Below are positions 1 through 64,000 of a stretch of 64,000 nt of DNA, in pieces; position 1 is the first letter of the stretch, and the number at the start of each line of letters is the position of its first letter. A program made the position numbers and the translations under genes. The notes under the pieces are model-generated. The model ran no database searches. It saw only the letters and a list, made by a program, of their open reading frames with translations, and was not told where the DNA came from. Origin of the DNA: an uncultured Candidatus Poseidoniales archaeon (GTDB lineage: Archaea; Thermoplasmatota; Poseidoniia; Poseidoniales; Thalassarchaeaceae); assembly GCA_963934165.1 (NCBI GenBank), contig CAWVXH010000004.1, positions 19,812-83,811 on the forward strand, given 5' to 3'.

Positions 1-1
1 T

Positions 2-208
2 CTTCGGCTTCTTCGGCAAAGTCGCCGCTTTGATGGGTCCTGCTATGTACACTTACCTAACTATCACATACGATAGCAGAGTTGGTGTTGCTAGTTTCTG
101 CGTCCTCATCATTATCGGAACCGTATTGATGCGAAGTGTCGATGTTGATGCTGGCCGCGCGGATGCACAAGCAGAAGATGCCCGCAACCGTGGTATCAAA
201 GTCGAATG
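2..208 (+). CDS. C-terminal fragment of a membrane transporter (MFS-like), truncated by the window edge
   Basis: Frame 2 is open from the window edge to TGA at 206-208. The product FGFFGKVAALMGPAMYTYLTITYDSRVGVASFCVLIIIGTVLMRSV... looks like the last TM helices of a transporter followed by a short charged tail. Confidence 0.35.
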
Positions 209-215
209 AGACCGG

Positions 216-998
216 TTATGTTTGGAAATATTTTTCCGACAATAACGCAAGTTCGATAAGAATCAAAATTGGACCACCGACAAGGAATAGCGAGAGCGGA
301 TCTGGCGGTGAGAGCATAGCGCCAAGAAAAAGTGCACTGAACCAAAACAGTCCTCTATTCTCAACAATCGTTTGATGCTCAATCAAGCCGGCACGCAGAA
401 GGAGTATGACAAGAATTGGAACTTGAAATCCGATTATTGATCCAAAAAATAACCCTGCGATAAATCCTATCCAGGATTGTAATTGCCAAGTATTTGACAA
501 TCCTGATGAGGCAGCATCCGCAGCCAAATAATCTAGTAACATCGGAATTAAAATTTCTTTCGCATACAGTGCCCCGAGTAATCCAAGAATGAAGATTGCG
601 ATTAATACCTTAATGAGTGGCTTAAATCGAGTAATTTTCACATCGCTGACATTTCTTCGCGCCTTAGCTAATATCGATCTTCCATTCCACCCTAAATCGC
701 AAATGATTGTAAAAAATACGAGAGAAAAACCAATCTGAGTCGCGATTCTCAGTTGCAATAGAACTATTTCCATCGGTTGCAAGATGATGACTTGAACTCC
801 ATCTGGAAGAAAACCATCTGCTTGTAATAACCAAGTTATTGCCTCGCCAGCCCCAGGGTAACCACCGATGAATCCGATAAAAAACATTAACAAAATCAAT
901 TTTGCCCTTGACTGAAAATGTCCGATTAAGCCAACGATGTCGGCTTGAGAAAAGAACTCGCCGCCATCATTGTCCACGAGTCTCGGAACACTTACCAT
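216..998 (-). CDS. tatC: Twin-arginine translocase subunit TatC
   Basis: 260-aa ORF with several hydrophobic segments and a TatC-like signature near the C-terminus (FLGAMLSPPDPLSLFLVGGP). Confidence 0.8.
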   Translation of the reverse strand: MVSVPRLVDNDGGEFFSQADIVGLIGHFQSRAKLILLMFFIGFIGGYPGAGEAITWLLQADGFLPDGVQVIILQPMEIVLLQLRIATQIGFSLVFFTIICDLGWNGRSILAKARRNVSDVKITRFKPLIKVLIAIFILGLLGALYAKEILIPMLLDYLAADAASSGLSNTWQLQSWIGFIAGLFFGSIIGFQVPILVILLLRAGLIEHQTIVENRGLFWFSALFLGAMLSPPDPLSLFLVGGPILILIELALLSEKYFQT

Positions 999-1032
999 TC
1001 CTCAATACATCGTAAGGGTAAATCTGTGAATA

Positions 1033-2148
1033 TTACCTTCTAAGGATTATCGAAAGAATGTCCTCATCTTTCAATAGGTGGTCTAAACCCACCCGTTGCC
1101 AATCGAATTTTGCACTAGGTCCCTTGACCCGAGCATAACGATATTTTCTAACAAAATCTCTGTGTAATTTCGCACAAACATCGCGTACAGTGGATGTATC
1201 TTTGACAATAAGAGGTTCAATCAAATCTGCTTCTTGACCTTGAGGTTTGAGATATATTGACATGAAGTGTAAATTTTCGAAAATGAAATTTTTCATGTCG
1301 TCTATTCCTTGCCCCGTTTTTGCGGATACTTCAAGAATTGGCCAATCGAGAGGTATCATATCTCTAATTTTTTGCAAATCTTCTTCGTTGGCTAAATCGA
1401 CTTTGTTAATGACGATTACAGCGTTGTTATAGATTCGATTACCAGCCAATGTGTCGACGATATGGTCATCGGTGACATTGGTACGCAATGTGACAGTTGC
1501 CGAAACGATGCCGAAGGTTCGTACGATTAATTGAATTTCTTCAGTTGTTAAATTGGTTTGCTCAACCGTGCTACGAACTACAATTCCTCCCCGGCTAGTT
1601 CTGGTGATGAAAACTTGAGGCTTGGGTTGGTTCAATCTTAACCCAGACTTCCATAATTCATGGTCGAGGATATCATAGTGGGACCCTTGGAATGGATCTA
1701 GAACGTAGAGAACCATGTCTGATCCACGTATGACATTGAGAATTTCTCGTCCTCTTCCTTTGCCGTCAGAAGCGCCTTTGATTAGTCCGGGCAAGTCTAG
1801 AATCTGAATTTTCGCACCGCGATGTTCCATTAATCCCGGTATGCATGTTAGTGTAGTAAAGGCGAAATCACCTGTTTCTGATTTCACATCGGTCAATTGA
1901 GAAATCAGGCTAGATTTTCCAACACTCGGAAACCCAACCAGTGCGACCGAAGCATCGCCAGATTTTTTGACCTCAAATCCATGACCTCCACCACTAGCTT
2001 TTGCGTGGGCGTTGGCTTTCTCCTTACGTTCGCGGAGAGCTGCAATTTTCGCCTTAATCTTACCCAGATGACCTTGTGTTGCTTTATTGGATTTTGTTTT
2101 GGTAATCTCTTCCTCAAGGACTTTGATTTGCTCCTCGATTGTTGCCAT
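1033..2148 (-). CDS. DRG/OBG-family GTP-binding protein with C-terminal TGS-like domain
   Basis: G1 GFPSVGKSSL, G3 DLPGL, G4 INKVD. Size (371 aa) and coiled N-terminus are typical of archaeal/eukaryotic DRG. Confidence 0.85.
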   Translation of the reverse strand: MATIEEQIKVLEEEITKTKSNKATQGHLGKIKAKIAALRERKEKANAHAKASGGGHGFEVKKSGDASVALVGFPSVGKSSLISQLTDVKSETGDFAFTTLTCIPGLMEHRGAKIQILDLPGLIKGASDGKGRGREILNVIRGSDMVLYVLDPFQGSHYDILDHELWKSGLRLNQPKPQVFITRTSRGGIVVRSTVEQTNLTTEEIQLIVRTFGIVSATVTLRTNVTDDHIVDTLAGNRIYNNAVIVINKVDLANEEDLQKIRDMIPLDWPILEVSAKTGQGIDDMKNFIFENLHFMSIYLKPQGQEADLIEPLIVKDTSTVRDVCAKLHRDFVRKYRYARVKGPSAKFDWQRVGLDHLLKDEDILSIILRR

Positions 2149-2272
2149 TCAAGTTCCACCCACATCGGTTGTTATTGATTGCAGCGCCGAGCCCCCAGTT
2201 CTTCAATCCGATGTAACTTCAGACACTGAACCGTGGGAAGCATTCTATCCAATACACTCTCTCGAACGAGAT

Positions 2273-2545
2273 ATGGATTGGATCAAGAATCCCGCATTAC
2301 TCCCACTATGGGAGGTGCTGAAGAAAATCGCGAAGGAATTGGAAGGTTCCAATGTCTCACTCTATCTGACTCCGCTTTACAGAAATCAGCACCTTGTTTT
2401 AACGATGCCACAACCAATGCTGAGACATAAAACTGGAAAGTGCACTTTGCGCTTCTTCTCTGAAGACGATACAGCCATCGAACATTTACCAAAATTATTA
2501 CAAGATTGCCTATATACTTGGGTTGATGCAGGGATAATCAGTTAG
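2273..2545 (+). CDS. Hypothetical small protein
   Basis: The first in-frame ATG of ORF 2087..2545 that does not overlap the divergent DRG gene. No recognisable motif. Confidence 0.3.
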   Translation: MDWIKNPALLPLWEVLKKIAKELEGSNVSLYLTPLYRNQHLVLTMPQPMLRHKTGKCTLRFFSEDDTAIEHLPKLLQDCLYTWVDAGIIS

Positions 2546-2589
2546 TTAATCGAGGTCGGTTTACTAGAGGTAGTCAAGGGGGAGCAGAC

Positions 2590-3273
2590 ATGGTGGATAT
2601 TTTGCTCTACTTGGTAGAAAGAAAATCGTATTTTCTCCTTTGTCACAAACCTCTTATGGAAATATTTGAAGGAATGAAAACACGAAGTTTGAGGGACATT
2701 CGCCCAATTATTGATGAAAATTTTCATCGGGAATTTGATGTCGATTTAGAGGGTGAAATTCTCGAATGGTTCGACTCAAATCTAGAAATAGTTCTAGATA
2801 TTTCTTTAGTTGATCAGGCGATGAATGTTGAGCGAAAATCCGAGTTGGCAATTTTATTTGCTAGATGGTGTTCATACAGTGAATGGCGTTGTTGGGATGC
2901 TAGATTATTTTTGTATGTCGAGCCAATAATCGGGCGAAAAATCGAAGATGTTGATGAATTTTTGGAATATTCAATTTGGTCTGAATTTGCTTTAGAATTG
3001 ATGAATTTAGTCTCCACCGAGTATTCCGAATCAGTAATTAGCGATTGGATGGGTCGAAGGGAAAAGTTAGGTGAGACGATGGAACCTTCTGAAGATCCGA
3101 GGATTTTACCAACTATGGCTGCACATCGTCTCGCCACAGAATCCTTACAAGAATTTTTGAAATCAGTCCAGAATGAGGGAAATTCTCTTTTGATAGGCCG
3201 AGAATTCTTGAATTCTCAGTTATGGAAATTCGACAAACTTTCTATGGCAGAACAGGTGGGGGTGAATCGTTGA
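2590..3273 (+). CDS. Hypothetical acidic protein
   Basis: 227-aa ORF with no recognised family. Its TGA stop overlaps a TTG candidate start of the downstream NMNAT gene (TTGA). Confidence 0.4.
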   Translation: MVDILLYLVERKSYFLLCHKPLMEIFEGMKTRSLRDIRPIIDENFHREFDVDLEGEILEWFDSNLEIVLDISLVDQAMNVERKSELAILFARWCSYSEWRCWDARLFLYVEPIIGRKIEDVDEFLEYSIWSEFALELMNLVSTEYSESVISDWMGRREKLGETMEPSEDPRILPTMAAHRLATESLQEFLKSVQNEGNSLLIGREFLNSQLWKFDKLSMAEQVGVNR

Positions 3274-3884
3274 CGGAGTTGCCATTAATCCCAGTGCCGC
3301 CAGCGCGAGAAAAGGAACCCGGAGTAGTAGTCTTAGGTCGATTTCAGCCATTTCACTGCGGACATGCACTTATGGTTGAGGCGGCTGAGAATTGGCGGCG
3401 CCAAAATTTACCTTCTAGCAAATTAATAATCGCGATTGGTTCTTCGAATCGATCTCAAAGTATGACAAATCCATGGTCATGGGAAGAGCGGGCAGAGATG
3501 ATTCAGATTTGGCTTAGTTCGGCGGGAATTGATTCAGCTGTTATTATTGCAATCCCCGATATCGATGACCCACCAAATTGGGTTGAACACGCATCGCAAT
3601 ATCATGGTAAGGCAGGAGTCTTTTTCACCAGTGACGTGGCTAGTGCGAATTTATATGAAACTGCTGGATGGCAAGTCGAATTGACTGCTTTAGAAGCAAG
3701 AGAACAATACGAAGGTTGGAGGGTTCGAGGTACTGCGATGATGATGTCAACGGTAACTGATCCTGATGCTATATTGATGGTTTTATCGCCATCGATACCG
3801 ATACCTGTTGTGAGACATTTAATCGAAATTGATGGTCTCAGGCGCCTTGCATTCTTGGGAGAGGGTGGGGAACCAGTTGGTTAA
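3270..3884 (+). CDS. nadM: Nicotinamide-nucleotide adenylyltransferase (archaeal NMNAT, cytidylyltransferase fold)
   Basis: VVVLGRFQPFHCGHALMV (the (H/T)xGH nucleotidyltransferase motif), IAIGSSNRSQS, and a C-terminal PVVRHLIEIDGLRRL region like archaeal NMNAT. The maximal ORF starts at ATG 3222. TTG 3270 gives a 4-nt overlap with the upstream stop. Confidence 0.7.
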   Translation: MTELPLIPVPPAREKEPGVVVLGRFQPFHCGHALMVEAAENWRRQNLPSSKLIIAIGSSNRSQSMTNPWSWEERAEMIQIWLSSAGIDSAVIIAIPDIDDPPNWVEHASQYHGKAGVFFTSDVASANLYETAGWQVELTALEAREQYEGWRVRGTAMMMSTVTDPDAILMVLSPSIPIPVVRHLIEIDGLRRLAFLGEGGEPVG

Positions 3885-3889
3885 TCTAA

Positions 3890-5164
3890 TCAACAATTTG
3901 TACAATGAACATCTTCGATATTTTCACCGTTTACAAAAGCGGTAAACCAATCTACGAACAGAACTCCTTCGACTTCTAGGGTATAGAACCTATCAGAACC
4001 CAATATCGTGTGATCTGGCCCTGGTGCGATAAATCCAGATACATCGATTCCTGCTTCCTCAATCTTTTGCTCGCTAGCAAATACTTGGCTTGAGTAAGTG
4101 ATCCTGATGTCATTTCCGAGTAATGCATTGAAGTATTTCATTGTGTCATCTTCGGTATTATCATATCTTCCAAACCTAATCAAATTATCATGGTTCCAAG
4201 ATTGAATAACCATATCCGCACTGTCAAAGAAATTGAAATCCTGAAATTCATCTAAGAAGTCACCCATCGTTTCATTCAAATTCCAATTGCTGACTATGTC
4301 GTAAGTCCCATTTGTGTACACACCGCCACTTCCATCGTTGAAAACAGTGATTTCGGCATCTGGGTAAGAATTTGATGCGAGGATACCATAGAATGGAGCA
4401 GGGAATGAACCAGCACTAGAGCCTGTTACGAAAATTTCACTCGCATCAGTGAAGTGTGAGGTCAAAAAATTGTACGCTGCCTGGGAGTTCTTGTGGCCAC
4501 TATGGTTAACTTCCGCATATGCATATTCAGTGACTGCATTACCTAAGTGGATATCACCTGTGCAATACGGGACGTATACCATTGACCAATCTGCGAAGGG
4601 ATTGGCAGGGTTTCTGAAGTTAGATATCCCACCTAAATCCGAGTTGAAGACTGAACCAACAGCAGGACCATCAGAAGAAATTGATGTTTTGAAAGTACCA
4701 CCTTGGTATTTGCAACCTTGGTCCTCAAAGCAAGCGCCACCACCTTCAAAATACAGTAAAACTTTGCTTGGATTAGCATCTCTAGACCAAAAGAACCACT
4801 CTGTCCCATCTGCACATTCACAATCCCCCCCGGGGAATTGCTGTACCCAATTGACGCCATATTCCGATTCCCATGGAATTAGGCAAGCCCCGTCATCATC
4901 AGTTGCGAGGGAGTCGAAATTTGTCGCTTCAGAATCCATGCATCCGAGAATTTCATCGACATCTCTAATCCCATCATTATCAGAATCCGCGTATTCACAA
5001 GAGTTGGATATCTCAACTGTCGCATCAGGATCATAATTTATCGCTTGATTATCCATACAACCGACGATGTCTTCTGTTTCGTCGATTTTTTCACCAGTGC
5101 ATCCAGCCAGCAGCATTGAAAATACCATTAAGACAGTTATAATATGGGTTGAAGTCGATGCCAT
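3890..5164 (-). CDS. Secreted lipoprotein, pectin-acetylesterase/Notum-like serine esterase
   Basis: Signal peptide plus lipobox (LLAGC), two Cys-bracketed GCMD..NY/F modules, then YFEGGGACFEDQGC and GSSAG (GxSxG nucleophile), as in the PAE family. Confidence 0.65.
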   Translation of the reverse strand: MASTSTHIITVLMVFSMLLAGCTGEKIDETEDIVGCMDNQAINYDPDATVEISNSCEYADSDNDGIRDVDEILGCMDSEATNFDSLATDDDGACLIPWESEYGVNWVQQFPGGDCECADGTEWFFWSRDANPSKVLLYFEGGGACFEDQGCKYQGGTFKTSISSDGPAVGSVFNSDLGGISNFRNPANPFADWSMVYVPYCTGDIHLGNAVTEYAYAEVNHSGHKNSQAAYNFLTSHFTDASEIFVTGSSAGSFPAPFYGILASNSYPDAEITVFNDGSGGVYTNGTYDIVSNWNLNETMGDFLDEFQDFNFFDSADMVIQSWNHDNLIRFGRYDNTEDDTMKYFNALLGNDIRITYSSQVFASEQKIEEAGIDVSGFIAPGPDHTILGSDRFYTLEVEGVLFVDWFTAFVNGENIEDVHCTNC

Positions 5165-5221
5165 TATTTAACTCGGGTATAGTTGAATTTATAAATTCCT
5201 GTTTTTATGTCTAAATATAAT

Positions 5222-5761
5222 TCAACTTTCAGAAACAATTACTTTGACTGGTCGAATAACTCTGTCTTGTAGAGTATATCCATCCTCTATTACTTCGATA
5301 ACTGTGCCTGGTTCGGTACCTTTTGGTGCCGGGATGGTGGCGATAGCTTCCATGGTCGAAGGATTGAATATCTCACCTTGGGCTTCAACCTTGACAACAC
5401 CTTCTGATTTTAATGCTGATTTTAGAAAATTTAGGGTCATTCTGACTCCTTCGTTTAATGATTCTGATTCGCCATTAGATGAATTAAGAGCTTTTTCTAG
5501 CCCATCGAGAACTGGGAGAATTTTTGTAGCAAGATTCACGCTTCGAAATTTGAGAATCTCAGATCTCTCACGTGCCCCCCGCTGCCGAACATTGGAAATT
5601 TCAGCAGCGCTATATTGTAATTCTTTTTCCAAATTTGCAATTTGTTCTTCGAGGGCTACGATAGGGTCGATAATTTCATTTTCTTCGAGATTAATGTCTT
5701 CATCCAGTTCTTCTGACTTAGGTTCGGGCTCTGAATGGGCCTCATCCCCGGTATCTGACAC
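5222..5761 (-). CDS. grpE: Nucleotide exchange factor GrpE
   Basis: Acidic N-terminus, long coiled coil (EEQIANLEKELQYSAAEISNVRQR) and a C-terminal beta domain (FNPSTMEAI...GYTLQDRVIRPVKV). Confidence 0.85.
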   Translation of the reverse strand: MSDTGDEAHSEPEPKSEELDEDINLEENEIIDPIVALEEQIANLEKELQYSAAEISNVRQRGARERSEILKFRSVNLATKILPVLDGLEKALNSSNGESESLNEGVRMTLNFLKSALKSEGVVKVEAQGEIFNPSTMEAIATIPAPKGTEPGTVIEVIEDGYTLQDRVIRPVKVIVSES

Positions 5762-5804
5762 GGTGTTTCGTCGAAAGCCTCATTCAAGAATCCGATGGTT
5801 GTTC

Positions 5805-7583
5805 TCATTCGGCGTAGAAGTATTCACCAGCTGATTTTTGTTCACGATCTTTGCGACTATTTTGTTTATTAATTCGGGGGCGGTGTGATTCATGATCTCG
5901 TCTGAAAGTTACATCTACTTCGCTGAGGAATTTATTCATTCCCTTTCGTAGAGATAGAGGGCCGACGGCATTGCCGTGTTTTCCACCTATGCCGTCGAAG
6001 ACAAGAAGAGAATCACTGACAATATCAATAAAATAAATATCGTGGTCGATTACCATCGCGGCTTTTTCATTACTTTCCATAGTTCTTCGAATCGCTTTAG
6101 CGGCTTCCATACGCGCATTAGCATCGAGATGAGCACTTGGTTCATCTAACAAGTAAAGATCTGCATCTCTACCTAGGCAAATCGCAATACTCACAGCTTG
6201 CAATTCCCCTCCAGATAGTTTCTTAGCTCTGTGTTCGAGTATTTTGTCAACCTGCAAGGGTCGAATCACTTGCGTTCGAAATTCTCCACTCGTCCACCTG
6301 GTGCCGATTTCAGCCATCAGCCATTCTTCGACTGTTCCATCGAAATCGGTAGCAACATGCTGTGGTTTGTAAGATACTTTAGCATCCATTGTACACCATC
6401 CTTGATCTGGCTCAAACTCACCTGCGATCATTTTCACCATCGTGGATTTTCCCGTTGCATTCGGTCCGACAACGCCAACAACCTCTGCACTCCTTACCAT
6501 ACCTTGTCCTGTTTTGAGATAGAACTCTCCAAGTGTTTTCTCCATATCTCCCCATTCAAGAATTGGTTGACCTATTCCTTCACCTCGGACTCTACCTCTT
6601 AAAAACTGGATTGGTTTATCTCTGATTCTGACGTTTTCTTCGACCAAAAACCCATCTAAATAAGCATTGATTGCTGTTCTTGTCGATCTGGCAGGCGTGA
6701 AAATTCCATAGGCGGCTCGTTCACCATAAACGATGTGAAGTAAATCACACATTACATCGAGAATAGCTAAGTCATGCTCGACAACAAGGATTCGTTTACC
6801 CTTTTGAGCTAATTCTTGGATGATGCGAACCATTCTCATTCTTTCATGGATATCGAGGTATGAGGATGGTTCGTCGAAGAAATATACATCTGCTTCTTTC
6901 AACATTGTCGCACATATGGCGACCCGTTGTAATTCTCCACCTGATAGTTGGCTGATTTTACGCTTGAGAATATGGTCGATACCTAATAACTCGGCATATT
7001 CTTGTAATTCCCCTCGGTCATCTACCTTTTCGAGTAATTCTCTAGCATTTCCATCGAATATTTTCGGTAATTTGTCGATATACTGAGGTTTCACAGCGAT
7101 TGTAACACCTTCTTCAGCTACCAACTGAAGGTAATCTCGTAATTCTCCGCGAGGAAATGATTCAATGATATCAACCCAATCAGCTGAATTAACTGTCCAG
7201 TCACCAAGATTGGGTTGAATCGTCCCGGATAGCAGGTTGATTGCAGTTGATTTTCCCATTCCATTTGGACCAAGAATCCCAACGACTTGTTCTTCACGAG
7301 GAGTTGGTAATCTGAATAAGCGGAAACCATTTTCTCCATATCGATGAGTCATTTCTCCTTCCAGTTCTTCAGGTAAATTTGTAATGATTAACGCATCGAA
7401 AGGGCATTTTGTGACACAAATCCCGCAACCTATGCAAAGTGGTTCAGAAATCAATGGTTTACCACTTGAATCATCTAGAATGATACACTCGATACCGTTA
7501 CGGACGGGTGGGCAAAATGCCCAACATTCATCATTACATTTCTTGGGTTGACAACGCTCTTCCAAAAGAACTGCAACCCTCAT
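5805..7583 (-). CDS. abce1: ABCE1 / RNase L inhibitor-type ribosome recycling ATPase
   Basis: N-terminal Fe-S domain (CQPKKCNDECWAFCP, CIGCGICVTKCP) and two ABC cassettes (GPNGMGKST, GPNATGKST, with LSGGELQ twice). Confidence 0.95.
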   Translation of the reverse strand: MRVAVLLEERCQPKKCNDECWAFCPPVRNGIECIILDDSSGKPLISEPLCIGCGICVTKCPFDALIITNLPEELEGEMTHRYGENGFRLFRLPTPREEQVVGILGPNGMGKSTAINLLSGTIQPNLGDWTVNSADWVDIIESFPRGELRDYLQLVAEEGVTIAVKPQYIDKLPKIFDGNARELLEKVDDRGELQEYAELLGIDHILKRKISQLSGGELQRVAICATMLKEADVYFFDEPSSYLDIHERMRMVRIIQELAQKGKRILVVEHDLAILDVMCDLLHIVYGERAAYGIFTPARSTRTAINAYLDGFLVEENVRIRDKPIQFLRGRVRGEGIGQPILEWGDMEKTLGEFYLKTGQGMVRSAEVVGVVGPNATGKSTMVKMIAGEFEPDQGWCTMDAKVSYKPQHVATDFDGTVEEWLMAEIGTRWTSGEFRTQVIRPLQVDKILEHRAKKLSGGELQAVSIAICLGRDADLYLLDEPSAHLDANARMEAAKAIRRTMESNEKAAMVIDHDIYFIDIVSDSLLVFDGIGGKHGNAVGPLSLRKGMNKFLSEVDVTFRRDHESHRPRINKQNSRKDREQKSAGEYFYAE

Positions 7584-7651
7584 ACCATCACCTCCATCGT
7601 CTCTGATTCAATATCTCTTCTATTCAATTTACCAATGCATATAGATTTCTA

Positions 7652-8935
7652 TCAGAGACCGAAAAATCGGTGTCGGATGTAAATATAGGCTGCTAAACCG
7701 ATTTTCTCGGTCTTTGACAATTGGGTTCGCTCACTGAAGACATCCCCCTTATTTTTGTTGATTTTATTCATTATTGATTGATAGAAAATGGTCATCGCAG
7801 CGGGCGAATACCTACTTGATTTGTCAAGTAGAGGGAATAATTTTATCGCTCGCTCGCGGTATTTCTCAGCGCGAGCGATATACTCAGAAACAAATGGTAT
7901 CCAACCTGGATGTTTGAGGATTTCTTTGCCACTACGCAAATCATCTTCGGAAATTCCGAAGCGGGCAAGATCTTCTATTGGCAAGTAAATGCGATTCCGC
8001 TCAAGATCCTCAGCAACGTCTCTAATAATATTGGTTAATTGCATATAAATCCCCCAAGATTCAGCAAATTCACGGGCTAGAGGGTCATCATAACCGTATA
8101 TTTCGATACATACAAGGCCGACGGTCGAGGCAACTTTGTAGCAATAGGTGTAGAGGTCTTCGAAGGTGTCGTAGCGATTTCTATGGAAGTCTTCTTCCAT
8201 CCCGCTAATCATATCATCGAGTAATTGCCGTGGGATGCCAAATGTATCGACCGTATCTTTCAAAGCAATGAAAATTGGGTCAGTAGAAGTAACTTCCCCA
8301 TAGGCAGTCGACAATTTTTTTCTGAAGTAAAATAATTGTGACATTTTGTCATTATAAGATGAGCGCTCCACAACTGGTGAACTATCTATTAATCTCTCAA
8401 TCTTAGTCCGATAATTGATGGATTCTGACTGTTCACTCGATCCACCTGGAAAATAATCGATATAATCTCCATCGGCGATGTCGTCTGCGCGTCGGCAGAA
8501 TGCGTAGTATGCCATTATAGAGCGTCGTTCTAGATCAGGAAGATACTTGAAGGAATGATAGAAGTTTCCTGCTTCTCTTCGGGTTAATTCTTCACAGAAA
8601 TCATAAGCAGCGTCAATCATATTTTCGGGCAAGTCATTTTCTGACCAAATCGCTGCATCAATATGTGAAAATGGATTGACTAACTCCCCTCGGGAACCAA
8701 TAACTCCCATGAAAACCGCTCCTTCACGAATTGTTTCTAGAGCGGTGATACTGATTGCATGAACAGCTTCTTTTGTTAGATTCACTGCCGATCGAACACG
8801 CTCGATTTGTATCGATTCAACATCGGTATCGATGAGACTAATCCTCTTGCCGAGATCATATTCGACCTCCGGTTCGGAATCACTCAACTGACGCTCAGAC
8901 ATACTATCACCAGTCGGAGCCCTCAATGTCAGCAT
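7652..8935 (-). CDS. Squalene/phytoene synthase family protein, HpnD/CrtB-like, with ~110-aa N-terminal extension
   Basis: NFYHSFKYLPDLERRSIMAYYAFCRRADDIAD (first Asp-rich motif), YCYKVASTVGLV, and NIIRDVAEDLERNRIYLP (second Asp-rich motif). Confidence 0.75.
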   Translation of the reverse strand: MLTLRAPTGDSMSERQLSDSEPEVEYDLGKRISLIDTDVESIQIERVRSAVNLTKEAVHAISITALETIREGAVFMGVIGSRGELVNPFSHIDAAIWSENDLPENMIDAAYDFCEELTRREAGNFYHSFKYLPDLERRSIMAYYAFCRRADDIADGDYIDYFPGGSSEQSESINYRTKIERLIDSSPVVERSSYNDKMSQLFYFRKKLSTAYGEVTSTDPIFIALKDTVDTFGIPRQLLDDMISGMEEDFHRNRYDTFEDLYTYCYKVASTVGLVCIEIYGYDDPLAREFAESWGIYMQLTNIIRDVAEDLERNRIYLPIEDLARFGISEDDLRSGKEILKHPGWIPFVSEYIARAEKYRERAIKLFPLLDKSSRYSPAAMTIFYQSIMNKINKNKGDVFSERTQLSKTEKIGLAAYIYIRHRFFGL

Positions 8936-8968
8936 TTGAATCTCACCCCCGTGCGCGCGATGATCGCT

Positions 8969-10018
8969 TCATTCCAGATTACACTTTTTGTTTCTATGTG
9001 CCGCCTTCCATGCGCGTTTAGCTCTGAATAACAACTTCAATTGTTTAAATTTAGACACAGTAGGGCGTTTTTTCCATGTATTATAATTCGATTTCCGAAT
9101 CGATTCTAACACGGCTTGACCACCCCAACTGAACATCATCAAGTCGACGGCTAATCTTGGATCACAATGTTGCCATAATTCTACACCTGCATCAAACCAT
9201 TCCTGGGCTCGATCTACTTCTTCTTTCATCAGTGCGCGCCATCGCTCATCGGCTACTCGTGCATGATAATCATCGTAAGTATATCCGTGTTTTATCATCG
9301 TTTCTTCGGGTAAATATATTCTGTCTTGATCCAAATCCCGGGCAATATCTTGCCAATGATTTGCTAATTGTAATGCGGTGCAGGTCCGGTCAGATAATTC
9401 TCTCAACTTCTCGTCATCATGACCATAAACGTAGAGGAATAAATGACCAACCGGGTCTGCTGAAAAGTAGCAATATTCTCGTAATTCGTCAAAATTTGCA
9501 AATCTAGTCTTTATTTGATCCATTTTGAAGGCTTGAATTAATTTCCAAAACGGCTCAAGAGGAATTTTGCACTCACGAGCGGTAATTTGAACAGCGATTA
9601 GAATCGGATGTTTTGGGCTACCGTTCCAGTCATCTCTAGCTGCTTCAGACAGGTCATGTTCCCATGTATCGAGTAATTTCCATCGTGTTTCATTATCGAA
9701 AGGTGCATCATCACCTAAATCATCACCATATCGAGAAAATGCGTAGATATTTTGTATATGCTGAACGTACTCTGGAGGGGTGAATTTGTTAACAACAACA
9801 AAATTTTCATAATGCGATTCAGTAATTTTTTTACAATATGCAAGTGCCGATTCCACGGACTGATGTGTTTCCCAGCCTGCTAATGAAACGACTTCTCCTT
9901 GCTCTACTAAATGTACTCCAAAATTGAATTTTTCGGCCACATTCACCACTCGGTCCAACCTTTTGAGCCACGGCGAGGTGGTTCGGGCCAATCTGGCCAA
10001 TTCATATCGTGATGCCAA
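8969..10018 (-). CDS. Squalene/phytoene synthase family protein, HpnC-like
   Basis: SHYENFVVVNKF (compare the HYENFPVAS signature I recall for HpnC), YAFSRYGDDLGD, and QLANHWQDIARDLDQDRIYLP. The maximal ORF overlaps the upstream gene by 76 nt. A GTG at 9946 overlaps the upstream TGA (GTGA) and is a plausible coupled start. Confidence 0.7.
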   Translation of the reverse strand: MASRYELARLARTTSPWLKRLDRVVNVAEKFNFGVHLVEQGEVVSLAGWETHQSVESALAYCKKITESHYENFVVVNKFTPPEYVQHIQNIYAFSRYGDDLGDDAPFDNETRWKLLDTWEHDLSEAARDDWNGSPKHPILIAVQITARECKIPLEPFWKLIQAFKMDQIKTRFANFDELREYCYFSADPVGHLFLYVYGHDDEKLRELSDRTCTALQLANHWQDIARDLDQDRIYLPEETMIKHGYTYDDYHARVADERWRALMKEEVDRAQEWFDAGVELWQHCDPRLAVDLMMFSWGGQAVLESIRKSNYNTWKKRPTVSKFKQLKLLFRAKRAWKAAHRNKKCNLE

Positions 10019-11406
10019 TCATTCATCTGTTCATCACCACTAACAGCGAGTAAATGCGCGGCAGCAGATAGTCCTCCACGGACTGCCCCCTCCATTGTAC
10101 TCGGCCAATCTGTGTCTAACCAATCCCCACCTAGGATAATGCCGCTTGATGCATCATCGGCGTTCGGTCTGAATCTTTGAGTCCCTGGCCGTAATGCCGA
10201 AGTTGCTCGTTTTGCTCTAACAACATGGAATTGAATTAATTCTGGAGAGTTGGGGAATGCTGTTTTTACGACACGCTCATATTCTGTTCGAATTTCGGTA
10301 TCTTTCATTGAAAGATATGGGTCGGCGAAAGATACCGGCACAGAGATCCAGTGCCCTGGAAGTCCAGCTCTTTGAATTTCATCAAGTTCACCAGTCCTGT
10401 CGAAGAGCATCTGGATAAGTGGTTCTTCGATACATGTGACGAATTGGGTGTTTTCTGGTAAAACAGGCCCTTCGTGGAATGCATGTAAACCCATCAAAGT
10501 TGTATTTCCTATCGATTCTAGATTATCTGCAATCGAATTATTAATTTCGGATGAATTTCCTCCTCGTAACAGTCTGGTGGTTGGTTTTATCGGTGTGCAG
10601 AGGATGACCGTGTCAGCAGGAATTTTTTCATCACGAGTACTGACTCCCGAAATCATTCCATCTTTTGATAATATTTCCATAACTGGAGATGATGTTCGTA
10701 ATTTTACACCGACTGAACTCAATGTCCTTCGGAGTGCAGGATCCAATACTCCTGATAAATCTCCGGTAAAAGATACAACATCAAAAGAATCTGTGTTGCT
10801 AAAAAGACCTTTTCTGAATAAAAATGCAGCGGAAGAACTACTCGCATTCGCTGAATCAATATTGAGTGCTGCCATGACAAGTGGGTCCCAAAATCTTTTG
10901 ATTGCTCGCTCGGTTTGGCCATTTTCTTTCAGCCATGTCAAAAAATCGGTATCATCTAGATTGCGGCGCTCTTTTTCGGTCATTTTTTGTAGAGCTTTAA
11001 CAGCCTTCTGCATAGCTATTTTATCTTTTAAACTGAGGAATGGAGCGCGTAGTAAAGACATTGCCAGATGATTTGGTGGTGGTAATTTACCTGATTTCAA
11101 AGTTGATATCCTGCCTTTATCTACCTCGAGATAGGGTAGTCTAGTTTGAGATTGTATTCGCAAAATTTCTCGAGCATCGCAGTGTCCTATCAATTGTAAA
11201 AAACGGTTGTAAACACGAAAAGCTGCGTGTTGGCAATTATCGATTTCCCTATCAATTCCTCTCAAACTAACCGATTGAACACGACCACCTAACGTCGCAC
11301 CCGCTTCGACTAATGTGACATTGATTCCACGTCCAGCTAGTGCGATAGCGCAAGAACAACCAGCTAAACCAGCGCCGACGACTATGACCTTGCCGGCTTC
11401 AAACAT
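9943..11406 (-). CDS. FAD-dependent amine-oxidase-fold oxidoreductase, HpnE/CrtI-like
   Basis: N-terminal Rossmann motif KVIVVGAGLAGCSCAIALAGRGINVTLVEAGATLGGR and C-terminal ILGGDWLDTDWPSTMEGAVRGG, typical of the family. Confidence 0.7.
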   Translation of the reverse strand: MFEAGKVIVVGAGLAGCSCAIALAGRGINVTLVEAGATLGGRVQSVSLRGIDREIDNCQHAAFRVYNRFLQLIGHCDAREILRIQSQTRLPYLEVDKGRISTLKSGKLPPPNHLAMSLLRAPFLSLKDKIAMQKAVKALQKMTEKERRNLDDTDFLTWLKENGQTERAIKRFWDPLVMAALNIDSANASSSSAAFLFRKGLFSNTDSFDVVSFTGDLSGVLDPALRRTLSSVGVKLRTSSPVMEILSKDGMISGVSTRDEKIPADTVILCTPIKPTTRLLRGGNSSEINNSIADNLESIGNTTLMGLHAFHEGPVLPENTQFVTCIEEPLIQMLFDRTGELDEIQRAGLPGHWISVPVSFADPYLSMKDTEIRTEYERVVKTAFPNSPELIQFHVVRAKRATSALRPGTQRFRPNADDASSGIILGGDWLDTDWPSTMEGAVRGGLSAAAHLLAVSGDEQMNDWHHDMNWPDWPEPPRRGSKGWTEW

Positions 11407-11470
11407 GTTCCATCGGGATGCTTCTCCCGTCTTAGGCTCTCGCGCTTAGAGTTCGACTTAGAGAATCGAT

Positions 11471-12397
11471 TCAGAGTAGGCCGGCTTCTTTCAATGCGAC
11501 AGCTAAAACAGCACCGATTTCAGATGGATCGTTTGCGATATGGATTCCTGCTAATTTGAATGCTGCAAATTTTTCTGCAGCAGTGCCCTTTCCACCAGAA
11601 ATTATCGCACCGGCATGTCCCATTCTTTTTCCAGGAGGTGCGGTTGCACCCGCGACGAAACCGACGATTGGTTTCGTAACGTTTTCAGCAGCCCAAGCAG
11701 CAGCATCTTCTTCAGCAGTCCCACCTATTTCGCCAATCATCACAATCGCTTCGGTTTGTAAATCAGCTTGGAAACCGGCGAGGCAATCGATAAACCCGGT
11801 GCCATTAACTGGATCTCCACCTATTCCGATACAGGTCGATTGACCTTCACCTATGCTCATTGTTTGAGCAACAGCTTCGTAGGTTAGAGTTCCTGATTTA
11901 GAAACGATCCCAATTCGTCCCTTCTTGTGTATGTGGCCGGGCATGATACCAATTTTACACCCCCCATCTTTTCCAGGGGTGATGATTCCAGGGCAGTTTG
12001 GTCCGATGAGTCTAATGCCCGGTCTTTGGTCGACATAAGCGACCGCCTTTACCATGTCTAGAGTAGGGATTCCTTCTGTAATACAGACAACAACTCCCTC
12101 ACCTTTGATTTGGTCAAATGCATCCGCAGCTTCCATAATTGCTTCTGCTGCGAATGGTGGTGGGACATAGATTACTGATGCATCAGCATCGGTTTCTTGT
12201 ATCGCTTCGAACATGCTATCGTAAACCGATACTGACTTTTCAGCCATGTCGAGTAACAATCCTCCTTTTCCAGGGGTAACCCCGCCGACAATATCTGTCC
12301 CATATTCTATCATTTTAGTCGCATGAAAAGTTCCTTGTGAGCCTGTGATTCCTTGAACGAGAACTTTGCTATGTTCGTTAATCCAAATAGGCATCAT
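11471..12397 (-). CDS. sucD: Succinyl-CoA synthetase alpha subunit
   Basis: [35 protein letters not shown] and MGHAGAII (catalytic His loop). Confidence 0.95.
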
Positions 12398-13602
12398 TGC
12401 TCACCTCCGATAAGTCCGACAATTTTTTTTGCTCCTTCTGCAAGAGTCTTTGCCGAGTAAGTTTGTAAGTCGGATGCGTCAATAATCGCTCGTCCTTCTT
12501 TGTAATTTGTTCCTGAAAGTCGAATGACAAGTGGCACTTCGAGCCCCATTTTCTCAACCGATGCGAGGATTCCTTTTGCAACAATATCACATCGTTGAAT
12601 TCCGCCAAATATATTGACAAGAATTCCTTTCACATTAGGGTCTTCAAGAATAATTTCGAATGCGGCGTTGACTGTGTCTTCTCCAGCTCCACCGCCGATG
12701 TCGAGGAAATTCGCCGGTTCGCCACCGTATAATTGGATGACATCCATGGTTGCCATCGCGAGTCCGGCTCCATTCACTAAACAGCCGATGTCGCCATCGA
12801 GTTTGACATATGATAACCCTAATTCTTTGGCCCGAACTTCAGCATCATCCTCTTCACCTAAATCTCTGATATCTTCCCACTCTTTGTGCCGGAACGAGGC
12901 ATTCTCATCGAAACTAACCTTCGCATCGAGTGCGATGATTTCATCATCTTCTGAACGGACTAACGGATTAATCTCAATCATTGCACAATCATTCATAACG
13001 AAGACATCATACAATTTCCCTAGAATGCCAAAAAAAGATTTGAGGGCAGCGCCTGATAATCCGAGATCCATACCTAAATTTCTCTTCTGAAAGCCCAACA
13101 GTCCTGCTGCGGGATCCACCCAAACTTTGTGAAGAGCTTCAGGAGTATTTTCAGCAACCTCTTCGATATCCATTCCACCTTCTGTGGAAGCCATAATCAA
13201 AACCGCCTTAGCCTCTCGATCAACTAAAATCGCCAAATAATATTCGTGAGCTATCGCACAACCGGCTTCGACATAGAGATTGTTGACAATTTTGCCGTCT
13301 TCCCCTGTTTGAATTGTGACTAATTTATTTCCGAGAATGTTTCGTGAATACAATTCAACATCCTCGCGAGAATGCGCAATTTTCACGCCGCCCACCATCA
13401 CTTTTTCACCGGATTCAGGAGAGTATAATGTGCCCTTTCCGCGACCACCTGCGTGGATTTGTGACTTCACTGCAACTACTTTTGAGCCGAGGGAATCGTA
13501 TGCAGAGAGTGCATCTTCAATGCTTGTGCAGTGAACGCCATCGAGGACGTTAACTCCTGCTTCACGGAACATCGACTTACCTTGGTACTCATGAATATTC
13601 AT
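12394..13602 (-). CDS. sucC: Succinyl-CoA synthetase beta subunit
   Basis: MNIHEYQGK start typical of SucC, ATP-grasp region, [10 protein letters not shown]. There is a 4-nt overlap with sucD. The maximal ORF extends to 13638. Confidence 0.95.
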
Positions 13603-13707
13603 CGCTATCGTGCGTGCGACTCGACCTCGCTCTTTCAACGATGCGCTTTGAGGAGTTCTAAGTCGTTGACGCGAAGTGCTGAAAATGGGTCCTGCTCCCG
13701 CTCGTCC

Positions 13708-14667
13708 ATGGACGTAGTAGTTTTGGCCGGAGGGTTTGGTACAAGATTACGTCCTTGGACCGAAGGGAGGGCCAAACCTTTGCTTCCGCTTCTAGACAAG
13801 ACTTTGCTCGAGCGTGTTGTAGAATGCGTCCCGCTCGAAATGATCGATCGTGTGGTTGTCGCTGCAGGCTATGGAATTGAGGAAATGCAGCGATTCTCCG
13901 ACTCATCAGAATTGCCATATGAGGTGATTCTTTCTGTTGAAAATGAGGCTCTTGGCACGGGGGGGGCGGTCGCACTCGCCCGTAAACATTTGACGGGTAG
14001 TGGCCCAATTTTGATTTTAAATGGTGATTTGGTTTCAAGCGTAGATGTTGCAGCTCTTGCCAAACATCATTCATCTTCAGGAGCGGCCGCGACCCTTTCA
14101 CTTTGGCCTGTTGATGATCCGAGTCGATTCGGTGTGTGTGAGTTGGATGATTCAGGTTTTATTCGCCGCTTTCAAGAAAAACCAGAGCGAGGAACAGAAT
14201 TTTCGAATTTGATAAATGCAGGCTGTTATTTACTTGAGCGAGAAGTTCTAGATTCGCTCTCTCTTAATCACCACAGCATGGAGCGCGAAATTTTCCCCAG
14301 CATTGCTGAATCTGGACGAATGGCGGGTCTTGAGTTTGAAGGCTTCTTTGTCGATGCAGGAACTCCCTCTTCATTTCTTGAAGCGGCACAAGTTTGCATC
14401 AATAATGGCAGATTTTCTACAGGTGTAATTTTCGAAGATTCATGGTTTGCCGATACAGTCATTGATGGTGGGCAAGTCTCGGGTTCTGCGATTGGTTCTG
14501 AAGTGAAAATCGGAAAAGGTGCAAATTTGATCAACTGCGTTGTCCTTGATGGGGCAATAATCGGTGAGTCAGTTCATTTAGATCGATGTTTAATTGGTGA
14601 AGGTGCGACAATTTCGGGTGGATGTCGCCTCAATGATAAGGTCGTAGGTCACGGCGAGATAATCTGA
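13708..14667 (+). CDS. NDP-sugar pyrophosphorylase (sugar-1-phosphate nucleotidyltransferase) with C-terminal left-handed beta-helix
   Basis: MDVVVLAGGFGTRLRPWTEGRAKPLLPL signature and hexapeptide-like repeats at the C-terminus. The upstream part of the maximal ORF (13531) overlaps sucC and is unlikely to be coding. Confidence 0.8.
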   Translation: MDVVVLAGGFGTRLRPWTEGRAKPLLPLLDKTLLERVVECVPLEMIDRVVVAAGYGIEEMQRFSDSSELPYEVILSVENEALGTGGAVALARKHLTGSGPILILNGDLVSSVDVAALAKHHSSSGAAATLSLWPVDDPSRFGVCELDDSGFIRRFQEKPERGTEFSNLINAGCYLLEREVLDSLSLNHHSMEREIFPSIAESGRMAGLEFEGFFVDAGTPSSFLEAAQVCINNGRFSTGVIFEDSWFADTVIDGGQVSGSAIGSEVKIGKGANLINCVVLDGAIIGESVHLDRCLIGEGATISGGCRLNDKVVGHGEII

Positions 14668-14709
14668 TTTATCCGTTAGCGTCAAAGAGGAATTGCTTCT
14701 CGCCGAATC

Positions 14710-15372
14710 ATGGGTGGGCAATTAGTCGTAGTCAATTTCAAGACTTATGAAACCGCTCATGGCATCGCTGCAGAAGAATTAGCTAGAGCGATGGCTAGTA
14801 TTGAAACGGATGCGAGGATGATTGCGGTAGTCTCCGCATTCGATCTTTCAGCGGTTGTTGATGCAGCCCCCAAACTCGAAGTTTGGACCCAACATCTCGA
14901 CCCAATAGGTTTCGGATCAAATACTGGTTGGTTACATCCTGATACTGCTATTTCTCGAGGAGCTAGTGGGACAATTATCAATCACGCAGAACACAAAGTA
15001 TCTCTCGAACATGTGGCGATGATTCTTGATTCCGTTCCAGAGGATTTCACAGTCTGCGCATGCGCAGCAAATATCGAGGAAGCCAGAGCATTGACAGCAT
15101 TACAACCCGACTATGTCGCTGTCGAACCACCTGAATTGATTGGTGGAGATATCTCTGTGACAACCGCAGACCCTGATATTGTCATCAGTACTGCTGCAGC
15201 AATCTCAGAGATTAACGAAAATGTGGGGATTCTTTGCGGTGCTGGTGTGAAGAATGGAGCTGATGTAGCAATGGCAATTCAATTGGGCACATCTGGTGTT
15301 CTTCTGGCTTCAGGAGTCACAAAAGTTGCTGACCCCGTTTCTGCTTTGGCTGATTTAGTGTCGAAGATTTGA
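14710..15372 (+). CDS. tpiA: Triosephosphate isomerase, short archaeal type
   Basis: 220 aa, with VVNFKTYE, INHAEHK, YVAVEPPELIG and GAGVKNG. Confidence 0.9.
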   Translation: MGGQLVVVNFKTYETAHGIAAEELARAMASIETDARMIAVVSAFDLSAVVDAAPKLEVWTQHLDPIGFGSNTGWLHPDTAISRGASGTIINHAEHKVSLEHVAMILDSVPEDFTVCACAANIEEARALTALQPDYVAVEPPELIGGDISVTTADPDIVISTAAAISEINENVGILCGAGVKNGADVAMAIQLGTSGVLLASGVTKVADPVSALADLVSKI

Positions 15373-16207
15373 GCACTGCCCCAGGGCATTTTTGTTTGAA
15401 AGTACAATTCCTGCATCGCCATTTACTTCGAGATCGAGGTAATTCATCGATATCTCCTGAGAAAATCATCAGATGGGCCATCTGTTCAATATCCATCGCA
15501 ATCATCGACCTGGATTCGGCCGCCCACTTAGAATCCGCTCTTTTCTGCCACTTAACCCATCGAGTTCCGAGCCAGCCAATGCGAATTACATCCATTTGCT
15601 CGACTGGGACGGTGATCAATGGATTTCTTTCAGCCCACAATATCATAGATCCTAATTCCAAGAATACAGCGGCTTTGGGAATACGAGAATTCATTTCCAT
15701 CGTTATTCGTACCATAGTCAGTCTATCACCATTCCAAATCATTAGATCAGGTGCACCATATTGACGAGCACCATCGAGTAAAAGTGGTTGCAATCTATCA
15801 ACTGCCTGCCAAAGCCCCGGATTGAGTCGTTGAAGTCGACCGATGACGGGTGCGTTTCTGATTAAGGAAAATCTGTGCATCATCATTTTGACCATCGAAT
15901 CGATCCCGGAGTGAGGATTCGATTCTATGACTTGATTCGATACAATGGATGCTAAAATTGCCCGGTGAATAACCATTCGATATTCTTCAATATCTGGATC
16001 TTCGTTCACCGACCAAGATTCTAACATCGAAAAAAGTGCATCTCGCAAACCACGTCTAGCGTGGTCACCGAGTGGTCTTTTCTGACTTTTTTTCTTTATT
16101 TCAACTGAATTATGAGAGAGTACGTGCTCTAGCACGTATTTTCTAGTACATCCATCCAGTAATCTTCCTCGAGTAGGGCTCCACGATATTCTAGGACTAT
16201 TCCACAT
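15317..16207 (-). CDS. Putative PD-(D/E)XK (Cas4/RecB-like) nuclease-fold protein with four-Cys arrangement
   Basis: N-terminal SPTRGRLLDGCTRKYVLEH resembles the Cas4/AddB N-terminal Cys motif. The C-terminal CRNCTFKQKCPG supplies three more Cys. Catalytic D/ExK residues could not be identified with certainty. Confidence 0.4.
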   Translation of the reverse strand: MWNSPRISWSPTRGRLLDGCTRKYVLEHVLSHNSVEIKKKSQKRPLGDHARRGLRDALFSMLESWSVNEDPDIEEYRMVIHRAILASIVSNQVIESNPHSGIDSMVKMMMHRFSLIRNAPVIGRLQRLNPGLWQAVDRLQPLLLDGARQYGAPDLMIWNGDRLTMVRITMEMNSRIPKAAVFLELGSMILWAERNPLITVPVEQMDVIRIGWLGTRWVKWQKRADSKWAAESRSMIAMDIEQMAHLMIFSGDIDELPRSRSKWRCRNCTFKQKCPGAVLKSSTLNQPKQKRGQQLL

Positions 16208-16252
16208 GTCGTCAGACCTGAAAATTCAGAGTCTATGAGGTTATCCGAAAAC

Positions 16253-16360
16253 TCACTGTTTCGCACGCTTGCGAGAAGCCTTTCGCCTTCGCAACTTCTT
16301 CTTGCGCCACTTCCAGCGTTGATTACCCTGCTTCTTCCAAGCACGTGAACCTCGCTTCAT
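16253..16360 (-). CDS. rpl41e: Ribosomal protein eL41-like micro-protein (35 aa), absent from the ORF track
   Basis: ATG at 16360, TGA at 16253-16255. The product MKRGSRAWKKQGNQRWKWRKKKLRRRKASRKRAKQ matches the archaeal L41e pattern as I recall it (R-x-W-K-K-x-G-x-x-R-W-K-W-x-K-K-x-x-R-R). A TATA-like element lies ~27 nt upstream. Confidence 0.6.
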   Translation of the reverse strand: MKRGSRAWKKQGNQRWKWRKKKLRRRKASRKRAKQ

Positions 16361-16382
16361 GCAGCCCGCCGACTTACTGCCC

Positions 16383-16390
16383 CTATATGA
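16383..16390 (-). promoter_or_regulatory. TATA-like box upstream of the eL41-like gene
   Basis: The minus strand reads TCATATAG, centred ~27 nt upstream of the ATG at 16360. This is consistent with a leaderless archaeal mRNA. Confidence 0.3.
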
Positions 16391-16462
16391 GTGGAACGCA
16401 CCCACACTCGGAAATAGGCTTCAGCGTATGAGATAATTCTACTTCAATAAACTTATGTTAAA

Positions 16463-16539
16463 TGGTGGGCGATACAGGATTCGAACCCGTGTTCTCGGAT
16501 TAGAAATCCGAGGTGATATCCAGACTACACTAATCGCCC
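16463..16539 (-). tRNA. tRNA-Arg (anticodon TCT), CCA encoded
   Basis: The reverse complement GGGCGAT TA GTGT..TCAC C TCGGA TTTCTAA TCCGA ... ACGGG TTCGAAT CCTGT ATCGCCC A CCA folds as a cloverleaf. The acceptor stem has 7 bp and the anticodon loop is TT-TCT-AA. Confidence 0.9.
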
Positions 16540-16602
16540 TTGAGCCACGGGCGCGGTCTCCCTTTCATGAACCCTGCACATCGAATTGACTCAGAATATT
16601 CA

Positions 16603-17325
16603 TCATGATTCGTTCAAGGTATTGCTCTGATTTAATTTTCCATCGTCTTGGATATCATTCAGAATATCTTCTTCCGAACGTCCAGTTTTAATAGCCACAC
16701 CCTTTAGTTTTTTTTTCAGTTGCCTTTTACCCCAAAAAAAGTTATATAACCCATTTATTGCCCTTAATATCACTTCAAGAATCGATAGAAGAATCAAACT
16801 ATTCCACCAGGAATTTGCCAATTCTGGCCAACTTTCAATCAAAGAAATGATTGAATCTATGTGAACGGCCGTCGAGTCGACAAGGAATACACCGAGAACA
16901 GCAAATGGCAACATTTTCGCAACATCTCTAGAGAGTTCTTCTGTCCAATATGATAGAATTCTGATGGCTCCCACTACAGCTGTTGCAATCAATGCGTTTC
17001 GGGCATGATCGGGGTCACTTGCGAACAATGTCAAAATCATTGCTAAAATAAGAGTCCAAAATGCAATTAGTATTGGGATTAATACAATGTAAAGGCCGAT
17101 ATGGAAAACGATTCGAAAATATAACCGAAATTTTCCAGAATAATTTTTCTCAAATTTACTCAAGTCGAGTGTCAGAATGTCCTTTCGAGCTAAGAATCGA
17201 TAAAACAAAAAGACAAATCCTGAATATAATGCAATAGCGATTACAGCCAGTATAATTGGATAGGTTTCTGCGATGAAGTTTTCAAAAATTGTTTGAAATT
17301 GATCTAGAGACCGGGGGACGTCCAT
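16603..17325 (-). CDS. Hypothetical integral membrane protein
   Basis: Multiple hydrophobic segments. Start chosen at MDVPRSLDQ (17325), which avoids overlap with the upstream gene. The maximal ORF extends to 17388. Confidence 0.5.
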   Translation of the reverse strand: MDVPRSLDQFQTIFENFIAETYPIILAVIAIALYSGFVFLFYRFLARKDILTLDLSKFEKNYSGKFRLYFRIVFHIGLYIVLIPILIAFWTLILAMILTLFASDPDHARNALIATAVVGAIRILSYWTEELSRDVAKMLPFAVLGVFLVDSTAVHIDSIISLIESWPELANSWWNSLILLSILEVILRAINGLYNFFWGKRQLKKKLKGVAIKTGRSEEDILNDIQDDGKLNQSNTLNES

Positions 17326-17360
17326 GCCCTTGCACGAAAGAGAGGTGCAAGTTAATTTTC

Positions 17361-17918
17361 CTACTGTGAAGTGAATTTTGAGGCACATTTAGGGCATCTA
17401 TTAGGTAAGCTAACTCTTTTGCGTTCCCAAGAATAACCACATTTAGAACAAATCCATTGTCTTTCGGGAAGATTTTCGAGAACTGCACTACGCATCTTTT
17501 GCAGGACTGGTGAATCAGCGAGTTTTGGAGGGGGGGCCATCTTTTTGACCAAATCTGCATGTGTTGTACCGTGGTCGAGAAGTCCAACTGCATGTAATAA
17601 TTCGTGAACGAGAGTATGGCGGAAGAGGGTATCATCATTAGCGAGGATGGGGTTTAATCCGATAGTGACTGGGCCGGGCGAAACTTTCAATCTACGTCGC
17701 CTGAATAATTCGTGATGGTTACATTCGAAACGCGTCATACCTAATCTTGAATCAGATTCTTCCAACCAGATTGTGCTGAGATTTTTTTTTAGAAAACGTA
17801 GAAATGGTGCGTCAACTCTGGATAATTGTTGTTCTAGTTGGTCGAAAATATTGAGAGGAATCTGGGGTGGAATTGAAATATTGTTGCCACGGTTTTCCTC
17901 TTCATCGACTCCCGGCAT
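17361..17918 (-). CDS. SprT/Wss1-like zinc metalloprotease with C-terminal zinc ribbon
   Basis: HExxH motif in TLVHELLHAVGLLDH, and a C-terminal CSKCGYSW...RCPKCAS CxxC...CxxC ribbon. Confidence 0.55.
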   Translation of the reverse strand: MPGVDEEENRGNNISIPPQIPLNIFDQLEQQLSRVDAPFLRFLKKNLSTIWLEESDSRLGMTRFECNHHELFRRRRLKVSPGPVTIGLNPILANDDTLFRHTLVHELLHAVGLLDHGTTHADLVKKMAPPPKLADSPVLQKMRSAVLENLPERQWICSKCGYSWERKRVSLPNRCPKCASKFTSQ

Positions 17919-17971
17919 GGCTGTGCCTACTCCATTTTCCTTAAATGGTCGTCGAAGGTCGCTTGTTCCCT

Positions 17972-18048
17972 GGGCGTGTGGCGCAGCTTGGAAGCGCGCT
18001 TCCTTGGCATGGAAGAGGCCCCGAGTTCAAATCTCGGCTCGTCCACCA
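17972..18048 (+). tRNA. tRNA-Ala (anticodon GGC), CCA encoded
   Basis: GGGCGTG TG GCGC AGCTTGGAA GCGC G CTTCC TTGGCAT GGAAG AGGCC CCGAG TTCAAAT CTCGG CTCGTCC A CCA. The G3:U70 alanine identity pair is present. One T:T mismatch occurs at 6:67. Confidence 0.85.
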
Positions 18049-18323
18049 TCATTCTTAACGAGTATGAAATTTGTAAATTTAGTCTTGTAAATTGAATGGT
18101 AAATACTTTGTTAAAACAATCTTATTATTCTTCGCTTCTGTAAATAAAAAATAATGAATGTTATTTCTAATGAATTATCCAATCAGAAATGAGTACTGCA
18201 GGTCATTATGTTAGGCGAAATCAATTTCAAAAGGTATTGAATTCGGCAGATTTTGGACTCAACGGTTAAACAATCTCTATAACAGGTAGTGAACTGGGCA
18301 GGCTCTGGAGCGTGTAAACAAAC

Positions 18324-21300
18324 ATGACAGATAAGAAAATAATTGCAATAATGATGACACTTGGAATGCTCGCGGCTGCGTTCGCTGGTTGCCTAGGTGG
18401 AGAAGATGATCCGGAACCAGTTCCGGAAGACGTAATGGGTTGTATGGACGCGACAGCGAACAATTACAACGCAGATGCGACAGCGGATGACGGTTCGTGC
18501 ACATATGATGCAACAACAACGACCCTGAAAGTCGGATTCATGAATCCGCTTACAGGACCAATCGCTGTTTTCGCACCGGCATTCACTGATTCAATGATGC
18601 TGGCAAAAGCAGATTTGAACGCAATGGCGCCTGCCGATGTAGTAATCGAGATAATTGAAGTTGACTCAGGTTGTGACGGTACAGTCGCAGCTGGCGCAAC
18701 TCAATCCTTGGTTGACGCTGGTGTGGTCGTAATCGCAGGAGCTGTATGCTCCGGCGGAACAATGGCTTCAATCCCTGTAGCACAAGCTGCTGGTGTTCCA
18801 ATGATTTCCTACGCAAGTACTTCGCCTGCAATTACTGGCCTCTCGGACGACGATTACCTCTTCCGAGTGGTTCCTTCTGACGGACAGCAAGTACAAGCCC
18901 TCTCTGCTGTAGCCAATGATAACGGTTTTTCCAACCCTGGTATTCTCTACATGACTAACGATTATGGTGCTGGACTCAAAGATGGTTTCGTAGCAAGTTT
19001 TGGTGATGTTTGCACAACAGTCGGATATGACCAAGATGCAACTGACTTCGCGGGATTAGTATCACAAATAGCTGACGGTGGTTGCGATTCAGTCGCACTA
19101 TTCTCATATGCTGTTGATGGTGCTGCAATTCTAGAGGAAATGTCTGCACAGGATTTAGACATTCCAGTATTTGGAGCAGAAGGTGTTTCACCTGACGAGT
19201 TATCTGATGTTTCAGCAATCGATGGTATGATAGTAACTCAGCCACGTTCTGGTGGTCAATCAGATGCTGCTGATGCTTTCGATGCAGCTTATGCTGCAGC
19301 AAATGGTGCAGATGGTGGAATTTACCATCATGAAACATATGATGCAGTAATGATTGCTGGTAAGGCAGCATTGGCAGCTCACGCAGCTGGCAGTGATGAC
19401 CTCCGCGCTCACGTCCGTGCAGTAGGTACAAACTACGTAGGGACTAGCGGAACACACACATTCGATGCAAATGGAGATGTCGCTGGTTCAGGATACTTAG
19501 TCTGTGAATTCACAGTTGATGCAGTCGCCGAACTTTATTGCTACGGGCAATGGATTCTAGGGGAAGGACTCTCAATGAACGCAGATGCTGGTGATGCACC
19601 AATTATGGATCAATACGAAGATGGTGAAATGACATACGCAGAAGCATGGACAGCTCTTGAAGGTGTTCGAGCATGCGTAGAAACTGGATCCAATAACCCA
19701 TGTGAGATTGTCTCGATGGGCTACGGAGATGCAGCAACTCTAGATCCACACGATGCATACGATAGTGCATCTGGTGACATTATCGAAAATGTATATGATA
19801 CATTGTACCGATATGAAGGAGATGGCGACGGAAACGCAATCATCGTCCCTCGTCTTGCAACTGGATACACAGTCAGTGATGACATGTTGACCTACACCTT
19901 CACTCTACGTGATGATGTACACTTCAGCAATGGTGACTCAATGACTGCACATGATGTTGTATATTCCTGGGAACGCGTAAATGAATACGGCGCACCTGAA
20001 TCACACGTTGCATGGATTACTCAGCAGAATTTCGATACTGATGGGCTAACATACATCGATGACACACACTTTTCAGTGACTCTATTCCAGCCATATGCTG
20101 GTTTCGTTTCGACAATCGCTTACACTGTAGGCGCTGTTGTCAACATGGATATGTGTGAAGCAAACCGTGTAGTTACCGCAGACGACCCAGCAACAACTGA
20201 TGCTGATGAGAGTTCTGATGATTGGTGCCACGGCTGGATGGACGAAGCTCCACTCGGTGCAGGTACTGGTGCATATATTCTAGACACATGGTCCCGTGAG
20301 GACAAGATTATCCTTACTCCAAACTGGATGCACTGGGACGCAGGTAACTTCAACATCAACAAGTTTACTGAAATGACAAACGTCGACGAATCGAACACTC
20401 GCTTGCTCGCATTCACTGACGGTGAAGCTGATTTCGGTGCTCTAAACTTCGAGGATTTACCTAACTTCTGCTACATCGATGCAAACGGAAACGGAATGTT
20501 CGATGCTGGTGAAGATGATGCCCTCGATGATAAGCCGAACATCGCAAGCAAAGATGGATACATTTGCACTTACAGAGAATCATTCACGATTACTCTAGCT
20601 GCTTTGAATCTTGATCCAAACGATGCTAATGAAGACCCTATCCTAAACTATGATACAGATGGAGATGGTGTAGATGACGCTAACGTTATGGCTAATCCAA
20701 ATGTCCGCACTGCAATTGCTTACGCGTTCGATTATGACACTGCTCGCAGAACTACATATGACAACAACTTGGCACCTGTGTACGGTCCAATTCCTAACGG
20801 ATTCCTATATGACGAATCTCAGTACGAAGTTTTCACATATGATTTGACATATGCTGAATCTCTTCTAGAAGATGCAGGATTTACCCGCCAGTACGATTGC
20901 GCTGAATTGGCTAACAACAACACCGTTGTTGTGCCTGTAGCTGACCGTGATGGAGATGAATGCCGCTTACCATCGATTCTACGAATCATGGCTAACGAAG
21001 GAAACGATTACCGTATCGCTATGGCTGCACAAATCGCACAATCATTAGGTTCGATTGGTGTTGCAACAGATGGTGATGCAAAGCCATGGGCTGAATATCT
21101 CGACATGTACTACACTGGAACATTCGAGATCAGGTTCAGTGGTTGGGCTCCTGATTATCTAGATCCAGATAATTACTGGTCCCCATTCGCTGCAAGCTCA
21201 GAGGATGTTTACGGTACTGGATACAACAATGCAGCATTAGATGATCTGCTTCAACAAGCAAAGGTCTCAACCGATGACGCAGAACGTCTCTCTCTTTATT

Positions 21301-21482
21301 CACAGGCGTTCGACCTATGGGTAGAGGATCCGAACATGATCATTATCGGTCAAGGAAATGGTATTGGTGCAAAGCACAATGATATCTGTTCAGCACCTTG
21401 GGCTGCTATCGGCTCAGCACACTGGTTCGACTATGATAAGCTACCAATGGTAGACGGCGCACTTGTTGGAAGCTGTTCTTGA
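18324..21482 (+). CDS. Lipoprotein fusing a type-1 periplasmic binding domain (LivJ/Leu-Ile-Val-binding-like) to a family-5 peptide/nickel binding domain (OppA/DppA-like)
   Basis: Lipobox AAFAGC, a GCMDATANNYNADATADDGSC module, then LKVGFMNPLTGPIAVFA...VIAGAVCSGG...YLFRVVPSD (PBP1). From about aa 455 it reads VSMGYGDAATLDPHDAYDSASGDIIENVYDTLY...WAPDYLDPDNYW (SBP family 5). Confidence 0.85.
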   Translation: MTDKKIIAIMMTLGMLAAAFAGCLGGEDDPEPVPEDVMGCMDATANNYNADATADDGSCTYDATTTTLKVGFMNPLTGPIAVFAPAFTDSMMLAKADLNAMAPADVVIEIIEVDSGCDGTVAAGATQSLVDAGVVVIAGAVCSGGTMASIPVAQAAGVPMISYASTSPAITGLSDDDYLFRVVPSDGQQVQALSAVANDNGFSNPGILYMTNDYGAGLKDGFVASFGDVCTTVGYDQDATDFAGLVSQIADGGCDSVALFSYAVDGAAILEEMSAQDLDIPVFGAEGVSPDELSDVSAIDGMIVTQPRSGGQSDAADAFDAAYAAANGADGGIYHHETYDAVMIAGKAALAAHAAGSDDLRAHVRAVGTNYVGTSGTHTFDANGDVAGSGYLVCEFTVDAVAELYCYGQWILGEGLSMNADAGDAPIMDQYEDGEMTYAEAWTALEGVRACVETGSNNPCEIVSMGYGDAATLDPHDAYDSASGDIIENVYDTLYRYEGDGDGNAIIVPRLATGYTVSDDMLTYTFTLRDDVHFSNGDSMTAHDVVYSWERVNEYGAPESHVAWITQQNFDTDGLTYIDDTHFSVTLFQPYAGFVSTIAYTVGAVVNMDMCEANRVVTADDPATTDADESSDDWCHGWMDEAPLGAGTGAYILDTWSREDKIILTPNWMHWDAGNFNINKFTEMTNVDESNTRLLAFTDGEADFGALNFEDLPNFCYIDANGNGMFDAGEDDALDDKPNIASKDGYICTYRESFTITLAALNLDPNDANEDPILNYDTDGDGVDDANVMANPNVRTAIAYAFDYDTARRTTYDNNLAPVYGPIPNGFLYDESQYEVFTYDLTYAESLLEDAGFTRQYDCAELANNNTVVVPVADRDGDECRLPSILRIMANEGNDYRIAMAAQIAQSLGSIGVATDGDAKPWAEYLDMYYTGTFEIRFSGWAPDYLDPDNYWSPFAASSEDVYGTGYNNAALDDLLQQAKVSTDDAERLSLYSQAFDLWVEDPNMIIIGQGNGIGAKHNDICSAPWAAIGSAHWFDYDKLPMVDGALVGSCS

Positions 21483-21514
21483 AAAATTTAGATAATTTCT
21501 GAATTACGTAAGGC

Positions 21515-21564
21515 CGGCGACCGTCGCAATTTGCGGCGGTCGTCGAGCTGTTTCATTTCTTTTT
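21515..21564 (+). terminator. Hairpin plus T-rich tract between the binding-protein gene and the permease genes
   Basis: CGACCGTCGC aattt GCGGCGGTCG forms a 10-bp stem with one G:U pair, followed by TGTTTCATTTCTTTTTA. Confidence 0.3.
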
Positions 21565-21669
21565 ATAGCACCCAGAATTTCAATGTGAATTTTTTTTATT
21601 AACATCGACATCAGCAATCCGATGAACTGATAACTCAAATGCCTTGCCAAAAAATGGAGTTGGTGTAAG

Positions 21670-22950
21670 GTGAAGTTACACGAGTTTATCGCTCGAAGAG
21701 TAATCTTACTAATCCCTGTAATGATGGGAGTTTCAATCCTCACGTTTTCATTGCTAAGCCTTGTCCCTGGCGACGCTGCTGCATCTGCTTGTGGAGATAA
21801 ATGTGGTGTAATTGTAGATATTGGCTGGTATGAAGTCGAAAATGAAACCACAGGAGAACTTGAAATTGTGAATGTGTCCATATCTGCTGTTGAATCAAAT
21901 AGAATGAGGATGGGGACAGAGGAGAATATCGTTGAGAAATACATGAAGTACATCGGAGTAGATGGACCTTATCTGGGGAATGAATATTTAATATTACAAT
22001 CCAATAATGAATTGAAACCTGTTCATGAAGTGGGAGATATCATTGAAAGGACGGGGCTCGTTGACGGATATTGGGGCGATTCAACATTATATCATCGCCC
22101 GGTAGCAGAAGTGGTCAAAGATGTCGCACCTGTGACCCTTGAGATGTCTTTTCTTGCTCTAGCAATTGCATATCCACTCGGTATTTCCCTAGGGATCTTG
22201 AGTGCGGTTTGGCAGGATAAAATTTTTGACCAACTATCCCGGTTGATGGCAATTGCCTTTGTTAGCTTACCGATATTTTGGTTGGCAATTTTATTTCAGA
22301 AATTATTTGCTACAAAAATTGGAATTTGTGATGATTTATTTGGAACCTCTGGAGGATGTTTCCCAATATTTGGACGCCACGACCCAAGTTTGGCATTTCC
22401 CTCGACTGGCTATGTAAATTATTATCCGTCAGAAGGAACAGGTTTCCATTTAATCGATAGTTGGTTTGTTTCTAGTGAAACTTTAGGTGGATTAGGATCT
22501 GATTATGACACCAGATGGAAATTATTTAAAGATACATTAATGCATCTGATGTTACCTTGTTTGACTCTAGGTATCGCAAGTGCAGGTAGTTTGTTACGGT
22601 ACATGAGATCGAGTCTTCTCGAAGTGTTACGAGAAGATTATGTTCGTACCGCGAGAGCAAAGGGGCTATCTGGTTCGAGAGTAATTTTAGTTCATGCTTG
22701 CCGTAACGCTCTTGTTCCAATTGTAACTTTACTCGGTTTCTCTATCGGTGCAGCCATCGGTGGAGCGGTATTAACCGAAACGATATTTGCATTTACTGGT
22801 ATGGGGAGAGTTGCTATTGAGGCAATTCAATATGATGACCAAATAGTGGTGATGGGAATTACCTTGATTACTTCTATTATTTTCCTTCTAGCAAATTTAA
22901 TAGTTGATATTTCTTATGCGATCGTTGATCCAAGGGTGAGACTAGAATGA
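21670..22950 (+). CDS. oppB: Opp/Dpp-type ABC transporter permease (OppB-like) with large extracytoplasmic loop
   Basis: ARRVILLIPVMMGVSILTF start region, YVRTARAKGL signature, and ANLIVDISYAIVDPRV at the C-terminus. Confidence 0.9.
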   Translation: MKLHEFIARRVILLIPVMMGVSILTFSLLSLVPGDAAASACGDKCGVIVDIGWYEVENETTGELEIVNVSISAVESNRMRMGTEENIVEKYMKYIGVDGPYLGNEYLILQSNNELKPVHEVGDIIERTGLVDGYWGDSTLYHRPVAEVVKDVAPVTLEMSFLALAIAYPLGISLGILSAVWQDKIFDQLSRLMAIAFVSLPIFWLAILFQKLFATKIGICDDLFGTSGGCFPIFGRHDPSLAFPSTGYVNYYPSEGTGFHLIDSWFVSSETLGGLGSDYDTRWKLFKDTLMHLMLPCLTLGIASAGSLLRYMRSSLLEVLREDYVRTARAKGLSGSRVILVHACRNALVPIVTLLGFSIGAAIGGAVLTETIFAFTGMGRVAIEAIQYDDQIVVMGITLITSIIFLLANLIVDISYAIVDPRVRLE

Positions 22951-24965
22951 TGTTAGATTATCTTTCTTCATTATCCCTATATGTGTTTCTGTCGTTCATA
23001 TTTGCTATTGTTTTCGGCGCCACAATGAAGCCACGTGATACTGGAATTGCAGGCATTATTTCTATTCTATTTATTCCTATTTCTGATGTTTTCCTTGTTT
23101 TCAGCATTTGTACAATTATACTGAGTGGAATTAAATATTGCCTGTCCTATTTTGGATATTCATGGAATGAACAATATGCAAAGGGTAGAGATGATCGTAA
23201 GGAAAGTATCCGTTTAATCGTTGAAGGATTTGAACAGAAGAAATCAGATATGCGGAGAAGCATTCTGATTTTCACTAGATCTACATTAGCAGTTGTTGGG
23301 GTATTATTAGTCATTACAGTCTCAATGTTGGCTGTTTTTGCTGAAGATATCGCTGTTGAACACCCAACTAGGGATTTACAGGACACAGAAGATGTATGGA
23401 GAATCGATTACGAACCACGGGCAGCTGAACCAGGTTCAGATGAATGCAGGGAACGTGAACAAAGAGTCTCTCTCACTGAATTGAGAAGATATGATACGAA
23501 TATTACTCCGGCTGTATCGGCGGATAAAATCGACCCAGATACAAAGTCATTCTATACTGACCCAGTTGATGTCTTAAACATTATAAAAATTGTGGATACA
23601 AAAGGATACAATAATTCGAATGGCCTAAATTTTTCTGAGCACGTAACAATTTTCACCGATGAAAATGGAACCGACTTTCTTTTGGTTTCAGAAGAATTAT
23701 TTGATATTCGTCAAATAACAACAATTTATGTCACCTATGAATTTGATAATAGTGAGATGGAAGTTTGGTGGATGCCGGAATCACATAATATCTGTATCCT
23801 CGGGACAAATTTTGAAGGTCACGATTTGTTCTCAAAAATTCTTTATGGGGCGAGAATTTCACTTAAAATAGGAATCACAGTTGCTTTCATGACAGTAACG
23901 CTCGGGACCATTATCGGCAGTATCAGTGGCTATTACGGCGGGCGTGTCGATGAATTTATCATGAGAATGACAGATGTGTTCTTTGCAGTTCCAGGACTTA
24001 TCTTAGCAATGGCATTTGTTGCAGTTTTAACCGCAATCCCTAGACTCGCTCTACCAATGGAATTTGCAGTGCTAATCCCATTAATATTCTTAATTTTTCA
24101 ATTCCAATCAAAAATTGATGAGTTAACGTCTGGTGAAGTTAGGGCACAATCCAATGAAGATAATTCATTATCACAACTGTTGAATGTAGTCGGAATCATG
24201 TCATTTGTTCTTGGATCTTTATACTTATTTTGGTCGTTTTGGCCTCAAATACCATTTGAGAATTCGTTAGAAGGTGCTACAAATGATGATGTTAATATGA
24301 GAACATTATTAATTTGTTCCACTTTCATCTTGGGTGTCATTGGAATATTATCTGTGACGATGGAACGTAGAGGGGTCAATCCCAAATCCGCTCTAAGTGG
24401 TCTATTTAATTCATTTTCATTTAATAATCCAGTTTCATATATCACGATGCGGACTATGTTATCTGCTCTAGCAATTTTCATTCTCATCAAATCTCTCTTC
24501 ACAATTGAACCTAAATGGATAATTATTCAGGACTTCGATAGACTCTGGAAAATCCAGGTTGCATTAATTTTCACAGGTTGGCCGGGGTATGCTCGCTTAA
24601 TTAGAGGTCAAGTACTCTATATCAGAGAAATGACTTTCGTTGAAGCTGCAAAAAGTGTTGGAGCCCCGTCATCTAGAATTATGTTTAGACACATTCTTCC
24701 CAATGCTTGGGCCCCCCTTCTAGTTGCATTTACACTAGATATAGGCGGAACCATACTCTCAGCAGCAGGTCTGTCGTTCATTGGTCTGGGGGCAGAGATG
24801 CATTCTGCTGAGTGGGGGAGAATGGTCTCAGATGGTAGGAAATGGTTCCTTAATGAGTGGTGGTTAGTTACTTTCCCTGGACTGGCAATCGCATTCACAA
24901 CTTTAGGGTTCAATCTACTAGGTGACGGACTAAGAGATGTTGTGGATCCAAGGAATAGGAGGTGA
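22947..24965 (+). CDS. oppC: Opp/Dpp-type ABC transporter permease (OppC-like), about double the usual size because of extra hydrophobic segments
   Basis: ILGTNFEGHDLFSKILYGARISL, GWPGYARLIRGQVL..FVEAAKSVGA, and GLNLLGDGLRDVVDPR. ATGA overlap with oppB. Confidence 0.85.
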   Translation: MMLDYLSSLSLYVFLSFIFAIVFGATMKPRDTGIAGIISILFIPISDVFLVFSICTIILSGIKYCLSYFGYSWNEQYAKGRDDRKESIRLIVEGFEQKKSDMRRSILIFTRSTLAVVGVLLVITVSMLAVFAEDIAVEHPTRDLQDTEDVWRIDYEPRAAEPGSDECREREQRVSLTELRRYDTNITPAVSADKIDPDTKSFYTDPVDVLNIIKIVDTKGYNNSNGLNFSEHVTIFTDENGTDFLLVSEELFDIRQITTIYVTYEFDNSEMEVWWMPESHNICILGTNFEGHDLFSKILYGARISLKIGITVAFMTVTLGTIIGSISGYYGGRVDEFIMRMTDVFFAVPGLILAMAFVAVLTAIPRLALPMEFAVLIPLIFLIFQFQSKIDELTSGEVRAQSNEDNSLSQLLNVVGIMSFVLGSLYLFWSFWPQIPFENSLEGATNDDVNMRTLLICSTFILGVIGILSVTMERRGVNPKSALSGLFNSFSFNNPVSYITMRTMLSALAIFILIKSLFTIEPKWIIIQDFDRLWKIQVALIFTGWPGYARLIRGQVLYIREMTFVEAAKSVGAPSSRIMFRHILPNAWAPLLVAFTLDIGGTILSAAGLSFIGLGAEMHSAEWGRMVSDGRKWFLNEWWLVTFPGLAIAFTTLGFNLLGDGLRDVVDPRNRR

Positions 24966-26631
24966 TTTGTTGAGTGACGAAGTATTACTAGATGTCAAAG
25001 GACTTAGAGTCCATTTTGATACTCTCACGGGACCTATCGAGGCGCTACATAATATCGATCTCAAGGTGATGAAAGGTGAGATTCGTGGTGTGGTGGGTGA
25101 ATCAGGATGTGGGAAATCAGTAACTTCTCTTACCGCAATAGGTCTGGCAACTTGTAAAGTTGATGAGGGTGAAATTTTGTATGATGGATACGATACTGTT
25201 TATCGTAGACAAGATAGGGAAAGATGGTTAATTCGACTTTCTACAATTATTTCTTACGTGGGAGCATTACTTATTATTTTCAACGTATTGAGAATTATTT
25301 TCGATACATCGGCCGTTTATGGTATCCTGCAAGGAGCTGCCATGATGCTCTTCGGTACCTTTGTTGGTTCAATCGGTAATTTATCGATGTATCGACATGA
25401 AAAGGAAATGAGGCGGATTCGAGGTAATGAAATTAGTATGATATTCCAAGAACCGATGACTGCATTGAATCCATTATATACAGTTGAAAAACAAATTTCT
25501 GAAGTAATGAAGGAACATAACCATCTTGTAGATAGAGAAACCTCGTATGTGAATAGAATAATTCGGGCATTATTGACTCCATCCACAACAATAATCTCAA
25601 AAACAAAGGAAAATCCAATTTCAACTTTAATTCCATTTGCAGTTTTATCCTTATATTTCTTGGTAATATCTAAGGGTGCATCAGATTCGTTTGAATCAAT
25701 CTCATGGTACTCCTTGCCACTCATTGTACTAATTGGCATTTTCATCGATGTAAGGGATAATCATTCGAAAAATTGGAATTCGAATGATACAATAAATTCT
25801 CTTAAGGCAGGATTATTTATTCTGCCGAATGCCTTTGCCTTTGCTCTCATCCTATACATGATGTTCTGGATGCCAATCGCTGCAATCATGGTAATTTTAA
25901 TTGGAACGTTTATCACGGCAATTACTGTAATGGTTCTGTCTGATTTACTAAAACTAGATTCGGCCCATTCCCGTCAAGTGGTCCAAATTATTGAAGATGT
26001 TCAAATTCCGAATCCCGGAACTGTAGCTACAATGTACCCCCATGAATTATCTGGGGGAATGAGACAAAGAGTGATGATCGCTATGATGATGTCTTGTGAA
26101 CCGAATCTGTTGATTGCGGATGAACCTACAACTGCTTTGGATGTTACAATACAAGCACAAATTCTCAAACTAATGCGAGAAATGAGAGATAGGAAGGGTA
26201 CATCGATCATGTTGATTACGCACGATTTGGGAGTAATTGCAGAGATGTGTGATACAGTTTCTGTGATGTATGCTGGAACTATTGTCGAATCAGGCTCTCT
26301 CGAAGATATTCTGACAAATCCAAGAATGCCGTATACAATCGGATTACTGCATAGTATCCCTCGTATCATCAAAGAATCCGAAGGTGATAGAAAAGACAGC
26401 CTACCAATAATTCCAGGCCAAGTCCCTAGTCCTAACGAGCACTTTGATGGCTGTAGATTCCATCCACGATGCCCATTTGCCGATGAAATTTGCATCTCAA
26501 CAAAACCTGAAAATGTAATGATTAAATCTGGTCATTTTGCAGCTTGTCACCATGTTGATAAAACCAAAAATATTCTTGAGGTTGAATCTGCCTTTGAGAA
26601 TCTTGCGAGTAAATTGATGGAGGTGAACTAA
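24937..26631 (+). CDS. oppD: Opp/Dpp-type ABC transporter ATPase (OppD-like) carrying two hydrophobic insertions
   Basis: Walker A GESGCGKS, Q-loop ISMIFQEPMTALNP, signature LSGGMRQRV, Walker B LLIADEPTTALD, and a C-terminal oligopeptide-type domain (CRFHPRCP). The likely true start is TTG at 24967/24970, just after AGGAGG (24956-24961). Confidence 0.85.
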   Translation: MLWIQGIGGDLLSDEVLLDVKGLRVHFDTLTGPIEALHNIDLKVMKGEIRGVVGESGCGKSVTSLTAIGLATCKVDEGEILYDGYDTVYRRQDRERWLIRLSTIISYVGALLIIFNVLRIIFDTSAVYGILQGAAMMLFGTFVGSIGNLSMYRHEKEMRRIRGNEISMIFQEPMTALNPLYTVEKQISEVMKEHNHLVDRETSYVNRIIRALLTPSTTIISKTKENPISTLIPFAVLSLYFLVISKGASDSFESISWYSLPLIVLIGIFIDVRDNHSKNWNSNDTINSLKAGLFILPNAFAFALILYMMFWMPIAAIMVILIGTFITAITVMVLSDLLKLDSAHSRQVVQIIEDVQIPNPGTVATMYPHELSGGMRQRVMIAMMMSCEPNLLIADEPTTALDVTIQAQILKLMREMRDRKGTSIMLITHDLGVIAEMCDTVSVMYAGTIVESGSLEDILTNPRMPYTIGLLHSIPRIIKESEGDRKDSLPIIPGQVPSPNEHFDGCRFHPRCPFADEICISTKPENVMIKSGHFAACHHVDKTKNILEVESAFENLASKLMEVN

Positions 26632-27627
26632 TTGTCTGAACCTCCTCTGATAGAAATGAAAAATATTAAAAAATGGTTCCCGATAAAAGCCGGAATGCTT
26701 TCAGCTGTAAAATCACATGTCCGCGCAGTAGATGGAGTCAATTTATCTGTAATGGAGGGAGAAACTCTTGGCATCGTAGGGGAGTCTGGCTGTGGGAAAA
26801 CTACACTTGGCCGTGTTTTATTGGGTTTGACTCCGATTACTGAGGGGTCAGTCGAATATAATGGGGTCGACATCAGAATGATGAAAAATCGTGAACTTCG
26901 GAAAAAGATGCAAATTGTCTTCCAAGACCCAGGTGGATCGATGAATCCACGAATGTCTGTAAGGTCAATCGTCGGAGAACCGTTAATCATCAATGGAATG
27001 GCAGATGGGGCTGAACTGACAAAAACTATTGGTGAATTATTAGAATCAGTCGGGTTAAGCAAAAATTTGATGACTCGTTTCCCTCATGAATTTTCAGGTG
27101 GCCAGAAGCAGCGAATTGCCATAGCACGCGCACTGGCTCTAAATCCTGAATTTATTCTCTTAGACGAGCCGACAAGCGCGCTCGACGTATCTGTCCAAGC
27201 ACAGGTGTTGAATCTGTTAGAAGATATTCAGGGAGAAAAAGGCTTGACATTTGTATTCATTACTCATTCTCTTAACGTGGTTCATCATATTTCTGATAGA
27301 GTAGCTGTGATGTATCTCGGAAAGATAGTTGAATTATCTGATACCGTAGGATTGTTTGAAAACCCAGCCCACCCATACACTCACGCACTTCTTTCTGCAA
27401 TCCCTGAAATTTCCATTGAGGACTCTGATGAAAGAATAATTCTTTCAGGAGATGTTCCAAGTCCAGCGAATCCACCCCCTGGCTGTGTATTCCACACAAG
27501 ATGCCCGATAGCAAAAGAAGGAGTTTGTGATGTTGAAGTCCCTGAATTATCATCGATTTCTAGTGGACATTTAGTTGCATGCCATTTCCCAGTTGAACCA
27601 GGGAAATCACTTCCAATTGTCAATTAA
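26632..27627 (+). CDS. oppF: Opp/Dpp-type ABC transporter ATPase (OppF-like)
   Basis: GESGCGKTT, MQIVFQDPGGSMNP, FSGGQKQRIAIARAL, ILLDEPTSALD and CVFHTRCP. Confidence 0.9.
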   Translation: MSEPPLIEMKNIKKWFPIKAGMLSAVKSHVRAVDGVNLSVMEGETLGIVGESGCGKTTLGRVLLGLTPITEGSVEYNGVDIRMMKNRELRKKMQIVFQDPGGSMNPRMSVRSIVGEPLIINGMADGAELTKTIGELLESVGLSKNLMTRFPHEFSGGQKQRIAIARALALNPEFILLDEPTSALDVSVQAQVLNLLEDIQGEKGLTFVFITHSLNVVHHISDRVAVMYLGKIVELSDTVGLFENPAHPYTHALLSAIPEISIEDSDERIILSGDVPSPANPPPGCVFHTRCPIAKEGVCDVEVPELSSISSGHLVACHFPVEPGKSLPIVN

Positions 27628-27667
27628 GTTGGGAAGAAATCAAGACTAAGCTCATTTTCGTGAGTTC

Positions 27668-28009
27668 ATGAAGGATGGACACGAAGATGATTTGTTCATC
27701 GATAATCGAAAGGACTCAGAGTCAGCATTTTGGAGAATTAAAAATGCGGCTGACGCACAGAGGGATGAGCGTGTCCATCGAATTCTAGCGCAAGAAGGTG
27801 AGAGCATCTGGCTAACTCTAGGCCGACCTCTCTACATATCAATCTGCATTTTATTTGATTTTCTAATATTGTCTGAAATCATTTTTCTGTTCGAAAACTA
27901 TTATGTCGGCCTAATTTTATTCGCACTAATTTTAGGATTTGTTATGACCGTTCAAAAAAGGTTCTACGATGACAAATTCAAATTGGATTCGGGACTGAAT
28001 GATAAATAA
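27668..28009 (+). CDS. Hypothetical small membrane protein
   Basis: 113-aa ORF with a charged N-terminal half followed by two hydrophobic segments. Confidence 0.4.
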   Translation: MKDGHEDDLFIDNRKDSESAFWRIKNAADAQRDERVHRILAQEGESIWLTLGRPLYISICILFDFLILSEIIFLFENYYVGLILFALILGFVMTVQKRFYDDKFKLDSGLNDK

Positions 28010-28043
28010 AAAAAATCATACATCGTTTTATTGAGGAGTTATT

Positions 28044-29300
28044 TCAGACAGATGGCTCAGATGGAATAATTGGAAATTGTTCTGTCGCAACTCTCTCAAA
28101 GCGTCGAAACGATGGAACGATTATTCCAATTATCGTCGAAGCAACCATAATCGAAACGGCGATGAATACTGTTGCAGTTAAACCAATTCCATCAATCAAA
28201 TATCCCCCCATAATCGGAGCGAATGGAATAAATAAGAATGAACCGATAGCATCAATCGAATTGACTCTTCCTCGAAGATGTTGATCTACGCTATCACCAA
28301 TCGTAGTATTCCATATCACTCCAAGGACTCCTATGATTAATCCTTGAACTAGTGCGATAAGTAAAATGCCGAAGAACCAAGGTGTCATTACATAGAGAAT
28401 ATCAAGCCAAGCAGCTATGCTAACTGTAACATAAAATATTGTTCCACGGATTGATTTCGGAATTGGTTTAGATCCTGCATACAATGCTCCGATAGCAGCG
28501 CCAATAGGAGTCGTAGCCCCCCATAATCCATAATGAATTGCATTCCAATCATTTTTTTGGACAATAAAAGGAATGCCGATGTCCATCACTGCACCTCCAA
28601 TGTGGAATACCATGAAAGCTAAAATACCAACCAATAGCCATGGTTGACTTAGGACGAAATCTCCTGCTAACTTCATTTCAGTTTTGAAATCTCCACCGTC
28701 TCCATTTTCTTCTAGTTTTTTAATTGGTACCTCGTCAATCTGCATCAAAAATGCAGCGCTAATCAAAAAGGTTAGCAAATCGATCCAAAGGGCGAATTGA
28801 AGCCCAAAAAAATGAATTGCTAATCCACCGACTAATCCTCCAATAGACCAAGCAGCAGTACGGGAGGCATTGTGTAATCCAGTTGCTGCAGCCAAAGTTT
28901 CTTCATCAACTAAATCTGGGACGAGTGCCTGAATTGCGGGCATCGAAAAAGCAGTCGAAGCACCCATTATAATAGAGGCAAAAATCATTACTTTTACGAT
29001 ATCAATTCCGATAATTAGCATCATTATGAATACAAATGCAGAAACCGCTTGAATCAAATCCATGGCTAATGCGACTCTTTTTCTTGGCACTCGATCAACT
29101 AACATCCCCCCTACCATAATCAGAGGGAGATGTGCAAGAAAATATGCAGTCATTATCATGCCAAAGGCTTTCGGACCACCAATTTCTGCAACTTTCCAAC
29201 CCACTGCTGTCATGAAAGTTGCCCGGCCGAATTTACTAGCGGTATCACCCAGCACAAATAGGCGGAAATCGCGAATTACCCATGCGTCACTCAAAGCCAT
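28044..29300 (-). CDS. MFS transporter
   Basis: About 12 hydrophobic segments and an MFS loop motif GGMLVDRVPRKRV. Start chosen at MALSDAWVIRDFRLF. The maximal ORF extends to 29369. Confidence 0.75.
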   Translation of the reverse strand: MALSDAWVIRDFRLFVLGDTASKFGRATFMTAVGWKVAEIGGPKAFGMIMTAYFLAHLPLIMVGGMLVDRVPRKRVALAMDLIQAVSAFVFIMMLIIGIDIVKVMIFASIIMGASTAFSMPAIQALVPDLVDEETLAAATGLHNASRTAAWSIGGLVGGLAIHFFGLQFALWIDLLTFLISAAFLMQIDEVPIKKLEENGDGGDFKTEMKLAGDFVLSQPWLLVGILAFMVFHIGGAVMDIGIPFIVQKNDWNAIHYGLWGATTPIGAAIGALYAGSKPIPKSIRGTIFYVTVSIAAWLDILYVMTPWFFGILLIALVQGLIIGVLGVIWNTTIGDSVDQHLRGRVNSIDAIGSFLFIPFAPIMGGYLIDGIGLTATVFIAVSIMVASTIIGIIVPSFRRFERVATEQFPIIPSEPSV

Positions 29301-29555
29301 GACTGTTCGCCCAACATTGGGCACTTGAATCAATGGGGATTTAATTATCCAATTAATAAGCAAAAACAAGTCATTTGAGAAGTTTCATCCTATTGGGGGA
29401 CGGACTTTTGGGCAAATGTATAGTAAATCGACAAAACATTAGTCGAATGTATATTATTATCAATTATTAATGTTCGTTAGGTCAATAAATTGAGATTTTC
29501 ATGTCTATTTGAGCCAATGATTATAGTCGAATTGACTCCGCGTTAGAAGTATAGG

Positions 29556-31067
29556 ATGAATTCTATGTTGACATCGGAGAAAGCGAGTGGTTCAGTTATT
29601 TCAGAAGGTCGATTGTCTATGGAATCATTCGAGACAGAATCGGCACGTCGAGGGAGACAGATGGCTGATCTTTATCATCGCTATGGCATCGATACCGAAG
29701 AGATAGATGATGTACAATCTTTACCAATTCGATTCCTTGTCGAAGTCGGGAAGGTTGGCCTGGCAAAGTATATTTTCAAAGAAATAATTCACTACAAAGG
29801 AAACGCTGAGGTCATATTGTCTAGGCCTTGTACTTACGGTGTCTTCTCTGGGCCAGTCGGGGGTTTTTCCCCTCGTCCTCATCTTTGCGTAGGATGTTTA
29901 CGATGCACAATCCAACACCCAGAATTTGTCAAAGTTTTGCCAAATCCTGAACGGCTTTCACTGGGTGATTCATACACCACACATGGGCACATTGCTGCGA
30001 TTGATGAAGAGGCGAAGAAAGGCATGGTTCCAGTTCGTGGGCAGGGTTATCGGGGTAGATTTGGTGGCCCTGGATTTGATGGGATGTTAACTGATATGTC
30101 GGAGATTGTTCGACCGAGCAGAGATGGAATTCATGGGCGTGAATTAATTGGAACTTCGGTTGACATCGGCTCTAAACCAATGCACCTATCCTTTGATGAA
30201 AAAGGTGAAATAAAAGGAATACAACCTAAAATGTTCAGCATCCAAGTACCATTTATATTCGACCTTCCACCAGGTAATTTGGGCACTGAAAAATTGATTC
30301 GAGTAATCGATTTAACGAGTAAAGGGATTGATACTTTAGCATGTGTAAATAGTAGTGATGTTGAACGAATGGCAATTGATTCTGCAAATATTATTCCAGT
30401 TCTTTCAATTGATGAGGCCGAAAAGTCCTCGAATTACCCCAATGCTCGCCTTATTCAATTAGATGGATGGGATAGTTCAGCAGTAGATAAAGCACGTTCG
30501 GTTAGTGACGCTATGATAGGTGTAAGGATAAAATTCGAAGAAGGATGGCAACTTCGACTCGATTCTGCGGTAAATTATGGTGTTGAAGTGATTCACCTGC
30601 TAGCAGACCTACATGGTAGAGGTGAAGATGGCCAATTCGTCACCGAATTATTCAAAGAAGCTCATTTGAGATTAATCGAGCAAGGTCGTCGCGACCTTGT
30701 GACATTAATTGGTGCCGGCGGAATTGTTGGAGCCGACCACGTTCCTAAATCGATAATCAGTGGGCTTGATGCAGTTGCACTAGATCTTCCAGTTCTTTTC
30801 GCATTACAAGGTCGTTCAGATGGATCACTGGTTGAAAGAGCAGGAGTAATCGGTAATTTACCAAATAAAATGGATGAAGGATGGGCCGAACAACGATTGA
30901 CCAACCTTTGTGGAAGTTGGCGAGATCAATTGCTCGAAATTCTCGGTGCGATGGGAATTAGAGAAGTGCGTCGACTCCGTGGTGAATTCGGGCGTTCGAT
31001 GATAGTTGAACACCTTGAGGATGAAGCTTTTGAAGGAATAGCAGGTTATGTCGGAGGTGGTAATTAA
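29556..31067 (+). CDS. Glutamate-synthase-related protein: divergent FMN-barrel-like paralog with an N-terminal Cys cluster
   Basis: C-x21-CVGCLRC cluster. The C-terminal TLIGAGGIVGADHVPKSIISGLDAVALD parallels TLIASGGIRTADDMAKAIALGADGCVLG in the next ORF. There is a 1-nt overlap with the next gene. Confidence 0.55.
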   Translation: MNSMLTSEKASGSVISEGRLSMESFETESARRGRQMADLYHRYGIDTEEIDDVQSLPIRFLVEVGKVGLAKYIFKEIIHYKGNAEVILSRPCTYGVFSGPVGGFSPRPHLCVGCLRCTIQHPEFVKVLPNPERLSLGDSYTTHGHIAAIDEEAKKGMVPVRGQGYRGRFGGPGFDGMLTDMSEIVRPSRDGIHGRELIGTSVDIGSKPMHLSFDEKGEIKGIQPKMFSIQVPFIFDLPPGNLGTEKLIRVIDLTSKGIDTLACVNSSDVERMAIDSANIIPVLSIDEAEKSSNYPNARLIQLDGWDSSAVDKARSVSDAMIGVRIKFEEGWQLRLDSAVNYGVEVIHLLADLHGRGEDGQFVTELFKEAHLRLIEQGRRDLVTLIGAGGIVGADHVPKSIISGLDAVALDLPVLFALQGRSDGSLVERAGVIGNLPNKMDEGWAEQRLTNLCGSWRDQLLEILGAMGIREVRRLRGEFGRSMIVEHLEDEAFEGIAGYVGGGN

Positions 31068-32386
31068 TGACGATTGTAAAACCTAGTGATATTCTAATTG
31101 AGAAGACGACAAATCTGCTACAAAATGGGATGAATGCACGAGCTTTTGGCGACTTTGGTGTCCCTGAAGCATTGGGTGATGCCCGTTGGACGGATGAGTT
31201 AATTCTCTCGACTTGGCACATGGCAGAAACAGGTAAAATTCCTGAAAAATTAAATTTCAAAACCGGAAATTCAGGTGGTGGATTTGACCGACTTAAATTC
31301 CAATTCCTCGATGAATCCGAATGGCTCGAGCATTCTGAAAAAATTTCAACGAAACTCGATTTGAATCGCCGCGGAGATGAGAAGAACAAGATTTCCATCG
31401 ACATCCCATGGTATGGCGGCGGGATGTCATACGGGTCGGTCTCGGTTAACGTAATGATGTCACGAGCCCGAAATGCTCGGAGATGGAATTCCTTCATCTC
31501 GACCGGTGAAGGTGGTTATCCTACTGAATTAAGAGAGGTTGAAGAGAATGTTATCACCCAGGTTGCTACAGGATACTTCGGTGTCGAAGAGGATACGATT
31601 CAAGCTGCACCGATTATTGAATTCAAGTATGCACAGGGAGCAAAGCCAGGGCTTGGAGGACATTTATTGGCTGCAAAAGCCGGAGAGGAAGTCGCGAAAT
31701 TACGGGGCAGTGTTCCTTTTGTTAGCCTATTCAGCCCCTTCCCATTCCATTCGACTTATTCTGTTGAAGATCACTCTAAACACTTGGACTGGATAGAGAC
31801 AGTCAACCCAAAGGCCTTGCTTTCTGTCAAGGTGAGTACACCTCACGACGTCGATATGGTCGCTATCGGTTCATTCTATGCTGGCGCTCATATTATACAT
31901 CTGGACGGCGGTTATGGTGGCACAGGTGCGGCCCCGGAAATTGCTAAGAAAAATATCGCAATGCCGATTGAGTTGGCTATTCCTAAAGTCCACAAATTCC
32001 TCGTTGCCGAGGGGGTTAGAGATAAGGTGACACTCATCGCTAGTGGAGGAATTCGAACGGCTGATGATATGGCAAAAGCGATCGCTCTAGGTGCAGATGG
32101 TTGTGTCCTCGGAACAACTGATTTGGTTGGCCTTGGTTGCACACGTTGTTCAAATTGTGAAGGTGGCCCCTCTGGCCGTGGATGCCCATGGGGATTAACC
32201 ACAACCGATATCGAATTACAAGAATGGGTGCCTCAAGATTGGGCTGTTCAGCGACTTGATAATCTCTACGGCGCTATGCAGTGGCGAATGCGAGAAATCC
32301 TTCGTAAACTCGGTCTTGATGATGTAACTCAATTGCGTGGTCGAACTGATCTATTACAATATATTCCTGAGGAGGCGAGCGAATGA
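31067..32386 (+). CDS. Glutamate synthase FMN-binding domain protein (GltB domain 2-like)
   Basis: EFKYAQGAKPGLGGHLLAAK, HLDGGYGGTGAAP, ASGGIRTADDMAKAIALGAD and the Cys cluster GCTRCSNCEGGPSGRGCPWG. Confidence 0.85.
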   Translation: MTIVKPSDILIEKTTNLLQNGMNARAFGDFGVPEALGDARWTDELILSTWHMAETGKIPEKLNFKTGNSGGGFDRLKFQFLDESEWLEHSEKISTKLDLNRRGDEKNKISIDIPWYGGGMSYGSVSVNVMMSRARNARRWNSFISTGEGGYPTELREVEENVITQVATGYFGVEEDTIQAAPIIEFKYAQGAKPGLGGHLLAAKAGEEVAKLRGSVPFVSLFSPFPFHSTYSVEDHSKHLDWIETVNPKALLSVKVSTPHDVDMVAIGSFYAGAHIIHLDGGYGGTGAAPEIAKKNIAMPIELAIPKVHKFLVAEGVRDKVTLIASGGIRTADDMAKAIALGADGCVLGTTDLVGLGCTRCSNCEGGPSGRGCPWGLTTTDIELQEWVPQDWAVQRLDNLYGAMQWRMREILRKLGLDDVTQLRGRTDLLQYIPEEASE

Positions 32387-34962
32387 TCGACCCGAACGTG
32401 ATAATGGATGCTCGGCGTCGAATGACTGCTCGCCATCCAAAATTTGAGCGCCGTGATGAAGATGCTGCTGAAGGCGGTTGCGGAGTTGTCGGTCTAGCCT
32501 GCGAAATTCCGGTTGCCGGCCGACATCTTTTCGATTCTTTAGAACAGATGCGTAATCGCGGAAACGGCAAAGGAGGCGGTGTTGCAATGGTTGGGTTGAA
32601 CCCCACTGATTTCGGTGTCAATCAAGAAATTCTTGACAATAATTATCTTTATGCAGTCGCATATCTTGACAGTAGTGTTCGCACTGCTGTTGAAGAAAAA
32701 TTCATTAATGAAAATTTTGAATTAATCCATGTTCACGACATGCCAACTCTGTCATCTTGGGAGAACGATTTACTTGCCTTAGATGTTCGCCCACCTGATG
32801 TAGTGGTATATTTCGTTAAACCTCGGAAATATAAAGTCGATGAGTTTATTGAATCTAGATTAGATGCTATCATCGATGCTTCCGACCGGGAAGCGGTCGA
32901 ACAAGAATTCGTCTTCCATGCAACTCATGAATTGAATGTGGAATTTTACGCAAAAGATGGCAGAACAGATGCCTTTGTTTTGAGTCATGGTAGAGACATG
33001 TTAATTCTGAAAATTGTCGGATATGCGGAAGACGTCATCAAGTATTATTGTCTTAATGATGTTACTTCTCACGTTTGGATTGGACATCACAGATATCCAA
33101 CTCGAGGAAGGGTCACACATCCGGGGGGTGCACATCCGTTCGGGCAGGGGATCGATGCTGCACTCGTTCACAATGGTGATTTTTCTAATTATGTTTCAGT
33201 GAAGGATTACTTGGCACAAAGGGGAATGGAGCCACTTTTCTTCACTGATACTGAAGTTGCTGCACTGGCTTATGATTTACACCGTCGAGTCTATGGTTAT
33301 TCTACTGAGCATGTGATAGAGAGTCTCGCACCAACTAGTGAACTCGATTTTATCATGCTTCCAGAAGAAAAGCAAGTTGTTTACGAGGCGATTCAGAAAA
33401 CCCATATTCACGGCTCGCCAGATGGCCCATGGTTTTTCATCATCGCACAGTCAAGTGGTACCACCCACCAATTGCTTGGGATTACTGACACTTCGATGCT
33501 GCGCCCGCAGGTATTTGCATATCAGCGTGGTGAGGTTGGAATTGCATTCTGTGGTTCGGAGAAACAAGTCATCGATGCAGTTCTCGATAGTTTAGCTAGT
33601 GAAGATACACGATTTTGGCGCAGAGCCGATGAATATTGGAACGCCAGAGGTGGTTCATACACCGATGGCGGGGCCTTCGTTTTCGATGTAGTTCCAAAAT
33701 CAGATGGCTCAAAGGAGTTGATAATGTCGGATAAATTTGGTAAGATAGTCAATACTCACCCTAATGGTGATTTCGAATTAACTTCCGCAACAGAGCAATC
33801 TGGAGTCGATATTTCTGGTGAGGGACAAGTGGTTTTCAATTCTGTTATCGAAGCATTACCTCATCTCGGTTGGGGCGAGGCTCGTGCTGTTTTGGATGAA
33901 ATTGAAGCCAATGTGAAAACTGCTGGACGAATGTGGGGTTGGGATATATTGACGTTATTGTTGGATAGAAAATACGACACTGGCTCACTTCGTTCCAGTC
34001 GTTGGTTCGATTTCGTTGAATCAAAACTTGTCAGAATAATCGCTTCATCTTCATCTCACCCTTGTGAAAATTACGTTGGCCAGAAGACGATAGGTCATCG
34101 TCCGAAACCGACTCATTCGAGCCAATCATTCGTTATCGATGCTAGAGGATATCCAATCGAAGGGTTAAATTCCTTCGCCCGGGAACTAGTGTCTCTATAC
34201 GAAATTGGCTGGATGAACTTCGTAATTCTTCATTGCCGTGGTCATCGCTTCATCGGTAATGGATTTGGGGCTAATACCGATGGTGTTCGAATCGATGTCT
34301 TCGGTGCTGTGGGGGATTATCTTGGCAGCGGTAATGATGGAATGATTATTCATATGCATGGAAATGGCCAAGATCAGATTGGCCAGATACATAAATCAGG
34401 AGAGTTGATCGTCCACGGAGATGTAGGTCAGTGCTACGGTTATGGTTCGAAGGGTGGGAAATTATTCATTCTTGGAAATGCTGCAGGACGCCCTATGATT
34501 AATAGTGTGGGAAGTCCTAAATTAGTCATCAATGGTACTGCTTTAGATTATCTTGCTGAGTCATTTATGGCTGGAGATCCTCTAGATGGTGGTGGATTTG
34601 TGATTGTGAATGGAATGCAATTTGACGAGAGAGGTGAACTAATTTCTCTCGAAACACCATACCCTGGTGGAAATCTATTCTCTCTTGCAAGCGGAGGCGC
34701 GATTTACATACGCGATCCGCGCCAAAGATTATCTGATTCACAACTAAATGGTGGTGCATTTACCGATATGACCGATGCTGATTGGGAAGTTGTTCAACCA
34801 ATTCTCTATAGAAATCAGGAACATTTTGGCATATCATTACAGCGTTTGCTAACCGTTGAGGGAGAAATTCGAAGCCCGGCTGAAGTTTACAGAAAAATCA
34901 TCCCTGTGAAATCGAAGATCCTGCATGCAGAAGCAGCATGGGCTGGACATGCTGTCAATTGA
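32383..34962 (+). CDS. Fusion of a class-II (Ntn) glutamine amidotransferase domain and a GXGXG beta-helix domain (GltB domains 1 and 3-like)
   Basis: GGCGVVGL (candidate Ntn Cys after a ~33-aa propeptide), HHRYPTRG and HNGDFSNY. The C-terminal part reads GHRFIGNGFG..DVFGAVGDYLGSGNDGMIIHMHGNGQDQIG..VHGDVGQCYGYGSKGGKLFILGNAG. Confidence 0.8.
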   Translation: MIDPNVIMDARRRMTARHPKFERRDEDAAEGGCGVVGLACEIPVAGRHLFDSLEQMRNRGNGKGGGVAMVGLNPTDFGVNQEILDNNYLYAVAYLDSSVRTAVEEKFINENFELIHVHDMPTLSSWENDLLALDVRPPDVVVYFVKPRKYKVDEFIESRLDAIIDASDREAVEQEFVFHATHELNVEFYAKDGRTDAFVLSHGRDMLILKIVGYAEDVIKYYCLNDVTSHVWIGHHRYPTRGRVTHPGGAHPFGQGIDAALVHNGDFSNYVSVKDYLAQRGMEPLFFTDTEVAALAYDLHRRVYGYSTEHVIESLAPTSELDFIMLPEEKQVVYEAIQKTHIHGSPDGPWFFIIAQSSGTTHQLLGITDTSMLRPQVFAYQRGEVGIAFCGSEKQVIDAVLDSLASEDTRFWRRADEYWNARGGSYTDGGAFVFDVVPKSDGSKELIMSDKFGKIVNTHPNGDFELTSATEQSGVDISGEGQVVFNSVIEALPHLGWGEARAVLDEIEANVKTAGRMWGWDILTLLLDRKYDTGSLRSSRWFDFVESKLVRIIASSSSHPCENYVGQKTIGHRPKPTHSSQSFVIDARGYPIEGLNSFARELVSLYEIGWMNFVILHCRGHRFIGNGFGANTDGVRIDVFGAVGDYLGSGNDGMIIHMHGNGQDQIGQIHKSGELIVHGDVGQCYGYGSKGGKLFILGNAAGRPMINSVGSPKLVINGTALDYLAESFMAGDPLDGGGFVIVNGMQFDERGELISLETPYPGGNLFSLASGGAIYIRDPRQRLSDSQLNGGAFTDMTDADWEVVQPILYRNQEHFGISLQRLLTVEGEIRSPAEVYRKIIPVKSKILHAEAAWAGHAVN

Positions 34963-34965
34963 TTT

Positions 34966-36264
34966 TCAGAATCGCTTCGCTGAGTAATAAGATAAATCAA
35001 AGTCTGAAGAAATCCCTTCTACCATGTCCGAAACTAACTTTCCAGTTTGTGGCGCCATCGACATTCCTTGCATGTTATGTCCGGCAGCGATGATTAGATT
35101 GTCATGCTTTGGAGAATAATCAATGATTGGCATTCCATCTGGCGTCATCGGTCTCCAACCATACCATTTATCCTGGATCAAACGCTCACCCGGTGCTCGT
35201 AAGTATCGTTTTGCTCCACGTTTTAAAGCTTCAATTCTTGAATGATTTATCTTCTTGTTGAGCCCAGAAAATTCCATAGTTCCACCTAGTCTTAATCCAC
35301 TTTTCCAGGGAGTCACGGCCATACTTGATTCGCTTAGAATCAGTGGTGTATCAACACATCCTTCTGGTCTTTCTAAAGTGATACTATACCCTTTTCCGGG
35401 TTGAATTGGAATTTTTATCCCAAGTCTTTTCCCAAGTTTAGGGGTCCATGAGCCAGTTGCGAGGACATAGTTTTCAGAACTGTATTCTCCATTCGAAGTT
35501 TTCACTGATGTGATCTTGTTCTGTTTTGATTCGAATGACTCAACTTGACAATTTTCAAGAATTTCCACTCCTGAAGATTCCACATGATTTCGCATACCGA
35601 TCATTATATTTTCTGGCCGCATTTGTGCGTCAATATCGTAAAACCATCCTCCGTACAAGCCAGATTTTAAACCCGGTTCGAGCTCTAAAAGTTCCTCTCC
35701 AATAAATTCTCTACCTACTAAATTAATATCATCTAACATTCGTTGGAGTGGTATAAATTTATTGAAATCGGATTTAGTTGCATGGACTTGAATACAGCCC
35801 TTTTCTTCAAACTCGATATCAAAACCGTCTATTTCAGCCCATTCATTCCACATCGGCCGGGATTCATCCAAGAGTTGTTGACGGCCGAGCATCGCTCGTT
35901 TCATGGAGGCATTATTACACTGGCCTGCGGTTTTTACAAACCAAGTCAGGGTAGCCCAATCCATAATTGGATTAATATAGAGCGGAGAGTCTTTTTTGAC
36001 CATCATTTTCATTGCTTTCAAAATTAAACCAGGCTGAGGAAGTGGTAAAGCATGACTTGGTGAGATCAAACCACAATTTTCTCTAGATGAACCGTTGGCG
36101 ATATTTCCTTGCTCAATAACTCTTACTGAATAGCCACTATTGCTCAGATAATAAGCACAGGAAAGGCCGATGATTCCTCCACCAATAATTGTGATATCTT
36201 TCGATTCTGAATCAAAAAGACAATCATCTCTCTCATTCATAGATTTGCGATTTGAATCAAGCAT
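34966..36264 (-). CDS. FAD-dependent oxidoreductase, D-amino-acid dehydrogenase (DadA)-like
   Basis: DITIIGGGIIGLSCAYYLSNSGYSVRVIEQ Rossmann motif and C-terminal IIAAGHNMQGMSMAPQTGKLVSDMV, as in the DadA/DAO family. Confidence 0.75.
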   Translation of the reverse strand: MLDSNRKSMNERDDCLFDSESKDITIIGGGIIGLSCAYYLSNSGYSVRVIEQGNIANGSSRENCGLISPSHALPLPQPGLILKAMKMMVKKDSPLYINPIMDWATLTWFVKTAGQCNNASMKRAMLGRQQLLDESRPMWNEWAEIDGFDIEFEEKGCIQVHATKSDFNKFIPLQRMLDDINLVGREFIGEELLELEPGLKSGLYGGWFYDIDAQMRPENIMIGMRNHVESSGVEILENCQVESFESKQNKITSVKTSNGEYSSENYVLATGSWTPKLGKRLGIKIPIQPGKGYSITLERPEGCVDTPLILSESSMAVTPWKSGLRLGGTMEFSGLNKKINHSRIEALKRGAKRYLRAPGERLIQDKWYGWRPMTPDGMPIIDYSPKHDNLIIAAGHNMQGMSMAPQTGKLVSDMVEGISSDFDLSYYSAKRF

Positions 36265-36321
36265 ATCATCACATCGGTATGCGAAGAATTTTGAAGGTAA
36301 ATCGTTCTGAGATATTTGTAG

Positions 36322-36516
36322 GTGGTTCGGGTGCCGAAGGTTAAGCGACCAAAGAAAGGATGGTTTCGCCCGACTAAAATGAAAAAGCGCCGCGGCCCTT
36401 TGGTTGCACCGAGTGAACGTGGTTTACCACCTTGCCCTGCATGTGGAGAATGGAGTATGCAAAGGGATGCTAAGCGGAACGAGATGTTTTGTGGAAATTG
36501 CGGGGCAATCGTTTAA
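36322..36516 (+). CDS. Small basic protein with a C-terminal zinc ribbon (TFIIB-ribbon-like)
   Basis: GTG start, basic N-terminus (KVKRPKKGWFRPTKMKKRR), then CPACGEWSMQRDAKRNEMFCGNCG. Confidence 0.45.
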   Translation: MVRVPKVKRPKKGWFRPTKMKKRRGPLVAPSERGLPPCPACGEWSMQRDAKRNEMFCGNCGAIV

Positions 36517-36648
36517 TCGAGCAGATTCTAGCGAAATTCAATTTACTTGACCCCGACTTCAACATCTGTCGCAGTGATGAAGAACAGCACCGGGTGCCTT
36601 GGGCATCTCGAGTGATGGGCGATCTGAGCGGCAATATCCGGAATAATT

Positions 36649-38220
36649 ATGGTCCGAATTATCACAAATAGAATGGGTCACAGTTATCGTGTATTAGAGC
36701 CCACTAAACTCTCTAAACCACCTGATGATTTGCAAATATCTCGGGCTCAAAAACCATGGAAGAGTTATTTTTCCCTACTAGGAAACACGATTTTGATGGC
36801 TCTAATTGTTCAATCATCAGCAACAATTCTAATTGGAATATTAGAATTTAATTCAGCGATTACTTTCGGTGGTGCGATTTGCACTTTACCATTACTTGCA
36901 TTATTATTATCAATGCATAAACCAAAATTGATTGAAGTTCGTCTAGTCACAGTCAACGAAAATGGGCTGTGTGCACATGCTCTACCCGAAGGCGGCTCAA
37001 TTATGACTCAAGAACCGAGTAATCTGCATCGATTTATTATTCGGGATGATTCAATATTGGACACCCCCCCATCTCGAAGAATTTGGCTAATTTTCACTAC
37101 TCTCCTAATCCTCGCTGCAATTTTTTCAGTGTTCGAAAATATTGGAGGTACAATAGGTCTCGTCGCATCCTATGTAGTAGGAATCCCTTTGGTGTTTGCA
37201 TTATTCTCGATTCCAGCATATGCATGGTTGGCTTCTTCTTCAAATTTAATTGGTATGCCAACTAGATTACGTGAGGCTGAATCGTGGCTTTTTGCTGGCA
37301 TGGCTGCTGGTTTACCTGCTATTTTGATTAATAGTTGGTTGACTCCAACTCTCACACCATCTGGGTGGTCAACTTCAACCGGAGAAATTTTGACGATTGT
37401 GTTGAGTGCTCCGATAGGTGAAGAATTCTTTAAAGCCGTTGCAGTTGCCTGTTTCTTGCCAATGATGAGAGGCCCAAAACATGGTTTTCAAATTGGATTT
37501 ACAGTAGGTTTAGGCTTTGCAATTTCAGAAAATTTACTCTATATTTCATCTGCTTTTGTGGCCGAAGGATTAGATGGATTATTGTTTACCTCGTTATTGC
37601 GTGGAATCGGTTCGATTCCTGGTCATGCGGTTTGGACTTCGATAAGTGGTACTGCGATAGGCTGGTGGGTGAGCGATTCTAAGAACCGGGCCCGTGTGTT
37701 GTTTTTCGTCAATCGGTTTTCATCAACTGCGATGGCCATAGTTGAGACGATGGGAATCGATGTAGATATGGATGGTGATTTTTCAGGTTATGATGGTCCT
37801 GAATATTCGATGATCGACGCTTTAGGTGAGGCAGAGGTGCCTATTTCTGAGTCGGATTGGACTATTTCTTCTGATGGAATCCCTTCAATTATTTCCTCAT
37901 TAATTCCCAAATCAAATCAACACGCACGTCCAGAAGGTTCGGTTACATATGAGAAAATAACTCTTGATATCGAACATTATCGCTCCGGGCGACAAATCCA
38001 GATGCCTAAATCCATTCTCATTGGATTGTTATTTGCAATATTAGGACATATGTCTTGGAACGGATTGCTAATTTTCTCGACTTTATTATTAGAAAAATTG
38101 CATGCTTCTGAATTATTGATTGGGGTGGTTTCAATAATTTTATTGCTATGCATGTTAATCTTAGTATTATTAATTGCAAAATATACGATGCGTGGAATTC
38201 AATCGATTGCTTTTCATTGA
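36649..38220 (+). CDS. Polytopic membrane protein with a PrsW-family protease core
   Basis: APIGEEFFKAVAV (EExxK-type motif), GFAISENLLY, GSIPGHAVWTSISGTAIG, and a final HMSWNG motif. Confidence 0.55.
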   Translation: MVRIITNRMGHSYRVLEPTKLSKPPDDLQISRAQKPWKSYFSLLGNTILMALIVQSSATILIGILEFNSAITFGGAICTLPLLALLLSMHKPKLIEVRLVTVNENGLCAHALPEGGSIMTQEPSNLHRFIIRDDSILDTPPSRRIWLIFTTLLILAAIFSVFENIGGTIGLVASYVVGIPLVFALFSIPAYAWLASSSNLIGMPTRLREAESWLFAGMAAGLPAILINSWLTPTLTPSGWSTSTGEILTIVLSAPIGEEFFKAVAVACFLPMMRGPKHGFQIGFTVGLGFAISENLLYISSAFVAEGLDGLLFTSLLRGIGSIPGHAVWTSISGTAIGWWVSDSKNRARVLFFVNRFSSTAMAIVETMGIDVDMDGDFSGYDGPEYSMIDALGEAEVPISESDWTISSDGIPSIISSLIPKSNQHARPEGSVTYEKITLDIEHYRSGRQIQMPKSILIGLLFAILGHMSWNGLLIFSTLLLEKLHASELLIGVVSIILLLCMLILVLLIAKYTMRGIQSIAFH

Positions 38221-38295
38221 ATAGTTGCTAAAAACGAATAGAGGTCAATTCCAGAGGGAACCCTTCATCACCCGCGCTTCTCGCAGGATAGTTCA

Positions 38296-39042
38296 GTGTT
38301 CACTATAGTTCTTGGCGAAGACCAATTTATTTCGCTGATTTTAGTTGCATTTCTACTCTTAGCTTCTCGTGTGAAGGATATGCTAGATATGAGCGGGCTA
38401 ATCGCTGCTACGATAGTTGGCTTGGTGGTTTCCTTACTCGGCCACTGGACCTGGTTAGTCACTTTGATGTCTTTCCTAATCATAGGTTCTACCGCGACAA
38501 AATGGCGATATGAAGAGAAGTTGCAATTGTCCTTAAATGAGGCTAATGAAGGTATTCGCAGTTGGAAAAATGTCATGGCTAATGGTGGCGCCGTGACGCT
38601 TTTGGCAATATATAATGCATATTCTGGTGGTTATGATTGGATGTATTTAGCTGCCGTTTCGAGTATCGCAGTCGCTTCGTCCGATACACTCGCATCAGAA
38701 ATAGGCTCACTCGATCACCGAACTAGGAGCATAACCACTCTAGAGGCAGTTCCCGCTGGAACCAATGGGGGGATGTCACCTACTGGGACAATAGCCGCAG
38801 CCGCAGGTGCCATTTTCATTGCGACAGTCGGCATTGCATTATTCCCATTCTCAAACCATGTTATTGCGATGCCTATTTTTTTCTTTTTCACCGCCTCGAT
38901 TGGTTGGCTTGGCTGCCAAGTCGATTCTATCCTCGGTGCACTCCTTGAGAATCGAGGATACCTTGGAAAACATAGCGTAAACTTCCTTGCAACACTATCT
39001 GGTGTGGTTATGGCAGTCATTTTTTACAATAATTTACTATGA
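38296..39042 (+). CDS. DUF92/TMEM19-family integral membrane protein
   Basis: GTG start. RSWKNVMANGG and ASSDTLASEIG motifs match the DUF92 family as I recall it. Confidence 0.65.
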   Translation: MFTIVLGEDQFISLILVAFLLLASRVKDMLDMSGLIAATIVGLVVSLLGHWTWLVTLMSFLIIGSTATKWRYEEKLQLSLNEANEGIRSWKNVMANGGAVTLLAIYNAYSGGYDWMYLAAVSSIAVASSDTLASEIGSLDHRTRSITTLEAVPAGTNGGMSPTGTIAAAAGAIFIATVGIALFPFSNHVIAMPIFFFFTASIGWLGCQVDSILGALLENRGYLGKHSVNFLATLSGVVMAVIFYNNLL

Positions 39043-39048
39043 GCGTAG

Positions 39049-41418
39049 TTGCGAGGGGTTTGTGTACACTCGAATGAGGCAACCAAAATGATGGGGGACC
39101 GCGGAACTCAGTTTAGGGCGATTTCCTTCGCCCTCATTTTGGTTGGGTTGAGCCTAGCAAGTACTGTCATCGCTCAGCGAAACGCACCTGATGGACCCGG
39201 GGTGGAGTGGGAACTTCCGCAGAGTAATATGCTTTTTTTGAAGGGCGATTCCAGCTCACCTTTCTTAGATCGGAATTGGAGCGTCTTGACGGGTGAACCT
39301 TTGGGTGAAGCTCAATTTCAGAAAACTTTAGGCTATCAAAATTTAATCAATATTCAGTCTGCACCATTAGTCGAAGCGGCTCGATTCGAAGGAAATATTA
39401 CAGTTCATCTCTTCGCTGCATTAGAGACATCAAATGATGGTTGTAGATTCACAAATCCGGTTCCCGGTTCTCCTCTAGGCGCGACGACAACATTCTCCGT
39501 GTCACTTACCTTGGGTGGAGTCCAAGTTCTGACAAATGCAGAAACAGAATCAGTTGTTATGACTGAATCATTTACCGTTGCTCATGAATTCACCGTTCGA
39601 GCCACAGATGTAAACGCCAGCTTAGGGCCTGGTGATTTGGTAGGGTTGAAAATTGATGTTAGTCATGATTGCCTTCAGAGTGGAGTTCTCTATTGGGACA
39701 CTTACGATGCTCTGACCGGAATCGAGTTCGAAGGGAATCTTCTCGAACCCGAACTCGATAATGCAATAGATTCAAACGGTATGATTAGGATTGAATTCAC
39801 TCCAATTTCTCCTTGGGGTGGTGATGATTATGTCTGGCAGGTTCTGGAAATTATTGGACCGATGGACTATGCTCAAATGATCCATGGGAACGCACCTGAA
39901 GATTTACGTCTCGATCATTTCGAATCTCCTCATGGAACTCGAATCGGAGATGCGAACAGAACGGTGTTAACTTGGTCTGCAGACAAACCATTGGCACCAG
40001 GGACCTACATGGTCGATGCTTGTTTTGCACTTTCCGACCATAATCCAAGTGAGCCTTGTGATGCTTATGCAGTGATGCGATTTGAGGTTCCTGAACCTCA
40101 ATCAGCCTTACTAAATGGGTTATGGGCAGCAATTTTAATTCCACTAGCAATAATTGGGTGGATAGGCATTTCCATGCGGGATGCGATGTTACCATTACCT
40201 GCATACGGTGTAATTTTACTGTTAGCGATTGCAACATTAGGTCCAGCGCTTTACCTGCCAGATATTGAAATAGATTCTCCTCGAACCGATGGCGCGGCGC
40301 CGTCATTTGCACTTCTTTCACATGGTGAATCTGCTGAGATGATCACTCTTACCGATTTGATTAGCGATTCGGATGCAATCGTTGTTGGTTTATTCTCTCC
40401 GAGTTCACCAAATGCCGAACGCCAACGTAGTGATTTCCAAGCTGCATTGTTGATGATGGAAAGCAACATTAAATTTCTTCAAATCGCCACTGGTGAAGGC
40501 GTTCGCGCAGTTGATCTTGACAATTTAGCCGAAGCGGTCAACGAGAGTTGGCCAATATTGATGGATGAAGCGGATTCAAGCGTTGGAAAAGCCTTCCCTA
40601 GTGGTGCAAGTGATGCTGTAATCATCATCGATTCAGCGGGTTTTATCTCAGAATGGCGTCCTGGGACAATGTCAGCCCAAGAGATTCTTGACGCAGCGGA
40701 TAACGCTGCGAAAGGCTCTGGAAATAATCCGATAAAACTCCTCTCCTTAATTACTACAACTGCATTTTTACCTCTCATAATTCTCTCGATGCCCCGAGAA
40801 AGAAAATTCGAAATCCCTACCGAACCTTTGATTCCCGGCTCTGGCAGTGCGTTGACAATTGCAGCTTCAGGTCTCGGTTTCGCATTCTGGGCATTACCAA
40901 TATCTCTCCTTGCTGCTCTGGGGCTTGGCGCCTATTGGATTTGGATTGAAGTCATTCTCTCAATCATTCTAATTTACCACGGTGTGTCAATGTTAACACG
41001 AGGGTCGCTTAAGGAAATTGAGATAATTGGGGAATGGGCATATGGGAAAATACCCGAAAATTACCAAAATTGGCGTTCAAAATCGAGTTTTATCGATGAT
41101 GTTCACCTCGGGCTTTGGGTCGCATGGCTTGTCTGGCTAAGAATTCCTAACTTGATTCCACAAGGGGTCGGCTCACTCGCACGTTCAGGATTAGTTGGTA
41201 TTCCCCTATCATTGATTATGCTTGCCGGATTTGTTTTTGTCGCCGGTTTGTTAGTGGTTTTCTCGAGAATTATTGTACTTCTTCCTGGTAAGTTATCGAG
41301 ACTTCTGGGGTCAGTCAGCGTTGGTCTAAGGCCTCGAGCATGGGGTTTAGCCTCATGCATTCTAGGTGCTTGGATTCTGATTAGCCTAATACTTGGGCCT
41401 ATCCAAGGTTCGATGTAA
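39049..41418 (+). CDS. Large membrane protein: extracytoplasmic N-domain, thioredoxin-fold (TlpA-like) domain lacking CxxC, multiple TM segments
   Basis: Signal/anchor FALILVGLSLASTVIA. The TlpA-like stretch VVGLFSPSSPNAERQ...PILMDEADSSVGKAFPSGASDAVIIIDSAGFISEW is followed by a C-terminal hydrophobic region. The likely start is MMGDRG at 39088. Confidence 0.55.
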   Translation: MRGVCVHSNEATKMMGDRGTQFRAISFALILVGLSLASTVIAQRNAPDGPGVEWELPQSNMLFLKGDSSSPFLDRNWSVLTGEPLGEAQFQKTLGYQNLINIQSAPLVEAARFEGNITVHLFAALETSNDGCRFTNPVPGSPLGATTTFSVSLTLGGVQVLTNAETESVVMTESFTVAHEFTVRATDVNASLGPGDLVGLKIDVSHDCLQSGVLYWDTYDALTGIEFEGNLLEPELDNAIDSNGMIRIEFTPISPWGGDDYVWQVLEIIGPMDYAQMIHGNAPEDLRLDHFESPHGTRIGDANRTVLTWSADKPLAPGTYMVDACFALSDHNPSEPCDAYAVMRFEVPEPQSALLNGLWAAILIPLAIIGWIGISMRDAMLPLPAYGVILLLAIATLGPALYLPDIEIDSPRTDGAAPSFALLSHGESAEMITLTDLISDSDAIVVGLFSPSSPNAERQRSDFQAALLMMESNIKFLQIATGEGVRAVDLDNLAEAVNESWPILMDEADSSVGKAFPSGASDAVIIIDSAGFISEWRPGTMSAQEILDAADNAAKGSGNNPIKLLSLITTTAFLPLIILSMPRERKFEIPTEPLIPGSGSALTIAASGLGFAFWALPISLLAALGLGAYWIWIEVILSIILIYHGVSMLTRGSLKEIEIIGEWAYGKIPENYQNWRSKSSFIDDVHLGLWVAWLVWLRIPNLIPQGVGSLARSGLVGIPLSLIMLAGFVFVAGLLVVFSRIIVLLPGKLSRLLGSVSVGLRPRAWGLASCILGAWILISLILGPIQGSM

Positions 41419-41490
41419 TTATTGTTTACCAACGGTGTCCATTCAACCGTGATGATGATAAGAAGAAGGTCTCTCGTCCAGCATACCCTT

Positions 41491-41681
41491 GGGGGTATAG
41501 TATAACTTGGTAGTACAGCGGGCTCCAGTTGCACGGGAATGACGACGAAATTGTGATCTGATAGGTTTTTGATGACCAACTGGAGCACTGACCCGTCGCG
41601 ACCCGAGAGCGTGCCGAAACTAAGAACACGCTAGGCGGAAGATACCCGCTGATCTGGGTTCAAATCCCAGTGCCCCCACCA
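41491..41681 (+). tRNA. tRNA-Trp (anticodon CCA) with a ~115-nt intron at the canonical 37/38 position, CCA encoded
   Basis: 5' exon: GGGGGTA TA GTAT AACTTGGTA GTAC A GCGGG CTCCAG. 3' exon: A CCCGC TGAT CTGGG TTCAAAT CCCAG TGCCCCC A CCA. Acceptor, D, anticodon and T stems all pair. The intron spans about 41529-41643. Confidence 0.85.
41533..41596 (+). ncRNA. Box C/D sRNA embedded in the tRNA-Trp intron
   Basis: The terminal stem ACGGG/CCCGT flanks box C AUGACGA (41539-45), a 12-nt guide, box D' CUGA (41558-61), box C' UGAUGA (41570-75), a 12-nt guide CCAACUGGAGCA, and box D CUGA (41588-91). Confidence 0.75.
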
Positions 41682-41774
41682 TATTATTGAATCAGATTAT
41701 ATCTTTGAAATGGTTAATTGAATATGCTCCTGAATCGGTTGGGTTGAAGGACTAGATGTTTGCGGAATCAATTG

Positions 41775-43883
41775 ATGAGCACGAAGTCGATCGCTGTTTT
41801 CCTCGTTGCGATTCTAGCAATTCCGCTGGTTGGAAGCTTAGGTTCTTCATCGGAACAGGGGATTTCGATTGATATCAGCCTTATTGCTGATGGGCAGACA
41901 ACTCAAATTCCTAGTCAGGATGAGATATGGTGGGATCCTTCAATCGATTGGTGGGAAGTGACCACGCTGGATTCGGATCGAAATGGAATTCATGATTCTC
42001 TACAATCCGCGATTGGCAGAGTAAATGTTGTTCTTTCTTATACACGGGATGTCACGCAATTCGATATTGATGTTCTTGCCGCACTCGGTTATGATATTCA
42101 TCAAGAACTGCCGAGTGTCGATGCGCTTCTGATAGGTGATATTGATGCATCGCAAATTTGGCAACTTGCTGAGATTGATGGAATCATCATGGTCGAGCGA
42201 TACGGCTCGCTTGTTTTCTATGGCAATGTTCAAACTTTGACTGTGAAGGCAAGAAATTCTACTGAATATCCAGTTGGAGCTTGGAATTTAGGAGTTTCAG
42301 GGGCCGGTGTAAACATCGCGTTGACCGATACTGGTGTCGACAACGAGCATCCTGGTTTGTCGGGAAAATTCGTCGCAGGTTATGATGCTGTTTGTTACAT
42401 CACTTCTGATCCAACATGCATCCTTGCCGGAGGCCGGCAGGATGATGGTTCATTCGACCCCGACGATGGTAATCAGCATGGGACAGCCTGCATGGGAATG
42501 GCAAGTGCTACCGGAATTGAAGCAGATGGTTCTCAATCTGAATTTTATGGAGCAGCACCGAACGCTTCTCTTATCGATGTCAGAATCGGTACTGATGTTG
42601 GCGCAGGACCGTTCGAAAATTATGTTCTTGAACAAGAATTTTATGAGTCCGCTCTGAACGGTTTGCAATGGGTTATTGATCACAAAGACGATGCTTGGCC
42701 AGGGGTTGGCGAGGAAAATTATGGAATTGACATTATTTCTCTTTCATGGGGAATTACAAGCCATGAGAACGGTGGTTCAGATGGTTCCGATGCACACAGC
42801 CGAATGCTCGATGCAGCGATGGATGCTGGTGTCACTGTCTCCAATGCTGCTGGAAATGATGGCGAGGATAATGATGGCCTTTCTGGAATGAGTTCCTCTT
42901 CACTTTCGATAACCGTGGCTGCAACTGATGACCAAAATACCGTCGACCGTTCCGATGATACGATTGCAGGTTATTCTTCACGCGGCCCTCGACGAGATAA
43001 TGGCGATGGGAACCCATTGAATGAGTTGATTCCTGAGGTTAGCGCACCCGGATCGAATATCATTCAAGCAGAAGGATGCGTGACAAGTGGCGGCTGCAAT
43101 AACAATATCCCGGGTCAAGATGCTTCTGGCAATACGTATACTGGCCGGGGTTCTGGTACTTCCTATGCGACACCTTCTGTCAGCGGAGTTATCGCACTGT
43201 TAATTGACGCGAATGCGAATTTGACACCGCTGCAAATTAAAGAAGTTCTGAAGCAAACAGCGGAGCGCCGCGGTGAAGCGAGCATACCTGATGTTGATCC
43301 ATATTGGAACCGTGAATTCGGTTATGGTATGGTCGACGCCTATGAAGCGGTCCGACTAGCATTATTCCTCAGTGAAACCGATCAAACAACATCCATTGAT
43401 CCAAATCTACAGAATCATTTGTTGAATGTTTCAACCAATGGTTCAATCGAAATCAGTGGTCATGCATGGGGTCAATCCGGTGATGTTGAGAGGGTAGAAT
43501 ATCGGATTGATAATGGAGAATGGCGACAAGCGTTTTACAATGAATCTCAGTTAACGGTAGGTGGACTCACTCCATTCGATTGGTTTGTTAATTTAGATGC
43601 AAGTAAACTCCTCTCGGGAAATCATTCTGTCGAAATTCGTGCCGCCTCGAGTGACATGCAATCTCTGCCGATTATCGTTCAAGTACAAGGAAAAGATTCC
43701 GGGCTGTCTAAAGTATCTATACCTCCCTTCGTTTTCGCTCTTGTGGCGCTAGTAGGAATTACTTGGATATCTGCTCTAGTCTTAATTAGAGTTCGTTCAG
43801 ATGATGAAATTGATGAGATGATAACTAATTTGCGAAAAGATTCTGAAATCGATAATATTATCGAAGCCGAACTATTGGATTAA
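41775..43883 (+). CDS. Subtilisin-family (S8) serine protease with signal peptide and C-terminal TM anchor
   Basis: Catalytic triad contexts LTDTGVDNEHPGL (Asp), GNQHGTACMGMAS (His) and GSGTSYATPSVSGVIALL (Ser). C-terminal hydrophobic segment FVFALVALVGITWISALVLI. Confidence 0.85.
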   Translation: MSTKSIAVFLVAILAIPLVGSLGSSSEQGISIDISLIADGQTTQIPSQDEIWWDPSIDWWEVTTLDSDRNGIHDSLQSAIGRVNVVLSYTRDVTQFDIDVLAALGYDIHQELPSVDALLIGDIDASQIWQLAEIDGIIMVERYGSLVFYGNVQTLTVKARNSTEYPVGAWNLGVSGAGVNIALTDTGVDNEHPGLSGKFVAGYDAVCYITSDPTCILAGGRQDDGSFDPDDGNQHGTACMGMASATGIEADGSQSEFYGAAPNASLIDVRIGTDVGAGPFENYVLEQEFYESALNGLQWVIDHKDDAWPGVGEENYGIDIISLSWGITSHENGGSDGSDAHSRMLDAAMDAGVTVSNAAGNDGEDNDGLSGMSSSSLSITVAATDDQNTVDRSDDTIAGYSSRGPRRDNGDGNPLNELIPEVSAPGSNIIQAEGCVTSGGCNNNIPGQDASGNTYTGRGSGTSYATPSVSGVIALLIDANANLTPLQIKEVLKQTAERRGEASIPDVDPYWNREFGYGMVDAYEAVRLALFLSETDQTTSIDPNLQNHLLNVSTNGSIEISGHAWGQSGDVERVEYRIDNGEWRQAFYNESQLTVGGLTPFDWFVNLDASKLLSGNHSVEIRAASSDMQSLPIIVQVQGKDSGLSKVSIPPFVFALVALVGITWISALVLIRVRSDDEIDEMITNLRKDSEIDNIIEAELLD

Positions 43884-43966
43884 TGTTGAATCAAATAGTC
43901 CATTTTCACCGTTTCTAATGAATTCGGTACATATATTTCATATCTTGTTGCAGATGTCAGCGAGAT

Positions 43967-45115
43967 ATGGTGCGTTTCTCTGACCGAGCGATTAGCATAC
44001 GACCAACCGGTGTTCGTCGTATGTTTGACTTAGCTGGAGATGACTCAATTCAGTTTGGATTGGGTGAACCTGATTTTCAACCTCCGCCTGTTGCCATCGA
44101 AGCTTTTTCTAGGGCAATGAACGAAGGTCGTAACAAATATACGACTACTGCTGGTTTACCTCCTCTTCGCCAAAAAATAGCAGAAAACATGCATCATCTC
44201 GATCCAAATCTCGATAAATCGAATGTCTGCATCACTATGAGTGGCACCAATGGACTTCTCGACATTTTTCTCGCTTTGGTAAATCCAGGCGATAATGTCT
44301 TGCTACCTGAACCGTATTTCCCGTTATATCCAACCGATGTGGTGATATGTGGCGGAGAAGCTAACATGTATCCTTGCACTTTTGAGAATGATTTTGTTCC
44401 GACAATTTCCGATCTGGAATCAAGGGTTGACGAAAACACCGTGGCAATCCTCTATAATTTCCCTAGTAATCCTACGGGTGGCAATGTTACCGAAGTTCAA
44501 CGTGATGAATTAGTAAGTTTTGCCCGTGATAATGATTTATGGTTAATCACCGATGAGGTCTATGACCGAATAGTCTACGATCAAGAACATGTTTCTTTCT
44601 TAGGTGCGGGCTATGATAAAGTCATTATGATTAATTCATTTTCTAAAACTTTTGCGATGACCGGCTGGAGAATTGGATACCTTCTTTCTCCTGATGATGA
44701 AGCGATGGCACAATTAACAAAAATGCAGTATTATGTCACAGCTTGTAGTAATGATGCGATGCAATACGCTGTGCTAGAAGCATTAGAACATGCTAGCGAT
44801 TACCCAGCCAAAATGCGCGATGAATTCCAGGCGCGACGAGATTTAATCTGTGAGCGCCTAAACGCGATAGAAGGTGTATCTTGCCATGTTCCAACGGGAG
44901 CATTCTATGTATTTCCTAAATTCGACATTCCGGGAGTGACCAGTGAGGAATTGGCAATAGCTCTCCTTGAAGGTGGCGTACTATGCAGCCCTGGGACTGC
45001 TTTCGGACCTGCGGGAGAAGGTCACTTACGATTTGCATATACAACCGGTCGAGAAAATATTTCTCTTGGGATGGATCGTGTCGAGATTGTTCTGAACAAA
45101 TTACGTGGAGACTGA
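43967..45115 (+). CDS. Class I/II pyridoxal-phosphate aminotransferase (aspartate aminotransferase-like)
   Basis: NFPSNPTG and NSFSKTFAMTGWRIGY (PLP lysine motif). 382 aa. Confidence 0.9.
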   Translation: MVRFSDRAISIRPTGVRRMFDLAGDDSIQFGLGEPDFQPPPVAIEAFSRAMNEGRNKYTTTAGLPPLRQKIAENMHHLDPNLDKSNVCITMSGTNGLLDIFLALVNPGDNVLLPEPYFPLYPTDVVICGGEANMYPCTFENDFVPTISDLESRVDENTVAILYNFPSNPTGGNVTEVQRDELVSFARDNDLWLITDEVYDRIVYDQEHVSFLGAGYDKVIMINSFSKTFAMTGWRIGYLLSPDDEAMAQLTKMQYYVTACSNDAMQYAVLEALEHASDYPAKMRDEFQARRDLICERLNAIEGVSCHVPTGAFYVFPKFDIPGVTSEELAIALLEGGVLCSPGTAFGPAGEGHLRFAYTTGRENISLGMDRVEIVLNKLRGD

Positions 45116-45124
45116 GGAATTCGA

Positions 45125-45358
45125 ATGACTCCTCTTTCCGCTTACACATTTGGGGGAATGGCATTATTTTCTTGCTGGTTTTTACTGAAGGACAAAGATA
45201 TTCGGTACGCTCTGGGAATTCTCTTTCTATCGGGAATCGGTTTGTACATTTATGGCCCAAACTCTGTGCTATTCGGGACTTTTCTGAGTTCAGGTTGGAT
45301 CGCTCTCAACCAAGTTGTTTTCAAGGTGGAAATCGTAAAACCTTTAATCATCGAATAG
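45125..45358 (+). CDS. Hypothetical small membrane protein
   Basis: 77-aa ORF with two or three hydrophobic segments, 9 nt downstream of the aminotransferase stop. Confidence 0.35.
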   Translation: MTPLSAYTFGGMALFSCWFLLKDKDIRYALGILFLSGIGLYIYGPNSVLFGTFLSSGWIALNQVVFKVEIVKPLIIE

Positions 45359-46498
45359 GTTAAATGGCATATCGATCATTCTTTGAGATTGATCATCTTC
45401 ACTTGATTCCTCATCTACATCTATGGACTCATTTTCAATTTGTTTTAAAGAATCCTCGAGCTGTGGGATATCGAAGAGGTCATCATCTTCATTTTTATCT
45501 TTTGGAGCAGGTAGAGAATGGCCAGATAAATTTTCCAATTCCTTGTCTTTTATTTTCATCCAAGGGGACAGGCCATTCGATCCACCAAGGACACTAATTG
45601 TAGTAAAAGTCGCCATAGGTAGCACAGAAATGGCAACGAGGAAATCAATGATTGCGGTTGGCGGAATTTCAGCTTCTGGTGCGACTAAATTGAGGATAAT
45701 TCCCTCCAATTGAATATCGTGCCAGTGGTTTATGTCTATACTTAGCCAATTGAGAGATGCTGCGAGTACTAGACGAGCAATCCCCCAAAAAATTATCACA
45801 GGTAAAATCCAAGAAATTTTTGTTATTCGCCATAGAATTTTACGGAATAATGCTGCGATTCTAACCAAGCGGGTGGAAATAATTGGCTGAATTCTAAACG
45901 AAAGCCAAAGAGCGATGAGATATCCAATCATCCCAAGTTCAAATGCCGAATTTGGTTGTATGTATTCATTTGGAATTCCTTCCATAATCAATATAGGGAT
46001 TGAGATGAGAATAACCTGAGAAGGTACTGCGAGCAATTGCAATCCTCCATGGACTGCGATAAGGTCATTATCATTTTTCCCAACATGCTCGTTGACCATT
46101 CTAGCCATTCTGCCATATGGGCTTGAATAGGCTGCCATACGAGAGATGTCAATCAATTCAGGGTCATATTTTCTCTGACTTAATCCAAGGGTTGCTGCCC
46201 ATCCTCCTCTCTCTACAACTGAATTTGGTCGATAGCCGCCAATCACTAATGCGAGCAAGAGGGACACAGTTCCATACACCAATCCAGCAATCAAAATCCA
46301 GTGAAATAATTCAGTTCGAATTGCAATAGTGAAATTTTCTCTATCGATGTCAATAAGGTATGTCAATGAGAAGCCGATAATAGGTACGAGTGTAACTTGA
46401 ACAAGTAAAATCAAGCTTAATCCAATACGATGGGTTAGATTACTCCGCCCCTCCATGATGGTTACGCCACTAGATGCATCCATAAGTCCTTCATCCAT
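45344..46498 (-). CDS. Hypothetical polytopic membrane protein with acidic C-terminal tail
   Basis: 384-aa ORF with many hydrophobic segments and a C-terminal tail DKNEDDDLFDIPQLEDSLKQIENESIDVDEESSEDDQ. Confidence 0.5.
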   Translation of the reverse strand: MDEGLMDASSGVTIMEGRSNLTHRIGLSLILLVQVTLVPIIGFSLTYLIDIDRENFTIAIRTELFHWILIAGLVYGTVSLLLALVIGGYRPNSVVERGGWAATLGLSQRKYDPELIDISRMAAYSSPYGRMARMVNEHVGKNDNDLIAVHGGLQLLAVPSQVILISIPILIMEGIPNEYIQPNSAFELGMIGYLIALWLSFRIQPIISTRLVRIAALFRKILWRITKISWILPVIIFWGIARLVLAASLNWLSIDINHWHDIQLEGIILNLVAPEAEIPPTAIIDFLVAISVLPMATFTTISVLGGSNGLSPWMKIKDKELENLSGHSLPAPKDKNEDDDLFDIPQLEDSLKQIENESIDVDEESSEDDQSQRMIDMPFNLFDD

Positions 46499-46612
46499 AT
46501 CCTTGACAAATATGTGAGTTATTCAATCTTGTATTAGAATTCAAATAGGTTTCATTCGCCAACAGGGCGGCAAACGAACTCCCCCAATCTTCATACACAG
46601 ATTGAAGACCCA

Positions 46613-49600
46613 ATGGGATTGTTAGTCATGCGTAGTCTGTCACCAATGTTTGTATTATCTCTAATGCTTTTGATGAGTCTTTCTCCAATGCTACTCCAAT
46701 CTGACCTTGGGGAAAGGCCAGAAGAAAGTTCTGCAGTACCAAAAGCCCTAATTGACTTTGAAGTGACTTCAATTGAGATAGGAAATGCATCTCGCGACGC
46801 AAAAACCTGGCTTCAACCAGATGGCTCAGAACAAGAATACGTCATGAGAGACGAGACGATTCAAATCAATGTTACTTTTACTCAAGCCGGCTCATCTGGT
46901 CAGCCTGCTGCTGCTGAAGGATTTTTACAGATTTGGCATCCAGTCGGATTTCTGATTGTAGAGTTCAATGTCAGCATGATTTTGTCAGGTTTCCAGTCTT
47001 CCAAAGAAGAATTTATCTGGACTCCAACAGCAGCTCATAGCGCTCTTGATGAAAATGGGTTTTTAGTTGGAGGTATTGAACTTAAAGGAATCATTGACGG
47101 TGGATTAGGTGATGATAATGAAGTGAATAATAACCTGCTCCGCAACATTCCAGTAGCGCTATGGCATGACCCAATGGAGAATGGATTTTGCGGTGATGTT
47201 GATAATGATCAAATCGTTGATTGCCCAAACCAATTACAATCTAATATCCCAACCTGGGTAGGTGCTGGTTATGATCCGGATGATTCACTCTCGTCAGACC
47301 CTGATAATTTCGGACACTGGCGTATGGATAACTCAGAAAGTGCTGAAGGTTCCCTTCATTGGCGAGTCTCGCGGTCTGGTTCTGATTATGGAAGTAATCG
47401 CCACGACCGCTTGTGGTGGGGTTGGTTCACCCCATTCCAGAGTTGCGAAGATCCAGGGCATGGCCTAGGATATGGGACTCTTGACCCAGCGGTGACCAGT
47501 TCATACGGTAATAATTTCTGCAAGATTAGAATACGTGGGTTCGATTTCTTATCGATGCATTTGGTTACCAATGCTTGGGGTGAGATGGCAGCCGGCGACC
47601 AAATTCGCCTCGAAGCCGATGCCGGCCCTGAAGAATATTACAATTACACGTCTCAGTCATTATCTACCACTTCAGGCGATTGGACACAATTGGTTTGGGA
47701 TATGACTGGTATGCATCCGTCTGCTGATTTTACGATGGCTTTCTTATTCGATTCGAATAGTTCCTATGCGAGTCAGGGAATCCATCTTGACTCATTCTTA
47801 CTTTTCGGGATAGAAAAGGTACCCGAATACACTCTTGACGTAGATTGTGATGATCCATTGCCCAATTCTTACATGGTTATTCCAGCTGATTCTGCTCCTC
47901 CTTCCCTTCATTGCACGATAAAAAATAATGGATATATCGATATCACACTGCGACTTTATACCGAGGTAACAAATCAATCTTGGATGTGGGGATTCCCACT
48001 GAGGATAGATTCGAACAACAATGTTGACCACGATAATTTTGTTGTTACAAAGGTCATTCATGCATTGGAGACGATGGAGACTTGGTTCAATTTGAGTATA
48101 CCTGATGGTGCTGGAGTACAAGATTTGGATTGGGATGTTTGGGTTAATGACGGTGTGACAAATTTGACAAAAAATTACATGCGCTTCCCGGTTTCCGTCA
48201 TGGCTTCGTATTCGTGTAAATTGCAGCAGGAATCTCTTCAAAATCCCGCCGCGACCTTATATCCCGGAGAAAGCGGAGTCGTGCCGATGATTTTGAAAAA
48301 CACTGGGAATCAATTAGCAACATGGAATTTAGGCGTCTCATTCCCCAATCAAGATTGGACAAATGATGCTGGGATTGAATGGCAGTTAAATGGCTCTGAG
48401 ATAACTCAAACCGAGTTGTCGATAATCGACGAAATAGCGATTGATGCAATTATTACCGTGCCAGATAGAGTTGAACCTGGTACTTACGAAATCACGTTGT
48501 TATCGAGCGGACAATCTCCTGCACAGTATCAAGCTGAATGGCTTATTTACATCGTCGTTCCAGTTTACTACGAACTTGATATTGAATCAGAAGTCAACAA
48601 TATGGTGGCGCCTGCTGATGATGCGTTACGATTGATTGAATTCAGATTAATCAATCATGGCAATGCTGAGGAAGCTTTCGATCTAAGTATTATCTCTGAT
48701 TGGCATCTTGATATCTCGATGAATACCGAGCAAACTTTCGAAATCGATCCATTCGGTGGAGATGTAACGGTCACGATGTTGTTGCCGATGCCTTATGGAA
48801 TTGTGAATGAAACTTATTCCATCACTTTAGTTGCAACCAGTAAAACCAATCCCGATTATCAGGCAAGTAAGAAAATTTTCTTGACCGTCCCTGAGACTTA
48901 TCTCGTCGAGGTCGAAGATATTGATATGCTCAATGAAGTCTTCCGCGGAGGTGATGATTCGAGGACAGTTAATTGGCGAATTTGGAATCGAGGAAATACA
49001 GTAGATTCCTTCCGAATCTCCTTTGATCACCTATCTGATGTATCGGTGAGTGACGTCGGATTGAACAACGGAATAACTCCCTATGTTGCCCCGGGGGAAT
49101 CATTCAATCTGACAGTTCGCTATTCCTTTGGCGATTTGGCATTTGGAGATCGGGTCATCGAATTAACTGCTACTAGTATCAATGCTGAATCTGCCGGTCA
49201 ATCTTCCTTCAACACTGGCGAAGCCGTTTTCCAAGTTGGGACGCAGGGTTGGATTAAACTACAACCACCAGCGCCATTGGTCATCGTTGAGAAAGGATAT
49301 GAAATTGAGCTTGTTTTTACAGTAACAAATAACCATCCTACCGATGCACAGTTGTTACGTACTGATATTGAGCGAGACTCTCCAATTTTCAATAATATCA
49401 TCGACGCTAGAGTCGACACAGGAGATCAGACATTTGTCCTAGATGCACAGGATTCCCGAACGATCACGGTTTTCTTGACTGTTACCGATGATAATTTGAA
49501 GTCGCTTTCTGAAAATGAAATGACATTTGAATTGATTTTAGAAGTCGATGGTGATATCGACAAGGTGTCAAGTTCAGCGACGGTAAGAATGCACAAAATT

Positions 49601-50215
49601 TCCCCGATAGAAGAAGGACCCAACAAGGGTTTCATCGCTCAAGTTGCGGGTAATATTCTGTTCATTCTTATCGGCCTCGGAGTGATAATTGGGGTAATGA
49701 TAGCCGCATTCGGAATTATGAAAACAGCTTCGAACCCTCTTGAGGTAGAATCCTCATTTGGTGATTATGAATTGACCGTAGGTGGGGCACCGTCGTTCGA
49801 TGGTATCCCAGAAGCACCTGAATTACCATCTGCAGATTCTGTTGCGAACTCAATGTTTGGTGGAACTCAAGATATGTTTGAGCAACCTGCCCCTCCACCA
49901 ATGCCAGATCCATCAGAAATGCCAATGCCTGAATCAATGCCTGAACCGGAGCAACCTGCTATGACGGAACCCGAGTCTCCGCCAACACCTGAGCCTGTTC
50001 CAATTTTGGAACCAAAAGTGGAAGAAATAGTAGATTCAACTGAAATTAAGGATGAAATTGAATTGGAAGAAGAACCAGTTGTGGAAGATTCTACGGAGCC
50101 TGAATTACCAGCCGGGGTACCACCTATTCCAGATGAAGGTCTTCCACCAGGATGGTCTATTGAGCAATGGGTTCACTATGGTCAGCAGTGGGTTGACCAG
50201 CAAAATCAACAATGA
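46613..50215 (+). CDS. Giant (1200 aa) acidic cell-surface protein with CARDB-like repeats, C-terminal TM anchor and Pro/Glu-rich tail
   Basis: Signal peptide, recurrent x-N-x-G-N/Y beta-sandwich signatures (KNNGYIDITL, KNTGNQLATWNL, INHGNAEEAFDL, WNRGNTVDSFRI), TM segment ILFILIGLGVIIGVMIAAFGI, then PAPPPMPDPSEMPMPESMPEPEQPAMTEPESPPTPEP. Confidence 0.65.
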   Translation: MGLLVMRSLSPMFVLSLMLLMSLSPMLLQSDLGERPEESSAVPKALIDFEVTSIEIGNASRDAKTWLQPDGSEQEYVMRDETIQINVTFTQAGSSGQPAAAEGFLQIWHPVGFLIVEFNVSMILSGFQSSKEEFIWTPTAAHSALDENGFLVGGIELKGIIDGGLGDDNEVNNNLLRNIPVALWHDPMENGFCGDVDNDQIVDCPNQLQSNIPTWVGAGYDPDDSLSSDPDNFGHWRMDNSESAEGSLHWRVSRSGSDYGSNRHDRLWWGWFTPFQSCEDPGHGLGYGTLDPAVTSSYGNNFCKIRIRGFDFLSMHLVTNAWGEMAAGDQIRLEADAGPEEYYNYTSQSLSTTSGDWTQLVWDMTGMHPSADFTMAFLFDSNSSYASQGIHLDSFLLFGIEKVPEYTLDVDCDDPLPNSYMVIPADSAPPSLHCTIKNNGYIDITLRLYTEVTNQSWMWGFPLRIDSNNNVDHDNFVVTKVIHALETMETWFNLSIPDGAGVQDLDWDVWVNDGVTNLTKNYMRFPVSVMASYSCKLQQESLQNPAATLYPGESGVVPMILKNTGNQLATWNLGVSFPNQDWTNDAGIEWQLNGSEITQTELSIIDEIAIDAIITVPDRVEPGTYEITLLSSGQSPAQYQAEWLIYIVVPVYYELDIESEVNNMVAPADDALRLIEFRLINHGNAEEAFDLSIISDWHLDISMNTEQTFEIDPFGGDVTVTMLLPMPYGIVNETYSITLVATSKTNPDYQASKKIFLTVPETYLVEVEDIDMLNEVFRGGDDSRTVNWRIWNRGNTVDSFRISFDHLSDVSVSDVGLNNGITPYVAPGESFNLTVRYSFGDLAFGDRVIELTATSINAESAGQSSFNTGEAVFQVGTQGWIKLQPPAPLVIVEKGYEIELVFTVTNNHPTDAQLLRTDIERDSPIFNNIIDARVDTGDQTFVLDAQDSRTITVFLTVTDDNLKSLSENEMTFELILEVDGDIDKVSSSATVRMHKISPIEEGPNKGFIAQVAGNILFILIGLGVIIGVMIAAFGIMKTASNPLEVESSFGDYELTVGGAPSFDGIPEAPELPSADSVANSMFGGTQDMFEQPAPPPMPDPSEMPMPESMPEPEQPAMTEPESPPTPEPVPILEPKVEEIVDSTEIKDEIELEEEPVVEDSTEPELPAGVPPIPDEGLPPGWSIEQWVHYGQQWVDQQNQQ

Positions 50216-50301
50216 TTTGGCAGTTCTAATTCTTATTTTCATGTGCGAGTCCTTATGAAACCCCCTTTGGTGGGCGAATCCCGAGTGAAGAGTGATTTCC
50301 T

Positions 50302-51912
50302 ATGTACAACGGCCAACAACCAATTTTCATTATGAAAGAAGGCACTGAAAGAACTAGCGGTAGATCTGCTCAAAGTAATAATATCGCAGCAGCCAAAGCT
50401 GTTGCTGATGCGGTACGCTCAACACTCGGTCCAAAAGGTATGGACAAAATGCTTGTAGACAGTATGGGTGATGTTGTTATTACCAATGATGGTGCAACTA
50501 TACTCAAGCAGATGGATATTACCAACCCCGCAGCGAAGATGATTATCGAGGTTGCAAAAACACAGGAACAGCATTGTTACGATGGGACGACTAGCGCGGT
50601 TGTAATCGCTGGTGAACTTTTGAAGCGAAGCGAGGATTTAATCGAACAAAATGTTCATCCAACTGTAATTTGTGATGGGTTTAGACTTGCAGCGCAAAAA
50701 GCTAGCGAATTAATCGAAAATCATTCGAACGACGTTTCAGAAGAGATTCTAACTGAGGTCGCAAAAACAGCACTCACGGGTAAAAGTGCAGGGGCAGTCA
50801 AAGAATTCCTTGCAGATATTTCTGTTCGGGCAGTACTTTCAGTTTCCCAAGAAGATGGGGATGAAATAATCGTCGATCTTGATGATATTAAAGTCGAGAA
50901 AAAGCAGGGTGGCTCTATCGGAAGCAGCACTTTGGTCGATGGAATTATTCTCGATAAGGAGCGAGTTCATTCAGGGATGCCTCGCTCAGTATCTGATGCG
51001 AAAATTGCATTGATTAACTCTGCAATCGAGGTTAAGAAAACCGAAATCGATGCTAAAATTCAGATTACCGATCCTAAAATGTTGTCACAATTCCTCGACG
51101 AGGAAGAAGCATATCTGAAATCCCTTGTCGATAAAATTCAATCAGCGGGTGCGAATGTATTGATTTGCCAGAAGGGTATCGATGATTTGGCACAACACTA
51201 TATGGCAAAGGCTGGAATCTTTGCTCTTCGTCGAGCAAAGAAGAGCGATATGGAAGCGCTTTCGAAGGCAACTGGAGGGAAAATCATCACTAATGTTGAT
51301 GATCTTTCGTCTACAGACCTAGGTCTAGCTGCTAAGGTCGATGAAAGAAAAATCGGTGAATCGGATATGGTTTTCGTCACCGGTTGCCCTCAGGCAAAAT
51401 CTGTCTCCGTTCTACTTCGTGGTGGCACCGAGCATGTCATCGATGAAATCGAGCGCGCTTTCGAAGACGCCATTGGCGTTGTCGCCGTGGCTCACGAAGA
51501 TAAGGCAGTCCTAACTGGTGGTGGCTCAGTCCTCGCTGCGATTAGCCGTGATCTCCGTGCATATGCTGAGGGAATCGGCGGTCGTGAACAAATGGCGATC
51601 GAAGCATTCTCTGGAGCACTCGAAGTTATTCCCAGAACCCTCGCAGAGAATGCTGGTTTAGATCCGGTTAACACGATTATTGATTTGCGTAAAGCTCACT
51701 CAGAAGGTAAATCGAATTTTGGAGTTAATGTATATGATGGTGGAGTCGCCGATATGTCCGCAGCAAACGTATTCGAACCAAGCCGTGTAGTTGAGCAAGC
51801 GATTCAATCCGCAACTGAAACTGCGGTGATGATTCTGCGGATTGACGATGTAATTTCGAGCCGCGCTAGCAGTCCTATGGATGGTGGCGATTTCGATGGC
51901 TTCGATATGTGA
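50302..51912 (+). CDS. ths: Thermosome subunit (group II chaperonin)
   Basis: [27 protein letters not shown], and a C-terminal acidic tail. 536 aa. Confidence 0.95.
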
Positions 51913-52013
51913 GATGGGCTTAATTAGCAAGTTCCTTTCTATTGCTTTGCACGCTACATTCAATAATCGACCGTAGGTCGAAACAATTGTCCACTGGGCT
52001 GATTGGTGTCAAT

Positions 52014-53645
52014 ATGTCTGCAGACCGTTCACTCCTCGTTCTTTTTGGTTCTCAATCTGGAAATGCAGAGGACATGGCAGACCAGATTGGTAAAGCTGCT
52101 TCAAAGTATAATTTGGAAGCAACTGTCAAGGGTATGGATGAGGTCAAAATAGCAGATTTGACAAATTATTCGAGAATTCTCATCACCTGTAGCACATGGG
52201 GTGAGGGAGAGCAACCAGACAATGCTGAAGACTTGTGGCTAGATGCTGAAGCAGATGATTCCCCGTCAATGGCCAAATGTAATTTCTCTGTACTTGCTTT
52301 GGGTGATTCATCTTACGAGTTTTATTGTGAATCCGGAAAACAATGGGATGGCTGGCTCGAATCAAAGGGTGCAACAAGAGTATATCAGCGAGTTGATTGC
52401 GATGTGGAATACGAAGAACCCGCTGCATCTTGGCTAACTGAAGCATTAGCATGTATGGGGGCAGTCGATGATGCTGGAGTTTTCCAAGCCGCAGAAGTAG
52501 ATGCGATGAAGAATGCAGCTTCTGGTAGTTCTAGCGCCTCTATTTCATCCGCGACTGAATCTGCCATCCCTGCTGTCGAACTCTCAACTGACCCTGATTT
52601 AAAATCTGAATCCATGCAGGTTGAGGTCAGCATATTCCGATACGACCCAACTACTTCGTCAACTGGCAAGGACACATGGGTTTGTGCATTCCCTGGCTAT
52701 ATTTCTGCCCTTGAAATGCTTCGGACTTTGAAAAATACTCAAGATGGTTCTCTGACATTCCGCGATGGGACTGCCGATGATCCATCGACGGCAATTTCCA
52801 TTAACGGCCGCTATATCCTTCCAGGGAATTGCCGAATCGACTCTCTCGCACCAATCAGAAATGGTGGAATTCGAATTCGAATAGAACCGCTTCCTGGATT
52901 CGAAGTAATCAGAGATTTAGTCGTCGATACATGGCCTCTCGAGCAAAACCGAGAAATTTCTGAACCATGGATGGTCGCAGCTACTCGAACCGGTGCAAAT
53001 ACCCCACAAGGTCCAATCGGAACTATGGATTCGCAAATTGCAGACAAACTCCATTCAATATCATCTTTCCACAGCGCAGAAATTTTGCATGCTTCTTCCG
53101 ATGCCACACCCCATTCTAACACATATCTTGGTCCTTCAGTAGTTCTACAATCTTGGGCTCGCCTCAATGACCCAAGATCCTCTGCATCAAAGAGAGCAGC
53201 TCTACAAATGGTTCTCGACGGAGAAGGTGGAATCAAATCGGAAACAGATTTAGCATCGATTCGCCGTCAAGGTAAAACTACGATAATTCACGATTCTCTT
53301 CTCGAATGTAAGATTGCTACGCTATCTCGTGATGGTTATGGTGGTCGACACGGTAAGCATGTTTGGTGGTATACACTTTCAGTAAAGAGCAGTGGGCGCG
53401 TGAATGATACGATGATTTTCAGACAAGTTCTCGGACCAATCGGCTTGATGGGAAATTTATTCTCTGGCGTTACAGCAAGAATGGCTCTCGGATTTACTCG
53501 AACTGGAGGCTCTATGTTTTACGATATGTTAGCACTTGTCGCTCCACCTGCTGGTTTAGGGAAAATGCCAAAACAATTCAATGCTTCAGTCGATAAACAT
53601 CACGAGGTTGTCGCAATATTCAATGAGATGGATGGTCGATTTTGA
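52014..53645 (+). CDS. Flavodoxin domain fused to an SdhB/FrdB-like protein that lacks the Fe-S cysteine ligands
   Basis: Flavodoxin region: LLVLFGSQSGNAEDMA, CSTWGEGEQPDNAEDLW, VLALGDSSYEFYC. SdhB-like region: SIFRYDP, GSLTFRDG, IEPLPGFEVIRDLVVD, YLGPSVVLQSWARLNDPRS. Start chosen at ATG 52014. The maximal ORF starts at 51942. Confidence 0.65.
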   Translation: MSADRSLLVLFGSQSGNAEDMADQIGKAASKYNLEATVKGMDEVKIADLTNYSRILITCSTWGEGEQPDNAEDLWLDAEADDSPSMAKCNFSVLALGDSSYEFYCESGKQWDGWLESKGATRVYQRVDCDVEYEEPAASWLTEALACMGAVDDAGVFQAAEVDAMKNAASGSSSASISSATESAIPAVELSTDPDLKSESMQVEVSIFRYDPTTSSTGKDTWVCAFPGYISALEMLRTLKNTQDGSLTFRDGTADDPSTAISINGRYILPGNCRIDSLAPIRNGGIRIRIEPLPGFEVIRDLVVDTWPLEQNREISEPWMVAATRTGANTPQGPIGTMDSQIADKLHSISSFHSAEILHASSDATPHSNTYLGPSVVLQSWARLNDPRSSASKRAALQMVLDGEGGIKSETDLASIRRQGKTTIIHDSLLECKIATLSRDGYGGRHGKHVWWYTLSVKSSGRVNDTMIFRQVLGPIGLMGNLFSGVTARMALGFTRTGGSMFYDMLALVAPPAGLGKMPKQFNASVDKHHEVVAIFNEMDGRF

Positions 53646-54505
53646 TGGTTCTGAAATACGCTTACCACCCTGGTAATGTAGCACACTCCGGGTCACCAGA
53701 AATTAATGAAACAATGATGCCACTGGCTCACACTCTTGGGATTAAACTGACTCCTCTCGATGGAGCTACAAGCTGTGGTGCTGGAATTATTCGCCAAGCA
53801 AACCACCGCTTGCAACTCGCGCTGAATGCGCGTATCTTCGCTCAAGCTGAGGCACTTGGATTAGAAATTATGACTCCATGTGCCGCAACAGCGGGGAATT
53901 TGTCAGAAGATTTGGCGACACTGCGATCCAATCCAATTCTTCTTGAAGAAATAAATGAGATTTTACAACAAACTAGTGGTTTGACTTTTAGTGGAGGCAC
54001 TGAAGTCCACCATTTATTGCACGTTATCGTCGATGAATTCGGTTTGGATAAGTTGAGTAATTTTGTAAAAAACCGAGTTGATTTTTCGATCGCTGGTTAT
54101 TATGGCCCAAATATGCAGCAATCTGGGGCATGCGGGGGGGATGATGTCTTCGATCCAAATTATTTTGAGCAACTAATCTCTGCTCTCGGTGGTACTCCAG
54201 TAGAATGGGAAAGCAGAACCCAGAGTGTTGGTGTCCCCGGTTTATTTTCTGAAGAATTAACGGTTCTTCGCCAAGCGGCCGCAGTTCTTTCTGATGCTCG
54301 TTCTGAAGGTGCTGATATGATAGTCAGCGCATGTAATCTTTCTCACTCAATACTCGATATCTATCAAGGAAAGGCTAGCCGAGTAACTGGAATTCAAACC
54401 AAAATCCCAGTTGCTCACCTTTGTGAAATTCTTTCATTTGCACTAGGCCATCACACGGATAGATTCGCGCAACTACGTACCAGAATTGCAGTTATTGGCG
54501 ATTGA
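53645..54505 (+). CDS. HdrB/SdhE/GlpC-like CCG-domain protein with degenerate cysteine motifs
   Basis: YAYHPGN...SCGAGII...RIFAQAEALGLEIMTPCAATAGN, then YYGPN...SVGVPG...GADMIVSACNLSH follows the two-CCG-domain layout. The ATG overlaps the upstream TGA (TGATG). Confidence 0.6.
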   Translation: MVLKYAYHPGNVAHSGSPEINETMMPLAHTLGIKLTPLDGATSCGAGIIRQANHRLQLALNARIFAQAEALGLEIMTPCAATAGNLSEDLATLRSNPILLEEINEILQQTSGLTFSGGTEVHHLLHVIVDEFGLDKLSNFVKNRVDFSIAGYYGPNMQQSGACGGDDVFDPNYFEQLISALGGTPVEWESRTQSVGVPGLFSEELTVLRQAAAVLSDARSEGADMIVSACNLSHSILDIYQGKASRVTGIQTKIPVAHLCEILSFALGHHTDRFAQLRTRIAVIGD

Positions 54506-57106
54506 TTATTGCGGTTTTTGTCTTTTTCCGAACATATGCAATAATTCTCTGACCTGAACTTCTGAAATTCCTTGAATTTCTTTAAGATCATCTTCTTCTG
54601 CCCATACAAGATTAGCAAAAGTTCCAAATTTCTCTAATAATTGCAAGGATAATTCAGAATCAATGCTCGGAATTGATTCAAGCATTGCTCGAACAGCAAT
54701 TCTTTCATCGTCATTTTTGATTCTTATTTCACGGGCTCCGGCAGCAGCTTGAGTCACTGGATCTGACCAAAATTCCGGCTTTACTGCCTCTAATCTATCT
54801 TGTGCGCTACCACTTAAACCATCAAGCATTGATTCTTCTCTTCTGGATGCAACCGTTAGGAATCGAGCGGTTTCTGCTCCATCTTTGGTCGTTACAACAG
54901 GGATTCCAAAATCTAATGATAACGTTGTCAATGCTCCCATCAATGCATGTGGATGAACCCTTGGATTTTGGAAAAGTCCCTCTCCCTCGATTAGAATTAA
55001 GGTACGAGGTGCTGCGCCGACCAATCTACTGGCCTGTTCCAAAAGTCGGCCATCGATCAATGAATCGACAAAATCGCGCACAGTTTTTCTTTCTACTAAA
55101 ATTCGTTCGCCAATTTTGTAATCCCCGGTAGCGAGTCTCTCGATTTTTATTTCAGCACCGAGTGCACGTAAACGTGAGATTACGGCGCTGTTCAATTCAC
55201 GATCATCGGCTGTAATAATAGCGCCTGGCACATCAGGAGGGCCAATTTCTTCGAGAGCAGATAGGTCTTGGGATATCGATATGGGCGGGGGGCTGTTCAC
55301 TATTTTTTGAGCTGGACTATCTGAATTTCCATCATCTTGCGATGAATTTTTTGAGGCTGTTTCAAATTGCTCCAATCCTGTTTGTCCACGAGGCCGGAAC
55401 GTTTGAGGTGGTAATTTAGCAACAGATGTCATTTTTTCCTTCATTTCAACTAGATCAGTCTCAACTATACTCGGTCGAGATTCCTCACGAACTTTCATGA
55501 TGAACTCTTTCGCTGAAGTTTTTCCTTCTGAATTTGAAACTATGAATTCATCAAGATTTGAAAGATCAATATGTGTGGATCTTGGTAATTTCCGCCGAAC
55601 TCTCTGAACTGCTCGTTGCATATTTTCTTCTTTTCGCTCGGCTGCAATCTTTGCTCCTTCATCTTTAGTATCTTCAGCAATTAGTACGACCACTTCACCT
55701 TCACGGTGTCTGCCGGTTCTACCACGACGTTGGATTGTTCGTATTTCACTAGGCACTGGTTCGTAAAATATCACCAAGTCTGCGGATGGAATATCCAAAC
55801 CCTCTTCCGCCACTGAGGTGGCTACCAATACATTGAATTCACCTTCACGAAACCGATTTAATCGGTCAATTTGCTCCTTCGGTTTTAATCCAGTTCGTCC
55901 ATTTCTGCTTGATTGACCAACAAATTGAATCGCCTTGGTCCCATCTAATCCATCAAGAGCTAATTCGATAGCAGCGACCGAATCTCTGAAGGTAGCGAAA
56001 ACGATAATCTTGCTCATCGAATCTCTTCGTAGTCGTGCTCTGACTAAACGCCTAACAGTTCCTACCTTTGTATGGATTTCATCCATCTGGTCCAAACTTT
56101 GTTTCAAACTTCGAATCCGTTTATCCCTGAGGAAGTTTTTTACAGATTTTTTTGATGAGTCACCATCCTTTTCCATTCTACTAAGAAATTCTCTTGCTGC
56201 AGCAATTCCTTGAGACAACAAATGGTTGAGGAGGTGATTTAAGCGCATAGCCATTGATAGATTTGAAACCGAGGAGTAAGCATTTGATTCTCCGCGTTGA
56301 ATTGCTTCTTGAGCACGCCCCATCGCTTGGGTTAGGCCACGGTAAGAGGGATATCCTGAGAGGACATATCTCCCGAGGCGACGTTCTCTATCGATAATTC
56401 CATTCAACCATAATCGAAGCGGCTCGGCTAATTCTCGAATTTCGTCAGGAACGATTACTTTCAATTCTTGAACATCGAGACCGGCAAGATATGAGTTAAG
56501 CATTGCATCACTCGATGTCCTAATATGAATTCGTTCAACATCGAGACGACCACAAATTTCTTCGACTACTTCTGTGCGTGAACCCGGGCTCGCAGTTGTG
56601 GCAAGAATAAGCCCGTCTTCCGCCTGTGAATTGTATAATTCAGCAGCCTGAGCCATGGGGTGATTTCCCGTAGCGTGATGAGCCTCATCGACCACCAATA
56701 AGCAACAGTTTGAAAGATTGAGAATTCCCTTTACAACATCGTTGCGAACGACATGTGGTGTAGCAATGATTAATCGAGAAGAATCCCATAAATTTTCACG
56801 CTTTTTGGGAGTTATCTCACCTGTAATGGAAATTGGATTAAGATCGTGAATATGTTTCATCACCGGTTCAAGACTTTTGAGATGTTGATCAACCAATGCA
56901 TTTGTCGGTGCCAGAAAGATTACTCCACCTGAATTAGTCCGCAATCTTTCAGCGATTACCATCCATGCGACTGCCGTCTTTCCAGCGGCTGTCGGCAACA
57001 CCAACAACATCGACCCAGATAGGGCTTCATCGACCGCTTCCAATTGATATCCTCTGGCTTCGATTGAGCCCGCGATTAAGCCAGAGTGTTGAACTTCATC
57101 GCGCAT
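54506..57106 (-). CDS. hef: Hef: helicase-associated endonuclease for fork-structured DNA (XPF/FANCM homologue)
   Basis: SF2 helicase motifs (LPTAAGKT, VVDEAHHATG, SVAEEGLDIP, QRRGRTGR). The C-terminal ERCC4 nuclease has GDYKIG...VERKTVRDFVDSLIDGRL. HhH-like tail. Confidence 0.9.
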   Translation of the reverse strand: MRDEVQHSGLIAGSIEARGYQLEAVDEALSGSMLLVLPTAAGKTAVAWMVIAERLRTNSGGVIFLAPTNALVDQHLKSLEPVMKHIHDLNPISITGEITPKKRENLWDSSRLIIATPHVVRNDVVKGILNLSNCCLLVVDEAHHATGNHPMAQAAELYNSQAEDGLILATTASPGSRTEVVEEICGRLDVERIHIRTSSDAMLNSYLAGLDVQELKVIVPDEIRELAEPLRLWLNGIIDRERRLGRYVLSGYPSYRGLTQAMGRAQEAIQRGESNAYSSVSNLSMAMRLNHLLNHLLSQGIAAAREFLSRMEKDGDSSKKSVKNFLRDKRIRSLKQSLDQMDEIHTKVGTVRRLVRARLRRDSMSKIIVFATFRDSVAAIELALDGLDGTKAIQFVGQSSRNGRTGLKPKEQIDRLNRFREGEFNVLVATSVAEEGLDIPSADLVIFYEPVPSEIRTIQRRGRTGRHREGEVVVLIAEDTKDEGAKIAAERKEENMQRAVQRVRRKLPRSTHIDLSNLDEFIVSNSEGKTSAKEFIMKVREESRPSIVETDLVEMKEKMTSVAKLPPQTFRPRGQTGLEQFETASKNSSQDDGNSDSPAQKIVNSPPPISISQDLSALEEIGPPDVPGAIITADDRELNSAVISRLRALGAEIKIERLATGDYKIGERILVERKTVRDFVDSLIDGRLLEQASRLVGAAPRTLILIEGEGLFQNPRVHPHALMGALTTLSLDFGIPVVTTKDGAETARFLTVASRREESMLDGLSGSAQDRLEAVKPEFWSDPVTQAAAGAREIRIKNDDERIAVRAMLESIPSIDSELSLQLLEKFGTFANLVWAEEDDLKEIQGISEVQVRELLHMFGKRQKPQ

Positions 57107-57388
57107 TGCTATTTCACCTAGTGGTCAGGGTTCAAAATACTTGCACTGCCCCATGTGTTCACTTACACCCCTAAGGGGGTGGAATCATTGATTCCCGATT
57201 CGTTCATATATGGTAGGTAGGTCGCAAGGCCGCTCACAACGTGAGATACCATACACCACAGGGCAATGCACAAGTATCCCGGAAATCGAAACCACATTCG
57301 TGGAATCGGTTCGGTGCTACGGTATTTCCTTTGCGAAATGAGCCCGGTAAAACGCCGCACTGCGGCGTTGAACTGGTAAACGAAAATT

Positions 57389-57394
57389 AGGAGG
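57389..57394 (+). promoter_or_regulatory. Shine-Dalgarno-like AGGAGG upstream of rpl3
   Basis: AGGAGG ends 8 nt before the ATG at 57403. Confidence 0.5.
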
Positions 57395-57402
57395 AACCCA
57401 AA

Positions 57403-58482
57403 ATGGCTGACCGTAGTAAACCCCGCCGTGGTAGCATGGGCTTTAGCCCTCGCAAGAGAGCGATTCGACCATATGGTCGTATTACATCGTGGCCGGAGAC
57501 GAATTCAACAGAAATTAGGGTTCAGGGCTTTGCCGGCTGGAAAGCTGGAATGACCCACGTGTTGATTCGCGATCTTAATCCTAAGTCAACTTCCGCTGGT
57601 CAAGAAGTTCGCAAAGCTGTTACTGTCGTAGAAACTCCTCCAATGATTGTTCTCGCAGTTCGTGGTTATCGAATGACTCCATACGGTATGCAAACCTCTG
57701 GTGAGTTTTGGACCAATCCTGCCGATGATGGACCAAATGGATTAATGCCGCGATTTGCTAATCAAACACGCGGCGACCGAGATGCTGACGAAGGCCGCAA
57801 GCCTGAGAAGCGCGCCGGTCGAATTCCAGTTCGTGGAAATGGTTCAAATGAAGGTGCTTTTGAAGCACTTTTGAATGCAGATCTATGCGATGTTCGTCTT
57901 GTTGTCGCAACCCAACCTCAACTCATAAAGAGCATCAGTTCCAAAATACCTGAAATAATGGAAGTTGGTATGGTTGGAGGCGACAATTCGGAAAAGCTCG
58001 CCTGGGCAAAAGATCGCCTCGGATCTTCAATTACTCTCGATGATGTATACGATATCGGCTCTGATGTTGATGTAATTGGCGTCACCAAAGGAAAAGGTTG
58101 GCAAGGTGCGATTAAGCGTTGGGGAATCAAACTACTCAGTCACAAGAACAGCAAACGCCGCCGTCAGGGTGGAAACATGGGTGACTTCGGAACTGGATAT
58201 GTTCGAAAGACTATCCGACAAGCGGGTCAAACAGGTTATCACCAGCGCACTGAATTGAACAAGAGAATCCTACGAATTTCTAACTCGGAAGAGTCCGATG
58301 TGACACCAGCTGGTGGATTCCTTCACTACGGTATAGTCTCCAACGATTACATGATTATCGAGGGAAGCCTTCCAGGTCCTGCGAAGAGGATGCTTCGCTT
58401 CCGTGATGCAATTCGCCCACGTGCCGAACAGCACGAGGTCAATCTGACATATGTCAGTACATCATCCAAGCAGGGGGTCTGA
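57403..58482 (+). CDS. rpl3: Ribosomal protein uL3
   Basis: PRRGSMGFSPRKRA start, FAGWKAGMTHV, KGKGWQGAIKRWG. First gene of the conserved operon. Confidence 0.97.
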   Translation: MADRSKPRRGSMGFSPRKRAIRPYGRITSWPETNSTEIRVQGFAGWKAGMTHVLIRDLNPKSTSAGQEVRKAVTVVETPPMIVLAVRGYRMTPYGMQTSGEFWTNPADDGPNGLMPRFANQTRGDRDADEGRKPEKRAGRIPVRGNGSNEGAFEALLNADLCDVRLVVATQPQLIKSISSKIPEIMEVGMVGGDNSEKLAWAKDRLGSSITLDDVYDIGSDVDVIGVTKGKGWQGAIKRWGIKLLSHKNSKRRRQGGNMGDFGTGYVRKTIRQAGQTGYHQRTELNKRILRISNSEESDVTPAGGFLHYGIVSNDYMIIEGSLPGPAKRMLRFRDAIRPRAEQHEVNLTYVSTSSKQGV

Positions 58483-58487
58483 ACTCG

Positions 58488-59366
58488 ATGAAGGTCAAGA
58501 TGTATAATTTGGTTTCAAATGTCGAGCAAGTAGAGTTCGATGCAGGTCTTCTCGCGGAATCCTATCTCGTTGATACAAAGGATGGAAAGAACGTTACTTT
58601 GCCTTCGATGTTCGAATCTGAGATTCGAGAAGATTTAGTCCGCTCTGCAGTTCATTCTTCACGTGCTAACCGACGTCAAGCATATGGTCACCGCGAACAT
58701 GATGGAAAGCGTAAGCCACAAGCTGGAATGAAGCATTCCGTTGAATGGTGGGGTAAGGGTCGTGGTGTTTCGCGAATTATGCGTAAAACTGGTCAGCGAA
58801 CCGGTGCTCAGAATCCCCATACACGTGGTGGACGTCGTGCTCATGGACCAAAGGTAGCTAAAGACTGGTCACAAAAACTCAACAGCAAGCAAAAGACGCT
58901 TGCACGCAATTCTGCCATCGCAGCAACAGCTGATTCAGAATCTGTTTCCACACGCGGACATAGATTCGATTCCAGCATACGATTCCCAATCGTTATCGAT
59001 GGATATATCGAATCCCGCGATGGATCCGATGAAAAATACAACATTGAATCACTGCCTTTGCAGAATTCAACTCGCAAGTTCGTTGCTATGATGCACGGTC
59101 TCGGCCTTGGAGCCGATTTAGATCGTGCAAAATCTGGTCGCACTATTCGCGCAGGTAAGGGTACCATGCGCGGTCGAAAACACCGTACCCCGAAATCTAT
59201 TCTATTGGTCGTCGCAAACAGTGACGGACTTCACAAAGCTGCACGAAATGTGCCTGGCATCGATGTTGTCGCTGCTAAGAATCTGTGTGCAGAGGACCTC
59301 GCCCCTGGTGGCGACATGGGTCGTCTTACTGTTTGGACCAAATCTGCAATCGAGGCACTGGAGTGA
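58488..59366 (+). CDS. rpl4: Ribosomal protein uL4
   Basis: Operon position after L3. SWGKGRGVSRIMR-like WWGKGRGVSR and RAGKGTMRGRK. Confidence 0.95.
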   Translation: MKVKMYNLVSNVEQVEFDAGLLAESYLVDTKDGKNVTLPSMFESEIREDLVRSAVHSSRANRRQAYGHREHDGKRKPQAGMKHSVEWWGKGRGVSRIMRKTGQRTGAQNPHTRGGRRAHGPKVAKDWSQKLNSKQKTLARNSAIAATADSESVSTRGHRFDSSIRFPIVIDGYIESRDGSDEKYNIESLPLQNSTRKFVAMMHGLGLGADLDRAKSGRTIRAGKGTMRGRKHRTPKSILLVVANSDGLHKAARNVPGIDVVAAKNLCAEDLAPGGDMGRLTVWTKSAIEALE

Positions 59367-59371
59367 GAAAA

Positions 59372-59662
59372 ATGGTTAATCCTTACGATATTATTCAGAT
59401 GCCTTGGATTACTGAGAAAACGCTCGATGCCCGTCGAATCGCTGATGTTGAGAGCGGCTATCGAGAAAACAATAACCGAATCGAGTTCATCGTTCGCCGT
59501 GAGGCAACGAAGAAACAAATCCGTGATGCAGTCGAGCAATTGCTCGATGTGAAGGTTGCTAAGGTTAACACCCGGATCACCCTCACTGGCAAACATGCGA
59601 GCATTCGCCTCGCTGAAGGATATGATGCAGAGGAGGCTGCGCTCAAGATGGGCGCTTTCTGA
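59372..59662 (+). CDS. rpl23: Ribosomal protein uL23
   Basis: MVNPYDIIQMPWITEKTLD...FIVRREATKKQIRDAVEQLLDVKVAKVNT. Internal ATG of ORF 59285..59662, just after the L4 stop. Confidence 0.95.
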   Translation: MVNPYDIIQMPWITEKTLDARRIADVESGYRENNNRIEFIVRREATKKQIRDAVEQLLDVKVAKVNTRITLTGKHASIRLAEGYDAEEAALKMGAF

Positions 59663-59672
59663 GGTGGTAATT

Positions 59673-60395
59673 ATGGGTAAGAGAACAAGATCACAACGTC
59701 GCGGTTCGAGTCCAAAGAACAAGGTCTCAAGTCACCGCTTCCCAGCTGCTAATAGATTGCCTCGTGTCAGCGATAAGATGGCGGAGGTTGTCGACCTCAT
59801 CCACAGTCCAGTACACACAACACCACTCGCAAAAATTAAGTTCGATGATGGCGAAGTTGGACACATCGCAGCACCTGAGGGTGTTTCGGTTGGACAAAAC
59901 CTCGCTTTCGGTGATAATGTATCATTACGCCCAGGGAATGTTACTACTCTCGATCAGATTCCAGAAGGGACTCCGATTTGTAACGTTGAAAGTCGCCCAG
60001 GAGATGGTGGAAAATTCGCTCGCTCCGGAGGTAACTCTGCTTTACTTGAAACCCGAATGGGTAAATACGTCCGCGTAAAACTTCCAAGTGGCAAGAGCAA
60101 AGATTTGCCTGCTAAGTCTCGCGCTACTATAGGTGTACTCGCAGGCCATGGTAGGACTGACAAGCCGCTAATGCGCGCAGGTGCTGCTCATCACCGAGCC
60201 CGGGCTCGTGGTAAGCAATATCCAACCGTTAGTGGTGTCGCAATGAACCCTGTTGACCACCCTCATGGTGGAGGGAATCACCAGGCTGTTCACGGACCTA
60301 ACTCAGTTAGCCGAAATGCTCCACCAGGACAGAAGGTCGGAAACATCGCTCCAAAGCGAACCGGTCGAGGACGAAAGAGAATAGAGGAGGCATAA
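59673..60395 (+). CDS. rpl2: Ribosomal protein uL2
   Basis: MGKRTRSQRRGS..., GNVTTLDQIPEGTPICNVE, MNPVDHPHGGG. Confidence 0.97.
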   Translation: MGKRTRSQRRGSSPKNKVSSHRFPAANRLPRVSDKMAEVVDLIHSPVHTTPLAKIKFDDGEVGHIAAPEGVSVGQNLAFGDNVSLRPGNVTTLDQIPEGTPICNVESRPGDGGKFARSGGNSALLETRMGKYVRVKLPSGKSKDLPAKSRATIGVLAGHGRTDKPLMRAGAAHHRARARGKQYPTVSGVAMNPVDHPHGGGNHQAVHGPNSVSRNAPPGQKVGNIAPKRTGRGRKRIEEA

Positions 60396-60398
60396 TGA

Positions 60399-60899
60399 AT
60401 GGCACGTAAATCCAAGAAAATCTTCCGCTCACCTAAACTCGCTCGCCGTCAGGCTCGCAAGCGACGTTCTCAAATTTCTGAACGCCGCCAAAAGGAATTT
60501 CTTTGGCGCGGTTACACCATTGAAGAACTCAAGCAAATGCCACTCTATCCTCCTGAGGATGATTATGACGCAGTTTGCATCGCTACCCTGATGCCTGCGC
60601 GTGCAAAGAGATCACTCTCCCGTGGATTGAATCTAGAATGTGATAAATTGCTGGAGAAGATTCGCGATAATAGTGACGGAAAGGTGGTCCGAACTCATTG
60701 TCGAGGGATGTATATCCTTCCAGAAATGGTTGGAACAACAATTGGTATTCATAATGGCCGAAATTTCGTGGAAATTGAATTAATTCCTGAAATGATTGGT
60801 CATGCATTAGGCGAATTCGCCCGAACACGTAACTCTGTGACACACACAGGACCTGGTGTTGGAGCGACACGTTCGTCTGGTCACGTGGCATTGAAGTGA
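60399..60899 (+). CDS. rps19: Ribosomal protein uS19 with basic N-terminal extension
   Basis: WRGYTIEELKQM, MPARAKRSLSRGL, IGIHNGRNFVEIELIPEMIGHALGEFARTR. Confidence 0.95.
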   Translation: MARKSKKIFRSPKLARRQARKRRSQISERRQKEFLWRGYTIEELKQMPLYPPEDDYDAVCIATLMPARAKRSLSRGLNLECDKLLEKIRDNSDGKVVRTHCRGMYILPEMVGTTIGIHNGRNFVEIELIPEMIGHALGEFARTRNSVTHTGPGVGATRSSGHVALK

Positions 60900-60909
60900 G
60901 GTGAGATGA

Positions 60910-61434
60910 ATGAGTAGAATTTCAGGAAAAGCACAATCCGGATACACCCAATTGCTCGAGGGATCATACCTCGTATCAGCTAGGGCGGTCGGCCTCGATG
61001 TACATCACAAGCACTGTTTGCATGTCGCAAAGTTCGTACGTGGCATGAATGCACAGGAAGCAATCGAATATCTCGAAGATGTAATTGCTAAGAAAAAGGC
61101 GATTCCATACACTCGTCGATCTCGCCGTGGTCGTGGTGGAAATACGATGGCTGGTCACCGAAAGGGCAAGATGGGCCCTGGTAAGTACCCTAACAAAGCA
61201 TCAAAGATATTCATCAAATTGATCAATAGCGCAATGGACAATGCTCGTCAACGCTATGACACAATTGATCCAGAAGAGATGACGATTACTCACATGGCCG
61301 CACACCGTGGTCAAATTCACCGTGGATGGAGACCACGAGCCCAAGGCCGTGCAACTCCTGATAACCACTACAAGGTAAATCTAGAGATTTTTCTTGAACA
61401 CTTTGGTGAAGATGATGAAGAGGATGAATTCTGA
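60910..61434 (+). CDS. rpl22: Ribosomal protein uL22
   Basis: Operon position. VHHKHCLHVAKFVRGMNAQEAIEYLEDV and an acidic tail. Confidence 0.95.
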   Translation: MSRISGKAQSGYTQLLEGSYLVSARAVGLDVHHKHCLHVAKFVRGMNAQEAIEYLEDVIAKKKAIPYTRRSRRGRGGNTMAGHRKGKMGPGKYPNKASKIFIKLINSAMDNARQRYDTIDPEEMTITHMAAHRGQIHRGWRPRAQGRATPDNHYKVNLEIFLEHFGEDDEEDEF

Positions 61435-61445
61435 GGTGAAATGAT

Positions 61446-62222
61446 ATGAAGCAGAATACAGTTAGAACATTCATCAATAGAAATGTTGAGCGCCAGCTCG
61501 TCCGAGAATATCTCCTGAAAGAAACCGAGCGTGCTGGATTTGGTGGCCTCGAATTTAATCGAACTCCAGAAGGAACTAAGCTTACTCTTCACGCTGAGCA
61601 AGTCGGCCGAGTAATCGGTCGCCGTGGAAAAGTAATCCATGAACTTCAACGCCGACTTCAGAATGATTTCCATTTGCAAAATCCTCATCTTGAAGTTACA
61701 GAAATTGAAGAACAGCGCCTGAATGCTCAAGTTATGGCTAGTAGATTAGCTTCCTCACTAGAGCGTGGCTGGTTCTTCCGTCGCGCTGGACACAGTACAG
61801 CTCAGAACATCATGGATGCGGGTGCACGAGGTTGCCTCGTCACATTATCTGGAAAAGTCACAGGTGCAAGACATCGTGTCGAGAAGTTCCAGAAAGGACA
61901 CATCAAGTTCTGCGGTGAACCAGCCCTTACCTTCATGGACAGTGGTTTCTCCACAGCTATCAAGAAACTCGGAACTATTGGGTGCTCGGTAAAGATAATG
62001 CGTGCAGGTGTTAAACTCCCTCACGAGATCACTATCTTAGAGCGCCATGAAGTTGGACTCGACCCACTCGATGAAGTTTCAATGCTTGAGGTATTGGATG
62101 AAAAACCCGAAGAAGTTCTCGAAGAAGTTACTGCAGATGTTGCAGATGTTGCAGATGCAGAAGATGTAGTAATGTCAGTCGTTCAAAAAATCGCTGACTT
62201 AGAATCGCAGGAGGAAGAATGA
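61446..62222 (+). CDS. rps3: Ribosomal protein uS3
   Basis: KH-domain region VIGRRGKVIHELQ, then ERGWFFRRAGH, and an acidic C-terminal tail. Confidence 0.95.
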   Translation: MKQNTVRTFINRNVERQLVREYLLKETERAGFGGLEFNRTPEGTKLTLHAEQVGRVIGRRGKVIHELQRRLQNDFHLQNPHLEVTEIEEQRLNAQVMASRLASSLERGWFFRRAGHSTAQNIMDAGARGCLVTLSGKVTGARHRVEKFQKGHIKFCGEPALTFMDSGFSTAIKKLGTIGCSVKIMRAGVKLPHEITILERHEVGLDPLDEVSMLEVLDEKPEEVLEEVTADVADVADAEDVVMSVVQKIADLESQEEE

Positions 62223-62420
62223 ATGTCATTTATTTCGAGCCGTGATATCGCTTCAATGAACCGCGATCAACTTGAGCGCCGTTTAGTTGAGCTTCGAGAG
62301 GAAATGCTCCAACTGCGCGCACAACAAGCGCTCGGAGGGTCATTATCCAATTCTGGTGATTTCAAACAAACACGCCGCAGTATCGCGCGCATGTTGACAA
62401 AATTAAATGAACAATCTTAG
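62223..62420 (+). CDS. rpl29: Ribosomal protein uL29
   Basis: 65 aa, LERRLVELREEMLQLRAQQA. Operon position. Confidence 0.9.
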   Translation: MSFISSRDIASMNRDQLERRLVELREEMLQLRAQQALGGSLSNSGDFKQTRRSIARMLTKLNEQS

Positions 62421-62432
62421 GGGTGAAATGGA

Positions 62433-62732
62433 ATGGCTGGAATTTGCAATCTTTGTGGTTTACCAGATGAATTATGCATTTGCCAAGAAATAGCTAAGGA
62501 ACAACAAAAAGCAGTCATTTCAGTAGTTAGAAGGAGGTATGGAAAAATGGTAACTATCGTTGAAGGAATCGATGATCCCGCCATCGATATCAACCAACTA
62601 GCTAAGATTCTCAAAGGTGCTTGCGCTAGTGGCGGCACAGTCAAAGGACGTAATATCGAACTTCAAGGTGAGCACAAAAAGCGTGTCGCCAAAGTTCTCG
62701 AGCAGAATGGATACAGAGTAGAGGTGCGCTAA
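62433..62732 (+). CDS. sui1: Translation initiation factor aIF1 (SUI1 family)
   Basis: CNLCGLPDELCIC zinc knuckle, RRRYGKMVTIVEGI, and LKGACASGGTVKGRNIELQGEH. Confidence 0.9.
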   Translation: MAGICNLCGLPDELCICQEIAKEQQKAVISVVRRRYGKMVTIVEGIDDPAIDINQLAKILKGACASGGTVKGRNIELQGEHKKRVAKVLEQNGYRVEVR

Positions 62733-62993
62733 ATGAGCGATTCGATTCACCTTCCATTCTTGGCTCGAAACCTAACTGTGGTCGGTTCAAATGACCCTAG
62801 TTTAGTGGGGATTTCTGGTCAGGTACTGGAAGAGACCCGACGCACGATTATTGTGCAATCCGAAACTGGTGAGAAAACTCTCGCTAAGACGGTAATACAA
62901 TTCACACTCGATTCTGAGAAAGACGTTATCAACGGTGCCGCGGTAACCCAGCGTCCAGAGAATCGAGTGAACCGCAAATATAGGAGGAACTGA
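62733..62993 (+). CDS. rnp1: RNase P protein component 1 (Rpp29/Pop4 homologue)
   Basis: LVGISGQVLEETRRTIIVQSETGEKTLAK resembles the Rpp29 core. The position between L29 and S17 is typical of archaea. Confidence 0.8.
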   Translation: MSDSIHLPFLARNLTVVGSNDPSLVGISGQVLEETRRTIIVQSETGEKTLAKTVIQFTLDSEKDVINGAAVTQRPENRVNRKYRRN

Positions 62994-62994
62994 A

Positions 62995-63327
62995 ATGCGT
63001 GATATCGGAGTAGATGTTAATACGCCGCAAGGCGAATGGGATGGGAATGAGAATTGTCCATTCCATGGAAGTTTGAGGCTACGTGGACAAATTATCGAAG
63101 GGACTGTTTATTCAAACAATATGTCGGGTTCGATTGTCGTTCAACGAGAAATGACCCGCTACATGAAGAAATATGAGAGATATGAGAAGAGAACACGCCG
63201 ATATCCGGCACATTTACCTTCTTGTATTGGTGAATTAAGCCCTGGTGATAAGGTTCGAATTATGGAATGTAGACCTCTTTCTAAGACGGTTAAATTCTGT
63301 GTAATCGATACGGAGGATTCACAATGA
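62995..63327 (+). CDS. rps17: Ribosomal protein uS17
   Basis: CPFHGSLRLRGQIIEGTV..., GDKVRIMECRPLSKT. Confidence 0.95.
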   Translation: MRDIGVDVNTPQGEWDGNENCPFHGSLRLRGQIIEGTVYSNNMSGSIVVQREMTRYMKKYERYEKRTRRYPAHLPSCIGELSPGDKVRIMECRPLSKTVKFCVIDTEDSQ

Positions 63328-63722
63328 AGGGGATTTCAAGTCGAGTAACCAAGGCTTTGCCTACACACTCGAAGATGGACTGCGCAGACAACACGGGTGC
63401 TAAGATTGTCATGTTGATTACCGTTCTAAACAAGGGTGGAGTCGCTCGTCGATATCCAGCAGGCGGCGTCGGTGATATGATTCGTGTCACAGTAAAGCGT
63501 GGCACTCCAGAAACACGTCGTCAAATCTTCAACGCAGTCATCGTTCGTCAATCACGACCCTTCCGTCGTGCAGATGGTACGTGGGTTCAATTCGAAGACA
63601 ACGCATGTGTTCTAACAAATGAACGCGGTGATGTCCAAGGTTCAGATATCAAAGGACCAGTCAGTAGAGAAGCTGCTGAGCGATGGCCTAGAATCGCTGC
63701 TACAGCGAAACAAATTGTATGA
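63324..63722 (+). CDS. rpl14: Ribosomal protein uL14
   Basis: DCADNTGAKIV, GDMIRVTVKRGTPE, AVIVRQ. ATGA overlap with rps17. Confidence 0.97.
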   Translation: MKGISSRVTKALPTHSKMDCADNTGAKIVMLITVLNKGGVARRYPAGGVGDMIRVTVKRGTPETRRQIFNAVIVRQSRPFRRADGTWVQFEDNACVLTNERGDVQGSDIKGPVSREAAERWPRIAATAKQIV

Positions 63723-63732
63723 GGTGAGATGG

Positions 63733-64000
63733 ATGGCAAGTAATAAACCAGGCAAGAACCGACTAGAACAGATCAAAGCACCATTACATATCAGGCGCAA
63801 GCGAATGCGAGCTCGATTAATAACTGATGATCCAGATCTTCAAGCTGTTCGAACCGTTACCGTTCGTGTCGGTGATGAAGTTGAAGTACTCCGAGGAGAC
63901 TTTGGTAATCCTAACAGTGTCAAATCCGATTCCCGCGGCAAGCGCCTCGGACAATCACGTGGCCGTGCAGGATTGAAGGCGAAGGTTGCCAGTGTCAACA
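63733..64000 (+). CDS. rpl24: Ribosomal protein uL24 (N-terminal part, truncated by the window edge)
   Basis: The ATG at 63733 opens MASNKPGKNRLEQIKAPLHIRRKRMRARL...VRVGDEVEVLRGDFG, which runs to the window end. Operon position after L14. Confidence 0.85.
   Translation, partial: MASNKPGKNRLEQIKAPLHIRRKRMRARLITDDPDLQAVRTVTVRVGDEVEVLRGDFGNPNSVKSDSRGKRLGQSRGRAGLKAKVASVN

Follow-up and report, generated by a model that had tools for sequence, protein, structure and literature searches.

An Opp-type ABC ATPase of Marine Group II archaea with membrane-helix-like segments in two surface loops

The analysed stretch of 64,000 nucleotides, from an uncultured Candidatus Poseidoniales archaeon (contig CAWVXH010000004.1) and called the window below, encodes an ABC peptide importer of the Opp/Dpp type, in the version of Marine Group II archaea (MGII, Poseidoniales). 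The ATPase of this importer, OppD, carries membrane-helix-like segments in two surface loops; no solved ABC transporter shows such an architecture. We consider it likely that this protein is an ABC ATPase with six helices that enter the membrane from the cytoplasm and return, tethering it beside the permease OppB. The transporter matters ecologically: oligopeptide transport is described as belonging to the core of most MGII genomes and as central to the protein-degrading lifestyle of these archaea (PMC6336850). Automatic annotation of OppD as "ABC transporter ATP-binding protein" masks the inserts. The ATPase domains of ABC transporters are generally regarded as soluble modules, which contact the membrane domains only via coupling helices. 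If our reading is true, transmembrane (TM) hairpins rooted in the helical subdomain would make this ATPase an exception to the rule, and nature would have tested in it how tight the coupling can be.

Results

All features described here lie on the + strand of the window. Pfam and NCBIfam matches identified a substrate-binding protein of 1052 aa (18324..21482), in which an N-terminal anchor is followed by a Peripla_BP_6 (LivJ-like) domain and a fused SBP_bac_5 (OppA-like) domain; its only hydrophobic segment is N-terminal (aa 5-26). The permease OppB (426 aa, 21670..22950) was identified by Pfam BPD_transp_1, with the NCBIfam DppB profile offset. Its coupling motif RTARAKG occupies aa 326-332, and K331 corresponds to K243 of DppB. 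OppF (331 aa, 26632..27627) is of ordinary size, as the initial annotation had stated; hydrophobic segments were sought in this protein and none was found, and it has a four-cysteine motif as in OppD. A small, conserved membrane protein (113 aa, 27668..28009), with a charged N-terminal part and two TM-grade segments, is encoded directly 3' of OppF in 31/31 metagenome loci and likewise in contig L081. It is a candidate sixth subunit of the transporter.

OppD (564 aa, 24937..26631) has the full set of ABC motifs in canonical order: Walker A (GESGCGKS, 54-61), Q-loop (IFQEP, 169-173), signature (LSGGM, 371-375), Walker B (LLIADEP, 391-397), D-loop (TALD, 399-402) and H-loop (ITHDL, 427-431). Pfam detected ABC_tran and, towards the C-terminus, the oligo_HPY domain (PF08352, aa 450-519, E 2.9e-19). 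The motif scan and Pfam thus agree with the earlier description of a 564-aa protein with all ABC motifs, and OppD is a complete and presumably active ABC ATPase. Its cysteines C506, C512, C519 and C537 (26452..26547) match the [4Fe-4S] site of E. coli DppD, which DppF also has (PMC12136057), and form a putative site of this kind. The top NCBIfam matches were OppD (294.5 bits, cut-off 575) and DppD (281.8 bits, cut-off 541), each in three stretches because the inserts split the match. By sequence, the protein is classed as a divergent member of the Opp/Dpp subfamily and not as an OppD/DppD equivalog. OppD/DppD proteins are usually soluble, peripheral and about 320-340 residues long; this one has 564 residues and six TM-grade segments.

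In order to define the insert borders, OppD was aligned to solved OppD/DppD chains and the breaks in the alignment were read. The alignment jumps from query residue 82 to 155 (about 22 chain residues) and from 200 to 343 (about 2 chain residues), which places insert 1 at aa ~83-155 (nt ~25183-25401) and insert 2 at aa ~201-342 (nt ~25537-25962). The initial annotation had placed an insertion with two hydrophobic stretches between Walker A and the Q-loop (25207-25411), where insert 1 is indeed found with its two segments. For the insertion ahead of the signature, the location given (25549-25972) was close, but the count of four or five hydrophobic stretches narrows to four. Insert 1 sits in the loop ahead of the Q-loop strand. 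It has the form of a helical hairpin (TM-grade segments aa ~98-122 and ~129-148) with K/R-rich flanks and an acidic turn free of K/R. Insert 2 lies in the helical subdomain, right behind the helix that contacts the permease coupling helix. It opens with an amphipathic stalk helix (204-225), followed by TM-grade segments at ~227-246, ~254-272, ~291-311 and ~314-338, the last two connected by a conserved W311-M-P313 turn.

Segments were called with a 17-residue window calibrated on OppB/OppC helices and soluble controls; a strict 19-residue threshold was dropped, as it missed 3/6 OppD segments and genuine permease helices too. With hydrophobicity scale values summed over simple windows, the insertion-scale sums of the OppD insert segments ranged from -2.6 to +2.7, and those of the canonical OppB/OppC helices from -3.0 to +3.2. 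The 0.1 percentile of the soluble windows of the operon (n=1593) was 3.1, so that the insert segments fall outside 99.9% of them. The hydrophobic moments of the six segments (0.04-0.17) were like those of canonical TMs, compared with 0.54 for the stalk helix (204-222). The inserts share only 16-26% identity, versus 64-87% in the core, and yet they stay hydrophobic. Such fast divergence with hydrophobicity kept resembles the behaviour of lipid-facing helices.

These properties bear on whether the inserts might be cytoplasmic helical domains without membrane contact, such as a hydrophobic bundle, a pocket that binds a hydrophobic ligand, or an antiparallel protrusion like that of SMC/Rad50 at sites known to be permissive. 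The same two loops bear purely hydrophilic insertions in the Thermoplasmatota OppD L001, the mycoplasma OppD and OppF family models also far exceed the usual length (NCBIfam NF043079 and NF043078; 561 and 649 positions), and Pfam gave a weak SMC_N match across aa 222-445. That match is sub-threshold, however (19 bits, cut-off 40), and the low moments and TM-like mean hydrophobicity led us to reject an SMC/Rad50-like coiled coil. Six permease-grade, hardly amphipathic segments would be insoluble in the cytoplasm, and the K/R-free turns and the fast drift under retained hydrophobicity also speak against a cytoplasmic domain, which we regard as very improbable.

The pattern of segments and charges suggests how the inserts may be oriented. 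Insert 1 has two segments in 122/122 family members (which are related, so that the counts are not independent events). The number in insert 2 is four in 118, six in one and two in one, and thus even in 120/122 of these related proteins; across lineages with two to six insert-2 segments, counts are even except for threshold cases. The hairpin turns contain 0.02-0.03 K+R, versus 2.8-5.8 per 15 residues on three flanks out of four, a positive-inside pattern; the flank at the C-terminal end of insert 2 lacks K/R enrichment (1.2 K+R vs 2.0 D+E). The turn of insert 1 has a conserved acidic residue (0.96 D+E). AlphaFold2 models insert 1 as a long hairpin (H93-119 and H126-165, pLDDT 86-92) and insert 2 as helical throughout with moderate confidence (pLDDT 50-80). 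Because insert 2 starts 12 residues past E189, the coupling-helix contact, it would lie on the membrane-facing side of the domain. Insert 1 leaves the domain where the Q-loop strand begins, probably from the side, and stalks of ~15-25 residues would therefore be needed to reach the bilayer. Taken together, the best reading is that the inserts enter the membrane as hairpins from the cytoplasmic side, since the segments are TM-like, conserved in orthologues, even-numbered and positive-inside. The proposal in the initial annotation that OppD is membrane-embedded is supported in this sense by hydrophobicity, low hydrophobic moments, conservation, parity, charge bias and the AlphaFold helices.

Alternatively, the hairpins could be monotopic, that is, re-entrant or interfacial anchors in the cytoplasmic leaflet which stop short of crossing the bilayer. 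An even number of segments and turns devoid of K/R are equally compatible with this arrangement. Several segments are short (16-19 residues), and the turns between segments are very tight (3-7 residues) and rich in Pro/Gly, with sequences such as WMP in MGII and LPIPG and GWSF in Marinimicrobia; in 47/118 Marinimicrobia proteins just one insert-1 arm passes the threshold. Against it, the AlphaFold helices of the window protein are 19-29 residues long (40 in the case of H126-165) and their hydrophobic stretches measure 19-25 residues, enough to span a membrane. The conserved acidic residue in the insert-1 turn would be unfavourable within the bilayer. We judge non-crossing hairpins to be distinctly less probable than helices that cross the membrane.

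The inserts are a conserved trait of the lineage. The initial annotation had proposed to look for them in orthologous operons, and they are kept in >120 OppD protein clusters of MGII archaea from several sources; expanded OppC and OppD share an operon in 17/17 metagenome loci in which both genes are complete. An exhaustive search with the insert-bearing segment yielded about 12 clusters at 50% identity and no free-standing homologue of the inserts. Diversity within the MGII family is low (four groups below 70% identity). Hydrophobic segments were found in 0/18 ordinary bacterial OppDs, in 0/3 OppFs and in about one unrelated case among 91 diverse OppD-family representatives, in keeping with the earlier judgement that such insertions are very unusual. 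A Foldseek search of the PDB found no structure resembling the OppD inserts, and literature searches found no account of an ABC ATPase domain, or of an MGII Opp protein, that carries transmembrane insertions.

This conservation also decides the question of an artefact, be it mis-assembly, a chimeric ORF, an intein or mobile insertion, or a pseudogene. Poor assemblies of the locus do exist, as in the related contig L084, where OppD and OppF are in pieces. In the window, OppD is one intact ORF with both ATPase halves in frame, a 100%-identical OppD is present on the independent contig L085, and the >120 clusters do not share a single source. An assembly artefact, which the initial annotation had named along with absence of the inserts from orthologues as grounds for doubt, is excluded by the intact ORF and the conservation, and so is a frameshift. 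An intein was rejected, as Pfam found no Hint/intein domain and OppD has no HN[CST] junction. An artefact of any of these kinds has a negligible probability.

The permease OppC (672 aa, 22947..24965), whose start overlaps the OppB stop codon (ATGA), is enlarged as well; its 120 homologues each have 576-672 aa. Pfam BPD_transp_1 matches it in two stretches (1.5e-30). The six-helix core with the EAA coupling loop between TM4 and TM5 is present, interrupted by a 170-aa insertion. The protein aligns to DppC 76-157 and 165-298, and the window residues 362-536 span only DppC 157-165. The initial annotation had reported a ~170-aa insertion with TM-like segments, and the alignment to DppC, hydrophobicity and AlphaFold all place one in the outward-facing TM3-TM4 loop (aa ~362-532, 24030..24542), beginning after AVPGLILAMAFVAVL. 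It contains four TM-grade helices (367-385, 414-432, 454-472 and 496-522; AlphaFold helices 371-394, 406-428, 446-475 and 501-518), and the number of segments is four in 110/120 homologues and six in 7/120. A further insertion of ~130 aa in the extracellular TM1-TM2 loop (aa ~147-279, 23385..23783), visible as a gap in the PDB alignment, carries a beta-rich folded domain (AlphaFold strands 169-266, pLDDT 72-85). The extra hydrophobic N-terminus noted earlier is present (aa 1-~85, 22947..23201; 2-3 hydrophobic segments, AlphaFold pLDDT below 50), but this extension is limited to the small 672-aa clade of the window protein.

Which permease OppD would dock on can be predicted by homology. In the E. 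coli transporter DppBCDF, DppB is the docking partner of DppD and DppC that of DppF, and K243 of DppB forms a salt bridge with E114 of DppD at the DppB coupling helix (PMC12136057). The pair is conserved here as OppB K331 and OppD E189 (25501..25503), the latter invariant in alignments A1-A3. On the strength of this conservation and the DppBCDF pairing, we expect OppD to lie under OppB; the enlarged OppC would then have the ordinary OppF beneath it.

The initial annotation had seen the OppD and OppC expansions as matching, with OppD packing against the enlarged OppC. The two could be a co-evolved pair in which the OppD helices pack specifically on the extra OppC helices. Both expansions occur in all 17 complete MGII loci, a number without variation that provides no test of dependence, and the additional helices, four from OppC, six from OppD and two from the small protein, would all have to lie around the periphery of the 12-helix core, where they could meet. 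However, homology seats OppD beneath OppB and OppF beneath OppC, the Marinimicrobia OppD hairpins occur with an ordinary OppC, and an intermediate form (P0261) has one OppD hairpin only. The matching of the two expansions is therefore weakly supported, and we find a co-evolved pair doubtful; tethering beside OppB remains the preferred arrangement.

The Marinimicrobia proteins provide a second instance of the OppD modification. L001, L002 and the bacterial outgroups were taken from an OppD profile search of genome contigs. OppD of Neomarinimicrobiota (Marinimicrobia/SAR406; ~492 aa; L002, L082, P0390-P0509) has hydrophobic hairpins in the two loops that carry the inserts in MGII. At least 120 clusters conserve them, and their turns are K/R-free as in MGII. 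It has one hairpin per site (2+2 segments), whereas MGII has 2+4. The OppC that accompanies it is of ordinary length (350-355 aa), and a small downstream gene is absent. A profile-profile comparison of MGII and Marinimicrobia OppD found no sequence match within the inserts, which leaves shared ancestry of the inserts unsupported. In a core-only tree the two OppDs were not sister groups (0/100 bootstraps). This position makes it likely that the hairpins were gained independently.

Discussion

Two surface loops of OppD have each gained helical hairpins that resemble TM helices, one in insert 1 and two in insert 2. We propose that the six helices enter the bilayer from the cytoplasmic side and then return, making OppD an integral membrane protein that is permanently tethered next to its docking partner, OppB by homology, and adding six helices to the membrane domain. 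OppC, for its part, has acquired four helices in its outward-facing TM3-TM4 loop. With the two helices of the small protein, the membrane part would be roughly doubled, from 12 to about 24 helices. The likely consequence would be an obligatory, stable and asymmetric assembly of ATPase and translocator. Since the base of insert 2 lies in the subdomain that turns in the ATP cycle, this rotation may also couple mechanically to the extra membrane helices.

A similar OppD modification is fixed across Marinimicrobia, and its apparently independent gain in two plankton lineages that occur together points to a selective advantage in their environment; the MGII and Marinimicrobia proteins are two systems for comparison. 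A broader view, which we put forward only tentatively, is that MGII and Marinimicrobia, among the most abundant heterotroph lineages of the ocean, independently made OppD integral, and that in MGII the helices of OppD (6), OppC (4) and the small protein (2) form a second membrane module of ~12 helices that surrounds the 12 helices of the canonical translocator. ABC importers built in this way would make up a new architectural class, with movements of the ATPase helical subdomain passed directly into the membrane.

Analogies for the separate elements of this architecture can be found in other ATPases. In P-type ATPases, cytoplasmic catalytic domains are broken up by transmembrane hairpins, so that such a topology can be made; their fold and mechanism are unrelated, and the analogy is for biogenesis only. 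In SMC/Rad50 and UvrA, large insertions, either helical or whole domains, separate the Q-loop region from the signature, which is the topological site of insert 2. These are soluble, as coiled coils or domains that bind DNA, unlike the OppD insert helices, which are non-amphipathic and membrane-grade. The loops tolerate insertions in closer relatives as well: L001 and the mycoplasma OppD/OppF have extra sequence between Walker A and the signature, in L001 in the same two loops, but hydrophilic/charged and with 0 hydrophobic segments.

The best matches in sequence and fold are E. coli DppBCDF/OppBCDF and M. tuberculosis OppABCD (PDB 8z1v, 8z21, 8j5q). These solved systems share with the window transporter the set of subunits, the ABC motifs, the oligo_HPY domain with four cysteines, the RTA-type coupling motif of OppB and a contact pair of the E114/K243 type. 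Their OppD/DppD subunits are soluble proteins of ~325 residues, and Foldseek covers the core of the window OppD only (TMt 0.70, TMq 0.41). The OppD inserts, the four-helix OppC insertion and the small sixth protein have no counterpart in them and set the MGII transporter apart.

The opp operon and its products

ORF calling in the window revealed a single operon on the + strand (18324-28009). It encodes, all on this strand, a substrate-binding protein (SBP; 1052 aa, 18324-21482), the permeases OppB (426 aa, 21670-22950) and OppC (672 aa, its start overlapping the OppB stop codon as ATGA), the ATPases OppD (564 aa) and OppF (331 aa), and a small ORF of 113 aa (27668-28009). Pfam and NCBIfam assigned all of these to the Opp/Dpp (peptide/nickel) family of ABC importers except the small ORF, which had no match in either database. 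The SBP joins a LivJ-like Peripla_BP_6 domain (aa 67-385) to an OppA-like SBP_bac_5 domain (aa 507-959), with one N-terminal anchor ahead of both and a cysteine-flanked motif, CMDATANNYNADATADDGSCTY, near the N-terminus. It is 1052 aa long, whereas the SBPs at the same position in other clades of Marine Group II archaea (MGII) have 750-775 aa.

The 113-aa protein combines two TM-grade segments with a charged N-terminal part in which the motifs AFWR.K and LAQEGESI are conserved. Relatives (39-99% identity) were found directly 3' of OppF in 31/31 metagenome loci and also in locus L081. The protein is a candidate for a sixth transporter subunit in MGII. Downstream of the operon (28044-34962) come an MFS transporter gene on the minus strand and then three genes on the + strand that look like a split archaeal glutamate synthase, a synteny that the window shares with the main MGII clade. 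In the syntenic locus L081, Glu_synthase, GXGXG, and GATase_6 domains were seen.

Insertions in OppD and OppC

OppD has a complete set of ABC motifs, and its catalytic motifs are intact: Walker A (aa 54-61), Q-loop (aa 169-173), signature (aa 371-375), Walker B (aa 391-397), D-loop (aa 399-402), and H-loop (aa 427-431). Its C-terminal oligo_HPY domain contains four cysteines (26452-26547), a motif also present in OppF (27484-27582), which in E. coli DppD/DppF binds a [4Fe-4S] cluster (PMC12136057). AlphaFold pLDDT was below 50 in this region, as expected because the cofactor is missing from the model.

Alignment to solved OppD/DppD chains broke twice, with query residues 82 to 155 facing about 22 chain residues and 200 to 343 facing about 2, and thus delimited insert 1 (aa ~83-155) and insert 2 (aa ~201-342). 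The initial annotation had placed two hydrophobic insertions close to these limits. It had also described OppF as ordinary in size, in agreement with its end-to-end alignment with ordinary OppF/DppF and its lack of any hydrophobic segment. OppC residues 362-536 correspond to DppC 157-165, so that about 170 aa are inserted between TM3 and TM4; the same alignment revealed a further extracellular insertion of ~130 aa in the TM1-TM2 loop (aa 147-279, 23385-23783, + strand), which is conserved in the family and is predicted to fold into a beta-rich domain (pLDDT 72-85). OppB carries a ~70-aa hydrophilic insertion (aa ~221-290) in the extracellular loop between its TM3 and TM4, which in OppC is the site of the four-helix insertion.

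Hydrophobicity was scored as 17-residue sums on a biological insertion scale. Scores ranged from -2.6 to +2.7 for the six OppD segments and from -3.0 to +3.2 for the canonical helices of OppB and OppC in this operon; 1593 windows taken from soluble parts had a 0.1 percentile of 3.1. Hydrophobic moments of the six segments (0.04-0.17) were similar to those of canonical permease helices. A purely cytoplasmic domain is an unlikely reading of inserts with such values. Helix 204-222, just before the first insert-2 segment, is amphipathic (moment 0.54), as an interfacial stalk would be. With the same detector, no segments were found in 18 ordinary bacterial OppDs, 3 OppFs, and a Thermoplasmatota OppD, and only four of 91 diverse OppD-family representatives were positive: a truncated MGII-type protein, a permease-ATPase fusion, a core-strand false positive, and P0261, a relative with a single hairpin.

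In the AlphaFold2 model of OppD (121-sequence alignment, mean pLDDT 70), helices H93-119 and H126-165 of insert 1 form a long hairpin (pLDDT 86-92), and the latter helix continues straight into the Q-loop strand. Insert 2 was all-helical (H204-225, 227-245, 249-254, 259-275, 283-311, 314-338; pLDDT 50-80). A Foldseek search of the PDB matched the OppD core only, to E. coli OppD/DppD (TMt 0.70, TMq 0.41), and yielded no counterparts of the inserts in solved structures. The OppC model (pLDDT 62) contained four long helices in the TM3-TM4 insertion.

Conservation of the inserts

OppD proteins of 562-607 aa that carry both inserts form more than 120 clusters at 90% identity, with the source names Poseidoniales, Thalassarchaeum, and Methanobacteriota archaeon. 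An exhaustive profile-free search with OppD aa 75-350 against 1.84 billion representatives gave insert-spanning matches in only about a dozen 50%-identity clusters; all other matches covered the Q-loop piece only, and no free-standing protein resembling the inserts was found. All OppC homologues (576-672 aa) keep the TM3-TM4 insertion, and the hydrophobic N-terminal extension of OppC is confined to the 672-aa clade of the window.

Scanning metagenomes with the small downstream ORF as the anchor gave 32 loci, and every locus extending far enough had the order SBP-OppB-OppC-OppD-OppF-small ORF. Across these loci OppC (577-672 aa) had 9-12 hydrophobic segments, OppD (529-626 aa) mostly 6, and OppF none. 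The inserts are thus kept in orthologous operons, the check that the initial annotation had suggested. The conserved loci, together with an OppD 100% identical to that of the window on an independent contig (L085), exclude an assembly artefact, an intein, or a pseudogene. On contig LWDU01032347 (L084, 4614-7200), OppD and OppF of a nearly identical operon are broken into several ORFs, the OppD pieces with 95-97% identity; the breaks are most likely frameshift errors of that assembly.

Predicted topology and docking of OppD

For an insertion within a cytoplasmic domain, the number of membrane crossings must be even, since the chain has to return to the side it left. In 122/122 family members insert 1 had 2 segments, and insert 2 had 4 in 118, 6 in 1, 2 in 1, and 3 in 2, counts that, like the charges below, come from related proteins and are not independent events. 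In both odd cases a sub-threshold segment was visible. The OppC insertion, which begins and finishes outside, had 4 segments in 110/120 homologues and 6 in 7/120. Charges in the OppD inserts obey the positive-inside rule: Lys+Arg amounts to 0.02-0.03 in the hairpin turns, of which that of insert 1 has about one acidic residue, and to 2.8-5.8 per 15 residues in three of the four flanks, the exception being the C-flank of insert 2 (1.2). Compared with other clades, window OppD shows 64-87% identity in its ATPase core and only 16-26% in its inserts, yet these remain hydrophobic, the pattern expected of lipid-facing helices. The six helices would thus enter the membrane from the cytoplasmic side as three hairpins; a re-entrant, non-spanning anchor formed by these hairpins is a serious alternative.

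The structure of E. coli DppBCDF shows DppD paired with DppB and DppF paired with DppC (PMC12136057). DppD residue n corresponds to window OppD residue n+75, so the equivalent of E114 is E189, which is invariant across the family and lies 12 residues ahead of insert 2. In window OppB, an RTARAKG motif of the DppB type places K331 at the position of DppB K243. By this homology, OppD is predicted to dock on OppB and the ordinary OppF on the enlarged OppC, which supports a membrane-proximal origin of insert 2. It argues against the earlier suggestion that the OppD inserts are built for packing against OppC, with which they may make peripheral contacts.

If the hairpins span the membrane, OppD would be permanently tethered beside OppB, and its helices, the four extra ones of OppC, and the small two-TM protein would roughly double the membrane domain. 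More speculatively, insert 2, rooted in the rotating helical subdomain, might couple ATP-driven motion to the extra helices, and the tether might ensure stoichiometric assembly.

Comparison with other Opp systems

The Opp/Dpp family is already well known, and MGII papers name the Opp transporter as a core trait (PMC6336850). We found no description in the literature of transmembrane insertions inside an ABC ATPase domain, and a membrane-inserted OppD, as predicted from sequence, would surprise specialists.

In P0261 (412 aa) the core motifs are MGII-like, the insert-1 region is canonical in length, and insert 2 holds only one hairpin; this protein resembles an intermediate stage of insert build-up. 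It shares with another relative, P0004 (535 aa), a different C-terminus (GCRFCQRM...HWVENCP.C); the two represent a paralogous or basal OppD type. In a Thermoplasmatota locus (L001), a 454-aa OppD has charged, hydrophilic insertions at both MGII insert sites; OppF (428 aa) of this locus (3543-6203) also has long charged hydrophilic insertions. The NCBIfam mycoplasma models are long (OppD NF043079, 561 positions; OppF NF043078, 649), and the C-terminal half of window OppD aligns to positions 332-556 of the former. Mycoplasma OppD therefore also has ~230 extra residues before the signature motif, indicating that long insertions of this region occur elsewhere.

In a Neomarinimicrobiota (Marinimicrobia) locus, L002, both MGII insert sites of a 492-aa OppD hold one hydrophobic hairpin each, a form found in at least 120 clusters (491-494 aa, 59-96% identity). 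A crude neighbour-joining tree, built from 323 core columns after removal of the inserts, recovered MGII and Marinimicrobia each as monophyletic (100/100) and never as sister groups (0/100). The core identity between them (0.45) was no higher than that to ordinary bacterial OppDs (0.48 and 0.51), and profile-profile alignment placed the inserts at equivalent positions with no sequence match within them. The simplest reading is that the two OppD loops are permissive sites at which hydrophobic hairpins were gained independently; since the tree is crude, an old transfer followed by divergence is also possible. The Marinimicrobia operon (SBP640-OppB414-OppC350-OppD492-OppF337) differs from that of MGII in lacking the 113-aa ORF, and the OppC of L002 is ordinary (355 aa), whereas that of the window is enlarged.

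What the first reader, a model, noticed from the sequence alone, without database searches (positions are those of the whole stretch)
52014..54505. Flavodoxin fused to an SdhB-like protein with no Fe-S cysteines, coupled to a CCG-degenerate HdrB/SdhE-like partner
Residues ~25-170 of the 52014..53645 product look like a long-chain flavodoxin (LLVLFGSQSGNAEDMA, CSTWGEGEQPDNAEDLW, VLALGDSSYEFYC). The rest can be aligned by eye along the whole length of succinate dehydrogenase/fumarate reductase iron-sulfur subunits. Comparisons are to E. coli SdhB as I recall it. SIFRYDP matches SIYRYNP. ALEMLRTLKNTQDGSLTFRDG matches LDALIQLKEKDPSLSFRRSCREG. IRIEPLPGFEVIRDLVVD matches IVIRPLPGLPVIRDLVVD. YLGPSVVLQSWARLNDPRS matches FIGPAGLLAAYRFLIDSRD. 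Where SdhB carries its three cluster motifs, this protein reads differently: TFRDGTADDPSTAISINGRYILPGNC for the 2Fe-2S CxxxxCxxC...C, AEILHASSDATPH for CxxCxxCxxxCP, and SETDLASIRRQGK for CxxxxxCxxxCP. Only one of about eleven ligand cysteines survives. The downstream gene starts on the upstream stop (TGATG) and follows the two-CCG-domain layout of HdrB and type-E SdhE, again with substituted cysteines: HPGN for PGC, SCGAG for CCG, CAATAG for CxxC, YYGP for YYGC, SVG for CCG. No sdhA-like flavoprotein gene is adjacent. Two partner subunits of an Fe-S electron-transfer module have apparently both lost their clusters while one gained an FMN domain. This could be an iron-sparing redox module or a pseudo-enzyme scaffold. 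I am not aware of such an architecture being described.
Basis: partly seen in the sequence, partly recalled or inferred. Interest (0 to 1): 0.8.

Follow-up and report, generated by a model that had tools for sequence, protein, structure and literature searches.

The report
Cysteine-less SdhB/SdhE pair with tethered flavodoxin
Marine Group II archaea, among the commonest archaea in the surface ocean, all carry a strongly conserved two-gene module descended from the iron-sulfur subunits of succinate dehydrogenase that has lost its iron-sulfur binding cysteines and instead carries flavodoxin or ferredoxin domains on a flexible tether; what it does has not been tested.

Summary
Gene 1 (52014-53645) is a CysJ-type FMN flavodoxin domain, a flexible linker and a full-length SdhB homolog. 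That homolog keeps 18 of 22 near-invariant non-Cys columns of canonical type-E SdhBs and 0 of 11 cluster-ligand Cys columns. Gene 2 (53645-54505, TGATG overlap) has the HdrB/SdhE fold (Foldseek TM 0.85) and keeps 3 of 10 CCG cysteines.

It is not a pseudogene. dN/dS is 0.02-0.07 in every segment. Relatives occur in 246 GTDB species genomes, and all 80 loci kept are Poseidoniales (MGII) by record title or by shared synteny. The neighbourhood is always thermosome, pair, Hef, ribosomal operon.

The closest Cys-bearing relatives lie in sdhA-sdhB-sdhE type-E operons. The family's N-terminal module varies: Fld-Fld in 42 loci, Fd-Fld in 25, Fld in 13 (the window's type, from a recent deletion of the second flavodoxin). 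Deep lineages have Fd or Fd-Fd. The partner keeps an intact N-terminal CCG site only where a ferredoxin is present, so potential iron sites fall stepwise.

Most likely this is a redox-active tethered-carrier module on a cluster-free scaffold. Donor and acceptor are inferred only. I could not retrieve a Cys-bearing MGII SdhB. No prior description was found.

The parts
52014..53645 (+). Gene 1: flavodoxin-linker-SdhB*-tail fusion, 543 aa plus stop
   Evidence: ORF. The start agrees with homologs beginning MSxxRSLLVLFGSQ. Pfam, NCBIfam and PDB hits.
52026..52463 (+). CysJ/CPR-type FMN flavodoxin domain (res 5-150); orthologous to the first (distal) flavodoxin of two-flavodoxin relatives
   Evidence: Flavodoxin_1 E 8.8e-31. 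cysJ FMN region E 3e-36. Foldseek 1ykg TM 0.89, rmsd 1.4. Model pLDDT about 85-90. Scores higher on the Fld1 profile than on Fld2 (256 against 217 bits). FMN loops FGSQSGNA, STWGEG and GDSSY are present.
52464..52604 (+). Acidic Ser/Ala-rich linker (res 151-197); the second flavodoxin of relatives would sit at its end
   Evidence: pLDDT below 40. Composition and pI 4.05. Clean 183-column gap against 725-aa relatives.
52605..52943 (+). SdhB* N-terminal domain (2Fe-2S ferredoxin fold) without its four Cys ligands (res 198-310); reads FRDGTADDPSTAISINGR
   Evidence: Fer2_3 E 2.3e-9. 1nek_B res 1-107 E 2.7e-6. Ligand columns are T, gap, T and G. dN/dS 0.052.
52944..53303 (+). SdhB* C-terminal ferredoxin-like domain without its Cys ligands (res 311-430); LHASSDATPH replaces CxxCxxCxxxC and SETDLASIRRQGK replaces CxxCxxCxxxCP
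   Evidence: NCBIfam SdhB models reach res 394-407. Alignment columns. dN/dS 0.065.
53304..53642 (+). Basic, most conserved C-terminal tail (res 431-543). It is homologous to the C-terminal extension of type-E SdhBs, with a family-specific insert GFTRTGG...APPAG. Inferred arm that clasps the partner.
   Evidence: Alignment to the canonical extension (G.RH...G.LNE...GK.P). The type-E profile reaches HdrC beyond the classical SdhB end. dN/dS 0.023. pI 9.7. pLDDT below 35 as a monomer. No PDB or Pfam hit on its own.
53643..53647 (+). TGATG: stop of gene 1 overlaps the start of gene 2 by one base
   Evidence: Sequence. The same 1-nt overlap is found in most of the loci where the partner start could be placed.
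53645..54505 (+). Gene 2: SdhE*/HdrB-fold partner, 286 aa plus stop, with 3 of 10 CCG cysteines
   Evidence: HdrB 8rvv_B E 3.5e-29 over the full length. TIGR03288 E 6.1e-34 and MFR SdhE E 4e-32. AF2 pTM 0.81. Foldseek HdrB TM 0.85. dN/dS 0.044.
53660..53887 (+). Degenerate N-terminal CCG domain (res 6-81): C11N, C43S and C82T, with C44 and C79 kept; H8 and H14 gained in the crown group
   Evidence: Pfam CCG E 3.9e-8. Site table over 84 sequences.
54092..54349 (+). Degenerate C-terminal CCG domain (res 150-235): YYGP, SVG and CNLSH; only C230 is kept, plus family-specific C163 and H234
   Evidence: HdrB alignment. Site table. Low pLDDT at 158-166 and 194-200.

Best explanation
WHAT IT IS (shown). 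A two-gene operon found across Poseidoniales (Marine Group II). It descends from the sdhB-sdhE part of a type-E succinate:quinone oxidoreductase operon.
- The SdhB descendant (SdhB*) keeps the SdhB scaffold and the HdrC-like C-terminal arm, but none of the 11 Fe-S ligand cysteines.
- The SdhE descendant (SdhE*) keeps the HdrB fold, but only 3 of 10 CCG cysteines.
- One or two small electron-carrier domains are fused to the N-terminus of SdhB* through ~45-residue flexible linkers. These are CysJ-type FMN flavodoxins, and in some lineages a CxxCxxC...CP ferredoxin. The window copy has one flavodoxin.

HOW IT MOST LIKELY WORKS (inferred).
1. SdhB* and SdhE* form a stable, cluster-free heterodimer. 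The basic tail of SdhB* clasps SdhE* in the way HdrC clasps HdrB.
2. Like type-E SdhE and other CCG proteins (GlpC, GlcF, LutA, EtfD), this body sits peripherally at the membrane-quinone interface. It has no transmembrane helix.
3. The tethered FMN domain is the only redox centre. It swings like the FMN domain of diflavin reductases. It picks up low-potential electrons from a soluble or docked oxidoreductase and hands them to an acceptor, most plausibly quinone, bound at the SdhE* face.
4. The fixed Fe-S wire of the ancestor has thus been replaced by mobile carriers. In open-ocean lineages the carriers themselves became iron-free.
For: Ancestry:
- The nearest Cys-bearing relatives (P0277, P0278) lie in sdhA-sdhB-sdhE(CCG) operons.
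- They have the type-E hallmark of a second CxxCxxCxxxCP motif and the same C-terminal extension (definition in PMC2754724).

Selective loss of ligands with the scaffold kept: 0 of 11 Cys columns against 18 of 22 non-Cys columns.

Still functional:
- dN/dS is 0.02-0.07 in all segments and all 81 ORFs are intact.
- Relatives are in 246 GTDB species.
- Synteny is identical even in 31-47%-identical lineages.

Still redox-active:
- FMN-binding loops are intact in 117-123 of 123 flavodoxin domains.
- The domain superposes on the CysJ FMN domain.
- The distal carrier is interchangeable between flavodoxin and ferredoxin or absent (42, 25 and 13 of 80 loci). That fits an electron-relay role.
- An intact N-terminal CCG site in the partner occurs only together with a ferredoxin.

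Heterodimer:
- 1-nt overlap of the two genes.
- The tail is the most constrained segment (0.023) and is unfolded as a monomer.
- The type-E extension is HdrC-like.

Peripheral location: no transmembrane segment, and a basic tail on otherwise acidic proteins.

CCG relatives by fold are quinone-linked modules, LutA and EtfD.

MGII genomes are reported to have orphan ferredoxin-linked parts (RnfB without RnfACDEG), so a route for low-potential electrons into the chain is an open question there (PMC6336850).
Against: - No donor or acceptor has been identified. The neighbours (thermosome, Hef, ribosomal proteins) say nothing about function.
- FMN binding, heterodimer formation and membrane association are all inferred.
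- The crown-group switch at the former N-terminal CCG site (F/Y8 to H, C11 to N, x14 to H, C43 to S, C82 to T, with C44 and C79 kept) could be a new His2Cys2 metal site. In that case the body is not cofactor-free.
- The strongly conserved SdhB N-domain, whose ancestral job is to sit on SdhA, is not explained by a quinone-only scaffold model.
- A CysJ-type FMN domain normally takes electrons from an FAD domain. That fits a flavoprotein partner at least as well as a ferredoxin-dependent donor.
Confidence: 0.4

Rival explanations
1. Iron-free (all-flavin) complex II. SdhB* still docks on SdhA. The CysJ-type FMN domain swings into the crater left by the deleted 2Fe-2S loops, takes electrons from the SdhA FAD as in a diflavin reductase, and delivers them to quinone at SdhE*. 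Either this pair is the only SdhB/SdhE of MGII, or it alternates with a canonical SdhB.
For: - The SdhB N-domain signature motifs are kept under strong constraint.
- The 2Fe-2S loop is shortened by a 4-residue deletion.
- The FMN domain is of the type that accepts electrons from FAD.
- The MGII core-gene table lists sdhA in 98% of genomes and no sdhD. Its single 'sdhC' cluster is probably this partner, because JGI gives the partner that same label.
- I could not retrieve any Cys-bearing MGII SdhB.
Against: - The same table lists a separate 'sdhB' gene cluster in 92% and 90% of genomes, alongside 'cysJ' clusters (about 100%) that best fit this fusion. Tully calls MGII complex II canonical.
- No sdhA is adjacent in any of about 90 loci.
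- Deep lineages carry only low-potential ferredoxins. These suit electron input, not succinate oxidation.
- If SdhB* sits on SdhA as usual, any external FMN is far from the FAD (inference from known complex II geometry).
Confidence: 0.2
2. Flavodoxin-driven reductase with a remodelled catalytic site in SdhE*. The former CCG pocket, now His2Cys2 (H8, H14, C44, C79) plus C163, C230 and H234, binds a new metal or substrate. The tethered FMN feeds it to reduce a small molecule, such as a disulfide, as in HdrB and thiol:fumarate reductase.
For: - The five-position switch at the N-terminal site is perfectly correlated in 73 crown sequences, with two histidines gained.
- C163 (78 of 84) and H234 (82 of 84) are conserved.
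- SdhE* is as constrained as any enzyme (dN/dS 0.044).
- HdrB uses exactly this pocket for catalysis (established knowledge of HdrB; PMC2754724).
Against: - HdrB chemistry needs both non-cubane clusters, and the C-terminal site was already lost at the root of the family.
- The former cluster loops are the least confident parts of the model.
- The geometry could not be checked because the tool gives no coordinates.
Confidence: 0.15
3. Non-redox pseudo-enzyme. The SdhB*/SdhE* body is a structural, regulatory or assembly factor, for example for SdhA or another flavoprotein. The flavodoxin acts only as a redox or flavin sensor, or as a docking tag.
For: - All ancestral cofactor sites in the body are gone.
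- The pair lies among housekeeping genes with constant synteny.
- One carrier domain can be lost without loss of the gene. This happened twice independently.
Against: - At least one carrier domain is always kept, with intact cofactor-binding loops and dN/dS 0.05.
- Carriers are swapped between ferredoxin and flavodoxin rather than decaying.
- Deep lineages keep a full Cys5 site in the partner.
Confidence: 0.15
4. Decaying pseudogenes, or a mis-alignment that hides intact cysteine sets.
For: None found beyond the unusual lack of cysteines.
Against: - ORFs are intact in 81 of 81 loci and dN/dS is 0.02-0.07.
- More than 2000 homologs of gene 1 and more than 500 of gene 2 were found.
- The body plus tail of gene 1 holds only 3 cysteines, none at a ligand column.
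- The replacement motifs are themselves conserved.
Confidence: 0.01

Closest known systems
Type-E succinate:quinone oxidoreductase SdhB + SdhE (Sulfolobus/Acidianus SdhABEF; Campylobacter/Wolinella MFR SdhABE)
   Same: - Gene order is sdhB then sdhE.
- The SdhB is about 310-350 aa with a C-terminal extension.
- SdhE has two CCG-type domains and no transmembrane helix.
- The nearest Cys-bearing homologs are of this type and sit in sdhA-sdhB-sdhE operons (PMC2754724).
   Different: - No sdhA in the operon.
- 0 of 11 SdhB ligand cysteines and 3 of 10 SdhE cysteines are kept.
- Flavodoxin or ferredoxin domains are fused N-terminally.
- The tail has a family-specific insert (GFTRTGG...APPAG).
- Scores are far below the curated NCBIfam cut-offs.
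Heterodisulfide reductase HdrB-HdrC (PDB 5odc, 7bkb, 8rvv)
   Same: - The partner has the HdrB fold over its full length (TM 0.85; E 3.5e-29).
- The type-E SdhB C-terminal half, including the start of the extension, is HdrC-like.
   Different: - HdrB carries two non-cubane [4Fe-4S] clusters on 10 cysteines; here 7 of those are replaced.
- The positions of the HdrC ferredoxin clusters are also Cys-less here.
- No hdrA is present.
FMN domain of diflavin reductases (E. coli CysJ, CPR, NDOR1, NOS reductase)
   Same: - It is the best sequence and fold match of the flavodoxin domain.
- The FMN loops are conserved.
- It is tethered by a flexible hinge, as in those enzymes.
   Different: - There is no FAD/NADPH (FNR-like) domain in the protein.
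- The tether leads to an SdhB scaffold instead.
- The domain is often duplicated or paired with a ferredoxin.
Thiol:fumarate reductase TfrB and other CCG quinone-linked modules (GlpC, GlcF, LutA, EtfD)
   Same: - TfrB combines SdhB-like and CCG parts (NCBIfam hit NF004898; PMC2754724).
- LutA and EtfD are the next fold matches of the partner.
- All of them connect a flavoprotein to an acceptor.
   Different: All of those keep their Fe-S ligands, and none has tethered flavodoxin domains.

Membership tests
SdhB/FrdB iron-sulfur subunit (TIGR00384, NF004616) | Homologous two-domain fold (Fer2_3 N-domain plus ferredoxin-like C-domain) | tested here: met
   Fer2_3 E 2.3e-9; NF004616 E 2.5e-15 over res 200-394; 1nek_B E 9e-7. 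18 of 22 near-invariant non-Cys columns are kept.
SdhB/FrdB iron-sulfur subunit (TIGR00384, NF004616) | Cys (or Asp) ligands of the [2Fe-2S] centre S1 | tested here: not met
   The ligand columns read T, gap, T and G in the window, and none is conserved as Cys in the family.
SdhB/FrdB iron-sulfur subunit (TIGR00384, NF004616) | Cys ligands of the [4Fe-4S] S2 and [3Fe-4S]/[4Fe-4S] S3 centres | tested here: not met
   The columns read F, A, L, S and E, I, G in the window. 0 of 7 are kept.
SdhB/FrdB iron-sulfur subunit (TIGR00384, NF004616) | Score above the curated family cut-off | tested here: not met
   56.3 bits against a cut-off of 228 (NF004616); 50.5 against 88 (TIGR00384).
SdhB/FrdB iron-sulfur subunit (TIGR00384, NF004616) | Encoded with, and bound to, an SdhA/FrdA flavoprotein | tested here: inconclusive
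   No sdhA is adjacent in the window or in about 90 related loci. Physical association is not testable here.
Type-E SdhE / HdrB (CCG-domain proteins; TIGR03288, NF042965, PF02754) | HdrB-type fold with two CCG-type halves | tested here: met
   Full-length alignment to HdrB, E 3.5e-29. Foldseek TM 0.85.
Type-E SdhE / HdrB (CCG-domain proteins; TIGR03288, NF042965, PF02754) | Two CXnCCGXmCXXC motifs (10 Cys) | tested here: not met
   Only C44, C79 and C230 remain in the window and in 73 of 84 sequences. Deep lineages keep 5 of 5 in the N-terminal motif and 1 of 5 in the C-terminal motif.
Type-E SdhE / HdrB (CCG-domain proteins; TIGR03288, NF042965, PF02754) | Score above the curated family cut-off | tested here: not met
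   117.6 bits against 345 (HdrB); 111.9 against 500 (MFR SdhE). Only one CCG Pfam hit, 33.7 bits against a cut-off of 20.6.
Flavodoxin / FMN domain of diflavin reductases (PF00258) | Flavodoxin fold with FMN phosphate loop and the two isoalloxazine-flanking loops | tested here: met
   PF00258 107 bits against a cut-off of 25. 1ykg TM 0.89. The FGSQSGN[SA], STWGEG and GD[ST]xY loops are present in 117-123 of 123 domains. FMN binding itself was not tested.
Assimilatory sulfite reductase flavoprotein CysJ (TIGR01931) - the automated label | FMN domain plus FAD/NADPH (FNR-like) domain | tested here: not met
   Only positions 59-216 of the 597-position model match; 125 bits against a cut-off of 668. 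There is no FAD or NAD Pfam domain.
   flav_long E 5.3e-9 against flav_short E 9.4e-17 and cysJ 3e-36. The structural neighbours are CysJ/CPR FMN domains and short-chain flavodoxins.

The most novel reading that the evidence does not exclude
In crown-group Poseidoniales the pair, together with SdhA, forms a respiratory complex II that contains no iron-sulfur cluster at all. The three-cluster wire of SdhB and the CCG clusters of SdhE are replaced by one or two swinging CysJ-type FMN domains, possibly with a remodelled His2Cys2 site in SdhE*. That would be an all-flavin succinate:quinone oxidoreductase evolved under oceanic iron scarcity. The Fd-Fd, Fd-Fld, Fld-Fld and Fld forms preserved in living lineages would be the intermediate steps.
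Probability: 0.15. Interest if true: 0.95.

Novelty: new variant of a known kind. Interest (0 to 1): 0.7.

Why it matters
- **Textbook assumption.** SdhB-type subunits are textbook Fe-S wires. Here an SdhB/SdhE pair is under strong purifying selection after losing every SdhB ligand and most SdhE ligands, and it carries tethered flavodoxins instead. That suggests a fixed Fe-S chain can be replaced in evolution by mobile flavin carriers.
- **Abundance.** The family appears universal in Marine Group II archaea, one of the most abundant archaeal groups in the surface ocean. Pipelines label it 'cysJ' and 'sdhC', which distorts metabolic reconstructions of sulfur assimilation and complex II in these organisms.
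- **Iron economy.** Living lineages keep a graded series, from ferredoxin plus an intact CCG site to flavodoxin only. This makes iron-economy evolution of a respiratory-type module directly testable against ocean iron gradients.
- **Open question in MGII.** It may answer how low-potential electrons enter the MGII respiratory chain.

Tried and rejected
1. **Finding MGII's own Cys-bearing SdhB or SdhA. All routes failed.**
   - Cluster look-ups of 20 canonical hits gave no MGII names.
   - tblastn of SdhA and SdhB against the window and all loci found only the family gene.
   - The 10-kb left extension of the window has citrate synthase and TatC but no sdh genes.
   - The last homolog search, with a type-E SdhB profile, returned only bacterial-type hits in its top 120.
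   - So the existence of a canonical MGII SdhB rests only on a KEGG-based table.
3. **Monomer model of gene 1.** Only the flavodoxin domain is confident, and the SdhB core and tail are poor. Its fold search is therefore dominated by flavodoxins, with SdhB only at rank 48.
4. **Tail alone.** No PDB or Pfam hit.
5. **Literature.** No paper describes the architecture. An archaeal fusion survey's supplements do not list it. An MGII metatranscriptome paper does not mention it.
6. **PDB 3kwl as a possible solved analogue.** It is uncharacterized, and it is not hit by the window N-domain alone.
7. **Rejected readings.** Pseudogene, mis-aligned cysteines, long-chain flavodoxin, and true CysJ.

Full report
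**1. Setting**

The window is archaeal, with about 43-45% G+C. Around the finding lie a thermosome gene (50302-51912), a Hef-type helicase-nuclease on the minus strand (54506-57106) and the ribosomal protein operon L3/L4/L23/L2 (from 57403). A 98%-identical locus is in 'Candidatus Poseidoniales archaeon UWMA-0266' (L007). The organism is therefore a Marine Group II (MGII) archaeon.

**2.

Gene 1 runs from ATG 52014 to the stop at 53645 (543 aa). Gene 2 starts at ATG 53645, one base inside the TGA (TTTTGATGG), and ends at 54505 (286 aa).

Profile searches give:
- Flavodoxin_1, E 8.8e-31 (res 9-140).
- Fer2_3, E 2.3e-9 (res 205-306).
- SdhB subfamily NF004616, E 2.5e-15 (res 200-394).
- For gene 2: CCG E 3.9e-8, HdrB TIGR03288 E 6.1e-34 and MFR SdhE E 4e-32, the last two over the full length.

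All the NCBIfam scores lie far below the curated cut-offs. These are homologs, not members in good standing.

Against solved structures the matches are CysJ's FMN domain (6e-21), E. coli SdhB 1nek_B (9e-7; the N-domain alone gives 2.7e-6) and HdrB 8rvv_B (3.5e-29, residues 4-269 to 2-270). AlphaFold models superpose on the CysJ FMN domain 1ykg (TM 0.89) and on HdrB (TM 0.85 over 286 columns; partner pTM 0.81).

**3. The cysteines really are gone, and selectively**

Among columns that are near-invariant in the canonical set, 0 of 11 Cys columns are kept in the family. In contrast, 18 of 22 non-Cys columns are kept. Three of the four lost ones directly flank a ligand Cys.

The replacements are themselves conserved family motifs:
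- FRDG..DDP.TAI..NGR at the 2Fe-2S site.
- LH.SSD..P at the first CxxCxxCxxxC motif.
- AETDL.SI.R at the second.

In the partner, the HdrB alignment shows these changes: C to N11, CC to S43-C44, CxxC to C79..T82, C to P155, CC to S194-V195, CxxC to C230..S233. Three of ten cysteines remain.

**4. Not decay**

Gene 1 has more than 2000 homologs and gene 2 more than 500, mostly unnamed or labelled Poseidoniales or Thalassarchaeaceae. A scan of GTDB species genomes found 246 with a confirmed relative. All 80 loci kept are Poseidoniales by record title or by shared synteny.

All 81 copies examined have intact ORFs. Nei-Gojobori dN/dS over 56-59 unsaturated pairs is:

| Segment | dN/dS |
|---|---|
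| Flavodoxin | 0.050 |
| Linker | 0.065 |
| SdhB* N-domain | 0.052 |
| SdhB* C-domain | 0.065 |
| Tail | 0.023 |
| Partner | 0.044 |

The one-base overlap of the two genes recurs in most loci. The neighbourhood of thermosome, pair, Hef and ribosomal operon is constant, even in lineages only 31-47% identical.

**5. Ancestry: type-E sdhB-sdhE**

At 50% clustering the family is only about 14 full-length clusters. There is then a gap down to E of about 1e-10, where Cys-rich SdhBs of 309-327 aa appear. These carry a second full CxxCxxCxxxCP motif. That motif is the hallmark of type-E enzymes, whose S3 centre is a [4Fe-4S] (PMC2754724). They also carry a C-terminal extension that aligns with the family's conserved tail (G.RH...G.LNE...GK.P).

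The two best such hits sit in sdhA-sdhB-sdhE(CCG) operons, one of them archaeal (MCM, fumarase). A profile of these type-E SdhBs matches HdrC chains out to profile positions 252-265, past the point where classical SdhBs end at about 235. HdrC is the subunit that holds HdrB (established knowledge of the HdrABC structure).

The MGII pair is therefore the sdhB-sdhE half of a type-E operon. It lacks sdhA and the ligands, and it has gained N-terminal carrier domains.

**6. The carrier module varies**

Most relatives are about 725 aa because they have two tandem flavodoxins. The window copy has a clean deletion of the second one.

Domain counting over the 80 species loci gives Fld-Fld-body 42, Fd-Fld-body 25 and Fld-body 13. 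Here Fd is a CxxCxxC...CP mono-cluster ferredoxin (Fer4_13). Deeper lineages have Fd-body (P0252) and Fd-Fd-body (P0254).

Single-flavodoxin forms arose at least twice. Twelve species keep Fld2, while the window and L007 keep Fld1. The FMN loops are intact in 117-123 of 123 flavodoxin domains.

The flavodoxin is CysJ/CPR-type and closer to short-chain than long-chain models.

**7. The partner loses its sites stepwise**

| Lineage | N-terminal CCG | C-terminal CCG |
|---|---|---|
| Canonical SdhE (L090, L091) | 5 of 5 Cys | 5 of 5 Cys |
| Sampled family lineages with an intact N-terminal site (L081-L085, L087, L088, L094, L095; every one carries a ferredoxin) | 5 of 5 | C230 only |
| Crown group: 73 of the 82 family sequences in the alignment, including the window | 2 of 5 | C230 only |
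| L092 (Fld-Fld) | 2 of 5 | C230 only |
| L093 (Fd-Fld) | 1 of 5 | C230 only |

Flavodoxin-only fusions never pair with the intact site. If every site binds its ancestral cluster, the iron count per module falls from up to 18 Fe in the ancestor to 12, 8, 4 and finally 0.

In the crown group the change at the N-terminal site is a perfectly correlated five-position switch: F/Y8 to H, C11 to N, x14 to H, C43 to S and C82 to T, with C44 and C79 kept. This could mean an empty site or a new His2Cys2 site. I could not test the geometry.

**8. Physical properties**

Neither protein has a transmembrane segment (maximum 19-residue Kyte-Doolittle mean 1.16). The tail is basic (pI 9.7), while all other parts are acidic (pI 4-5.5). 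The tail is disordered in the monomer model (pLDDT below 35). The partner's low-confidence loops are exactly the former cluster loops.

**9. Interpretation**

Shown:
- Homology and type-E ancestry.
- Selective loss of ligands with the scaffold retained.
- Strong purifying selection.
- Coupling of the two genes.
- Intact FMN motifs.
- Carrier swapping and stepwise loss of Cys sites.

Inferred:
- SdhB* and SdhE* form a heterodimer through the HdrC-like tail.
- The body is a cluster-free scaffold at the membrane-quinone interface, as proposed for type-E SdhE and other CCG proteins (PMC2754724). LutA and EtfD are the next fold matches.
- The tethered FMN domain shuttles electrons from a donor oxidoreductase to an acceptor bound by the body.

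I rate this at about 0.4.

The main rival, at about 0.2, is that SdhA is the donor, which would make an all-flavin complex II. For it: the conserved SdhB N-domain and the FAD-accepting type of FMN domain. Against it: a KEGG-based MGII core-gene table lists a separate 'sdhB' cluster in 92% and 90% of genomes, beside 'cysJ' (about 100%, probably this fusion) and a single 'sdhC' (probably this partner). The ancestral carriers were also low-potential ferredoxins.

I could not retrieve that canonical SdhB myself, so the point stays open.

**10. Novelty**

The searched literature mentions the pair only under automated names: 'sulfite reductase NADPH flavoprotein' and 'succinate dehydrogenase cytochrome b subunit', next to the MGII ribosomal operon (PMC6741140). 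Searches for the architecture returned nothing.

I classify it as a new variant of a known kind, a type-E SdhB/SdhE-derived module. Interest is high because it is universal in a very abundant ocean lineage, contradicts the usual annotation, and offers a natural series for the replacement of Fe-S wiring by flavin carriers.

Noticed in passing
L074:6001-8994 (MAG REDSEA-S11_B3N4): The two genes form one 997-aa ORF. Gene 1 stops at ...VAPPA, lacking the last ~35 tail residues, and runs through DGRKIL into the partner, which is 67% identical to the window's. This is either a natural SdhB*-SdhE* fusion or an assembly artefact.
   Followed up: partly
P0323, P0354, P0351, P0374: Other short SdhB-like proteins (217-237 aa) from unrelated environmental lineages also have few cysteines (4-7) and lack the cluster motifs. 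P0323 has a 6-member cluster on contigs of up to 130 kb. Loss of cysteines in SdhB-like proteins may not be unique to MGII.
   Followed up: no
PDB 3kwl (H. pylori, 514 aa): This uncharacterized solved protein matches the SdhB N-domain profile (E 1e-5, res 24-138) and the partner's HdrB-like fold (TMq 0.68). It looks like a single-chain SdhB-N plus CCG-like protein of unknown function.
   Followed up: partly
window 53645-54505; partner positions 8, 11, 14, 43, 82: There is a perfectly correlated five-residue switch between deep lineages (F/Y, C, x, C, C) and 73 crown sequences (H, N, H, S, T), with C44 and C79 invariant. This could be a remodelled His2Cys2 metal site rather than an empty one.
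   Followed up: partly
window 18324-21482 (+): A 1052-aa protein combines two different solute-binding modules, Peripla_BP_6 (res 67-385) and SBP_bac_5 (res 507-959). It lies ahead of ABC permeases (one unusually long at 672 aa) and two oligo_HPY ATPases.
   Followed up: no
window 46613-50215 (+): A 1200-aa acidic protein with a proline- and glutamate-rich C-terminus has no Pfam hit on its orthologs. It is conserved directly upstream of the thermosome in all relatives, including the most divergent.
   Followed up: no
window 54506-57106 (-) and L001, L003, L094: The neighbouring Hef-like gene changes architecture between lineages. It is 866 aa (helicase plus ERCC4-type nuclease region) here, a 581-584 aa helicase only in L001 and L003, and split into a 609-aa helicase gene and a 265-aa ERCC4 gene in L094.
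   Followed up: no
window 29556-34962 (+) and 39049-41418 (+): A split archaeal-type glutamate synthase (439 aa Glu_synthase; 859 aa GATase_6 plus GXGXG) is preceded by a 503-aa ORF with no Pfam hit. A separate 789-aa ORF also has no Pfam hit at 1e-5.
   Followed up: no
window 7652-11406 (-): A carotenoid cluster with a phytoene synthase-type gene (a second SQS_PSY gene is called next to it in L005) and an amine-oxidase-type desaturase. It is consistent with retinal supply for proteorhodopsin in MGII.
   Followed up: no
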